This document shows, piece after piece, positions 1 through 64,000 of a stretch of DNA of 64,000 nucleotides (position 1 is the first letter of the stretch; every line of letters begins with the position of its first letter). A program made the position numbers and the translations under genes. The notes beneath the pieces are model-generated. The model did no database searches. It worked only from the letters and a program-made list of their open reading frames with translations, and was not told the DNA's origin. The stretch comes from Lepidodermella squamata (taxonomy: Eukaryota > Animalia > Gastrotricha): contig JBLDXI010000012.1 in NCBI GenBank assembly GCA_047495785.1, positions 930,001 to 994,000 of the forward strand, given 5' to 3'.

Positions 1-313
1 TGTTATCAACAGTAAAGACAGAGGAGAAAAAGTCATTGAGCACTTTAGACTTTGATTCATCCGATGATATAATACTACCATCATTTAAACGGAGACTCGG
101 GATCGACGGCCTAGATTTCAGGCGGCTATTTGCATACTTATAGAAACACTTAATTTTACCGTTGTTCAATATGTTCAATTCATGATTTGCTCGAAAATTC
201 AATTCAATCAACCGAGGATCAAGGAAAACGGAGCAGTGTCCAGTTAGGTTGAAATTCGAACGCCTTCAAGTGAATAATTATAAAATAAAAATTGAAAAAA
301 TTCAAATAAAATA

Positions 314-1140
314 TTACTGTTTCTTCTTATCCGCTTCCGTTTTCTGGCTTGAAATCACGCCAATAGAAACGAGAATGGACTGGGCTGTGCGGAGAGCGCT
401 TTCGTAAAATGTTTTGTAGAAGTCTTTTCGCAGCGTCAGGCATTTGCTGAAGCAAGTCTGCATCCCGGCTAGGTCGTGGGCGGCGAGAGAATCAGCGGCG
501 ATCGCGACTAAAATGCATTGAGCTGTACCGTCGGATATTTCGAAAACTCGCTGAAGTTCTCCGAGGACTCTTGCTAGGATGACGTCCAGATCTAAAACAA
601 AATAAAATTCATATTTCAAATTTTAAAATATATTAAAATTCAGAAATATGCTTGAAATTGGGAAATTTGATCGATGGAAATTTACGAGTCACTTGCACTT
701 TTCTCAATATCTTTGCCGAGATCAGCGGCTTTTGCGATGGCGAGAAGAAAGACATTAGACGCTGGATTGCATTGACCAGCTTCGGCGAGGCTCCACGAAA
801 ATATCGCATATTTTTGATGCGGTGCGAAAGGCCCAATGGCATTTGCAAACGTCATCTCGTCGTAAAAAATGATGAGCGGAATGACGAAAGTGGCCATGGT
901 TAGGGTGATAAGCCTTTGCACTCGGCTTCCATGGATGACAGATCGAAAGCAATTCACGTTTTTACCGAGTTCTAGTAGCCTCGATTTAGCGAATTGCGCA
1001 GTGAAATCCGAGCTTTGCGGAAGAATAGCAGTGATTTGAGGTTCAATTGGCAAGTAGAGGAAATTTCCGATTTCTTCAGGTTCAACATCAGCCCATTGAA
1101 CATAGGTGGTAAACACGGCCGCAAACCACTTCGATGTCAG
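314..1140 (-). CDS. Uncharacterised multi-exon protein (last two exons; 5' end not resolved)
   Basis: Same-strand ORFs 682-1116 and 314-619 can be joined by a short AT-rich intron (acceptor ttttag at 592-597). A second acceptor-like ctgttag precedes the upstream exon. No recognisable domain. Confidence 0.45.
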
Positions 1141-1529
1141 CCGCTAACAGCAATGTTTTCCCTTAGACTTTCAATGGCAGCATAAGCACTTGATGGGTCA
1201 TGAGTGTAAGCTGCATATGTGGATACTTCAAATAACTGCGTTAGCCGAGGCTAGTAGAGCACACGCCACTCAAAACTTGATTTGACATTTGACATTTGAT
1301 TTGTAACGTTCGCATTGCTGATGTTTTTAGGCCCGAGTTCCCCAACGTAAAACGATTGCCGTTTTTCCTGACCAGCTTTCACTTGACCGATGAATCTTTA
1401 GATTTCACTGTTCTCTGATCCATAGGGTTCCACAGTGCATTCGGCCAATGCTGTTTTTACTACATCGGAGGCGAATGAAGACCTCTCTTGCAACGAATGA
1501 AAAACAAACGCATGATTCGTTAAGGATGG

Positions 1530-2234
1530 GCACAATTATAGCAATTTTCCAAGCAAGAAGAACGATCCCGCAGTTTAGGCTAACCTTGTACAGCCAGCGC
1601 AAATGTTTGACCGAAAGCAGTACCTCCTTTTTTCAGAAGTACATTTGAGACGTTTTCGTGACATGGATTGGGTTAGGGTCAGGCTTAATTATTTTTGCTT
1701 ATTGATTAGTAAAATAAATAAATAATTTATAAAATATAAATAGATAATATAAATTACAAATTATATTAAATTAGAATTATTAATTATATAGGTATTCAAT
1801 TTATATGAATTTATACGAATACATATTTAATAATTATGAATTTTCAGAATGCCAACACGCCTATTAGCGCTTTTGCGAAATTGACGCAACTTTTCTCGAT
1901 TATTCGTGACAAAAGCGCCGGTTCAGTTTCGGTCACAACCTGGTCGCTGGCGGCTTACACCTGTATCGCCCGTATCATCACCCTGAAAATGGAAATGGAA
2001 GTCCTGGACATGTCGCTTTTCGTTCTCTACATTGTTGCTGGCACTTTAAACGTCGCCATTGTTCTCGCCTGCCTTTTCTATGGATCTGGTGGAAAGAAGT
2101 CGGAGGAAAAGGAAACAATTGCTGAGAATAAGAAGTCGGAGAAGCTGCGCCGGTCGCCTGATGCCTCGCCCGAGCGCCCGACTGCTTCGAACCCGGCTCC
2201 GCTGCCTCGCCGCTCACCTCGCAAAGCTGATTAA
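1530..2234 (+). pseudogene. Truncated or degenerate PQ-loop (SLC66A3-like) paralogue
   Basis: Exon from 1848 (NANTPISAFAKLTQLFSIIRDKSAGSVSVTTW...) aligns with the second half of the gene at 3473-4344. Upstream exon-like remnants (~1530-1710) resemble its exons 2-3 but are disrupted, and no first PQ loop was found. Confidence 0.5.
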
Positions 2235-2590
2235 AAATGCTGAGTAAAAAGTTGTTGATGGATATCAAAAATTCATTCCAATCGAAAGAAAAACAGCTAC
2301 TTATTCCTCCACTTTGGATGCAAATAATATTGCCTGATATTTCGTTATAACTATTATTATAATTTTTGAGGTTTATTTTTCGGTGAAATTTTTGGTTGGG
2401 TTTATTATGGCTCATTTACGTTATCAATATCGAAACGATGACGCACTTTGGAAACATGTTTACTCGTTTTTTGTTTAAGGAGTATGCATGGAAAAATAAA
2501 ACTTGCACCTTTTTCAATCAATTTGTGTTTTTTTCCGATCCTAGCGCTCAATCCTGGTTTCCTGTAGAAATTGGTTCAGCTATCTATTGA

Positions 2591-3057
2591 CCCTTGCTAG
2601 TTCCCGAGTCGTGAACGAACTTTTGGTGCGCGTGTTTTCCGATTTCACCTGTTCATCAGCTCTAGGGGCCAAATTAGGCATGAATAGCATGAATATCACT
2701 AATTGTTAACAATTTTACACCGTCTTTAGCAAAGATGAGCCAAAATATGGTCTCCAGGGCTTGAAAACCCGATAAATACCTGGAATTACCGATCGGTATT
2801 TTCAGAGGTTACAAGGACACCAGACATGATGTTTTTGCGGATCTATTCTATTTATTGTTAATTCAAGCGAAAAATAGGGATTTCTACTCGGGGGTGAAAT
2901 CAGAAATTCGAAAATGCTGTAAAAAGGCGAAAAAAGTTCCGATATTTGACCCCGTGGGAATCCGAATTCAGGCCATTTTAGGGTTTTCCCGAGGTCAGTT
3001 ATTTGAATGACCTATTAATCAATAAAGTTTATCACCACCGAAGGGGACCGTTAAGGG
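2591..3057. mobile_element. Degenerate piggyBac-like non-autonomous element
   Basis: Ends CCCTT...AAGGG flanked by TTGA and TTAG (decayed TTAA), with weak further terminal complementarity. Confidence 0.3.
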
Positions 3058-3472
3058 TTAGCAGTCTTGATTACTGTCATGTTAAGCGGAAATGCCGTAA
3101 CCTGTTGCTTCCGATATCGTAGGAATAGCTGCGAGGGAAGCGTATTTTTTCCAGGGACACAATCGACCCAATTCTATCCCGGCATTTTTACATGTTATTG
3201 CGTGAAGTGCCGCACGTAAAAAAATAACTGCTTATGCGTATGCATATGTCTTTCCCACTCGCTCGATCGGAACAATACCTGAGCGAGTGGCCATTAGCTA
3301 TCTTGCATTTTGCTATAAAAAGTATTTTATCTATAGCTCGTTCTTCCTACTACGGCCGCTTTTTTATGTCAAACCGGCACACGCTCAATAATTGTGTAGT
3401 AGGAATGTCTGAATGAAATATTGTAGCCATCTAGCTTTTAGAAACTAGTATTAAATTTGCAGTGCGGTGACA

Positions 3473-4344
3473 ATGTCTTCGATGTCGCCATTTTCAGCGG
3501 TAATATACCACTTCGCGACCTGGTCGTGCGTAGCCGCCTGTGTGGTTTTAAAATTGCCGCAATTAGCATCGGTAATTTCATCCAGGTCGACGCAGGGTTT
3601 GTCAACTCAAAGCGTCATGCTAGAGCTGTGGAGTTTCGCATCTGAAATGATGTACCAGGTCGCGGAGGGCATGCCGTTTCTGCAATATATCGACTACATT
3701 TTCATAATGATTCAAGGTTTTATTCAACAATTATTGCGAGGATTTTTTTATTTTCAATTTTCCCAGAGATTCCGCTGTTCTTGTTAGTTTTACACTTCAA
3801 CAAAAGCTTCAACTCAACTATTGCAATTTTCGCAGCAATGTAAAAAAATCTCTGCAAAGGGAAATTGTTTTATCTAAAATTCTTCTTCAGATGCTTAATC
3901 GTTTTCGGAGTCATGGCCTTCGGCTTAACATCTTCTGCTTTCAATATTTTCATCTTGGTAAAAATTATTCGATTTCGAAAAAATTTCCATTGCAACAATT
4001 TTCACAGAACAGCAGCGCGCCCGTGACTATAGCCAGCAAAATCTTTCAGCTAAATGACATTATTCGCAGCAAAAGTCCTGGTTCAGTTTCGGCAGCCACC
4101 TGGTTTCTCGCTACCTACAGCTGCTTTGGTAAAATTTCATAGCCCGACTCATTTTTTATTAAAAAACGTTTCGATTCTAGCCAAAGTGATCACTTTACTG
4201 CTGGAAGCTCCGGACATGGCTCTGCTGATTCTTTTCACCATCTGCGGAGTCTTCAATGGTGCTATTCTAGCGGCTTGTCTTCACTACGGGAAAAAGTCGA
4301 AACCTGAAGAGTTCTTTCAAATTGAGAAACTTCGAATTGACTGA
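3473..4344 (+). CDS. SLC66A3: PQ-loop repeat membrane protein, SLC66A3/PQLC3-like (about 5 exons)
   Basis: VLKLPQLASVISSRSTQGLS first PQ loop, a second repeat SKIFQLNDIIRSKSPGSVSAATW, hydrophobic helices and short GT-AG introns. Confidence 0.8.
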
Positions 4345-4487
4345 TTAATCATCCCTTTCAAGTGAATAGAATAATATAGACGCCAATTGAAATAATAAAG
4401 CAAGCCTCGAGCTTTTAGGTGTGTCTAAAAAAATCAAAGTGATATAGGCAAGGTCATAGTTCGATTGATATTTTTTCTCCAGCGATA

Positions 4488-4628
4488 GGCGCGTGGAAGG
4501 CTCGAACGTGAAGCGCGTGCTTTTTGTGATTGGTCCGCTCAACAATAGCCAAAAAACGTGTCACGATCGCTCGGCGCAGCGCTGATCGATCTCTCACGTG
4601 CTTTCCGCGTCTACTCGCCTATTTAAAC
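4488..4628 (+). promoter_or_regulatory. sHSP promoter: TATA-like TATTTAAA plus clustered NCGTG motifs
   Basis: TATTTAAA at ~4620. GCGTG/ACGTG occur at ~4491, 4506, 4515, 4556 and 4596. Confidence 0.5.
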
Positions 4629-4731
4629 CGAGTGAATCAAGGTGGTTAGACATCAATCAATCTCTTGCTTTAATAAGCTTTTCAATCAATTCTCATTTGA
4701 GTTTTTCATTTTCTTCCGCCTACCAATCAAA

Positions 4732-5679
4732 ATGCAATCTGTCTACCCGACCTCGACCTACTGCCCGTCGACCATGACCGGCTACCCGACCATGATGGAC
4801 AAGTACGCCAAGTTCGACTACTACTCGCCGATGAACACCACTGGCTACTTCCCTGGCATGCCGACCACCAGCCCGATCATGCCGACCCCGTTCGCCAACC
4901 CGATGGTCCCGACCCCGTCGACCTGGGCTCCGTACCCGACCACCTTCGGCCCGATGGGCGCCGCCTTCCCCAACACCTGGGCCAACAACACCCCGTTCTA
5001 CAACGAGAACCTGTGCAACGTTGCCTCCCGCCCGACCAGCCCGGTTGAGCTGTACTGCCTCACCAACCCGATCCGCATGATCGACAACGAGGGCAACCGC
5101 CAGCTGTACCTGTGCTTCGAGCTCAAGGGCTTCAAGCCTGAGGAGGTCTGCGTCACCCTGAACAAGGCCGAGCGCGCTGTCATCGTCGAGGCTGCCCAGG
5201 ATGCCAAGGACGGCAAGGAGCACCAGATCACCCGCAAGTACTCGCGCAAGTTCGTCCTGCCCGAGGTGAGAACGAATTTTTCATTAAAATCTCGAATTTT
5301 TTGCATTCTATCTATTTAATAGACCCTTGCCAAGATCGACCTGACCAAGGTTGAGCTCAAGTCGTGCCTGACCCAGGAGGGCTACCTCGTCGTCGAGTGC
5401 CCGCTCCCGAAGATGACCACCGAGGAGATCGCCAAGTCGCCGATGATGCCGCCAATGAACGCCTACCCGTTCGCCGGCTACCCGACTGGTTACCCGACCA
5501 CCTTCGGCTACCCGACTGGCTACCCGACCTCCTTCGGTTACCCGTCTGGTTACCCGACCACCTTCGGTTACCCGACCACCTGGGGATACCCGACTGGCTT
5601 CCCGACCAGCTATGGCTGCCCGACCGGTCTGACCTCGACCATCAACAACGTTCGCCCCGTCACCGTCAAGACCGCCTAA
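4732..5679 (+). CDS. Small heat-shock protein (alpha-crystallin domain) with Pro/Thr/Met/Tyr-rich N-terminus and GYPT-repeat C-terminus; exons 4732-5265 and 5323-5679
   Basis: LCFELKGFKPEEV...RKYSRKFVLPE|TLAKID...SCLTQEGYLVVECP fits the HSP20 domain. C-terminal PVTV is IXI-like. Phase-0 GT-AG intron and strong C-ending codon bias. Confidence 0.9.
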
Positions 5680-5881
5680 ACAGCGTCTTATTTCGATTAA
5701 ACTTTATTGATTAGTCACGAGCCGATTTTTTCGCTGTGACACTATATAATGGCAATGTGATAAAAAAACCGAAATTTTCTTTTGATTATTTCGAAATAAA
5801 AATTGGAGGAATTATGACTTTTATTATCGCGACATTATATTTTGACCTGAAATCAAACCTGAAATTGAAAAAAATTATCTG

Positions 5882-5990
5882 TGATTCTTCAGGAGGGTAA
5901 AGATTTCGTAGGGTGTTGTAAATCCAGTAGGGCAAATATCAGTCGTTGTTCGACTCGACGTAGGTGACATGGAAATGGCGAAGAGGATCA
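5882..5990 (-). pseudogene. Decayed 3' fragment of a serine-protease-homologue gene
   Basis: agggtaaagatttcgtagggtgttgtaaatccag closely matches 7570-7603 (the WIYNTLRNLYP end of the neighbouring gene), with internal deletions. Confidence 0.6.
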
Positions 5991-6089
5991 AAGCAGGAAA
6001 CTCTTTTGATTTTAGTGATTATCTAGAATGCTTCTAGTTTTAAAGGCGATCCGAGCCCTTGTGCCGTTGATCGAACTAAATACTAAATA

Positions 6090-6522
6090 CCGTATATACC
6101 GGATTATAAGTGAGGACCTAATTAGAAGGGAGGACCTATTTAGTAGAGATGGTTACGAGGCATTTGAAATAATTTAAGGGAGGACCTAAATTGTAGAGAG
6201 GGTCTGCTACCAACACTCTTGACGCCACCCAGAAATGCGCGCGCAGGTGTTCACCTTAATCTCTCTTAATCTTGTTTGCATACAGCTTAAGCGAAACTTG
6301 AGGGAAAAGTGGCCCGACTACCTGGTGCGAGGCATTATCGCCATGAAAATCCTTACTTTTGATGGTGATTAGCGGCATTTTCAGTGATACCTCGGGTTTG
6401 TTCGGGGCGAAGAAAAAATAATAGGGAGGCCCTAAATAAAAGAGAGGCCCTGAATTGAAGAGAGGGGTTTTCGGACCGTTTGAAAAAATAGTAGGGAGTC
6501 CTTTATATTCCGGTATATACGG
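6090..6522. mobile_element. MITE, Tc1/mariner-pogo-like
   Basis: 20-bp TIRs CCGTATATACCGGA(T/A)TATAA with 1 mismatch. TA lies on the left flank only. Subterminal GAGGACCTA repeats. Confidence 0.7.
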
Positions 6523-6642
6523 CTTGAGAAAAGTTTATTCAAGCATTTGAAATACCAAGCCGCTTGGCCCATTTGGCCTTTATTTATTCTCACGCAATTC
6601 ATATTTCAATGTAGATTCACATGGATAACACTTGAGCACAGT

Positions 6643-7041
6643 CTAAAAAGCAATAATGGCAGCAGCAAGGAAAGTGACGGCGAGGGCCGAGAAGGCTGCT
6701 GCACGTGGGGCACTGTTGCAGAAATCGCCGTCGTTGCACTTGCAAAACCTCAGCGGAAAGCCGTCAGCTGAAGAGTCCTCGCACGTGTTAGATGCGCCAA
6801 ATTTGTCACGAAAGCAGAGCTTCAGAGTTCCTTCGATGCCGTTTCTGGTAGCGATGCTTTTGAAGCACCATTCACAATTGGAAGCAGCCGTGTATATTCC
6901 CCCTCCGTTGATGACTTTTCCAACGTAGCATTTGATAGCCGCTGAAGGAATTTACAGATAATTTATAAATTTGGAATTGAGAAACTTACATGATAAGCCG
7001 ATGACAGAAGCGAATGCAATCAAGACAATGAAAGCGCGCAT
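6643..7041 (-). CDS. GPI-anchored Ly6/uPAR (three-finger, quiver/sleepless-like) protein; exons 7041-6990 and 6941-6643
   Basis: Manual translation gives MRAFIVLIAFASVIGLS|SAIKCYVGK...NCEWCFKS...KLC...NTC...FCKCNDGDFCNSAPRAAAFSALAVTFLAAAIIAF*. It has a signal peptide, a phase-1 intron, 8 Cys, a terminal CN motif and a hydrophobic GPI signal. Confidence 0.85.
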
Positions 7042-7557
7042 GATCCAGAAATTCCAGCCAGTGAACGGTATTTATTAGCTGACAAATAAAAAAGATGCAC
7101 GTTTTAGTAAAGTGATTTTTATTGCTTTTCGAGCTTTGTGCAAAAAATCGCCTGATAATAAAAGGCGACAAAACTCATGCTACAAAAAACTTGCAATCAG
7201 AAAACGACAACATCGTCGTCATCGAACTGATCATAATTGGAGTTAACAGTATCGGTTTGCCGAAAGTCGTTTTCCATTAATATCGCGCTCATAAAAATGC
7301 CTTGTTTCAGGTTCGAAGACTCGGCATCATGGTTTTCGGTGAATCATCAGCTTGGCTTGGTCGTGGAATTGATTCCTTTTCTCGTCGAGGATTCTTACTA
7401 TCCCCGAAATATGCATTTTTGACGGGGATCTCCCCAAAAACCATCGATCGGATAAATTATTACTATTTATTCGGCTTTTATTATCGGGAAAATGTTATTT
7501 TGATCTGAACTCATCATTTAAAAAATTATCTAATTTTCGAAAGATTTTTTGCGTTTG

Positions 7558-9325
7558 TTATTCCTCAGCAGGGTAGAGATTTCGCAGGGTGTTGTAAATC
7601 CAGGGCAGGAAACTGCAAATATTAGTATAGACGTCAATGTTCGACTCATCGCAGGTCGTATGCAACTGTCGAAGACCCTCTGCTACGAAGCGATTTCGCT
7701 TATCCACACAAACCAACGGACCGCCGCTGTCGGCCTGGCAAAAATCGCTCATCATCGGCTCGGTTTTGACATCGGTACACGTCATTTGGTTGAGGCGATA
7801 ACCATCGCCAGCTTCTGATATAGTTTTGTTGCATCGCGGGTAAGTTGTTATCGGACGAACGGCCGCTTTGAATAAGTTGGCGCGGGCCGAGTCCATCGGC
7901 TCGTCGACCGAAGATTTCCAGCCAGAAGTGAAGCAGACGTTATGGACAGAATCGCGGGTAGATGACCCGGGGCAAGTCTTGTCCCGGGGTAGGCAAGCCG
8001 GGTTGACGTAGTCGGACAAAGACACATCTGAAGAAATGATTCAGGTTCAAATTTTTTTTAATTAATTTTAATTTTAATTAAAGCTCAACGGCTTAAGTCT
8101 TTTGCTGCCACCCTATTTTTAAAAAATCCTGTAGGGTGACTACAACCCCAGGGTGTCTGAAAAGCATATCTCCGCGCTGGGAAATCGTATAAATTCGGGC
8201 AAAACGGATAAATGACCAGTGTCTCGTAGGCTTGGTGATGAGCTAGGAGCCGTTTTTTGGGACTGTCACCAAACTGCACTAAAGTGCCATCAAAATCGAT
8301 GTTGCACGAAGTATAAATCTCATCACGCTGATGAACTTTTTCTTTGAGAGCGGCTTCCTAGCTATCACCGTTCCTGAGATAATCGTCCAGGTGTGACAAC
8401 AGGCAAGGTCACGTTACAACTTGACACTGGAATATCTCAATAACGGTAGATGATAAAAATATGCGGTTTTCAGATTCTTAATCCCCGATTTTTTTCTCTA
8501 TCGGAAAAGCACGTGTCAATAGGGGAAGAAAAATAAAAATATTTTTCGAAAACATTCTGGGCTAATTAATTAATTATTGATTAATTTTAAATTATTAATT
8601 TTGCACTTACCGTCAAATTTAATAATTGCGATATCGAAGGCTTTCGAATCGGATTTGTACAAAGGATGAACTAGGATGCGTCGAGCAACTGCTTTGATCT
8701 CTCCGGCGTCGTCCTCCGAGTTGCGGTTGATGTCACCCAAGTAGACAGTCACCCTGCGAGGTTGCGTGACATCAGCCACGCAGCTGGCTAACGTTAGTAC
8801 AGTTCCAGGCGATGCGGCGAAAACACCACCACACATTCGCTTGTCACCTGGGGTGGCTAAATTGATAACAATCCTGGCCTGCCAGGGTATCTCGCCAGCC
8901 TGGGCGCGAGTGTTACTCATGTCAATTTGCCCGCCGAATAGAGGTACAGTTCCACATTGGAAGCTGCCGATTTCAATAGGATTTATCTCGCCGTTATCGT
9001 CCGGAGTTGTGGTTCGGCGGCGAGGTGTCCGAACTGGCGCGTCCGGATCTGTCCCGCCATCGACTGGTATCGTAGTACGCCGAGTCCTAGGAGGAGCGAT
9101 GGCAGCTGGCGGTGGTGGTGGAGGAGGCGGAGGCTTAGGAGTGGTTGTAGTCTCAACATCTCCGGCTATCACGTAAGTTCGGCGACCGACACATGCCAAT
9201 CCAACTGAGAAAATTCATAAAAAGACTTATTCCACCTTAAAAATTATTAAAACCAGATAAACTATACTTTGAGCAAAGCTGGCCAGTCCCAGTATCAATT
9301 CAATATATTTTAAATTATTCTTCAT
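7558..9325 (-). CDS. Secreted trypsin-fold serine protease homologue (non-catalytic) with Pro/Thr-rich N-terminus; exons 9325-9268, 9204-8611 and 8027-7558
   Basis: GEIPWQ, CGG, TLASCV (catalytic His replaced by Ser), FDIAII, PACLP, CQADSGGPL. Splice phases are consistent. Confidence 0.88.
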
Positions 9326-9900
9326 TTTGGGTGAAAATTGACGCGAATAAAAGTCGAAGGTAAACAGTTTGTTGTTGAGGGGATGAAAATTTGAACAATA
9401 ATCTGAAACTAATTACCTGACACGATTGTCTAAACAATGAGACCTATTGTCGAGCGCATTGCGGTGTTTTTTACGCATGTTTTGCTCGTGTTCGTCATCA
9501 ATAACTTACAAGGCTAAAAACAATTGAGGAATAAATATGAAAATATCAGAGGGAAGTATAAGTAGAGTTTTTCCTAGATATTTTCAATTTTGTGAGGAAA
9601 CACAAAAATGTATTGGTAATATTGGCTTTTAAAAAATGATAAAAAAGATAAATAATTAATAAATATTGATAAATTGACTTAAAAATAACTTCTTATGCGA
9701 TTTTGGGTAATCAAATAATATATAATATCGTATTTACTAAATCAACATAAAGTAAATAAAAAGCTGTTCAAATAGGATGCTAAAATCCTACTGTTTGCTA
9801 TCATTTGTTTGATTTTTGTTTCTTTACGACAATAACCCATCCTTTCCGGTATAGTAGCGAAATGTCCTATAATTTGTTAGGTCTAATAATAGTTTTCCTT

Positions 9901-11161
9901 ATGGCTAAAATGTTTTTCATTTCTGCAGTAAGTAACGCTCTGACATAATAATTTAAATCGCTAATTTTCCCTTCGAAAGGCCATCAAGGTAGCCCCAAGT
10001 CGGTTAAAAACTGTCGAATCATTCGACTATCGAAGCACCTTGCTGAGCCACTGCCGCCTCCATCCTCAAATAAACTCACCCAGCGAGTTTCGAGGGTACG
10101 CCACAAATATTTCCATGAACTTTCAACTTGGCAGATTCTTTGAAATTAACGACGTGGAACAAACATTCTCCGTGCAAGGCACCATTCAAGCCACGTGGTT
10201 CGACTCGTGCTCGGCATCGCTGTACAAAAATTCCAGCATTTGGCCCCCTGAAGCCGCTAATCTTTTCACAGAGGAGGCTGGTATTTATTGGTGGCCGAAA
10301 ATCACCCATCGAAACGCCGTGAATGACGCGTCGTTAGGGAGCGATTATTTCATGAAATTTTCAGTCACTAGAGCGGCAGTTGGCGGGTTTGCTGCTATTA
10401 TAGCCGGAAGATTTGATTCGTACTGCAATTTAGCTTTCTATTACTTCCCCTTCGACGTTCAACGATGCTATATTCGATTTTTTCTAATGAACCGAATCGA
10501 ATATGCTGAGATGGTATCAGCAAATGTGTTCAGCCGAGTAGGGCTCGTCGCTCGAAATTCGAATTGGGAGGTTGTAGCAATTGAAGCGACTGCAAAGCGA
10601 AGTAATATGTCCGACTTGAAATGGTCGGCTTATTCCGAGGCGGTCTTCACGCTGACCCTAAGGCGCAGACCTCGGTATTACATGGTGAACCTTTTCGCAC
10701 CATGCGTTGTTATGAACTTCATGCTGCTAACGACATTTCTTATCCCAGCTAAGTTGCCAGATCGTGCTTCGATTTCGTCGACAATAATGTTAGGAATCAC
10801 TGTTATGCAAACGATTATCAACTCGTTCCTCCCGCAGACTTCTGAGGACATTTTGGCCTCGTACTTCGTACTGGGCCAGATAATTTTCGCGCTCCTGTGT
10901 TCGTTTCAAGCATCATTCATTTGTTGGTACTGTACGAACAGGAAGAAGCGATCGAGACGCATATTGCGTTTTCGGAGATACAAGTGCCAATTTTACCGAC
11001 TAATTGATGCGTGGTCTTTTGTGCTCGCAGTTGCCTTATTATTAATTTCATATTCGGTTCTAGCATGGCTTTATTGCCATCAGGACGGGAAAATCGACGA
11101 TCATTTTAGCGGCAGCGAATCTGAAAGTTACCAAGCAGGTGCTAAAACATCGGGTGATTAA
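9901..11161 (+). CDS. Atypical Cys-loop (pentameric) ligand-gated ion channel subunit; probable exons 9901-9927 and 9980-11161
   Basis: Cys-loop CNLAFYYFPFDVQRC, pre-M1 LRRRPRYY, four TM helices, M2 with 9' Leu. No vicinal Cys. The first exon is tentative. Confidence 0.88.
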
Positions 11162-11441
11162 AATAACATTTTTCGAGAAATTTCCTCAATAAAAATCAAA
11201 TAAATTGTATTTTATTCCCCATTCGAGACCCGTAAAAATGGCAAGAATTCCGATAGGTTTGCTATTTCGAATTTTCGATTTTTTTCGCTTGGCTGGCTTT
11301 GAGTTGCATATTATGAGATGGGGAAAAATCGATCGTCGGTCCCCTTTTAGCTCAAAAAATTCAACACAGCCCTCACTCTAATTCAGTTATAATCCTTTTT
11401 ATTCAACAAAACGATTTTTCCAGGAAAATGAGTATAAAAGT

Positions 11442-14400
11442 TCAGAAATCAAACAAAGGAAATTGCATGACTCTTTGCATTTCAGTCGGCGCGTAGTAAG
11501 GATAGATCTTAGCCATTGGATTCTGGACATCATCGCTTTCAGCTGTGCGAGCCATAACAGCCTCAACGCAAGTTGTTTCTTCGCCGAGAGAGCTAAAGTA
11601 GAACGCCAAGTTGCGCTTATCGTCTGTAATTTCAATTTTCCTAAGCAACGCTTTGTTGCCAACTTTGTTCGAACGTGTCGTAGCATCAATATCCGGAGCG
11701 AAACCAGTTGGGACACCGATTTCAAGCAGAATCATGCCGGACTTTTCGGCTCGGTTAGTTTTAGCACTGGAAAATAAAACAAAAATTCTTCAAAATAACA
11801 ATTAAATAACAAAAGCTAACTTGGCACAGGCGAGATAGCTGTATGAAGGTCCGGGTTTCTTCGAGATTTCCAAGTTGAAATCCCCGGTATCAACGCCCTG
11901 TTCACCAAGAGCAACGTTGTATTGAATCGCTAGCTGCGCGTAGATCAGGCCTGTACCCTTAGCTGTCACATCGACCTGCTTCAGCGTCTGTTGGCGCTTC
12001 CGATCAGCTGGTTCGAACAGCTGGAAAATACGGTTGTTCAACGCGTTTACTACGAATTGTTTCTCCACGAAATCGTTCTCATCGCCGAAGGAGAAGCGAA
12101 CCGTGACATTGAGGTCATTTTTGGAAGCGTCAAACGCGGGTAGAAGTGCGATTTCAGATAGGGCGTGAACGCCGATAACCGTGTCTTGGGTTGAAATGAA
12201 GCCACCATTGAAATTGCGACGACTCAACAGCCATTTTGCGACGCCTAGAGCGTACGTCGTCCAGCGTTGGCTGCCGATATTTAACATGGCAAGGACAGCG
12301 TAACCAGCGGTTTCGATTTCATTGGCACGGCTCGACGATTTCCAGTGGACACCTTGGTCTGCCGAGGCGATAGATTCGAGGCGTTGTAGAGCTAACTCGG
12401 CCTGTGGCTTATCGCCAGGCAGGATTGAGCAGGCATAGGCGGCAAGAGCGAGTTGATAAGCGTCAGTTGAATCGGCGATAGTTTTGAAAATGGCGCTTCG
12501 AGTCGATGCGATTGAGCTCCAGCCAAACTGAGTCGCGTTACCGCCAGATTCGGCGAAAGTTGCGTAGATGTAAGAGGCTAGGTTGACATCGCTCGAAACA
12601 CCACCCTTCATGTCTACAATTGAGAGGAAAAAAGTTCACCAGGTAAAAAATGTATCATTTTAAATTTTAAATTATTTAAAATTACAAACATGAAATCGCC
12701 TTGATTTTCGGAAGTTTTAAATACATCTTTTATATTGAAAACAAGGCAATTAAAAGTAAAATTAAAATTGCCCTAATTTTAAAAAATTAAGCTCATTCTT
12801 ACTCTCAAATTTCATTGCGATGAAATAATAAAAAAAAATTCGAAAAACTAATTTTGAACAGCTCAGAAAATGACTTCAAAAATCAAAGACGGTCGAGGGA
12901 CATTCTCATCTCCATTCAAACTTTAAAAAAAACTTGATTTTTTGGTTAAAAATACGGGAAAATTTTAATTTCTTGAGAATGGATACGACCAAACCAGGTC
13001 AAAATAGATTCAGCCAAATTATTATGCACGTACCTGGACTAAACATGAAACCAGGGTCGTCAAAGAGGCCATCTTCGCGAGCTTGGCTTCGAATAAACTC
13101 CCACGCCGAGTCGAAAAGGTTGTGGCTTATGTCGACGCCGAGTTGCTTCGTGGCTGATTTGAAGCTGCGGAACACGAACGCTGTTAGCCAAGTGCTGCTG
13201 AACCGATCTCGAGGGCCGAAAGCACTGAAACCGCCGTCTTCATGCTGCAACTGTAACTGCTCGACGTAGCCTTTTGTAACCAACTGCCAGCACGTTTTGC
13301 GATCATCCGCAGTCAATGAGCCAGATGCCATTTTGAATTTGCAAGTGATAACCTCAGTAGCCAAGGTCGCCATTTGCTGCTCGCCGCAACCTTTCGGCAA
13401 GCTGATGTAACTTCGCGAATTCGACAGCAAAGGTCCAAGCACATTGCCGGTGACAGCGAAGTAAAACGCCTTCGATCCATCGACCAAGAACGGAGACAGC
13501 TCGTCAATCTCAATTTTGAAGCTGGAAACTGGGTTCTTCGAAACTATTTGCAACGTGGAACCTTTGTTGGCGAAACGTTTTTCACCCTCAGCTTCAACTT
13601 GGATCTCCTTCTTAACCCCATCGAAGCTGTCGTCATTGGACCCGTTAAGAAACAAGTTCAGCTTGCCGAGTGAGATTGGTTTGATCCAGAATGAAACTGA
13701 TGAGCCGCGATTCGGTGGTACAACAATTTGCCAGACAAGGACATCGCTCGAATAGGATTTCCCGTCGAGGCTAAATTCAAAATCATCGGATTGAGCGAGT
13801 TGCAGTTTAATATCGTTTGGCTCGGAACGGTAGTTGAATGCTGTAGCTTTGATGAGTAGCTTTTCGCCTCGAATCATCACCGACTGGTTGAATTCAAGAT
13901 TTACGAAGAAGTCTTGGAAGACGAGAACTTCAGCCGGCGAGTTCAGGGTTCCGAATTCGGCGTCATTCGTCAGGCCAAAAGCAGTGACGACATACGTGGT
14001 AATCGTGTCAGGAACTGTTAGAAGCTGCTCATAAGTTCCGTTCGAGCTGGAGTTATATAAGAGAAAACGATGCATTTCTATAACAATTAGGATCCCATTT
14101 TTAGCCTGGTGTATTTGCATTTTATCCAAAATTGTTGGGGTTGATCAGGATAATTCGGCTCTAAATAGGATTTCCCATGAACTTTGAAGAATTTTGGTTC
14201 ATTTTCCCAACTAAGAACTCAAATTAAAACAAAACAGTAGACTTGCTTCAGAAAGGTCCGATAGGTTCCGATAGTTACCCATAGGTCCCCGCAGATAATC
14301 CCCTACTACCTCGGGGGCCTATCGGGGATTTAGGACCTATGGGTAACTATCGGAACCTATCGGACCTTTGTGAAGCAAGTCTACTGTTTTATTTTAATTC

Positions 14401-17400
14401 GAGTTATTAGTAGGGAAAGTAGGGGACTCGGAAGTACAGATGTAATAGCTTAAAGCGCTAAATGAATTAAATTACTCAATAAAAAATCAAAATAATGCTT
14501 ACGGAGAAATGAAGAATAAAATATCTTACTTGGAGCGGAAAGAATACCACAGCCACGTTTCGGCGAAATTATCGCGGACTCGCTGGTTCATCTTCTTGTT
14601 TTGGCTGCTGACAGATTGTGGCCTGATTCCCCCGAAGCCTGCCCCGCCTAACATGCCGCCATAGGGTATGAAACCAGCGGAGCGGTCTTCATTGCCAGCG
14701 TCATCAGCATAATCAGTCTGATATGTTGCAATCTGACCGCAATACTTTTGATCTACAAAATTAGTTATCAGCTCAACGCGAGCAGCCTATTCAATCATAT
14801 AATAATCATTAATAAATTTATCTTTATTCGAGAACAAACTTTGAAAACAGCTTTTGCGCAGGCTTCCTTTATTTTGTTCGGCCACCAGCCGCAATTTCCA
14901 GAGCATGACGAGTAAGAGGGATAGCCAGAGGATAGGCTCAACGCGAATTCAGAGCGAACATTGCCGGCAGTTACATCGTTGCCAGTTCCAGACATCAGGC
15001 GAACACTTTTATCCACCGCTAACAACGCGACGGTTGTGTTTGGCTGAGATGTTTCAACTCGCATAACCACCTCGCCACCAGGTGTAGTCCGACTAGGGGT
15101 GAACTTTACGCTGAGAAGGCCGTTGCCCTTGGCCTCGGCGACTTCGAGATGATAGCCATCGGAAATGATCACACCAGACGGATCAATGGTCCAAGCGATG
15201 ACGGAAACTTGTGGTGCCGAGCTTGCGGGTAAGATGGATTTTCCAACTAAAAAATCCGTCGATTTCGAGAGATTGTAATCTTGCTGGGCTAAAATTCCGC
15301 CATTTTTGACAATCTGGAAGCAACACATTACTTTAATTTAGCTCATTTTAAATATACTAACCATGACATGAATGACATCAGCTGGAAAGTTTGTCCTAAC
15401 TTCGTACTCCAGAAACTGCCGCTCCTGAAATTACGATTAAAAGACCTTAAGAAATTGATTGCAAAATATTCTAACCTTCGGGGTCTCACCACCAGCTCCA
15501 ATGAAGTTAAGAGCAATAGCGTTGTTATTCATCTTGCGCCATGAGTTTCGGTTAGAAACTGCCACGCAGTATTCACCGTTTTCTGTCTCTTCTTCAATGC
15601 CGACATTGATAATCGCGCTTTGGGCTTCGTTCGAAGTCTCGAAAATTCCAACAGCAAAACCGTTGCTGTCAGTTTTCACGGTCACCTTTTTGCTAGCCAG
15701 TGGCCTTCCATTATCGTTGCTGTAGCAAGCTGGGTACGGCGTTGTAAATTGGAGAAATTCCAAATTGAGAGTTACGCCAGGAATAGGAGTTTGGTCGAAA
15801 CCGGCAGCTTGAAAGCGGGCGATAAATGGCAGGCCAGGTAGTAGAGATTGCGTTGAGGATTCTTGCATATGAACGTCAAATTTATGCTTGTAAATGTTGA
15901 TATTGCTCGTTTCAGCAGTAATCTTCTCGCCAGTTACGTCGTCAACCACTGAAGCAGTTACCGAGACTGAGCAAGCAAAATCGCGCCGGAAGGTTCGCTC
16001 GAAATCAACGAGGGAGTTCAAATCGTGGGCGTAAAATGGAGTCTTCACCCGAGTGCCGTCAAGCTTGATACTGAGATCGATGGATCGCTTGATCGGGGTG
16101 GCTTTCACGGATCTGTATTCGTGCGACAGAACATGATTGATGTACATTTCCCGCTGCTGTTTCACGCATCCGGTGGAGACTTCAAGTTTGATATTCGCCT
16201 TCCCGATCAAAGGTTTACCGAAAGTGTACCTAAAATTGAAGTAAATTGCTTGTTAACAACTCTTTAGGCCTCTTTTTGGCTTTGCGAAGTACACAGATAA
16301 AGGAATGACCCTATGGAATGGCTTTCATTATATACATGTAATACTTTGCACATTTTTGGAACTTTTGGAGGCCTTTCAAACCTTCTGGACCTTCAGGACC
16401 TTTTGGGCCTGTCAGATCATTTGGACCTTTCGGACCTTTTGGACCTTTCGGAACTTTTGGACCTTTCTGACATCGCCTATCTAAGAGAGCAAACTAAAAT
16501 TTTGAAAATCAGAATTATTTTCCCAACCGTTTTTGAGATAAGATTTTTCTAATTACATGCTTTTAGAGAATTTCGGTTCAATCTTTGCGAATTATTTGCA
16601 AAGCTGCATTATATATGGCTGCTTGTTTTGAATACTATAGAAACAATAAGTAAAACAGAAAAATTTACTTGGCGACGACGAAACCTTGGTAGTTGGACTC
16701 ATTGGATGAATAGCGCCAAAACTCGCCAGGAAACTCGAGCGCCACCTCATACTTCGGCAAAACATACTGTTTCACCGTGAATGATTTCGTCGTTGAGGCT
16801 AAACTAGGATAAAGTGACTGATTGCAAGAATTTTCCCGCTCGCATGCGTCGCGCACTACGACAGACCAGCCCCCGGTCTCGGCGACCTCAGGCAGCGAGA
16901 ATTTCGTCTCGAACAACGCTGACTGCAACGCATCGTGCTGCCATTCGTGTAGCACGGAGCCTTTCGGGTCTTCAACATGAATGATAACCTTCAAAGGGCG
17001 TGCGACTGGTCGACGCGTATAGTCGAGCAGAATGACGCGCAGTTTGACTTCCTGGCCAGGTTTGTAATCGACCTTGTCGGTTTGAATGAAGGCTGCGACG
17101 TCTTTCAACTTCTCGGTTTCCACGCCGATGTCGCGAATTCTTCTCAGACCGAGCGATGTGAACGAAATTCCAACAACAGGGGAGCCTGAAACATTTTTAG
17201 CTGGCCGAATGGTCTAAAATCCGAATTTAAATCAGGTCAGAGCTAAAATTATTTCATTCTATACTTTGAAGGTAAATTGTTCCGTTCCGTCTGAAAGCAA
17301 AAAAGTTATATAAAATTTTAGGAATCTTTATTCGAACCTACATTTAGTTTGCTCGAATTCTTCCTTGGCGAAAACCACGCCAGAAATGGAGAGATTCGCT

Positions 17401-17654
17401 CGGAATGTCACGGGCAGGCGCGAAAAATTCCCAGGTATTAAGGTCAGGTGAAAATTGTAAGGCTCATTGTAACGATAAACTTGTGGAAAATTTAGAACGA
17501 ATCTATAGGATGCCAGAAAATTTTCAAACGAATAAAAATTACCAAATGACTTTTATACTCACCCTATATCGGTTTTAACTGTTTCTTTGGCGAAGCAGGA
17601 ATCTGGTAGGTCAGACCAGATAAATATTAAGCTCAACAATAGACGTGTTCTCAT
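11442..17654 (-). CDS. Thioester-containing protein (alpha-2-macroglobulin/CD109/iTEP family), multi-exon
   Basis: FIQTDKVDYKPGQ, YVLPKYEV, LLAVDKSV, RDNFAETWLW, PDTITTY, thioester motif GCGEQ, STWLTAFV, GGFISTQDTV and a receptor-binding domain. The signal-peptide exon starts at 17654. Confidence 0.93.
14203..14418. mobile_element. Intronic foldback/MITE with about 85-bp inverted arms
   Basis: acagtagacttgcttcagaaaggtccgataggttccgatagttacccataggtcc and its near-perfect reverse complement enclose a ~45-bp loop. Confidence 0.7.
16355..16470. repeat. Intronic 9/18-bp minisatellite (GGACCTTTY-like)
   Basis: Tandem ggaccttt(c/t) units inside a TEP intron. Confidence 0.75.
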
Positions 17655-18431
17655 TTTATTGTTGAGGTTAAAATGGAAGGCTCGTGAATTGGAATGGTGA
17701 GAATTTAAAGGAAGCGCCACGAGTCATAAGTCATGCTGCCACCTCACCCTCACCTGATACATGTGGCGCTGTTTAACCAGACTTTTTACTGGCGGGAAAA
17801 GCATGCTGCCCAGTGTGGTACATTTTTATCAGTGTTGTCCCACTTCAGCAGAGAAAATTTGTGAACATTCGCTATAAGGGACATTCTGAAGGGAATTTTG
17901 TCATTCACGGCCATCTGTATATAGGCTTCATATATTTCATTTGTCCTAATCAGATTCGATTGCTAACAGGTATTGAGCTAAAACTGAACTGGGACGAGGC
18001 AAGCTTTGCAGAGTAGAACTGCGGTTTTATTCACATCAAAATGGTCAGGGGATGAGGGCCGCATTTTCGTTTTTTGGGGAAGTTATCTTCTTCTCGGAGT
18101 TCTTCGTTCTTCAGCCTTTAACTGCAAGAATTTCGCAACATTTTACGTGTACCAATCCGTCATTATTTTTGGCAGATTATCAGAGAAATTGAAATAAAGG
18201 AGCCATAATAGCTTAGTATTTGCATCTTGAAACTTTCATCCAACTTTGTTTGGGTCGGTGACTAATTAAAAGCACAGTTTATTGACGGAAAAAAGCCTTA
18301 ATATCGCCGCTACGTTACGGGAAAATTAACGAGCAAGACTGATTTTACCAATAAAACACACATACGCAATTAATTGGAAATTTTCTGTTTTCAACTCGTG
18401 AAAACGAGACATTCCTCGAGACTACTGGAAT

Positions 18432-19708
18432 ATGGCGAAGCGATTAATTGCAAGCATTTTAATATTGACGCAACAGCTCGCCTCAAGCCTGGTATTTGAC
18501 ACAGATTTCATAGGTTTCCGAGAAAAATTATTTCCCACTATTTTTATATAAAGTATGTAGATGTGTCTCCGGAACGAGTGGACGCGGTAGAAGCTTTTGA
18601 TTATCACCAACATTTAACGCGACACTGCCGTTTACTTCCTCAAATCAACTCGCCTAGTGAATTTCGCGGCTATTCGACGAATATCACTGCCAATTTTCAA
18701 CTCGATCGATTTTTCGAAATCAACGACGTGGAGCAAACGTTTTCCGTGCAAGGCACTCTTCAGATGGTCTGGAACGACTCATGCCTACCAAAATTGTACA
18801 AAAACGCTAGTATATGGCCGCCTGAAGTTACAAATTTATTTACGGATAATAGCGAATATTGGTGGCCGACAGTTATTCATCGGAATGCAGTTCAAGACGT
18901 AGCAATTTCTAGTGAATCTTTCAAAAAATTCACATCAAGTAACGTCAGAGCAGGCTGGTTTGCCGCTGTCATGTCAGGAAGATTCGACTCATCCTGCAAT
19001 CTGGCCTTCTACTACTTCCCATTCGACGTGCAACGCTGTCACATTCGATTTTTTATCATTAACAGAATCGAATATGCCGAAATTACAAAAGCGATTGCCT
19101 TCGGCCGGGTTTCACTCGCGGCGAAAACGTCGAATTGGGAAGTTGTGTGTATCGAAGGTTCGGTCGCCCGGCGAGATATGACTGAAGTGAAATGGGCGAT
19201 TTATTCCGAGGCAATTTTTACGCTGACCCTTCGCCGCCGTTCCTGGTATTACCTTATGAACCTATTTGCGCCCAGTGTCGTCTTGAATTTCATGCTATTT
19301 ACGACTTTTCTCATTCCACCCGAATCGCCAGATCGAGCTTCGATTTCGTCAACAATCATGTTAGGAATCACTGTTATGCAAACGATAATCAACTCGTTCC
19401 TGCCGCAGACTTCTGAGGACATTTTGGCGTCGTATTTGGTGCTTGGCCAGATCCTTCTAGCCCTGATGTGTTCGTTTCATGCATCTTTTATGTGCTGGTA
19501 CTGCACGGCTCGCAGGAAACGTGCGAGACGAGCTGTTTGCCTTTTCGGTTTTAAAACTCGGGTTTATCGATTGGTAGATGCCGGATATTTTGTCTTCTCC
19601 GTTGTTATGATAGTGGTTCTATATGGGGTACTCGCAAGACTCTACAGCAATCAAGAAATAGTGAATCATGGAGATGGTTTGGACTCTGAAATTATTTCAA
19701 AAGAATGA
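18432..19708 (+). CDS. Atypical Cys-loop ligand-gated ion channel subunit (paralogue of 9901-11161); exons 18432-18491 and 18554-19708
   Basis: Signal-peptide exon MAKRLIASILILTQQLASSL, the identical Cys-loop CNLAFYYFPFDVQRC and identical M2 PDRASISSTIMLGITV. Confidence 0.9.
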
Positions 19709-20504
19709 CGTCTCTGGACGCTTACTCCGATTTTTCATTAATTTTTTGAAAAAATAAAGCGAACTTGGAGCGTGCTGCTGTCCCAGAAGTTGCGCAACTA
19801 TTTTATAAATTGGCAACTTTTTTTGGGAAATTTAACTAATGTTTTTAAATTAATCCTACAGAGAGAAAATTCCATCTTTTATCCGCGATTTAACCGAAGA
19901 AAAAAAGATTACCGGAGAAAACCCGGAAAAACCCCGATGGTAACTCGTTCGGTAATTTTCCATATTTTACCCGGTTGGACCAAATTTCTCCCGGTCTTTT
20001 AACTAATTCCTTAACAAGTGACATATCTGATTACTATTCTAGTGATTTTTTTAATTTTTAATTTTTAATATGAATGAGGTGTAACTTCGGGTCTATTTCA
20101 TCTGCTCGCGGAAAATTAATTTTCAATTGTGAAATACAATTTTATTTCGTTTTAAATTGAATTAAATTAAATTCGTCTCTCACTGTAGAGCTTCTGAATT
20201 CCTTTCAGTGTATTTTCTTTGCTTGCTTCTAATGGGACATGCTGTATTAATTTTCGTTAAATTCCTTTCAATCAATTTCAAAATTAGCGGCTCTCATTAA
20301 GATGGTCTAGAACTTCTTTTTCTTTTGTCGCCTATGAGTACGAGATGTCATAATAAGAAATATTGTTTATCAAATTTTTGCCATTTTTTATTAATTTTCG
20401 AGAATTGTAGTGGATGATAATAACAAACTCGGTGATTTTCCAGAAATTTCCGATAGATAACAATAACATGAGCAAATTATATTCTGATCATTGCGTAAAA
20501 AACG

Positions 20505-22506
20505 CTACCGCCTATGCCTGAATATGATGAATTCAGTCTGGCTAACAACATCAGCCAGCCACTCGTAGAATTCGCAGACGTTGATATACACATCGATATT
20601 ACCCGTCTGGCAAGACGTGTGGAAGGCGAGTAACCCTTCGAGGGAGAACGATCCAGCTTTATTCCGGCAAACCAACGGCCCGCCATTGTCGGCCTGGCAG
20701 TGCCCAGCGCGGCCAGGATCGGCAGCCTCGGAGCAAGTCAGCTGGCGAGGCATGTAATAATTGCCGCCCTTCTCCGCCAATTTGTTATTTATCGACGTCA
20801 CGCAACGTGGGTAGGTTGTCAACGGTTTGACAGCGGCTTTGAACATGAAAATTCGACCAGAATCGACTTGATCCTGCGTTGATCGCCAGCCAGATGTCCA
20901 GCAAATGTTCAGGGCAGACTGGCGAAGGGCGGATCCAGCACATGTTCGGCCATCGGGTAAACAAATCGGAACAATTGCGTTCGAAAGAGTCACGTCTAAA
21001 TTCATTGAAAAAATTAAAATATTAAAAAATAATTTAAAATTGTAAATTAATAAATTAATTATAATTAATTCGTAAATAAAATAAAATAAAATAAATAAAT
21101 TAAAATTGAATTTCGAAATTTAAAATATTAAATATTAAGGGTTGCTAACCATCGATTTTCAGAACAGCAATGTCGTTATGGCGTAGTTTCGGGTTGTAAC
21201 CTTCGTGAATTACCACTTGCCGAACAACACCCATTTTTTCAGTGGCTTCAACTGAAGAACGACTGACTTCCCCAAGGAAGACCTTAATACGATGCGGCTC
21301 ATCCGCCACGTCATAAACACAGCTGGCTAGCGTGACAATTGAACTTGGATTTTCAATCAACGCCCCGCCACATAGACGACGTGGGCCTGTCAACGGTTTT
21401 ATAACTAACCGAACCTGCCACGGAACTTCACCAACTTGCGCTTTTGGGTAAGACGCGTTAATGCGGTTGCCGAAACTTGGCACTAAGCCACATTTCGACG
21501 ACGAACCCGAGAACGTTGGTAGAATCGGGGATGGTTTGACAGTCATTGCGTATTTGAAGCTGGGTAACATTGGCTGGGCTTTCACCCCAACATCCCAACG
21601 AGGCCAGGTAAATTTCGGGCTGGTTGAAGTTAGCTCCGTTGTTGTCGTTGTCATCATTTCAGTGGTTGTCGAAGTCGTTGTAGTCGGGGTTGTAGTACTT
21701 GTAGTAGTGGTCGTAGTAGTCGTTGGCTCTTCTGTTGTAGTAGTTGTTGTAGTGGTAGTAGTGGTACTAGTTGTTGTAGTCGGTTCCTCAGTAGTAGTTG
21801 AAGTACTAGTAGTCGTCGGAATTTCGGTTGTAGTCGAAAGTATTTCCGCAACAGTTTCAGTCAACGACGTGAAAAATTTGACCAAACTCGACCCGCCGCC
21901 ATCGCCCGCTGTAGTCGTGACCTTCCGAGTCCTGAAAAACTGCGGCTTCCTCCTCCGATACCTCCTAGTGGTCGGCGGCATTTCAGTTGTTGTTGACGTT
22001 GTCGTAGAAGTAGTCGTAGAGGTTGTACTTTCTGTTGAAGTAGTAGGTTCCCACGCTGCCTCCGTTGTCGCATCGTCATAAACATCCGTAGCTCGACCCG
22101 CGAATGGCGTTGTCATATCAGCAACCGTAGAGCCGCCGCGATATTCCGGCAATATCAATCCAGGTCGAACGTGCTCGTTATAAAACGCGCGTTCCTCCTC
22201 GATATCGGCCCACAAATCGGTTTCGTACGAATATTCGTAAGCGGCTGGTGACAGAGCCGGCATGTGGCCCGGAACTCGTTTCCAGCTTTTCGGGACCACA
22301 TTGAGTGGTTGATTTTGAGGTGGAGGAGTCGGTTGTCCTGTGGTTGTAGTCGAATCAACTTCGCCAGAATAAACATAGACTGTTTTAGTTCCGAGACAAG
22401 CGAAAATTCCTGAAAGTCACTAGAATAGATAAAATCTTTAGAATCATTAGCAAATTATACCTTGAAAGAAGTTCGCAGTGAAAATGATCGTCAATATCCG
22501 ATTCAT
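20505..22506 (-). CDS. Secreted serine protease homologue (non-catalytic) with mucin-like Thr-rich stalk; 3 exons
   Basis: Signal exon at 22506, poly-Thr region, GEVPWQ, LCGG, TLASCV, NDIAVL and CQADNGGPL (His and Ser both lost). Intron positions match those of 7558-9325. Confidence 0.88.
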
Positions 22507-23811
22507 TCTAAAATGTTGTAGAAATTCTAAAAATTAAAAAGTAATTAGTGTCACCAAATGAAAAACCGACATGGTGGCTTGTTTATTTACTGATGATTTA
22601 TTCTCAAACAACATAATAAAATAAATTTTGTCGACCAGCGCGCGGTGAAAACATAGCGATGTTCGAAAACATGTAATTACAAGTTGTTTTCACGTGCGCC
22701 ATCAGTAAATTTGACGCGATCGGTGAAAAATTTGTTGCGAAAAAATAATCACCGTGCGAGTAAATAAATAAACACGGCGCGAAAAAGATTGAAACACTCT
22801 CGTGTTTTACCTGTTGAATGCGTGTTTTAAATTTGCCATGCGTAGTAGTAGCAGTCGTCGGTATTTTGTATCTTCGCGCGCATTTATTGAAAACGTGCCC
22901 GTCGCGTTTTATTGCGAGCGCGCATCATCAATGGCGCCATCGCATAAACAGTGTTATTACTATTATCAATTATTTACCTTATTCTTAACCGCTTTTTGTT
23001 ACGACTAGTGTCTTTATGACACGTCTCCAGTCCTTGACCAGGTTTCTTTTTTTTGATAGCCAGACAAACGTGTCATGCATAATTATATTTGCGTTTCAAT
23101 TTTGAAAACGTACCTTCATTCAGAAATTTTCTCTGTTGCCGGGAGCAACACGCCCAAGAGCGGCTGCGAAGGCAGCAATTAATGCGATAACGCGGTCTCA
23201 GATTCGCATGGTTGGTCAACCATTGAAAATGATAAAATTATACCCGTTTTGATAAGTTTAAAATATGACCAAGAAAACTTGTTGTCGGTAGAGTATTGGA
23301 ACCGAAAGCTGGGGAGCGAAAACATCTAATGGCGAATAACCAAAAATGAATGACTTGTGTTTACAACTAAACAAATTCAATTGAGTAAATAGAAGGGACT
23401 GGACGGAAAAGGTATAATTTGGCTGGACGGGTGGAACCGTTATTTCTGTTGTGACTTTTGTCTGTCATAGATACTGCTCCTGATTTTTGTGAAGCAAAAT
23501 AGGTTTTTGATCTTGGTTTTGGGTTCGACGTTATGCCTTCGCTACACTGAGCCTCAACGGATAGGCTGGGTGCATTCAATTGTCATGGCAGGAAACTTTT
23601 TTGGTGAATTTTTCAACTAATTCAAACTTCGTGTTTTATTATAATTAATGAAAATCTAATGAAAAACATATAAAATGCGCATTTCCGAATAATACAACTT
23701 CGATTCAAGAAAAGGCAGAGCCTCATATAAAAGCTTGAACTTCTCTCAAGCATAAGCATCATCAGCAATCTCTTAAAAGTTTATCTTTTCCGGCTAATTC
23801 AACAATCCAGA

Positions 23812-24403
23812 ATGCGCGCTGTCCTAGTTTTGGCTGCTGTCGCCCTCATGGGCGTTGGTAACAGCATTTCTGATGCATTATTTGAAATTGCATTTATGTT
23901 CCATTTCAATATCAGCTTTCACCAGCGTTGAGGCTGGTCGTGGTAACAAGGGCAAGAGCGTCTCGAAGAGCGTCTCCATCAGCGTGTCGTACAACCGGCA
24001 GCCGAAGAAGCACGCGATGAAGAAGCGCCCGGCCAAGAAGGCCTTCGTCGGTGGGCGCAAGCACCGCCGTGCCTCGTTCTCCAAGTCCGTGTCCGCGTCG
24101 GTGTCGGCCCGCACGAACAAGCACACCCGCAAGGTCTCCACCAAGAAGTTCATGCGCGTGCACAAGCGCGGATCCATGTCCGGCTCGTACTCGCGCTCGG
24201 GCTCCTTCGGCGGCTACAACAACAAGCATGGCAACAAGAAGGGCCATGGTGGCAAGAAGTTCGGAGGCAAGAAGCACGGCGGCAAGAAGCACGGTGGCAA
24301 GCACGGCAAGGGTCGCAAGGGCAGCAAGAGCGGCAGCTACTCGGCCTCCAACAACTTCTCGTACTCGGTCGCCGTCGAGACCGGTGCTGCTCCCAGCAAA
24401 TAA
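23812..24403 (+). CDS. Secreted highly basic Lys/Arg/Ser/Gly-rich protein with (Ser-X)n blocks, copy 1; exons 23812-23857 and 23916-24403
   Basis: TATAAAA at 23726, signal-peptide exon MRAVLVLAAVALMGV, phase-1 intron, strong codon bias, downstream AATAAA. Confidence 0.88.
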
Positions 24404-24584
24404 ATGATTTCAATGAAAAACTCTGCTTCAAAATTGATAATTTATTCCATGATCTGAAATCTGAAGAATAAAATACAGAAATATCTCTATATTCCAATTT
24501 ATCCTAATATTACAGTTGATTTAGAGGAAGAAGGGAGCCTATTTCAGGCAATAAATGCGCCATCATTCAGCTAATTCCATTTTG

Positions 24585-24640
24585 AATATGCAAATGACAC
24601 ATGTCGAAATTGCATTCCGATGCTTTTTCGGTATTTAAGG
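24585..24640 (+). promoter_or_regulatory. U6 external promoter: AATATGCAAATGA at -77..-65 and TATTTAAG near -30
   Basis: The element occurs at the same distance in all four U6 loci, including the one with unrelated flanks at 62117-62129. Confidence 0.65.
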
Positions 24641-24661
24641 TGGGTCAGTTGTCGTCTGAAT

Positions 24662-24678
24662 GTCAATCTTCGGATTGG

Positions 24679-24717
<39 letters not shown>

Positions 24718-24768
24718 GGCCCCTGCGCAAGGATGACACGCAAAATCGTGAAGCGTTCCATATTTTTT
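24662..24768 (+). ncRNA. U6: U6 spliceosomal snRNA, copy 1
   Basis: 5' hairpin GTCAATC-TTCG-GATTGGC, ACAGAGA box, AGC triad, canonical core, oligo-T end. Confidence 0.98.
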
Positions 24769-24872
24769 GAAAATCACCATAAAATGGCCGGCCGACACAA
24801 TAGCTAAACCGAAATGGCGAATCCACAATAGCACGCGACTAAATAGCGAAAATATTGTGATGCCCATAATAG

Positions 24873-25126
24873 AGGTGCGTTTTTTATTAAAACCGTGGTG
24901 CTATTGTTCAGCGCTGTGATCAATGTTTCGGTGAGATTCGCAACAGAGAAAGCACAATCGGCACGTCTATCATGAACTGAACGGCTCGAATTGCAGTCTA
25001 GGCCGGTCAGAAAAGACAAATCCCCGCGCGGATTACGAACATTTGGCCGCCTCTGTTGCGAATCTCACCGAAACATTGATCACAGCGCTGAACAATAGCA
25101 CCACGGTTTTAATAAAAAACGCACCT
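24873..25126. mobile_element. PIF/Harbinger-like MITE with 76-bp perfect TIRs and 3-bp TSD (TAG)
   Basis: TAG-aggtgcg...cgcacct-TAG. The paralogous empty site with a single TAG is at 33753-33755. Confidence 0.88.
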
Positions 25127-26045
25127 TAGCGAGCGACTGTTTAGAAATCCCGGAATAGCGCGCGACATATTAGCGAAATTTTCATTATCACCATAATAGC
25201 GAGTGAGGAAATAGAGAAATTATCCTTTTTCAAAAGTGAACATCAGGTTTTGATTATTTTTCAATTTGCGTTCATTTTTAAAATTTAAGAACGGACGCCT
25301 CAAAATTAAACTGGTAGCACTGGTTTATGGAAATTGCGCCTCTCTCTCGCTGAATGATAACAATGTCCTAAATACCCACAAAGTGAGACTCAATTTTTCG
25401 GTATATAAAATAAGAAAATATTTACCATATGCGGCGCATAAATCAGTGATTGCACCTGTCTGAGATGAGGGGCATAAGCATTTTCCGTGCTTGTTCGCTC
25501 TTGAGATAAACAACTTGTAAGGCGCTCATTATTTGACATCATCTCATCTCCCAATAATAATAAATGTGAAAATACTCGAGGCGTGACGCTATGATCTGAA
25601 GAATAAAATACTGAAAATATCCTATGTTACTCTATGTCTTGTTTCATTTTGTTAATGGTTAATGGCTCATGTGTTCACCTATTTAGCTGGCCGTAGAGGG
25701 CCACTGCTTCACCTTCTCTCTCATTTTTGTAGTCAACTGCAGAACTATCGATCCTGTTTGCTAGTAAATTGATCTTTCAATTTAATATTTCACAAATATA
25801 ATTTTTTCTGAAACTTTTTGGCTGGTGGTTTGGTCTCATTCTTTCGTGTCACAATGAAATCCGATCGCGTGAGCTTACAATCGCACGATCAAGACTGCAC
25901 GACACGTGCCTTAACCATACTGCGAGGCCTATAAAAAGCGATCTGCTGACTAGCTACGATCATCACCTGCTTTTGCAACTTAAAGCTCATAGCAATCTTC
26001 TCGTTTTCATTTTCGTTCGTGTTTTGATCCTCTTCAAACTCTAAA

Positions 26046-27400
26046 ATGGCCTGCTCGTACAACTTCCAACCGACCCTGTCGACCGTCGCTCCCTCGATCG
26101 CCGGCTACTCGAGCCCGATGAACGTCGAGAGCCTGCTCCGCAGCAAGGCCGGCATCTACTCGCCGTCGTCTGTTGAGCGCAGCCTCATCAACGCCGCCGT
26201 CCCGACCCCGTTCGCCGCTGCCGCTGGCATCCACAACGTCAACGCCTTCGCCTCGTCCCCGGTCGCCTACAACACCTTCGTCTCGCCGATCGAGTGCGGA
26301 GCCGAGACCGGCCGCGTCTTCGGTGCCGAGTGCGGTGCCCAGCTGGCCGCCATCGTCGCCGCCCGCCTCAACACCTTCGTCGGCCAGGAGGTGGCCGTCC
26401 GCATCGGCGCCCAGTGGGGAGCCGAGATGTGCGCCAAGCTGGGTGCCGAGCTCGCCGTCAAGCTCGTCAACGGCTGGCCGGTCGAGCAGTGCGCCCGCTG
26501 GTGCTACACCTTCGGAGCCGAGCACGGCGCCGAACTGGGTGCCATCATCGCCCAGCGCCTGGGTGCCATCTACACCGCCGAGTTCGCCGCCCGCATCGGC
26601 GCCGAGCTCTTCGCCGACGTCTGCGCCAAGCAGTGCTACGTCATCGCCGCCCGCGTCGCCGAGTCGCGCTTCGGTGGTGCCTCCAACACCTGGAACGCCG
26701 CCCGCCTCGCCAACAACTGGACCGGCTCGTTCGAGCGCTTCGGTGGCCTCAACTACCCGACCACCTTCGGCCCCTTCGGTGCCAACACCTGGGCCAACGG
26801 CGCCAACACCTGGTCGAACACCCTGTCGGCTGACAACAAGCTGTACAACATCGCCTTCCGCCCGTCCTCCGAGGTCGAGCTCTACACCCTGACCCACCCG
26901 ATCCGCATGATCGACGTCGAGGGCAACCGCCAGCTGTACCTGTGCTTCGAGCTCAAGGGCTTCAAGCCTGAGGAAGTCACCGTCACCCTGAACAAGGCCG
27001 AGCGCGCCGTCGTCGTCGAGGCTGCCCACGAGGCCAAGGACGGCAAGGAGCACACCGTCGCCCGCAAGTACTCGCGCAAGTTCGTCCTGCCCGAGGTGAG
27101 ATTTCTTAGCTCCTCTAACTAATATCCCTAAATTCGTCTCAATTTCAGTCTCTGTCCAAGATCGACCTGACCAAGGTTGAGCTCAAGTCGTGCCTGACCC
27201 AGGAGGGCCACCTCGTCGTCGAGTGCCAGCTGCCGAAGATGACCACCGAGGAGATCGCCAAGTGCCCGACCATGTCCGAGCTGTACAACAAGCTGCCCGC
27301 CTTCGGAGGCTTCAACGCCGCCGTCCAGGCCTTCGGCGGCATCAACGGCGTCAACTGCAACGTCAACCACGTCAAGCCCGTCACCGTCAAGACCGCCTAA
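26046..27400 (+). CDS. sHSP with long Ala/Gly-rich GAE-repeat N-terminal domain, copy 1; exons 26046-27095 and 27149-27400
   Basis: The alpha-crystallin domain is very similar to that of 4732-5679, with the same intron position and PVTVKTA end. TATA at 25930. Confidence 0.9.
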
Positions 27401-27699
27401 GCGAAAGTCGAAACAGAATTGAGAAGATGAGCAATAATGCGCAATGCTAAAGAACTTTTCTTGGGGAAAAATTGTGATAACATTTGATGTGATACTCTTG
27501 TGTGATTCGCAGTTTTTCTCAAGACAGTAAAACAAGAGATTTTGCGTAAATAATGTCTGCTATACTTAATTCCGATAGTTGACTTTCAGTGAGTGCGCAA
27601 AGTTTCTTACAGATCAACACCCGGGTCCAGGTTCGCCTCCACGTCATGGAGCCATTTCTTTGCACAAATCATCAATATTTTTTTATACTGACACAGTTT

Positions 27700-28230
27700 T
27701 TTTTTCAACTGACATATGCCTCGCAAAAATGTTTAACGACTGGCATCAAGCTATCGATAAGGGTTTAATTGCAGCATCGAAAAAGCCTTCGACACGCCAA
27801 GCTCATTATTTCGTTTGATTTATCATTGCTTTGATGCAGAGGCCGGGCCGAATTTCTGAATATTCGTGTTTAATGGCTCAGGCAAAAAATCGGGGTAGTC
27901 CTGCGTCGGTCAACATCTAAGTCACATGTCGTACTCGGACCTCTCATCTTCACAATATCCGTGAACGAAATCGCGGCGATATCCTCTAGTTCAACTATAG
28001 CCGACGACACCACCATCTACTTCGCAGCTAAAACCGACCACGAAATCAATGGGACATCAATAATTTAGTTACCAACTGGCTGAATTCCAAAAGCATCAAA
28101 GTCAATTCGAAAAAATATCGGCTGATGATCCTATCTCTGAGCGAAAAATCGAAATCACCATCGATGGCAACTAAATCGAGGAAACCGAATCAATGCGGCT
28201 CCTTGGCTTTACCTTCGCCAACAAGCTACT
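27700..28230 (+). mobile_element. Degenerate non-LTR (CR1/L2-like) retrotransposon reverse-transcriptase fragment
   Basis: Broken frames read STDICLAKMFNDWHQAIDKG..KAFDT, VLGPLIFTISVNEI..ADDTTIY and WLNSKSIKVNSKK, matching LINE RT motifs in order. Confidence 0.8.
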
Positions 28231-28764
28231 ACACCACGAGGGGATGTCGACTCCGGCGTGTCCGGAATGTTCAGGTGTGTCACCGACGAAGCACGCGACG
28301 TCAACGAGAGATTTTACAGATAGGCTGATGTTCTGTAGTGTTCTTGTAGTAATTGAGAATCGAACAATGTATAAGTATTTCGAGCTTTATCTTTGGGACC
28401 CCATGTCCATTCATAATGTTAGGTATTGGGTATAAAAAGCAAATGACCACGATCATCTAGAAGTTGAATTAGCTTGAGTCGATTTTTCCAAAGTCAACTT
28501 AGACCCTGAATTCTTAAAAACTTGACACCGCCCTAAAACAATGGCCGAAAATTCCAAATGAATTAAAAAGCCGATATCTCGTATCGATTACATAATTGCA
28601 ATTAGCAGACTATCTGTGATCGAAGAATATGCTCCAATTAACTTATTTGTGCGCTTCGATAAAGGACGCCGACAGTATAAAATCTCGCAGTTTATGAGAC
28701 GGCTTCAAGCAACTTTTATTTGCGATTATCAATCCGTTCTTTGAAACCCTATAAAACCATCAAA

Positions 28765-29362
28765 ATGCGTACCGTGTTCGCTCTGTTGGCATTCGTTCTA
28801 TTGGCTCTCGGTAACAACTTTCCCATTTAGATTATTCGCGAAATAAATCACTCAATTCTCTTCAGCCTTCTCTGAGGTCGAAGCTGGCCGCGGAAACAAG
28901 GGCAAAGGTGTCTCGAAGAGCGTCTCGAAGAGCGTCTCCATCAGCGTGTCGTACAACCGGCAGCCGAAGAAGCACGCGATGAAGAAGCGCCCGGCCAAGA
29001 AGGCCTTCGTCGCTGGGCGCAAGCACCGCCGTGCCTCGTTCTCCAAGTCCGTGTCCGCGTCGGTGTCGGCCCGCACGAACAAGCACACCCGCAAGGTCTC
29101 CACCAAGAAGTTCATGCGCGTGCACAAGCGCGGATCCATGTCCGGCTCGTACTCGCGCTCGGGCTCCTTCGGCGGCTACAACAAGAAGGGCGGCAACAAA
29201 CGCCACGGTGGCAAGAAGTTTGGAGGCAAGAAGTTTGGTGGCAAGAAGCACGGTGGCAAGCACGGCAAGGGTCGCAAGGGCAGCAAGAGCGGCAGCTACT
29301 CGGCCTCCAACAACTTCTCGTACTCGGTCGCCGTCGAGACCGGTGCTGCTCCCAGCAAATAA
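28765..29362 (+). CDS. Secreted basic (Ser-X)n protein, copy 2; exons 28765-28810 and 28866-29362
   Basis: TATA at 28676, signal peptide MRTVFALLAFVLLAL, exon 2 nearly identical to the other copies. Confidence 0.88.
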
Positions 29363-29449
29363 TAAAACATTTGAATCAAATTTTGCTCCAAAAATGATAA
29401 TTTATTCCATGATCTGAAGAAAAAAATACAGAAAATTTGCTATTTCCCA

Positions 29450-29860
29450 GTAGTTCCGGTTTTTTAAAGGTTCACGTGTTTCATCATTTAGCATCGCGTA
29501 GTTTCGTTGAATGTTCGGATTCAAATGTTCACTGTTCGGACAGTAAAGAAATATTTGGCGTAGGCATGAAGCATGATACATGGATGCCGTCGGTACCAGC
29601 GGCCGAGTCGCTCGGCCGTGTACAACTTGTACAAAAGCGGAATCCCGTGGCGTACATTGATGGAGCGAGCCGGCGACACGAGGCTGGGGTCGCGTAGATA
29701 GTCGGCCTGCCGACGGTGCCGATAGTGGTAACAGCAACTGGACAAGCTAGTGCACCAAACCACTAGACAGAAAGGTACGGAGATTTCGCTTCAGCCCCAC
29801 TAAAGTCGTTACAGTTTTTTTGCCCGAAATGCCGCTCACCCACAAGCTATATTTCATTTA
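29450..29860 (-). pseudogene. Decayed coding-like remnant of an unidentified gene; other copies at ~39870-40390, ~45910-46775 and ~52050-52560
   Basis: Diverged copies keep a shared frame (HRRxADYLRxPSLVSPAR..NHGVPLLY..CIMxQAY..FTVLG) with different disruptions. A GTGAGC donor-like site is shared by the copies that retain this end. Confidence 0.45.
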
Positions 29861-30267
29861 CTTCTATAAAATTATGTTCGAAGTACTAACCATAGCCCGT
29901 GCCTTGAAAACTTCGTTTGCGTGTGCGCACGCCATTGTGTTGCTGCCAATACTTTTTTCATACTCTTTCTTATACATAAATTGTATGGCCATGAAAAACG
30001 CCGTGTGAATTCATATTAAAATTGTCCGAATATAATTCAGACTCCTTAAAATTGTCCGGATTTGATTTGAAAAACCATCGTATATCGTTTAAGATTGCTA
30101 AAAGTATCAAAAGAGAACTCAGTTTCGTTCTTATCGCTGTCCATAAAACCGCGGCTTAAATTGCCAATTGTCAACCCACAAAAATAAGAAAGGAATTTTA
30201 GCAGTTTGAAGCTCCAGTAGAACCTGTTTTCAAAACGTTTGACGAATTGAAATCTGCAGGCCTCGAT

Positions 30268-32029
30268 ATGTTCTTGTTACTAGCCAGTAGTGTAGTGGTA
30301 TTCATTCTTTTTGGATGGAAACGCTACATTTTAGACCGCAGATATCGCCTACCACCCGGGCCGTTGCCTCTTCCATACATCGGCAGCTTGTACCAGATGG
30401 CTTTGCACGGTGCCAAGTCAAAATTATGGCAAACGATCGCTTCGTTAGGAGAGAAATACGGACCAATCTACACCTTTTATTTCGGCCCAATTCGCATGGT
30501 TGCCTTGAACGATGCCGAGATGATACAGCAAGTCCTTGTCCACCAGGGCAAGACGTTTCAAGGGCGATATGAGCCTTTCATCCCCGGCGCAAAGAAATTC
30601 TTCAAGGGCATAGTCTTTTCGAACAATGACAGATGGCGAAAGCATCGCAGATTCGGCCTCAAAGCTATGCGAGATTTTGGTAATTTACTTATATAACACG
30701 ATTATCCCACCGTGTCTTTTCCCATCCTTAGTCCTTTATTTTTTTCTTTTCAATTCCGATTGCTAATTTTCTTATCATTCGAACTTCTGGTATCAATAGA
30801 AGGGATTTAGGTCCTATTCTCAGTTCCCTTTCCTATTCCCAAGATTATTCCTTTAATCTCAGTTATCAACTCGTTATTGTGACTACAACTTCGACAATTT
30901 ATTTATCCTATAAGGAATGGGTAAGGATATCATGGTTGCGAAAATTCAGGAAGAGGCGAGATTCCTTCTAGAGGACTTCGAGATCGCAGCAAAGGCAGAA
31001 GAGGGGTTGGATCCTGCTATGATCAATGTCTATGCAGTATCGAATGTCATTTGCTCGCTCGTATTCGGAAAGCGGTTCGACAGAGACAACAAAACTTATC
31101 AGAAATTGATATCACTGATTAAAGAATTGACAAGTCAAACTCTGGCTGAGCAAGGCGCATTTCTACTCATTCCTTACCTGGAAGAAATAGCGGATTCGAG
31201 CCAAATCAAGAGCTCGCTTATTTTTATGGCCCTTCTTGAAAGAGTCGTTCGAGAAGCTGTCGAAGAACATCGGCTAGACTACGATCCTGAAAATATCCGC
31301 GATTTTCCGGATCTGTTCATCGAAGCGGAGAAGCAAGGCGAGCCGTTCTCGTACAAAGACTACAGAGAAATCTTAGGCGACATGTTCGTCGCTGGAACTG
31401 ACACGACATCTGTAGCCCTAACTTGGACGCTGTTCTATCTATCGAAATATCCCGAGGTCCAGAGGAAATGCCAGGATGCGATTGATAAAGCGATTGAATC
31501 AGACCGTCTGCCAACTCTGAGCGATCGCGCTAATATGGCCTACGTCGATGCTGTCATGTTCGAAGCGTTGCGATACGCGTCTTTGGTCCCAACGGCTCTT
31601 TATCATACGAATTTGGATGAACCAGCAAAAGTTGCAGGCATGCTATAGAAATGGTTTCCTAGTATCTTTTATTACTTCTCTATTCCATCAGGCTTCGACA
31701 TACCTCCTTATACCATGGTTATGTACAACATAGCTGCAGTTCACCATGACAGAAACTACTGGAAGGATCCGGAAGTGTTTAGACCCGAGCGATTTCTGGA
31801 TTCTAGTGGGAAATTGTTGAGCCATTCCAGCCATTTCTTCCCGTTTGGCCTGGGTCCTCGCATTTGCTTGGGTGAAGGACTTGCTCGAGTTGAGTACTTC
31901 ATCTTCCTGACAGCTGTTCTGCATCGTTACTCGTTCGAACTGATATCGAAGGATGTCGAGGCCTGCGATGGGCCCGATGGTCTCGTTCTTCAGCCTCCAA
32001 AATTCAGGCTGAGAGTCAGCAGTCGCTAA
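30268..32029 (+). CDS. Cytochrome P450, clan 2 (CYP2-like), copy 1; exons 30268-30679, 30915-31637 and 31692-32029
   Basis: N-terminal anchor plus PPGP, WxxxR, AGTDTT, EALR, PERF and heme motif FGLGPRICLG. The second intron starts GC in this copy. Confidence 0.9.
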
Positions 32030-32711
32030 AATTGCAATTGGATTAATTTTTCGTGACTTCGTCGTCTCTGCGAAAAACAATGGTCTTCTACTAAAAACAC
32101 TGATGTCCTGAAATGGCAATAGTTGCCCGGTATCTTAGATTTTAGATTTTAATAGATATTACAAATTTTAATTTAAAAGGTAGATAGAAATGGCCATTCA
32201 TTAACTTGCGCATATATTTTCGCATGATGTGCTTCGCTTTAGTTATTACAAGGCCTAATGAATACTTCGGAAATTGTTGTTCTCTCAATTCCTGCGAAAC
32301 TTTGCATTTTACCCTGAATTGTTTTTCTTCAATTTTTAAAAACAGTAAAATGTTGAGGAGAGCTATTCATTTCCAAAACGTGTTTATACTCGATAGTTTC
32401 TATTACGAAGCGTGAACATTTTTTTGAATTTAGAATAAGTGCCTCGTTTTAATTCTTCCGTGATCGAATATCAATCGCCTTTGCAGCTATAATCACATTT
32501 CACGGCGAATTAGTTGAATAATCAGTTCTCAAAAAGAAACCAATAACCAAACTAATCAATGCAAACTAATCTGTCATTAGGGATCAATAGAATGCGCCTT
32601 GGAAAATGGAATGACCATGTATAAAAGCTTGAACAGATCTCAACTAAAGGCATCATCGACAATCCTCTGAAATTGAAGATTCATCTTTTCCGTCAAATCC
32701 AACATACCAGA

Positions 32712-33293
32712 ATGCGTGCTGTTTTCGCTTTGACTGCTGTCGTTCTCTTGGCCCTAGGTAAATCTTGAAAGCGTTTGCTGGTCCAATAACTCGTCTTTTT
32801 ACTCTCAGCTTTCTCCGAAGCCGAGGCTGGCCGTGGTAACAAGGGTAAAAGCGTCTCGAAGAGCGTCTCCATCAGCGTGTCGTACAACCGGCAGCCGAAG
32901 AAGCACGCGATGAAGAAGCGCCCGGCCAAGAAGGCCTTCGTCGCTGGGCGCAAGCACCGCCGTGCCTCGTTCTCCAAGTCCGTGTCCGCGTCGGTGTCGG
33001 CCCGCACGAACAAGCACACCCGCAAGGTCTCCACCAAGAAGTTCATGCGCGTGCACAAGCGCGGATCCATGTCCGGCTCGTACTCGCGCTCGGGCTCCTT
33101 CGGCGGCTACAACAAGAAGGGCGGCAACAAACGCCACGGTGGCAAGAAGTTTGGAGGCAAGAAGTTTGGCGGCAAGAAGTTCGGCGGCAAGCACGGCAAG
33201 GGTCGCAAGGGCAGCAAGAGCGGCAGCTACTCGGCCTCCAACAACTTCTCGTACTCGGTCGCCGTCGAGACCGGTGCTGCTCCCAGCAAATAA
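32712..33293 (+). CDS. Secreted basic (Ser-X)n protein, copy 3; exons 32712-32757 and 32809-33293
   Basis: TATA at 32620, signal peptide MRAVFALTAVVLLAL, conserved exon 2. Confidence 0.88.
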
Positions 33294-33544
33294 ATGATTT
33301 CAATGAAAAACTGTGCTTCAAAATTGATAATTTATTCCATAAATCTGAAGAATAAAATACAGAAATATCTCTATATTCCAATTTATTCTAATATTGCAAT
33401 TGATTTGGAGGATGAAGGGAGCCTATTTTAGGAAAGAAATTAGCATTATTCAGCTAATTCCATTTTGAATATGCAAATGAGACCGGTCGAAATCACATTC
33501 CGATGTTTTTTCTGTATTTAAGGCTGGTCAGAGGGTGTTGGAAT

Positions 33545-33561
33545 GTCAATCTTCGGATTGG

Positions 33562-33600
<39 letters not shown>

Positions 33601-33651
33601 GGCCCCTGCGCAAGGATGACACGCAAAATCGTGAAGCGTTCCATATTTTTT
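33545..33651 (+). ncRNA. U6: U6 snRNA, copy 2
   Basis: Same sequence as copy 1, with the upstream element at 33468-33480. Confidence 0.98.
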
Positions 33652-34674
33652 GAAAATCACCATAAAATGGCCGGCCGACACAATAGCTAAACCGAAATGG
33701 TGAATCCACAATAGCACGCGACTAAATAGCGAAAATATTGTGATGCCCATAATAGCGAGCGACTGTTTAGAAATCCCGGAATAGCGCGCGACATATTAGC
33801 GAAATTTTCATTATCACCATAATAGCGAGTGAGGAAATAGAGAAATTATCCTTTTTCAAAAGTGAACATCAGGTTTTGATTATTTTTTAATTTGCGTTCA
33901 TTTTTACAATTTAAGAACGGACGCCTCAAAATTAAACTGGTAGCACTGGTTTATGGAAATTGCGCCTCTCTCTCGCTGAATGATAACAATGTCCTAAATA
34001 CCCACAAAGTGAGACTCAATTTTTCGGTATATAAAATAAGAAAATATTTACCATATGCGGCGCATAAATCAGTGATTGCACCTGTCTGAGATGAGGGGCA
34101 TAAGCATTTTCCGCGCTTGTTCGCTCTTGAGATGAACAACTTGTAAAAGGCGCGCATTATTTGACATCATCTCATCTCCCAATAATAATAAATGTGAAAA
34201 TACGCGAGAGGCGCGACGCTATGATCTGAAGAATAAAATACTGAAATATCCTATGTTACTCTATGTCTTGTTTCATTTTGTTAATGGTTAATGGCTCATG
34301 TGTTCACCTATTTAGCTGGCCGTAGAGGGCCACTGCTTCACCTTCTCTCTCATTTTTGTAGTCAACTGCAGAACTATCGATCCTGTTTGCTAGTAAATTG
34401 ATCTTTCAATTTAATATTTCACAAATATAATTTTTTCTGAAACTTTTTGGCTGGTGGTTTGGTCTCATTCTTTCGTGTCACAATGAAATCCGATCGCGTG
34501 AGCTTACAATCGCACGATCAAGACTGCACGACACGTGCCTTAAAAATACTGCGAGGCCTATAAAAAGCGATCTGCTGACTAGCTACGATCATCACCTGCT
34601 TTTGCAACTTAAAGCTCATAGCAATCTTCTCGTTTTCATTTTCGTTCGTGTTTTGATCCTCTTCAAACTCTAAA

Positions 34675-36016
34675 ATGGCCTGCTCGTACAACTTCCAACC
34701 GACCCTGTCGACCGTCGCTCCCTCGATCGCCGGCTACTCGAGCCCGATGAACGTCGAGAGCCTGCTCCGCAGCAAGGCCGGCATCTACTCGCCGTCGTCT
34801 GTTGAGCGCAGCCTCATCAACGCCGCCGTCCCGACCCCGTTCGCCGCTGCCGCTGGCATCCACAACGTCAACGCCTTCGCCTCGTCCCCGGTCGCCTACA
34901 ACACCTTCGTCTCGCCGATCGAGTGCGGAGCCGAGACCGGCCGCGTCTTCGGTGCCGAGTGCGGTGCCCAGCTGGCCGCCATCGTCGCCGCCCGCCTCAA
35001 CACCTTCGTCGGCCAGGAGGTGGCCGTCCGCATCGGCGCCCAGTGGGGAGCCGAGATGTGCGCCAAGCTGGGTGCCGAGCTCGCCGTCAAGCTCGTCAAC
35101 GGCTGGCCGGTCGAGCAGTGCGCCCGCTGGTGCTACACCTTCGGAGCCGAGCACGGCGCCGAACTGGGTGCCATCATCGCCCAGCGCCTGGGTGCCATCT
35201 ACACCGCCGAGTTCGCCGCCCGCATCGGCGCCGAGCTCTTCGCCGACGTCTGCGCCAAGCAGTGCTACGTCATCGCCGCCCGCGTCGCCGAGTCGCGCTT
35301 CGGTGGTGCCTCCAACACCTGGAACGCCGCCCGCCTCGCCAACAACTGGACCGGCTCGTTCGAGCGCTTCGGTGGCCTCAACTACCCGACCACCTTCGGC
35401 CCCTTCGGTGCCAACACCTGGTCGAACACCCTGTCGGCTGACAACAAGCTGTACAACATCGCCTTCCGCCCGTCCTCCGAGGTCGAGCTCTACACCCTGA
35501 CCCACCCGATCCGCATGACCGACGTCGAGGGCAACCGCCAGCTGTACCTGTGCTTCGAGCTCAAGGGCTTCAAGCCTGAGGAAGTCACCGTCACCCTGAA
35601 CAAGGCCGAGCGCGCCGTCGTCGTCGAGGCTGCCCACGAGTCCAAGGACGGCAAGGAGCACACCGTCGCCCGCAAGTACTCGCGCAAGTTCGTCCTGCCC
35701 GAGGTTAGTAAAATTATTGAAATTTCAATCGACTCTGACTTCAAGCTTTCTTCTATCTTTCTAGACCCTTGCCAAGATCGACCTGACCAAGGTTGAGCTC
35801 AAGTCGTGCCTGACCCAGGAGGGCCACCTCGTCGTCGAGTGCCAGCTGCCGAAGATGACCACCGAGGAGATCGCCAAGTGCCCGACCATGTCCGAGCTGT
35901 ACAACAAGCTGCCCGCCTTCGGAGGCTTCAACGCCGCCGTCCAGGCCTTCGGTGGCATCAACGCCGTCAACTGCAACGTCAACCACGTCAAGCCCGTCAC
36001 CGTCAAGACCGCCTAA
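34675..36016 (+). CDS. GAE-repeat sHSP, copy 2; exons 34675-35703 and 35765-36016
   Basis: Near-identical to copy 1 with a 7-aa in-frame deletion and a different intron sequence. TATA at 34559. Confidence 0.9.
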
Positions 36017-36890
36017 ATGAAAGCCAAATCCAAAGAGAAGATGAGCAATAATGCGCAATGCTAAAGAACCTTTCTTGAGAAAAATTGTGATAACATTAGA
36101 CTTGATATTGATATTCCTGTGCGATTTGCGATTTCTCTCAAGACATTAAATCCAGAGATGTTGCGTATTCAAGGTTCCATTGAGTTTTTCTATGACCCAA
36201 TGTGAGAGTTCAGTTTCAGTTATAACGATTATAATAGCGATAGCGGTACCAATGGCTTCCAAACAAGGTCAAAGTTCGCCTCCACGTCATGCAACACTTT
36301 TTGCACCGAACGTCGATAATTTTTCCTATTCAATCGTAAGCAACAAGTATGCAAATATTCCTGATCGCTTAATTTCGCCCGAGTCCAAAAGGGGGTTGCT
36401 GGATTTTTTAGAAAAAATTAAGATCATACTTCTTGGGATCAATTTTATATTTAGATTTGCCCCAACGTCAGCCTCATCTGACGACCAATTCGCGAGGCGT
36501 GGTGACTGGCCCTGAGCGCGAGCTTGGCCACACGAGGTCGGCGACCTTCACCAGATGTACGTTCCGGTCTGGTGGCTCTTTGATTAGTGCCACTTCCGGA
36601 GGGGTCAGTCGCTTTCAGAGCGGCTTTTTTAAGAATAAGAATAATCAAAGAGTGTTTCGTCAATTTGAGCATTATGTATATTTTACAGATAGGCTGATGT
36701 TCCCTAGTTCTTGTAGTAATTGAAAATCGAACACCGTAGAAGTATTTCGAACTTTCTCTTTGCCCTGATTTTATCACGTACATTTTATCCGTTAACGAGA
36801 AAAACCGGGCGAATTTGTTTAGCAGTTGGAAAATAGAAGTTGAAACTGGCACAATCTGATTTTGTTGTCTGATGATGGTATTTCACTTAA

Positions 36891-37292
36891 CCCTTAGCCG
36901 CCGAAGATGTGTACACGCGTTAATTCCGGAGAAAATTCACCGTGGTCGGAGGATTTGGGCTATCGAACCCATTGTTGCGTCATAAATTATGATAAATCAA
37001 TAGCAAGAAACAAGCACTCCCAGAAAATCCAAATTTTCAAAGCCATTCTGACCAGGTCGAAAATAGTGAGAAAAGTTTTAAATGACTTGTTAACACGTCA
37101 TGAAAACGCGTTAACACGTCATAGCAACGGCAACCCAGGTAAATTTCTTCTGAAAAAGAGGTTCGGCTTTCAATCTAAGGCTAAATGCAAGACTTTCTGC
37201 CGACTCAGAATTTGATTTTAGCCTCTTCTTGATTTTCTGGGATTTTCTGAAAGGTGCTCGAGTTAACACGTCATTGCGCAGGCGGGTAAGGG
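36891..37292. mobile_element. piggyBac-like MITE
   Basis: TTAA-CCCTTAGCCGCC...GGCGGGTAAGGG-TTAA with internal TTAACACGTCAT repeats. Absent from the duplicate near 49440. Confidence 0.85.
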
Positions 37293-37848
37293 TTAAATTG
37301 CAAGTTCAAATTTCTAGTTCAAATGAAAATAAGAGGTCGATACCTCAGCACGCCGAGCTCTATTCATAATCGCGACTGCAAGACATACAAAAATGGGGAA
37401 CGGCTCTCCCTGGAATTTTCCAAAACCTGGAAATATTTTGTAAATTTCCTGAAAAAACCCCTAAATTCCATGCATTTTTAGGCGTTTTTCAATACTCCTT
37501 AGCGACGATTTTTGCGCGCTGCGCCAGCAAACCATTTTTTCAAATATGCTCTTCAAAAACATAGTCATAATAATCCGCTTAAAATCTGGAAAATATCGGG
37601 ATGTTCCCTTTTCTTACAAAATATATGCCTAAACAGGTTTGGTGAGGCATAGCTTCATTTCGCCGGTCATTTTGAGCTGAAAAACTGATAATGAAAGTAC
37701 CAACAAAAATCTCAAGAACTGATTGTGATACTTTATTGCTGCGCAGCTTTCGCACAATCGCACAACAGAAGGCATATGGAAAAACGTATTGAGAAAAAGT
37801 CAAAACAGAAACAAAGCCAGCAGATAGTTTTAAAAAATGCAATCCTGT

Positions 37849-38852
37849 TTAGACGAAAGCGCTATAATCGAAAATGTTATCGTTGAGGAAATCCATGAAT
37901 TCAGTGACTCGAGTATAGACGCCGAGTCTATTTTTCTCAGCGCAGCTGCGGCCGAAGGAAGTCACCCCATGAAGCACCCAGTTGTCGTTCGGACCAACCT
38001 TGCACACAAGCGGGCCTCCAGCGTCACCTTTGCAGCTATCGCGTCTTCCTTCTTCATAGCCGGCACATATCATGCGAGAAGCAATTTCTGGATAAAATCG
38101 AACTTGGTGCTTAAGTCTGCGAGTAAATAAGCAGCAAACAATAACTTGATCGGAGGGATCCTGATAGTAGCACTGGTCATTAGCCATGATGGGTACAGCT
38201 ACCTCATTCAGCTCGTAATCAATACCTGTTCCCTTAGTGTCGCCAAAACCAGTGACGTAACATGTTGTGCCAACTGCCAGCTGGTCTGATGTGTTGAAAG
38301 GCAGGCAAGCTGGATGGACCCATTTATTGAAGGTGGCACCGGGTGTATTGAGACGCATGATTGCAAGGTCACAGTCATGCAAGGTTATGTTTCCGTAATT
38401 CGGATGAATAATTCATGATTATGATGGTTTCGGCCACCAAAAGCTGGACTTTCTCGTTGCTCGAGTCATCAAAAAAGTACGCCCTATTTGTCCCCACCCA
38501 AAGTTCAAAATCTTCAGGATTATTCGATCTGATAAACATCTTCGCTGCGGTGATGATATGACGTGGTGAAATGAGAGTTCCCCCGCCAATCATAGTTCGG
38601 CCTTTATACTTCACCACGACTTGCCACGGCCACGAATGCGGTCGGGAGGCTTTGCCACCAACGACTCGCCTTTGCCCAACGATGATTTCGTGATCGTAAA
38701 ACGGTTTGCCACAATTAGGTAAGATTTGTAGTCGTGTCCGTCGCTGTGCTGCTGGTCGGATCGGTTGACGGGAGGTCAGCTTCACCGCCCATCGACACCC
38801 CAAGTTGGCAAAAGCTCGCAAGAGCAATCAACAGCAAGCAGAAAAGTTTCAT
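37849..38852 (-). pseudogene. Frameshifted trypsin-like serine protease homologue, copy A
   Basis: The signal peptide MKLFCLLLIALASFC is out of frame with RVVGG..SWPWQ. A second shift lies near 38410 and a 4-bp deletion near 38078. Motifs are TAAKM and GDAGGP. Confidence 0.8.
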
Positions 38853-38916
38853 ATTTTGGATAATTAAAATGGGAAATGTGTATCATTGTGGAACCACTGG
38901 TAAGTTGAACTGTGGC

Positions 38917-39190
38917 GCGCACGCTGATTGGTCAATTTATCGTTGCTAATGACTCCGGAATGAAACAATTTAGTCGTGCGATCCACTAATAAATTATTGT
39001 ATATTTATGCAAAAAATGACCTTGCCACACCCTCTGCACGGTTTCCATTGACCACGAGCGTAAACTCCATATTAATGGTGGTAAATTGCTGCGGCAAAAA
39101 ACACTTGTGGCAAAAAATCTTATGGTTCGCACGACCAACATGTTTCATCCGGGAGTCATAGCAACGATCGATTGACCAATCAGCGTGCGC
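38917..39190. repeat. Imperfect long inverted repeat (old MITE-like); duplicate at 51097-51370
   Basis: gcgcacgctgattggtcaat...attgaccaatcagcgtgcgc arms, with about 70 bp or more of imperfect pairing. Confidence 0.65.
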
Positions 39191-39223
39191 ATTCGATTGG
39201 ACTTTTAAGTGGTCACACAATGT

Positions 39224-39470
39224 CAAGTGATGTTAAGTACCGGATGCTGAACTTCTGACTCCTCCATAATAATTTTCTCGCGCCGTCGAACCATTTTTTG
39301 CAAATGCTAAAAATAGTAACAAAATCTTCGATATATAGTGATTTGCTGTAAAGCTAAAGCTAAAAATAGAACATGTTACTATTTTTAGCATTGCAAAAAG
39401 TGGTTCGACGGCGCGAGAAAATTATTATGGAGGAGTCAGAAGTTCAGCATCCGGTACTTAACATCTCTCG
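39224..39470. mobile_element. hAT-like palindromic MITE with 8-bp TSD CACAATGT
   Basis: About 95-bp inverted arms, with the direct repeat cacaatgt at 39216-39223 and 39471-39478. Confidence 0.85.
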
Positions 39471-39739
39471 CACAATGTATGTCAAAACACTTTGTGTTGA
39501 GTGTTAAGTGTTGAGTTCCGATGAGCCTTGCCATTACCTTTACATCATTAAGCGAATCATAAGGCGACAACAGGTGCTGATGTCGCATGGCTTTTGTATA
39601 CTCTCATGCCCAATCCGCGCGATAATTAAACTTAATTAGCAACACCATGGGCGTCAGCTTTTTATTCATCAGCGGCTTGGAGGTATGGGAAAACAATTTC
39701 CATTTTCTATGGAAGCTGGAAGCGGCTCTGCTTTGACAT

Positions 39740-39838
39740 CTTCCGAATATTGGTCGACGGTTCAGACGTCCGCCGCTGCAACTGGTGACTAACTTAGCCT
39801 TCACCGCGGCGGCCCGGGTTCGATTCCCGGTCGGAGAA
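39740..39838 (+). pseudogene. tRNA-Glu-like pseudogene with intact 3' half
   Basis: TTCAC-CGCGG-CGGC-CCGGG-TTCGATT-CCCGG-TCGGAGAA followed by TTCTTTT. The 5' half is aberrant, with about 22 extra nt in the anticodon loop. Confidence 0.55.
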
Positions 39839-40589
39839 TATTCTTTTCCGAGGGTAACTACATCTTAGTCTGGAGTTAAACGGCGAGCGTCGCAAAAAAC
39901 CACACTCACTCAGTTTTTTGCGAATGTCGCTCAGCCACCATTTTCTTATTGACAAGCATTAATGTCTTTCGTTCCATGTTTCAAAACTGGCAGGGCTAAA
40001 TTTTGCCACATTCGGGACGCCTACAACGCAAAAGCCGAGTGCTGTGTTGTGCCACGCTTCGCCCAAGACAGTAAAGACATCGTCGGTGTAGACTTGAATC
40101 ATGATGCATAGTCGGTACCAGACACCGAGAGAAGGTTGGCAGTATACAACGTGTATAAAAGCGGAACCCTGTGGTTTACAGTGATGAAGGAGCCGGCGAC
40201 AAGAGGCTGATGGAGTCGGCCAGCCGACGGTGTTAGCGGTGGGCAAGCTTGTGCATTAAAACAGCACGCCATAGGCAGAATCGTGAAGACTACGTTACAA
40301 TCTCACTAAAAATCGTTAGACTTTTTTGGCTGATATGCCGCTCACCCAAACTTTACTTCATTCACTTCAGTAAAAAGTATGTTCAAATTTAGAGGGCTGT
40401 GATCGAAAAATAAAGTATTATAAATTTATAGTGCGATTTATATTTTTTATATTGCACATAAACTTGATGATTTATCGACGCTTTTATATCAACGCCTGTC
40501 TTAATCGACATCATCCAAACAATTGTTTTTATTTTCAAATATAGAATTGTCCCCAGAAATATAGGTCGAGTAGCTTTGACAATTCGATA

Positions 40590-42010
40590 TTTTACGGTAT
40601 AACATTCGTAAATCGTTCATATCTGAACTCGCCGCACTCGATTTACTCATCGCAACTCGCCTCCGGCTCGTTCCGACTCGTAAATCTCGGGCGGCTCCGT
40701 ACAGATATAAACGTTTTACTCATGTCATACCATACAAATATAACACTGTGTCTATATTTTTAACCTTGAAACACAAATCTATATTTTTTCATACTTCAAA
40801 TATAGATTTGAATATGAACTATATTTCTGATCTATGTCTGAAATATAGATTCAGGTCTATCTATATTTTTGACCTGGAAAATCTATATTTTGAATATAGA
40901 TGCCCATTTCCAAGGCCAATACTTCCGAGGTCTTGAAACAGCTTATTCTAACGGAAAAACACAGGGATATAGTTTTCGCTACGCAATTTATTATGAAAGA
41001 AAATGGAGAAATTCGATTTTGAGAATAATTTAGACGGGGACAGCTTGGCAGTCGGGCTGCAAAAATTGGCCGTAGGAACCAGAATTTCTCAGAAAACTCC
41101 GGAAAATCGGGCAGCATTTCGTCCCCGCTGTGCATGAATTCGCAGCGATTCGTGGGTCGGATCGCGCAGAAGCAAGTCGTCTCCTTAGATCGATAGAACG
41201 CGCCGGGAACACTGAGCAGAAAATCCAGAAAATCGGACAGCATTTTGACCCCAATTCGCAGAAATCACCACCTTGAAACTTGATTGAACTTGGAACACTC
41301 TGCCGCAGCGACAGTTCCGATTCGATCACGTTGAAAACATCGACGTACCAAACACCGTTGCGACGCGCTTATCCGAAACTGAGCAATTTTCAACCACCAG
41401 AGATGAAGTTCCGACGGACTGCTTGACCTTCTTTCATCGCCACCAAACGTGTCGTTCAAATCGAACCAGTTTCTTCGGATTGTAAAGGCGCGTGGTTTTC
41501 GCGAACGTTGATTTCGAATTTCGAAGGAACCAGGTTTCAGGGTTGATGGTTTATCGAACAATTCGGCTTCAATTGCGGCAGCTTTGCCAATCGGAGCAGA
41601 ATTCTGGGAGCATTTGTTCGTGAAATTCGAGCAGAATTCCGGTCGGACAGAAAATCGACTCTCAAAACGAGACGAAATTCGAACGAATGAGAAAAATGAG
41701 CGAGAATGAATAGAAAGCCATTTTTCAATGAAATTTTAATTTGGATTTTTTATTATTTTTTATTTTGCGTTGCGAAAAATATAGACACCGTGTAATATTT
41801 TACGATACAACATTCGTAGAAACCTATATTTTCGTGAAGCACTCGTATAGATCTCGTAAAACTCATTCACCTCGTGAAATCTCGTCTCCACTCGCCTGCC
41901 GGCTCGTTCCGCCTCGATTTCACTCGTTTCATTCGTTTTACTCGATCTATATTTCGTGCTTCACTCAAATATAGATTCCTACTCATGTTATATCATACAA
42001 ATATATCCCT
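40590..42010. mobile_element. Putative non-autonomous DNA element bounded by diverged direct repeats (possibly Crypton-like); duplicate at ~52765-54130
   Basis: Related blocks ttacgRtaYaacattcgta...ctcgcct(g)ccggctcgttcc...tactcatgt..catacaaatata at 40590-40747 and 41800-42010. The region is absent from the older unit near 29900. Confidence 0.4.
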
Positions 42011-42947
42011 TATCGTGTCAGATATACATGGTATTGCAATATTACCTGACATGCGCGACCCAACGAAACCTAGCACTAGGTTTGTACGGCAATAAGTGAT
42101 CGCCAATCAATCTAAAATAGAGCATTATCTTTAATATTTGAATCTCAATTATCCCCATCTCGGATTTCCCCGGCAAAAATCCTGGGTAAAGTATAGACCA
42201 AGGGCTGTCGTTCCATATAATTCAACGAGACGGGAACTTTGCCATGTCGGATGTAAAAAATCGTGGAAAAAGTGCGTTATCACTAAAAACAAGTCTAAAA
42301 ACAAACAATCACTAAAAATTTCATCGAAATCCGAGATGGAGCTGATTGAGATTTAATTAATTAAAGATAGTGCTCCATTAGATTGATTGATGCTCACTTT
42401 TTGCCGTACACACATTATTACCCTCATCTAGTGATTTCTTTGGGCACGCGACCCAAAAAGAAAAAAATCGTGATGAGTCATCTCGGCACACATAAATGTA
42501 CTAGCGTGTCCATAGAGCTGTCCATAGAGCTAGTTTAAAACTAGCGTGTCAGATCTACAGTATTTATTTATCTATGGTGTGCGTACGCCATTGTGTTGCT
42601 GCTAATAATTTATTCATACTATACATAGGTAAATTGTATGGCCATGAAAAACGCCGTGTATATTCATGCTAAAAATGTCCGAATATAATACAGACTCCTG
42701 AAAAAATTGTCCGGATTTGGTTTGAAAAACAACCCCATGAGACTATTAAAAGGACTGAAACTATCAAAAAGAACACAGTTTCGTTCTTGATTCCTAATTG
42801 CTATATCCATAAAACATAACCGGGTTAAATTGCCAACCTGGTTATTGAATTGCGTTTTATATCGACCTGCGAAGTAAGAGAATTTGAGCAGCTCCAGTAA
42901 AACCTGTTTTACAAATTTTGACGAAATTGAAATCTGCAGGCCTCTAT

Positions 42948-44763
42948 ATGTTCTTGTTACTAGCCAGTGGTGTAGTGGTTTTCATTCTTTTTGGATGGAA
43001 ACGCTACATTTTAGACCGCAGATATCGCCTACCACCCGGGCCGTTGCCTCTTCCATACATCGGCAGCTTGTATCAGATGGCTTTGCACGGAGCCAAGTCA
43101 AAATTATGGCAAAAGATCGCTTCATTAGGAGAGAAATACGGACCAATCTACACCTTCTATTTCGGGCCGATTCGCATGGTTGCCCTGAACGATGCCGAGA
43201 TGATACAACAAGTCCTTGTCCTCCAGGGAAAGACGTTTCAAGGGCGCTATGAGCCATTCATTCCCGGGGCAAAGAAATTGTTCAAGGGCATAGTCTTTTC
43301 GAATAATGACAGATGGCGGAAGCATCGCAGATTCGGTCTCAAAGCTATGCGAGATTTTGGTAATTTATTTTTGTAACTCAAGTCACCTTCTCTTCTCGTC
43401 TTCTCCCATTCGTAGTCCTATTGTTTTCTTTTATATCCCGATTGTTATTTATATATAAATATTTTTTCTTATACCAGAAGTTTATCACCACTTGCTATCT
43501 TGATAAAAGTTGGATAGAAGTTATAAGAAGGGATATAGGTCTTAACGTTTTTAATTCTCAGTTCCTTTTCCTATTCCCAAGATTATCCATTTAATATCAG
43601 TTTCGCAACTCCTTATTGTGACTCTAACTTCGGCTATTTGTTTCATCCAATAAGGAATGGGTAAGGATATCATGGTTGCGAAAATCCAGGAAGAGGCGAG
43701 ATTCCTTCTAGAGGACTTCGAGATCGCAGCAAAGGCAGAAGAGGGGTTGGATCCTGCAATGATCAATTTCTATGCAGTATCGAATGTCATTTGCTCGCTC
43801 GTATTCGGAAAGCGGTTCGACAGAGACAACAAAACTTACCAGAAATTGATATCACTGATTAAAAAATTGACAAGTCAAACTCTGGCTGAGCAAGGTGCAT
43901 TTCTACTCATTCCTTACCTGGAAGAAGTAGCGGATTCGAGTCAAACAAAAAACTCGCTTATTTTTATGGCACTTCTTGACAACGTTATTCGCGAAGCTGT
44001 CGAAGAACATCGGCTAGACTACAACCCTGAAAATATCCGCGATTTTCCGGATCTGTTCATCGAAGCGGAGAAGCAAGGCGAGCCGTTCTCGTACAAAGAC
44101 TACAGAGAAATCTTGGGCGACATGTTAGTCGCTGGAACTGACACGACATCTGTAGCCCTGACTTGGACGCTGTTCCATCTATCGAAATATCCCGAGGTCC
44201 AGAGGAAATGCCAGGATGCTATTGATAAAGCGATTGAATCAGACCGTCTGCCAACTCTGAGTGATCGCGCTAATATGGCCTACGTCGATGCTGTCATGTG
44301 CGAAGCGTTGCGATACGCGTCTTTGGCGCCCACGGCTCTTTTTCATACGAATTTGGATGAACCAGCGAAAGTTGCAGGTATGTTATAGAAATGGCTTAAT
44401 ATCTTTTGTTACTCATTTTTTCCAGGCTTCGACATACCTCCTTATACCATGGTTATGTATAACATAGCTGCAGTTCACCATAACAGAAACTACTGGAAGG
44501 ATCCGGAAGTGTTCAGACCCGAGCGATTTCTGGATTCCAACGGGAAATTACTGAGCCATCCCAGCCATTTCTTCCCATTTGGCCTGGGTCCTCGCATTTG
44601 CTTGGGCGAAGGACTTGCTCGAGTTGAGTACTTCATCTTCCTGACAGCTGTTCTGCATCGTTACTCGTTCGAACTGATATCGAAGGAAGTCGAGGCCTGC
44701 GATGGGCCCGATGGTCTCGTTCTTCAGCCTCCAAAATTCAAGCTGAGAGTCAGCAGTCGCTGA
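42948..44763 (+). CDS. Cytochrome P450 clan 2, copy 2 (3 exons)
   Basis: All P450 motifs intact, with GT-AG introns. Confidence 0.92.
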
Positions 44764-45197
44764 AATTGCAATTGGATAAATTTTTCAGTGCGATCAGGAC
44801 TTTCTTTTTATTTTTAAAAACAGAAAAACAGTAAAATGTTGCGGAGAGCTATTCATTTCCAAAACGACCAACTCGATAGTTCCCATGCAACGTGAAAATC
44901 TTTAGATAATTCAGAATAAGTGCCTCGTTTCAATTCTGCCGTGATTTGACCGAATATCATTCGTTGGAGCTAATCAATTTTCACGGCGAATTTCGTCAAT
45001 TAGTTGAATGATCTGTTCTCAAAAAGAAACCAATATCCAAACTAATCAATGCACTTCTGTCATTAGTGATCAATCGAATGCGCCTCAGAAAATGATAGGG
45101 TGTTGTATAAAAGCTTGGACAGATTTCGACCAAAGGCATCATTGACAATCCTCTGAAATTAAAGATTCATCTTTTCCGTCAAATTCAACATATCAGA

Positions 45198-45787
45198 ATG
45201 CGCGCTCTCCTAGTTTTGGCTGCTGTCGCCCTCATGTGCCTTGGTAAAAATCAGAATCATGCCATCATTACCCATTGCATTTATGTTCAATTTCAATTTC
45301 AGCTTTCACCAGCGTCGAGGCTGGCCGTGGTAACAAGGGCAAAAGTGTCTCGAAGAGCGTCTCGATCAGCGTGTCCTACAACCGGCAGCCGAAGAAGCAC
45401 GCGATGAAGAAGCGCCCGGCCAAGAAGGCCTTCGTCGCTGGGCGCAAGCACCGCCGTGCCTCGTTCTCCAAGTCTGTGTCCGCGTCGGTGTCGGCCCGCA
45501 CGAACAAGCACACCCGCAAGGTCTCCACCAAGAAGTTCATGCGCGTGCACAAGCGCGGATCCATGTCCGGCTCGTACTCGCGCTCGAACTCCTTCGGCGG
45601 CTACAACAAGAAGCATGGCAACAAGCGCCACGATGGCAAGAAGTTCGGCGGCAAGAAGTTTGGCGGAAAGAAGCACGGTGGCAAGAACGGCAAGGGTCGC
45701 AAGGGCAGCAAGAGCGGCAGCTACTCGGCCTCCAACAACTTCTCCTACTCGGTCGCCGTCGAAACCGGTGCTGCTCCCAGCAAATAA
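45198..45787 (+). CDS. Secreted basic (Ser-X)n protein, copy 4; exons 45198-45243 and 45303-45787
   Basis: TATA at 45106, signal peptide MRALLVLAAVALMCL. Confidence 0.88.
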
Positions 45788-46136
45788 ATGATTTCAATGA
45801 AAAACCTTGCTTCAAAGATGATAATTTATTCCATGATCTGAAGAATAAAAACAAAAATTCGCTAAATTCTGTTTTCCTGTTTTCCTGCAAGCCTCTCTTA
45901 TTTGATTTTGGCGAGCGTCGCCGAAATTGTTTTTGTGACACTCACTCAGTTCCTTGCGACGGTCTTTTAGCGACTACTTTGCTAGTCGAGAATCAGCGTA
46001 TTGTTGTCTTTCGTTCATCTTTCGAAATTGGAAGGGTTGAATTTTAGCCGCACCAGCAAAAGTCGAGGCTTTGCCCAAGACAGTTAAGAAATCGTAGGCG
46101 TAGGCTTGAAGTATGATGCTGTCAGTACTGTACTGA

Positions 46137-46637
46137 CAGCGTTGGAAACAAGCCCGGTCGACCGGCGCCGTTCCCGGTCCGTTCCCGTTCCAGGTCCGGT
46201 ATGGGTCTCAAAAAGCGCCACCGGTAGACCGGGAAAAGTAGAATTTTCAATTTAGCAGGCTGGCCGTGGGAATAATGTGGGGAAAAAAATCCACAGAAAA
46301 ACTAGATTCTCATGTTTTGCTCACTATTTTGAGCATTTGTGCGGCAGTGCAAAGCTTCGCAAATTTATTGGATGGTTGGGCTGGTTCGCGGCTTCCCAAA
46401 GTATTATACTGAACTCGATCGAAAGACCTCGAGAGTATTAGAAGGCTCCTAACATGGATTGATCATTGATCTGATTTTTTAGGTGAATTAAGAAATGTTT
46501 AAAGTTTGGTATCATGTTTTTGCTGTTCTAAAACCCGTAGAATGCGTTCTAAAACAGTTCCCGGCCCGGTCCAGTTTGACTTCCACCTTTCGTAGGTCCG
46601 GTATCGGTCTGCAAGACCCTACCTGTTTCCAACACTG
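46137..46637. mobile_element. hAT-like non-autonomous element inserted in the decayed gene remnant
   Basis: TIRs CAGCGTTGGAAACA / TGTTTCCAACACTG, GC-rich CCGGT subterminal repeats, and cagtac duplicated on the flanks. Confidence 0.75.
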
Positions 46638-47334
46638 CCAGTACAAGAGGCCGCAAGATGGTCGGCCTTGCACAACACGTGTACAAAAGCGGAACACCGT
46701 GGTTTACAGCAATGAAGCGAGAGCCGGCGACACTAGGCTGGATTCACGTAGATAGTCGGCCAGCCGACGGTGTTTCTCGTATGCGTAAATGTATGGCCAT
46801 GACAAACCGGCGCTGCTCCATCTAAATACATGCTTTTTTTGTGCGAAAGGCATTGAATAATATTTATAGGATCATGCTCGCCGTCTGAATCAGGCGGCTG
46901 GCTGAAGCCATAGGTATTAAATAACGATAATTTATTCCAAAGTCTCAGGTTGAAAATAAAGTTACTATGGTAGCCAGTTTGTTCCTAGTTATGAACAACG
47001 ACCTGAGATTTTCATGCCTTGACTTCACGCACCGCAATAACGATTGATTTGAACACAGCAAGCGCGCGTCAGTTCAAATGCTTGAAAAACGCGTCATTGT
47101 TCAAAGGTATTTCGACACAAATGATTCCTATTGGAGTCGCGTGTGATGTGAAAGCACGAGCCGATATGGGTCTGTGTTTGCGAACGTTAATCGCGTGGCA
47201 TTTTATCGACGCAGGGCCTATAAAATTAGCTTGATTGAGCACGACTGAATCATCACCTGCTTTTGCAATTTAAAGCTCATAGCAATTTTTCGCTTTCATT
47301 TTCGTTCGTGTTTTGATCCTCCTCAAACTCTAAA

Positions 47335-48614
47335 ATGGCCTGCTCGTACAACTTCCAACCGACCCTGTCGACCGTCGCTCCCTCGATCGCCGGCTACTCG
47401 AGCCCGATGAACGTCGAGAGCCTACTCCGCAGCAAGGCCGGCATCTACTCGCCGTCGTCTGTTGAGCGCAGCCTCATCAACGCCGCCGTCCCGACCCCGT
47501 TCGCCGCTGCTGCTGGCATCCACAACGTCAACGCCTTCGCCTCGTCCCCGATCGAGTGCGGAGCCGAGACGGGCCGCGTCTTCGGTGCCGAGTGCGGTGC
47601 CCAGCTGGCCGCCATCGTCGCCGCCCGCCTCAACACCTTCGTCGGCCAGGAGGTGGCCGTCCGCATCGGCGCCCAGTGGGGAGCCGAGATGTGCGCCAAG
47701 CTGGGTGCCGAGCTCGCCGTCAAGCTCGTCAACGGCTGGCCGGTCGAGCAGTGCGCCCGCTGGTGCTACACCTTCGGAGCCGAGCACGGCGCCGAACTGG
47801 GTGCCATCATCGCCCAGCGCCTGGGTGCCATCTACACCGCCGAGTTCGCCGCCCGCATCGGCGCCGAGCTCTTCGCCGACGTCTGCGCCAAGCAGTGCTA
47901 CGTCATCGCCGCCCGCGTCGCCGAGTCGCGCTTCGGTGGTGCCCCCAACAACTGGACCGGCTCGTTCGAGCGCTTCGGTGGCATCAACTACCCGACCACC
48001 TTCGGCCCCTTCGGCGCCAACACCTGGTCGAACACCCTGTCGGCTGACAACAAGCTGTACAACATCGCCTTCCGCCCGTCCTCCGAGGTCGAGCTCTACA
48101 CCCTGACCCACCCGATCCGCATGATCGACGTCGAGGGCAACCGCCAGCTGTACCTGTGCTTCGAGCTCAAGGGCTTCAAGCCTGAGGAAGTCACTGTCAC
48201 CCTGAACAAGGCCGAGCGCGCCGTCGTCGTCGAGGCTGCCCACGAGTCCAAGGACGGCAAGGAGCACACCGTCGCCCGCAAGTACTCGCGCAAGTTCGTC
48301 CTGCCCGAGGTGAGATTTCTTAGCTCCTCTAACTAATATCCCTAAATTCGTCTCAATTTCAGTCTCTGTCCAAGATCGACCTGACCAAGGTTGAGCTCAA
48401 GTCGTGCCTGACCCAGGAGGGCCACCTCGTCGTCGAGTGCCAGCTGCCGAAGATGACCACCGAGGAGATCGCCAAGTGCCCGACCATGTCCGAGCTGTAC
48501 AACAAGCTGCCCGCCTTCGGAGGCTTCAACGCCGCCGTCCAGGCCTTCGGCGGCATCAACGGCGTCAACTGCAACGTCAACCACGTCAAGCCCGTCACCG
48601 TCAAGACCGCCTAA
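47335..48614 (+). CDS. GAE-repeat sHSP, copy 3; exons 47335-48309 and 48363-48614
   Basis: Near-identical coding sequence with three short in-frame deletions relative to copy 1. It has a different promoter, with TATA at 47219. Confidence 0.9.
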
Positions 48615-49994
48615 ATGAAAGCCAAATCCAAAGAGAAGATGAGCAATAATGCGCAATGCTAAAGAACCTTTCTTGAGAAAAATTGTGATAACATTAGACT
48701 TGATATTGATATTCCTGTGCGATTTGCGATTTCTCTCAAGACATTAAATCCAGAGATGTTGCGTATTCAAGGTTCCATTGAGTTTTTCTATGACCCAATG
48801 TGAGAGTTCAGTTTCAGTTAATAACGATTATAATAGAGATAGCGGTACCAATGGCTTCCAAACAGGGTCAAAGTTCGCCTCCACGTCGTGCAACACTTTT
48901 TGCACCGAACGTCGATAATTTTTCCTATTCAGTCGTAAGCAACAAGTATGCAAATATTCCCAATCGCATAATTTCGCCCGAGTCCAAAAGGGGGTTGCTG
49001 GATTTTTTAGAAAAAATTAAGATCATACTTCTTGAGATCAATTTTATATTTAGATTTGCCCCAACGTCAGCCTCATCTGACGACCAATTCGCGAGGCGTG
49101 GTGACTGGCCCTGAGCGCGAGCTTGGCCACACGAGGTCGGCGACCTTCACCAGATGTACGTTCCGGTCTGGTGGCTCTTTGATTAGTGCCACTTCCGGAG
49201 GGGTCAGTCGCATTCAGAGCGGCTTTTTTAAGAATAAGAATAAGCAAAGAGTGCTTTAACTCTTCGTCAATTTGAACATTATGTATATTTTACAGATAGG
49301 CTGATGTTCCCTAGTTCTTGTAGTAATTGAAAATCGAACACTGTAGAAGTATTTCGAACTTTCTCTTTGCCCTGATTTTATCACGTACATTTTATCCGTT
49401 AACGAGAAAAACCGGGCGAATTTGTTCAGCAGTTGGTTCAGCAGTATTGCAAGTTCAAATATCTAGTTCAAATGAAAATAAGAGGTCGATACCTCAGCAC
49501 GCCGAGCTCTATTCATAATCGCGACTGCAAGACATACAAAAATGGGGAACGGCTCTCCCTGGAATTTTCCAAAACCTGGAAATATTTTGTAAATTTCCAG
49601 AAAAAACCCCTAAATTCCATGCATTTTTAGGCGTTTTTCAATACTCCTTAGCGACGATTTTTGCGCGCTTCGCCAGCAAACCATTTTTTCAAATATGCTC
49701 TTCAAAAACATAGTCATGATAAACCGCTTAAAATCTGGAAAATATCGGGATGTTCCCTTTTCTTTTTTCCATTGATTGCAAAATATATGCCTAAACAGGT
49801 TTGGTGCGGCATAGCTTAATTTCGCAGGTAATTTTGAGCTGAAAAACTGATAATGAAAGTACCAACAAAAATCCCAAGAACTGATTGTGATACTTTATTG
49901 CTGCGCAGCTTTCGCACAATCGCACAACAGAAGGCATATGGAAAAACGTATTGAGAAAAAGTCAAAACAGAAACAAAGCCAGCAGATAGTTTTA

Positions 49995-51032
<1,038 letters not shown>

Positions 51033-51403
51033 ATTTTGGATAATTAAAATGGGAAATGTGTGTCATTGTGGAACCACTGGTAAGTTGAACTGTGGCGCGC
51101 ACGCTGATTGGTCAATTTATCGTTGCTAATGACTCCGGAATGAAACAATTTAGTCGTGCGATCCACTAATAAATTATTGTATATTTATGCAAAAAATGAC
51201 CTTGCCACACCCTCTGCACGGTTTCCATTGACCACGAGCGTAAACTCCATATTAATGGTGGTAAATTGCTGCGGCAAAAAACACTTGTGGCAAAAAATCT
51301 TATGGATCGCACGACCAACATGTTTCATCCGGGAGTCATAGCAACGATCGATTGACCAATCAGCGTGCGCATTCGATTGGACTTTTAAGTGGTCACACAA
51401 TGT

Positions 51404-51650
51404 CAAGTGATGTTAAGTACCGGATGCTGAACTTCTGACTCCTCCATAATAATTTTCTCGCGCCATCGAACCATTTTTTGCAAATGCTAAAAATAGTAAC
51501 AAAATCTTCGATATATAGTGATTTGCTGTAAAGCTAAAGCTAAAAATAGAACATGTTACTATTTTTAGCATTGCAAAAAGTGGTTCGACGGCGCGAGAAA
51601 ATTATTATGGAGGAGTCAGAAGTTCAGCATCCGGTACTTAACATCTCTCG
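51404..51650. mobile_element. hAT-like palindromic MITE, duplicate copy
   Basis: Same arms and 8-bp TSD as 39224-39470. Confidence 0.85.
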
Positions 51651-51912
51651 CACAATGTATGTCAAAACACTTTGTGTTGAGTGTTAAGTGTTGAGTTCCG
51701 ATGAGCCTTGCCATTACCTTTACATCATTAAGCGAATCATAAGGCGACAACAGGTGCTGATGTCGCATGGCTTTTGTATACTCTCATGCCCAATCCGCGC
51801 GATAATTAAACTTAATTAGCAACACCATGGGCGTCAGCTTTTTATTCATCAGCGGCTTGGAGGTATGGGAAAACAATTTCCATTTTCTATGGAAGCGGCT
51901 CTGCTTTCACAT

Positions 51913-52011
51913 CTTCCGAATATTGGTCGACGGTTCAGACGTCCGCCGCTGCAACTGGTGACTAACTTAGCCTTCACCGCGGCGGCCCGGGTTCGATTCC
52001 CGGTCGGAGAA
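51913..52011 (+). pseudogene. tRNA-Glu-like pseudogene, duplicate copy
   Basis: Same as 39740-39838. Confidence 0.55.
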
Positions 52012-55000
52012 TATTCTTTTCCGAGGGTAACTACATCTTAGTCTGGAGTTAAACGGCGAGCGTCGCAAAAAACCACACTCACTCAGTTTTTTGCGAATGT
52101 CGCTCAGCCACCATTTTCTTATTGACAAGCATTAATGTCTTTCGTTCCATGTTTCAAAACTGGCAGGGCTAAATTTTGCCACATTCGGGACGCCTACAAC
52201 GCAAAAGCCGAGTGCTGTGTTGTGCCACGCTTCGCCCAAGACAGTAAAGACATCGTCGGTGTAGACTTGAATCATGATGCATAGTCGGTACCAGACACCG
52301 AGAGAAGGTTGGCAGTATACAACGTGTATAAAAGCGGAACCCTGTGGTTTACAGTGATGAAGGAGCCGGCGACAAGAGGCTGATGGAGTCGGCCAGCCGA
52401 CGGTGTTAGCGGTGGGCAAGCTTGTGCATTAAAACAGCACGCCATAGGCAGAATCGTGAAGACTACGTTACAATCTCACTAAAAATCGTTAGACTTTTTT
52501 GGCTGATATGCCGCTCACCCAAACTTTACTTCATTCACTTCAGTAAAAAGTATGTTCAAATTTAGAGGGCTGTGATCGAAAAATAAAGTATTATAAATTT
52601 ATAGTGCGATTTATATTTTTTATATTGCACATAAACTTGATGATTTATCGACGCTTTTATATCAACGCCTGTCTTAATCGACATCATCCAAACAATTGTT
52701 TTTATTTTCAAATATAGAATTGTCCCCAGAAATATAGGTCGAGTAGCTTTGACAATTCGATATTTTACGGTATAACATTCGTAAATCGTTCATATCTGAA
52801 CTCGCCGCACGCGGCTCCGTACAGATATAAACGTTTTACTCATGTCATACCATACAAATATAACACTGTGTCTATATTTTTAACCTTGAAACACAAATCT
52901 ATATTTTTTCATACTTCAAATATAGATTTGAATATGAACTATATTTCTGATCTATGTCTGAAATATAGATTCAGGTCTATCTATATTTTTGACCTGGAAA
53001 ATCTATATTTTGAATATAGATGCCCATTTCCAAGGCCAATACTTCCGAGGTCTTGAAACAGCTAATTCTAACGGAAAAACACAGGGATATAGTTTTCGCT
53101 ACGCAATTTATTATGAAAGAAAATGGAGAAATTCGATTTTGAGAATAATTTAGACGGGGACAGCTTGGCAGTCGGGCTGCAAAAATTGGCCGTAGGAACC
53201 AGAATTTCTCAGAAAACTCCGGAAAATCGGGCAGCATTTCGTCCCCGCTGTGCATGAATTCGCAGCGATTCGTGGGTCGGATCGCGCAGAAGCAAGTCGT
53301 CTCCTTAGATCGATAGAACGCGCCGGGAACACTGAGCAGAAAATCCAGAAAATCGGACAGCATTTTGACCCCAATTCGCAGAAATCACCACCTTGAAACT
53401 TGATTGAACTTGGAACACTCTGCCGCAGCGACAGTTCCGATTCGATCACGTTGAAAACATCGACGTACCAAACACCGTTGCGACGCGCTTATCCGAAACT
53501 GAGCAATTTTCAACCACCAGAGATGAAGTTCCGACGGACTGCTTGACCTTCTTTCATCGCCACCAAACGTGTCGTTCAAATCGAACCAGTTTCTTCGGAT
53601 TGTAAAGGCGCGTGGTTTTCGCGAACGTTGATTTCGAATTTCGAAGGAACCAGGTTTCAGGGTTGATGGTTTATCGAACAATTCGGCTTCAATTGCGGCA
53701 GCTTTGCCAATCGGAGCAGAATTCTGGGAGCATTTGTTCGTGAAATTCGAGCAGAATTCCGGTCGGACAGAAAATCGACTCTCAAAACGAGACGAAATTC
53801 GAACGAATGAGAAAAATGAGCGAGAATGAATAGAAAGCCATTTTTCAATGAAATTTTAATTTGGATTTTTTATTATTTTTTATTTTGCGTTGCGAAAAAT
53901 ATAGACACCGTGTAATATTTTACGATACAACATTCGTAGAAACCTATATTTTCGTGAAGCACTCGTATAGATCTCGTAAAACTCATTCACCTCGTGAAAT
54001 CTCGTCTCCACTCGCCTGCCGGCTCGTTCCGCCTCGATTTCACTCGTTTCATTCGTTTTACTCGATCTATATTTCGTGCTTCACTCAAATATAGATTCCT
54101 ACTCATGTTATATCATACAAATATATCCCTTATCGTGTCAGATATACATGGTATTGCAATATTACCTGACATGCGCGACCCAACGAAACCTAGCACTAGG
54201 TTTGTACGGCAATAAGTGATCGCCAATCAATCTAAAATAGAGCATTATCTTTAATATTTGAATCTCAATTATCCCCATCTCGGATTTCCCCGGCAAAAAT
54301 CCTGGGTAAAGTATAGACCAAGGGCTGTCGTTCCATATAATTCAACGAGACGGGAACTTTGCCATGTCGGATGTAAAAAATCGTGGAAAAAGTGCGTTAT
54401 CACTAAAAACAAGTCTAAAAACAAACAATCACTAAAAATTTCATCGAAATCCGAGATGGAGCTGATTGAGATTTAATTAATTAAAGATAGTGCTCCATTA
54501 GATTGATTGATGCTCACTTTTTGCCGTACACACATTATTACCCTCATCTAGTGATTTCTTTGGGCACGCGACCCAAAAAGAAAAAAATCGTGATGAGTCA
54601 TCTCGGCACACATAAATGTACTAGCGTGTCCATAGAGCTGTCCATAGAGCTAGTTTAAAACTAGCGTGTCAGATCTACAGTATTTATTTATCTATGGTGT
54701 GCGTACGCCATTGTGTTGCTGCTAATAATTTATTCATACTATACATAGGTAAATTGTATGGCCATGAAAAACGCCGTGTATATTCATGCTAAAAATGTCC
54801 GAATATAATACAGACTCCTGAAAAAATTGTCCGGATTTGGTTTGAAAAACAACCCCATGAGACTATTAAAAGGACTGAAACTATCAAAAAGAACACAGTT
54901 TCGTTCTTGATTCCTAATTGCTATATCCATAAAACATAACCGGGTTAAATTGCCAACCTGGTTATTGAATTGCGTTTTATATCGACCTGCGAAGTAAGAG

Positions 55001-55067
55001 AATTTGAGCAGCTCCAGTAAAACCTGTTTTACAAATTTTGACGAAATTGAAATCTGCAGGCCTCTAT

Positions 55068-56883
55068 ATGTTCTTGTTACTAGCCAGTGGTGTAGTGGTT
55101 TTCATTCTTTTTGGATGGAAACGCTACATTTTAGACCGCAGATATCGCCTACCACCCGGGCCGTTGCCTCTTCCATACATCGGCAGCTTGTATCAGATGG
55201 CTTTGCACGGAGCCAAGTCAAAATTATGGCAAAAGATCGCTTCATTAGGAGAGAAATACGGACCAATCTACACCTTCTATTTCGGGCCGATTCGCATGGT
55301 TGCCCTGAACGATGCCGAGATGATACAACAAGTCCTTGTCCTCCAGGGAAAGACGTTTCAAGGGCGCTATGAGCCATTCATTCCCGGGGCAAAGAAATTG
55401 TTCAAGGGCATAGTCTTTTCGAATAATGACAGATGGCGGAAGCATCGCAGATTCGGTCTCAAAGCTATGCGAGATTTTGGTAATTTATTTTTGTAACTCA
55501 AGTCACCTTCTCTTCTCGTCTTCTCCCATTCGTAGTCCTATTGTTTTCTTTTATATCCCGATTGTTATTTATATATAAATATTTTTTCTTATACCAGAAG
55601 TTTATCACCACTTGCTATCTTGATAAAAGTTGGATAGAAGTTATAAGAAGGGATATAGGTCTTAACGTTTTTAATTCTCAGTTCCTTTTCCTATTCCCAA
55701 GATTATCCATTTAATATCAGTTTCGCAACTCCTTATTGTGACTCTAACTTCGGCTATTTGTTTCATCCAATAAGGAATGGGTAAGGATATCATGGTTGCG
55801 AAAATCCAGGAAGAGGCGAGATTCCTTCTAGAGGACTTCGAGATCGCAGCAAAGGCAGAAGAGGGGTTGGATCCTGCAATGATCAATTTCTATGCAGTAT
55901 CGAATGTCATTTGCTCGCTCGTATTCGGAAAGCGGTTCGACAGAGACAACAAAACTTACCAGAAATTGATATCACTGATTAAAAAATTGACAAGTCAAAC
56001 TCTGGCTGAGCAAGGTGCATTTCTACTCATTCCTTACCTGGAAGAAGTAGCGGATTCGAGTCAAACAAAAAACTCGCTTATTTTTATGGCACTTCTTGAC
56101 AACGTTATTCGCGAAGCTGTCGAAGAACATCGGCTAGACTACAACCCTGAAAATATCCGCGATTTTCCGGATCTGTTCATCGAAGCGGAGAAGCAAGGCG
56201 AGCCGTTCTCGTACAAAGACTACAGAGAAATCTTGGGCGACATGTTAGTCGCTGGAACTGACACGACATCTGTAGCCCTGACTTGGACGCTGTTCCATCT
56301 ATCGAAATATCCCGAGGTCCAGAGGAAATGCCAGGATGCTATTGATAAAGCGATTGAATCAGACCGTCTGCCAACTCTGAGTGATCGCGCTAATATGGCC
56401 TACGTCGATGCTGTCATGTGCGAAGCGTTGCGATACGCGTCTTTGGCGCCCACGGCTCTTTTTCATACGAATTTGGATGAACCAGCGAAAGTTGCAGGTA
56501 TGTTATAGAAATGGCTTAATATCTTTTGTTACTCATTTTTTCCAGGCTTCGACATACCTCCTTATACCATGGTTATGTATAACATAGCTGCAGTTCACCA
56601 TAACAGAAACTACTGGAAGGATCCGGAAGTGTTCAGACCCGAGCGATTTCTGGATTCCAACGGGAAATTACTGAGCCATCCCAGCCATTTCTTCCCATTT
56701 GGCCTGGGTCCTCGCATTTGCTTGGGCGAAGGACTTGCTCGAGTTGAGTACTTCATCTTCCTGACAGCTGTTCTGCATCGTTACTCGTTCGAACTGATAT
56801 CGAAGGAAGTCGAGGCCTGCGATGGGCCCGATGGTCTCGTTCTTCAGCCTCCAAAATTCAAGCTGAGAGTCAGCAGTCGCTGA
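55068..56883 (+). CDS. Cytochrome P450 clan 2, copy 3 (protein identical to copy 2)
   Basis: ORF translations are identical to those of 42948-44763. Confidence 0.92.
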
Positions 56884-57317
56884 AATTGCAATTGGATAAA
56901 TTTTTCAGTGCGATCAGGACTTTCTTTTTATTTTTAAAAACAGAAAAACAGTAAAATGTTGCGGAGAGCTATTCATTTCCAAAACGACCAACTCGATAGT
57001 TCCCATGCAACGTGAAAATCTTTAGATAATTCAGAATAAGTGCCTCGTTTCAATTCTGCCGTGATTTGACCGAATATCATTCGTTGGAGCTAATCAATTT
57101 TCACGGCGAATTTCGTCAATTAGTTGAATGATCTGTTCTCAAAAAGAAACCAATATCCAAACTAATCAATGCACTTCTGTCATTAGTGATCAATCGAATG
57201 CGCCTCAGAAAATGATAGGGTGTTGTATAAAAGCTTGGACAGATTTCGACCAAAGGCATCATTGACAATCCTCTGAAATTAAAGATTCATCTTTTCCGTC
57301 AAATTCAACATATCAGA

Positions 57318-57907
57318 ATGCGCGCTCTCCTAGTTTTGGCTGCTGTCGCCCTCATGTGCCTTGGTAAAAATCAGAATCATGCCATCATTACCCATTGCAT
57401 TTATGTTCAATTTCAATTTCAGCTTTCACCAGCGTCGAGGCTGGCCGTGGTAACAAGGGCAAAAGTGTCTCGAAGAGCGTCTCGATCAGCGTGTCCTACA
57501 ACCGGCAGCCGAAGAAGCACGCGATGAAGAAGCGCCCGGCCAAGAAGGCCTTCGTCGCTGGGCGCAAGCACCGCCGTGCCTCGTTCTCCAAGTCTGTGTC
57601 CGCGTCGGTGTCGGCCCGCACGAACAAGCACACCCGCAAGGTCTCCACCAAGAAGTTCATGCGCGTGCACAAGCGCGGATCCATGTCCGGCTCGTTCTCG
57701 CGGTCGGGCTCCTTCGGCGGCTACAACAAGAAGCATGGCAACAAGCGCCACGGTGGCAAGAAGTTCGGAGGCAAGAAGTTTGGCGGCAAGAAGCACGGTG
57801 GCAAGCACGGCAAGGGTCGCAAGGGCAGCAAGAGCGGCAGCTACTCGGCCTCCAACAACTTCTCGTACTCGGTCGCCGTCGAAACCGGTGCTGCTCCCAG
57901 CAAATAA
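57318..57907 (+). CDS. Secreted basic (Ser-X)n protein, copy 5; exons 57318-57363 and 57423-57907
   Basis: The 5' half matches copy 4. The 3' flank resembles copies 1 and 3 and leads into U6. Confidence 0.88.
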
Positions 57908-58172
57908 ATGATTTCAATGAAAAACGTTGCTTCAAAAATGATAATTTATTCCATAATCTGAAATCTGTAGAATAAAATACAGAAATATCTATATATTCCA
58001 GTATATCCTAATATTGCAATTGATTTGGAGGATGAAGGGAGCCTATTTCAGGCAATAAATTTGCCATGCGCCATCATTCAGCTAATTCCATTTGGAATAT
58101 GCAAATGTCACATGTCGAAATTGCATTCCGATGCTTTCTCGGTATTTAAGGTGGGTCAGTTGTCGTCTGAAT

Positions 58173-58189
58173 GTCAATCTTCGGATTGG

Positions 58190-58228
<39 letters not shown>

Positions 58229-58278
58229 GGCCCCTGCGCAAGGATGACACGCAAAATCGTGAAGCGTTCCATATTTTT
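58173..58278 (+). ncRNA. U6: U6 snRNA, copy 3
   Basis: Canonical sequence with the upstream element at 58096-58108. Confidence 0.98.
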
Positions 58279-58826
58279 CGAAAATCACCATCAAATGTCC
58301 CAAATACCCACAAAGTGAGACTCAATTTTTCGGTATATAAAATGTGAAAATATTTACCATATGCGGCTCATAAATCAGTGATTGTACCTGTCTGAGATGA
58401 GGGGCATAAGCATTTTCCGCGCTTGTTCGCTCTTGAGATAAACAACTTGTAAAAGGCGCGCATTTGACATCTCATCTCGCAATAATAAATATACCAATGT
58501 CATTATTTTTGCGACAATACTCGATGGAGAGGCGCGACGCTGTCTCCTACAAAGCGAAACATACCTATGCTGTACATATGCGCATTCATGTTTGCCTACT
58601 GCCCAGCCGAACAACAAAACGGTGCGCAGGTACAAAGAACACACAAATCGGTGCGCGTGTCGCGCCTATCACGGATCGCCGATAACGGAACAAAACACGA
58701 CAGTCGCGTCGCCCCTTCCGAAATGCTATTCGGCGTAAAGCTTCATGTACACAAAACTTCCGCTGCGAAATCATTACACAACACCGCTTGTTAATATACT
58801 ATATTCTCGACTGTTAACCCCCAAAA

Positions 58827-61322
58827 ATGTCGCCAATTTTTTGGAGGTTACTCGCATTCAATTGTTTTTTATCCCCGAATTTACTACTTGCCTGCCTTAC
58901 TGTAACCCGCCGCCCGTCTTCAATGATGTTGATGTCTGACCCTCGGCCTCGAATGCTCGATGATCAATTAATGTGGAATAACTACGGTGGCGGGTTGAGC
59001 TCCAGTTATTTCCCGTCACCTCTCGCCGGCCAGCATGGCATGCCGCCAATGCCACCCCCGCCGCAAATGAACCGTGTCGGCCAGGGTTATATTACCGCAC
59101 CCATCGTCGTACCAACACCTATTGACCTCGACCTACCACCGGGTGTCTATAAAATCACAAACGCGAAAATGGCGCCTGAGGGTAAATTTCCGCCTCAAAA
59201 TAACAGAATCAGCCCGATGGTTAACCCGGTCGCCCCTGTTTACCCGGTAACAAAGCGGCCGATTTTTCAACCGATGATTCCGGCGTATGGTTCGAATCCC
59301 GGCCTTGAAATATATGAAGGCCACAGATTGGCGACGTTGAAAACTTTAGACCCAGCTATTCTCGAGCCGGGCCATGTTTATCGCGGGCATATAGCTGCGA
59401 CGCGGAAAATTTTAGTCGCGGTGACAAGGTTACCTCACCGGCATCATCCGACTACGACTAATGCACCCTCAGACTGGTGGACTACTCGATTCGGGAGTAA
59501 CAAGCGCGCCATGCCTGAGGCAACGATGGAAGATACTGAATTCGTTTCTTATCAAAAGATTGACTTGACCGAAGTTGCGACTACAACAACGACGACAACA
59601 ACAACTGCGCCTACAACTACAACTACTACGACTGAAGCGACTACAACCACCCCTTTCCCAATTGAAAGACCGCCTCTAGGTTCATGCGGTTACACCCGTT
59701 ACACAGCACCAGGGGCGCCTCTTATCGCTCAACCTGGTAATATGGTCCCAACAGCGATTGGAGACAATGTTAGCGCGCGTCGAAATGACTTCCCATGGCA
59801 AGTTTGGATCTCACTTCAACACCAACAAATGACGTTATTCGGATCAGCGGCGGTTATCAATGACTTGTGGCTGTTATCATCGGCTAGTTTCGTCCGATTG
59901 GCAAACGATTTTACCGACGCTATTGTGCCACTTTTTGGGGTCGATGATGCGGAACATGTTTCGTTTTCGAGATCTGACGGTGTTTTCAGTGTACCGGTCG
60001 CGGGTGTTGAGCTTCACCCAACGCTTGATTTTGCGCTGATTCGACTCGTCGCTCCGCTTAATTTGTCGTCGATTGATTCATGGCATCGCGTTCAGCCCAT
60101 CTGCCTACCGGCGCCTTGTGGCTCTGTTCGTCAGGATGATGTTTGCCAAACAGCGGGCCAAACTGCGTGGATTGCGGGTTGGCATTACAACCTCCAAGAC
60201 GGCGGTTCTTTGCGGAAAACTAAAGCGGCGATTACTGATAATCAGAAATGCGAAAATGGCTTGGGGAAGGAATGGGCGCCCCAGGACAAAATCTGCACCG
60301 AAGGAGCTGATGTCTGCAAAGTATGTAACTGAAACTCATGTGCCGAAATTATTTAGCTTAATCGATCTAGCGCGATTTTCGCTTCAGAATATATTTACCT
60401 AGTAAAAATGAAAAAAGGTTAGGTCCCATCGAGATTTGAACTCGAGTCGCTGGATTCAGAGTCCAGAGTGCTAACCGCTACACCATGGGACCTTGCATGA
60501 TCACTAGAACCGTGAACTGTCTACGAGGAGCCATGTGGCTCTGTTTAAGCTTGTTGAAAAAAGAAATCGCTGCCAGTAGGATTTGAACCTACGCGCGGAG
60601 ACCGCATCTGATTTCAAGTCAGACCCCTTAACCACTCGGGCATAGCAGCTTCGATGAATACGAGCCATAATATTTTGTCCAAGAACTACGCTCATATCTA
60701 AGAATAACCATGCAAAATTCCCGGCTTTCGAATACTTTTGTCAGCTAATCGAACTGATGGTTGGCCAAGTACCCACAATTACGCAGAAATTGTAGATTCG
60801 ACTTCTATTCATAGATGGACGTTTACTTTTCACCCTCTTGAATCCTAAACACCCTATGCGTTTAAATTGCAGTCGAGGCTAGTAAATTTTCCAAGAACTA
60901 AAGTGTAGAGATATTCATAATTTTCGGGTCCTGTACCCTGAAAATGATGGACTTCTGTTAGCGAATGGAATACTATTTTAACATTTGCGATAAGTCTATA
61001 TTATTTTGTTTCCAAATTAAGATATTTTCATTGAATTATATGGGCTTGAACCAAGCGTTTTCTTTTCCGCTAATAATATTCAATTTTTGTTGTCCTTCAG
61101 TTTGGATATTCCGGCCAGCTTATTGCGCGTTTCCCGACCGGAAATTCTCCGAAATTCGCCCTCTGCGGCCTGGCAACAGTTCAAGACTGCCGGACGGAAA
61201 CTTCAACGCGGCTCGGTGTTTTCTCCCGCGTTTGCACGGCGCTAGACTGGATCTACGAGAAAACCGGCACAACAACTCCCACGGTCACCGACGATGAAAT
61301 TTTGAAGAAACATCGACTTTGA
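58827..61322 (+). CDS. Secreted serine protease homologue (non-catalytic) with Pro-rich and Thr-rich N-terminus; exons 58827-60320 and 61101-61322
   Basis: DFPWQV, SSASFV (no His), DFALI, QPICLP. The spliced last exon reads VCK|FGYSGQL...GVFSRVCTALDWI (no GDSGG). Confidence 0.85.
60421..60492 (-). tRNA. tRNA-Gln(CTG)
   Basis: GGTCCCATGGTGTAGCGGTTAGCACTCTGGACTCTGAATCCAG...; 72-nt cloverleaf with a T-run terminator. Confidence 0.96.
60568..60649 (-). tRNA. tRNA-Ser(TGA)
   Basis: 82-nt cloverleaf with a long variable arm, anticodon loop CT-TGA-AA and discriminator G. Confidence 0.95.
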
Positions 61323-61523
61323 AAATTCCACGTTTTATTCTCTCTGTGTTAACGAGTTTTGGCATCAAACAAACGTGTAAATAATTGTAAAAAAAATTAT
61401 ATAATCACTAAATATCATGAGCATTTTGCCCGTCGCAATCAATTGTAAATAATATAGTTATTGTTACTCTAAAATCACAGATGCATTTTTTTGGCAAAAT
61501 AAAAGTAGAGCAAATTGGCTGAG

Positions 61524-61996
61524 TTACTTCTTCTTCGGTTTCTGAGCATTTAAAGCTGGTTTAACGGGTGGCTGCTTCGAGCCTTGGCTAGTTTTCCCCG
61601 TTAGGTACTCAATCGCCGGCTTGCGGTAGCGAGACGTGTTGTAGACAGCCGGGCCGGTTGTGTTGAAACGCGACGCTGCTGCCCCGTCGCCTACGACAAC
61701 AGGCTGCATCGCCGACATTTTGCTCGAAGCGCGGTTTGTCGTCGAAGTTGACGCGCTGCCCATGCCACTGCGTTCTGTAGCGACACCTGGCAGAGCTAAT
61801 GACCGTTCATCTTCGCCAGCTCGATTGCCGTCGGTGATGGATCGCTGGGTGGCGGGTGCGGAGGTCAGCTCGTCTTCACCAACAATAACGGCTTCGGAGA
61901 TGATTGCTGATAAAAAAAATTGGGAAGAATTTTAGAAACGAGGTCGAAAAATATGGAACGCTTCACGATTTTGCGTGTCATCCTTGCGCAGGGGCC

Positions 61997-62035
<39 letters not shown>

Positions 62036-64000
62036 CCAATCCGAAGATTGACAAAAGTAACAATTCAACCATGCGTTTTCAATGGAATCGATGATGGAAT
62101 ACTAATAATTTTAGTCTCATCTGCATATTAAACTTTAAAGTTAAAATAAGTTATTAGGTTTGAAAACAGAATGAAAAAAGTTAGGTCCCATCGAGATTTG
62201 AACTCGAGTCGCTGGATTCAGAGTCCAGAGTGCTAACCGCTACACCATGGGACCTTGCATAAAAATGAAGCCTTGTTTTGTATGTAATCCTAGATATCGC
62301 CTCTAGTTTACTAGGAAAAGTGATTCGTTGAAAAAAGAAATCGCTGCCAGTAGGATTTGAACCTACGCGCGGAGACCGCATCTGATTTCAAGTCAGACCC
62401 CTTAACCACTCGGGCATAGCAGCTTAGATTTTATCTCATTCAAAAAGCCCAAGCACATGATTGCAATAATGTTTGGAACAATAAAAATCAGATCAAGAGT
62501 CCAACTGTAAAAAAATTAATTTAATAATTTTTTATTTCAATTATTTTTAAGGAGACATTTTTTTAATTATTTCTCCATGACCATTCCTTTTGAGAATCCC
62601 TAAAGAGTCGGGTCCCCTACAGAGCAGCAGGCTTCAAAGCAAGATAAACTCGAAAAGCGGTGCAAACGTCACGCAACAATAAATCGAATTAATTACGATA
62701 AAATTCGGCGTAGTTTTCTGAATATGGACTCATCATAACTTTAGTAGTCCGGCCTATGCATTTTGAAAAAATTTCGAAAAACGACTTTTTCGACCAAAGT
62801 GAGGTCTGAGTCACATTACGGAGTTTTGATGACTTATGTTCCTCAATTTTTGGTGTGAAAAGCTAGAATAGCTGACCATCATGTTAGTCCATTGGTTGAA
62901 AATCAGAGGCTAAGCCTGAGCGCCTGCTGAGAGGACTGTTTAGTGCGTTTTCCCTGCTTTGAAGCCTGCTGCTCTGTGGGGGACCCAAAGAGTCAGATGA
63001 TTTCGCAACGATCTATCAATAAAAATCAGATAATTTCAAAAATGGAGAAAAATGGAAAAAAAACTCTAGGCCTGGCGGCGGAATGCTGAAAATAGCATAT
63101 AGGTAAATAAAAAATCGGGTCCAATCAAAGTTCTTCGAAAAAGTTAAAAAAAAGTTAAAAAAAATTGTCATTTGTAGCTTTTAGAGTTTCAAACTCTTTC
63201 ATTTTGTTCAATAAAAGTTCCCCACTATCAGAGAATTTGCGATTCATCTACAAGCAGAAATTTGACACAGTTAATTTTTATGATTTCGATAATCTCCGAT
63301 TTTCATCAAATTAGGAGGCCATAATTTGCGCGCATACAAACATAAGAAAAATAATTATAATTTTCTCTAAAAAATTATCATCTTTTACCTTCAAGTAAAG
63401 ACATAACTCCAGTGTCTTGATCCAGTAACGTCAACGGAGACGCAATGCCAGGCGTTCCAGCGCCACTCGCAGCCTGGCCAGTGCCTCGCAGTCGCATGTT
63501 GCCTTTCGGCGTTTCAATAACCCGATGAATGAAACCAGTACTCGTCAAATAGTCCCCAAGCGCCGCCTCAGATAACACTGCGAAATAAACCGATTCGATT
63601 TGACACGCGCCGGGTAGTGAGCTGTTAGGATCCAACCCAGCCGCGCCACGAATCGCCCTTTCCAGGCTCAAATCAACCGAAACTACAAAATCCACCGCTG
63701 ACATAGACGCATTAGTCGATGAATATATCGGCACGTGAGGCTGTTGCTGCGACTCGGAATTAATGGGTACCGGCTCCAATAACACCGACCCAATCGTCAC
63801 AAATTTACGATTAGCGGTCGTACCCATCGAATCGTTGATCATAACGCCGAAAGACAGGTCTTTAATCAACAAACCAATCGGGTTATTGAAAGTCGCAGTC
63901 TGTTCCGGTTCAGTGATTGTGACGTTCAATTTCGTGTTCGCCTTACTAGCCTGTTCCGGTTTAAACACCCTAGCCGACCAGCCGTAGTGCGCGTCGACAT
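61524..64000 (-). CDS. Uncharacterised protein, 3' part; exons >64000-63389 and 61906-61524
   Basis: Donor GAAG|GTAAAA and acceptor ttttatcag join ORFs 63378-63968 and 61524-61763 in phase 1 with no stops. Confidence 0.7.
61947..62052 (-). ncRNA. U6: U6 snRNA, copy 4 (intronic)
   Basis: Reverse complement of the canonical U6 sequence, with flanks unrelated to the other copies. Confidence 0.97.
62183..62254 (-). tRNA. tRNA-Gln(CTG), second copy
   Basis: Same sequence as 60421-60492. Confidence 0.96.
62342..62423 (-). tRNA. tRNA-Ser(TGA), second copy
   Basis: Same sequence as 60568-60649. Confidence 0.95.
62610..62986. mobile_element. MITE with ~32-bp TIRs and 8-bp TSD AAAGAGTC (Merlin- or hAT-like)
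   Basis: aaagagtc-gggtcccctacagagcagcaggcttcaaagca ... tgctttgaagcctgctgctctgtgggggaccc-aaagagtc. Confidence 0.85.

Follow-up and report, generated by a model that had tools for sequence, protein, structure and literature searches.

Within a 64,000-nt stretch of the genome of the freshwater gastrotrich Lepidodermella squamata (contig JBLDXI010000012.1, positions 930,001 to 994,000; hereafter the window), an earlier note had pointed to five copies of an unrecognised, secreted polycationic protein, raising the question of what such a family makes and why it should be kept in so many closely similar copies. The parent assembly comprises 122,829,359 bp in 157 contigs (43% GC, 83x coverage, 3% heterozygosity; PMC11660948).

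Results

Gene structure and predicted secretion

The five claimed copies were recovered as five intact two-exon genes (Table 1), each with a TATAAAA box 86–92 nt upstream of its ATG. Open reading frames on the opposite strand were set aside as shadows of codon bias, and an assembly artefact was ruled out as the origin of the family, since copies 1–4 carry distinct promoters; copy 2 has the most divergent promoter and signal peptide of the five. The signal peptide is a prediction judged by hydrophobicity and a (V/A)EA cleavage motif. All four divergent versions of the leader retain Met-Arg, a hydrophobic core and the (V/A)EA end, bearing out at the sequence level the proposal that the protein is secreted. 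Furthermore, a contig from a 2015 sequencing run labelled with another organism and guessed to be RNA (run X2) omits exactly the 58-nt intron, which is modest evidence for splicing of the leader exon to exon 2, the shorter side of the contig being only 20 letters long and the run also containing intron-like sequence. A run from 2014, of the same organism, contained just 8% of the sequence words, which could reflect either low expression in adults or a fragmented assembly.

Table 1 Coordinates of the Ser-stripe gene family and of neighbouring features in the window
Feature	Position	Strand	Remark
Copy 1, two-exon gene, ATG to end of stop	23812..24403	+	intact
Copy 1 TATA box, TATAAAA	23726..23732	+	86 nt 5' of ATG; position common to five copies
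Copy 1 exon 1, predicted signal peptide n-/h-region	23812..23857 (46 nt)	+	hydropathy mean 2.8–3.0, four divergent versions
Copy 1 intron, phase 1, GT..AG, 58 nt	23858..23915	+	sequence; exact skip in run X2 contig
Copy 1 exon 2: signal peptide end, mature protein (23936–24400), stop	23916..24403	+	
Ser stripe 1, type A, Val/Ile-rich non-Ser face	23957..23992	+	
Near-invariant core: stripes 2–3 and intervening spacer	24056..24226	+	97.7–100% identity, five copies
Ser stripe 2, type A, internal repeat of stripe 1	24074..24109	+	
Ser stripe 3, type B, Gly/Tyr/Phe non-Ser face	24173..24208	+	
GGKK(F/H) repeat spacer, 15-nt period	24248..24301	+	greatest between-copy variability
Ser stripe 4, type B	24323..24379	+	in register through to invariant Glu148
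N-glycosylation sequon inside stripe 4	24353..24361		copy 1 residues 140–142
Copy 1 likely poly(A) signal, AATAAA	24467..24472	+	within conserved 3' element
Copy 2	28765..29362	+	intact; intron 28811–28865; TATA 28676
Copy 3	32712..33293	+	intact; intron 32758–32808; TATA 32620
Copy 4	45198..45787	+	intact; intron 45244–45302; TATA 45106
Copy 5	57318..57907	+	intact; intron 57364–57422; TATA 57226
Small heat-shock genes	26046–27400, 34675–35900, 47335–48500		shorter relative 4732–5700
U6 genes (four)	24662–24767, 33545–33650, 58173–58278, 61947–62052		
U3 genes (two)	36420–36624, 49019–49223		
tRNA genes (four in window)	60421–60649, 62183–62423		
Tandem duplication	37297–45842 / 49446–57962		12.1-kb period
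MITE-like inverted-repeat elements, 215–270 nt	24873–25126, 14203–14418, 39214–39481, 51394–51661		
Cys-loop channel genes (two)	10040–11161, 18563–19708		

Composition and serine stripes of the mature protein

The residue counts put forward earlier (about 155 residues, about 42 Lys/Arg, one acidic residue in copy 1 and no Cys, Trp or Leu) proved accurate. Mature copy 1 has 155 aa with 30 Lys, 12 Arg, 27 Ser, 25 Gly and 9 His (pI 11.9; 16.5 kDa; net charge +41), Glu148 being its single acidic residue; copy 4 has two. Across the five copies the mature protein spans 154–158 aa with 42–44 Lys/Arg and a pI of about 12, and offers as potential cross-link residues only 4–5 Tyr and no Cys.

Likewise, the four (Ser-X)n blocks described before are present, holding 23 alternating Ser in copy 1, a number reached by none of 100,000 composition-preserving shuffles (best 12). 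These stripes, about 12 residues each, fall into two internal repeat types, with stripe 1 paired to stripe 2 and stripe 3 to stripe 4; the non-Ser face of type A is made up of Val/Ile/Ala/Phe/Tyr, that of type B of Gly/Tyr/Phe, and each carries about one basic residue. Lys/Arg occupy 4 of 53 stripe residues versus 38 of 102 in the spacers, which are 21–38 residues long and place a short basic cluster ahead of every stripe. Stripe 1 of copy 2 is longer by 4 residues, the beta-periodic moment is highest in stripe 2, and Glu148 keeps to the alternation of the serine face in stripe 4, following a Ser by four residues. An N-glycosylation sequon within stripe 4 is invariant in all five copies. Dibasic sites occur at residues 30, 44 and 77. 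The described GGKK(F/H) repeats stand as three units, to which one further unit, GGK(H/N), is to be added. AlphaFold2 run without an alignment returned no fold (pLDDT 53, pTM 0.12), which as a single-sequence model is weak evidence of disorder.

Homology searches

Using exon 2 as query, we obtained no matches in a word-indexed protein search and no homologues by phmmer against 1.84 billion representative proteins; Pfam gave no domain match, the ESM Atlas no match for either the whole protein or the core, and PDB sequences one chance match only (E 0.1), and metagenome contigs searched by peptide and by DNA pattern contained no homologue. Two control ORFs with clear Pfam matches, one Cys-loop and one small heat-shock, likewise gave nothing in the word-indexed search, so that low complexity and a shortage of gastrotrich proteins account in part for the blank results. 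The family is thus unrecognised, as first claimed, in databases short of this lineage. It is a genuine and apparently undescribed family of the low-complexity serine/polycation biomaterial kind, probably lineage-restricted and outside any named family. No paper in the literature searched names a protein of the cuticle, egg shell or glue of gastrotrichs.

Comparison with known biomaterials

Caddisfly H-fibroin, defined by its (SX)nE motif together with a giant repeat architecture and built on phosphorylated (SX)n beta-strands (PMC10387566), resembles the gastrotrich protein in its Ser-X runs, whose X is hydrophobic, aromatic or basic, its short linkers and Gly-rich spacers, and in being secreted (here by prediction) by a freshwater animal. 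Unlike H-fibroin, however, the gastrotrich protein has stripes without a terminal Glu, no S-x-E/D anywhere in its mature sequence, and a net positive charge; one gene of >20 kb with tens of modules and conserved termini contrasts with a 16.5-kDa product of dozens of gene copies, and no sequence similarity was detected between the two. The kinship raised earlier consequently failed on the absence of both (SX)nE and a giant modular gene, though alternating Ser-X runs with Gly-rich spacers are present; the gastrotrich protein would work like a miniature, charge-reversed analogue of H-fibroin, outside that family.

Flatworms, the sister phylum of gastrotrichs (PMC11660948), possess a Gly/Arg/Lys/His/Ser-rich cohesive protein with a GRKHS motif, and their glue proteins reach 1,687–7,228 aa, ap3 having 3,700 aa and 88% G/R/K/H/S (PMC9229212). 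Like ap1 and ap3, the gastrotrich protein is a polycation of these five residues (66%) and holds one GRKH tetrapeptide, but it is about 24-fold shorter than ap3, has no GRKHS array and carries Ser-X stripes with Val/Phe/Tyr. Membership of ap3 or ap1 was rejected on the single GRKH, the 66% share and the length of 155 aa.

Diatom silaffins assemble as zwitterions (PMC3806462), and the R5 peptide of silaffin-1 shares with the gastrotrich protein a Lys/Ser/Gly/Tyr composition, the hexapeptide KSGSYS and a potential phosphoserine charge balance. This match, chosen post hoc, has P = 0.02 by shuffle and 0.07 with serines fixed. Unlike silaffin-1, the protein is of animal origin, has no RRIL-type repeat ends and comes with no silica evidence; kinship was rejected, the match being six residues at a level explained by chance and tandem R-repeats with short-peptide processing being absent. 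In sabellariid tubeworm cement, basic proteins and a 73%-Ser polyanion are separate molecules (PMC12621633). There, too, the proteins are small (128–405 aa), secreted and of low complexity, with basic and phosphoserine components cooperating, whereas Ser (17.5%) and Lys/Arg (27%) blocks alternate within one gastrotrich chain; membership of Pc-3/Sa-3 was rejected at 17.5% Ser versus about 73% with polyserine.

Promoters, codon bias and genomic surroundings

The TATA box and extreme C/G-ending codon bias reported for each copy were both confirmed, GC3 being 0.88–0.90 in the five copies versus 0.44–0.55 in most neighbouring genes and 0.93 in the nearby small heat-shock genes. Together with the many copies, these features are consistent with the high-output product proposed earlier. 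The motif TGCGC, chosen post hoc and with a background of 9% per 60 nt, precedes the TATA boxes at 23726, 28676, 32620 and 45106 by 26–50 nt, in all promoter types, which are otherwise unalignable, and is a possible site for a shared regulator. Control through kappa-B was rejected, with no such site within 600 nt of the family's promoters, as was heat-shock control, for which just scattered 8-mers and no three-unit element were found.

The small heat-shock genes (HSP20 by Pfam) have a TATA box and a long Gly/Ala-rich N-terminal extension and were co-duplicated with the Ser-stripe family; a protein search for a homologue was blank. Copies 1, 3 and 5 are each followed by a U6 gene about 250 nt downstream, and a functional linkage was rejected, U6 adjoining only three of five copies and moving with segmental duplications. 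The MITE-like element at 24873–25126 breaks into this unit, separating U6 from the heat-shock gene. Copies 4 and 5 lie, with trypsin-like and P450 genes, in a tandem duplication of 98.2–99.7% identity that is recent or perhaps arose as an artefact of assembling amplified DNA. The two Cys-loop channel genes, divergent and largely single-exon, flank a thioester-protein gene, and the one at 18563–19708 had no homologue in the word-indexed search.

Divergence, homogenisation and copy number

Mature coding DNA is 94–98% identical in every copy pair, and the other mature proteins are 95–97% identical to that of copy 1, whereas the promoter, 5' UTR, signal exon and intron of copy 2 share only 51–60% with the other copies (unrelated DNA, 46–56%). 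With mature regions alike and promoters unalike, old distinct promoters would thus drive one uniform product. Between the five copies pN/pS is 0.07–0.37, indicating that the family is under purifying selection. Copy 5, identical to copy 4 upstream and 91–92% like copy 1 downstream, is by its sequence a recombinant. The simplest explanation of this mosaic would be gene conversion limited to the mature region, aided by codon-level selection.

Copy number was gauged from a 2024 run giving the best match (run X1), in which the 171-nt core forms one contig of depth 3152 and single-haplotype flanks have depths of 40–51. At the published 83x the core depth corresponds to about 38 loci per haploid genome, which we give as 20–40 because contig depth is not strict copy number and amplification bias in the X1 data set reaches 2.25-fold; X1 is probably the amplified source sample and so lends no independent support. 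Runs labelled as organisms B, C and H, which could be related species or samples containing gastrotrichs, carry the core with 0–7 differences over 134–227 nt; four of the five listed changes are silent and the remaining one is Tyr to Phe, and the loose contig ends beyond the core hold different basic spacers. Further runs matching family DNA include pond, biofilm, wetland, peat and wastewater metagenomes (read-set queries excluded the U6 stretch). Overall, the pattern points to a dosage-driven, homogenised bulk product.

Discussion

The family may best be explained as encoding a self-assembling structural protein of the cuticle or egg shell, exported in bulk, a reading to which we give an even chance. 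That so many genes are homogenised, TATA-driven and codon-optimised implies demand for large amounts of one uniform sequence, and the conserved two-faced stripe core implies self-assembly dependent on register. The large secreted solids of a chaetonotid are its scaled cuticle and its egg shell, and silk, tube or cocoon do not suit such an animal. A structural material, as suggested earlier, would remain the likeliest class, although silk, tube and cocoon, named at the same time, fit poorly and cuticle, egg shell or glue fit. Chaetonotid cuticle ornament and resting stages are documented (PMC4563153). Weighing against the structural reading are the missing Fam20C primer and, for cross-linking, the lack of Cys and the small number of Tyr.

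Placing the protein in the temporary glue that the two adhesive tubes at the tail release, as a surface-binding polycation released by an anionic secretion after the ap1/ap3 model, is unlikely but has its appeal in the flatworm sister phylum (PMC11660948) with its GRKHS cohesive protein (PMC9229212), echoed here by one GRKH and the 66% share of those residues. The far greater length of the flatworm proteins and the 88% share in ap3 speak against it, and two tubes (PMC4563153) would be a small sink for dozens of copies; the structural reading is favoured because the large solids are cuticle and shell, while glue would come from two small tubes. Rather improbable is a packaging polycation of secretory or yolk granules, condensing polyanions or storing phosphate outside the final solid: signal peptide, extreme charge and high dosage suit this role, and the dibasic sites could free fragments, but regular two-faced stripes point to ordered assembly over counter-ion storage. 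Equally hard to favour is an antimicrobial role, or one in agglutinating bacteria, for a polycation located in the surface film, the gut or the egg. The protein is small, secreted and highly charged, has Gly/His/Lys repeats and belongs to an animal of microbe-rich biofilm and pond habitats, yet its copies are homogenised under purifying rather than diversifying selection, it lacks Trp, Leu, Cys, a strongly amphipathic helix and a nearby kappa-B-like site, and membrane disruption would need no near-invariant Ser-stripe core. A nuclear protamine- or histone-H1-like protein with a non-working leader is very improbable, since despite a pI of 12, Lys/Arg/Ser richness, basic kinase-type motifs ahead of the stripes and multiple copies homogenised like histone genes, four divergent leaders keep Met-Arg, the hydrophobic core and (V/A)EA, and the contig in run X2 joins the leader exon directly to exon 2.

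Should the product be a cuticle or egg-shell protein, gene conversion among its dozens of copies would let it be supplied quickly and uniformly, as a disordered monomer that its +41 charge would keep soluble. Upon charge neutralisation, by phosphorylation of stripe serines or by an acidic partner polymer, the four stripes would pair as beta-strands, one face bearing Ser and the opposite face Val/Ile/Phe/Tyr, with loops made by the Lys/Arg/Gly/His spacers. Neutralisation by phosphorylation, proposed by analogy, is a reasonable prospect falling somewhat short of an even chance. By arithmetic only, phosphorylation of the 23 stripe Ser would bring the net charge from +41 to between -5 and +6 (-5 at -2 each). 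Canonical Fam20C sites are S-x-E or, once primed, S-x-pS, and the mature protein has neither S-x-E nor any other S-x-E/D primer; the kinase has a strong preference for Glu at +2, and there are also non-canonical substrates (PMC12650399), polyserine among them. The boldest version, tentative and on balance doubtful, is a single-chain, self-neutralising biomaterial in which a primer-independent secretory kinase phosphorylates the stripes, Lys/Arg loops replace the Ca2+ of caddisflies, and the protein is the main block of cuticle or egg shell.

Dispersed copies homogenised solely in their mature region make this family a clear case of dosage-driven concerted evolution, and provide an abundant, conserved probe into the composition of gastrotrich cuticle, shell and glue. 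A 16-kDa chain with polycation blocks and Ser stripes would be a simple model of underwater self-assembly; if the proposal is true, this self-neutralising protein of a histone-like concerted family would be the first such protein identified in Gastrotricha.
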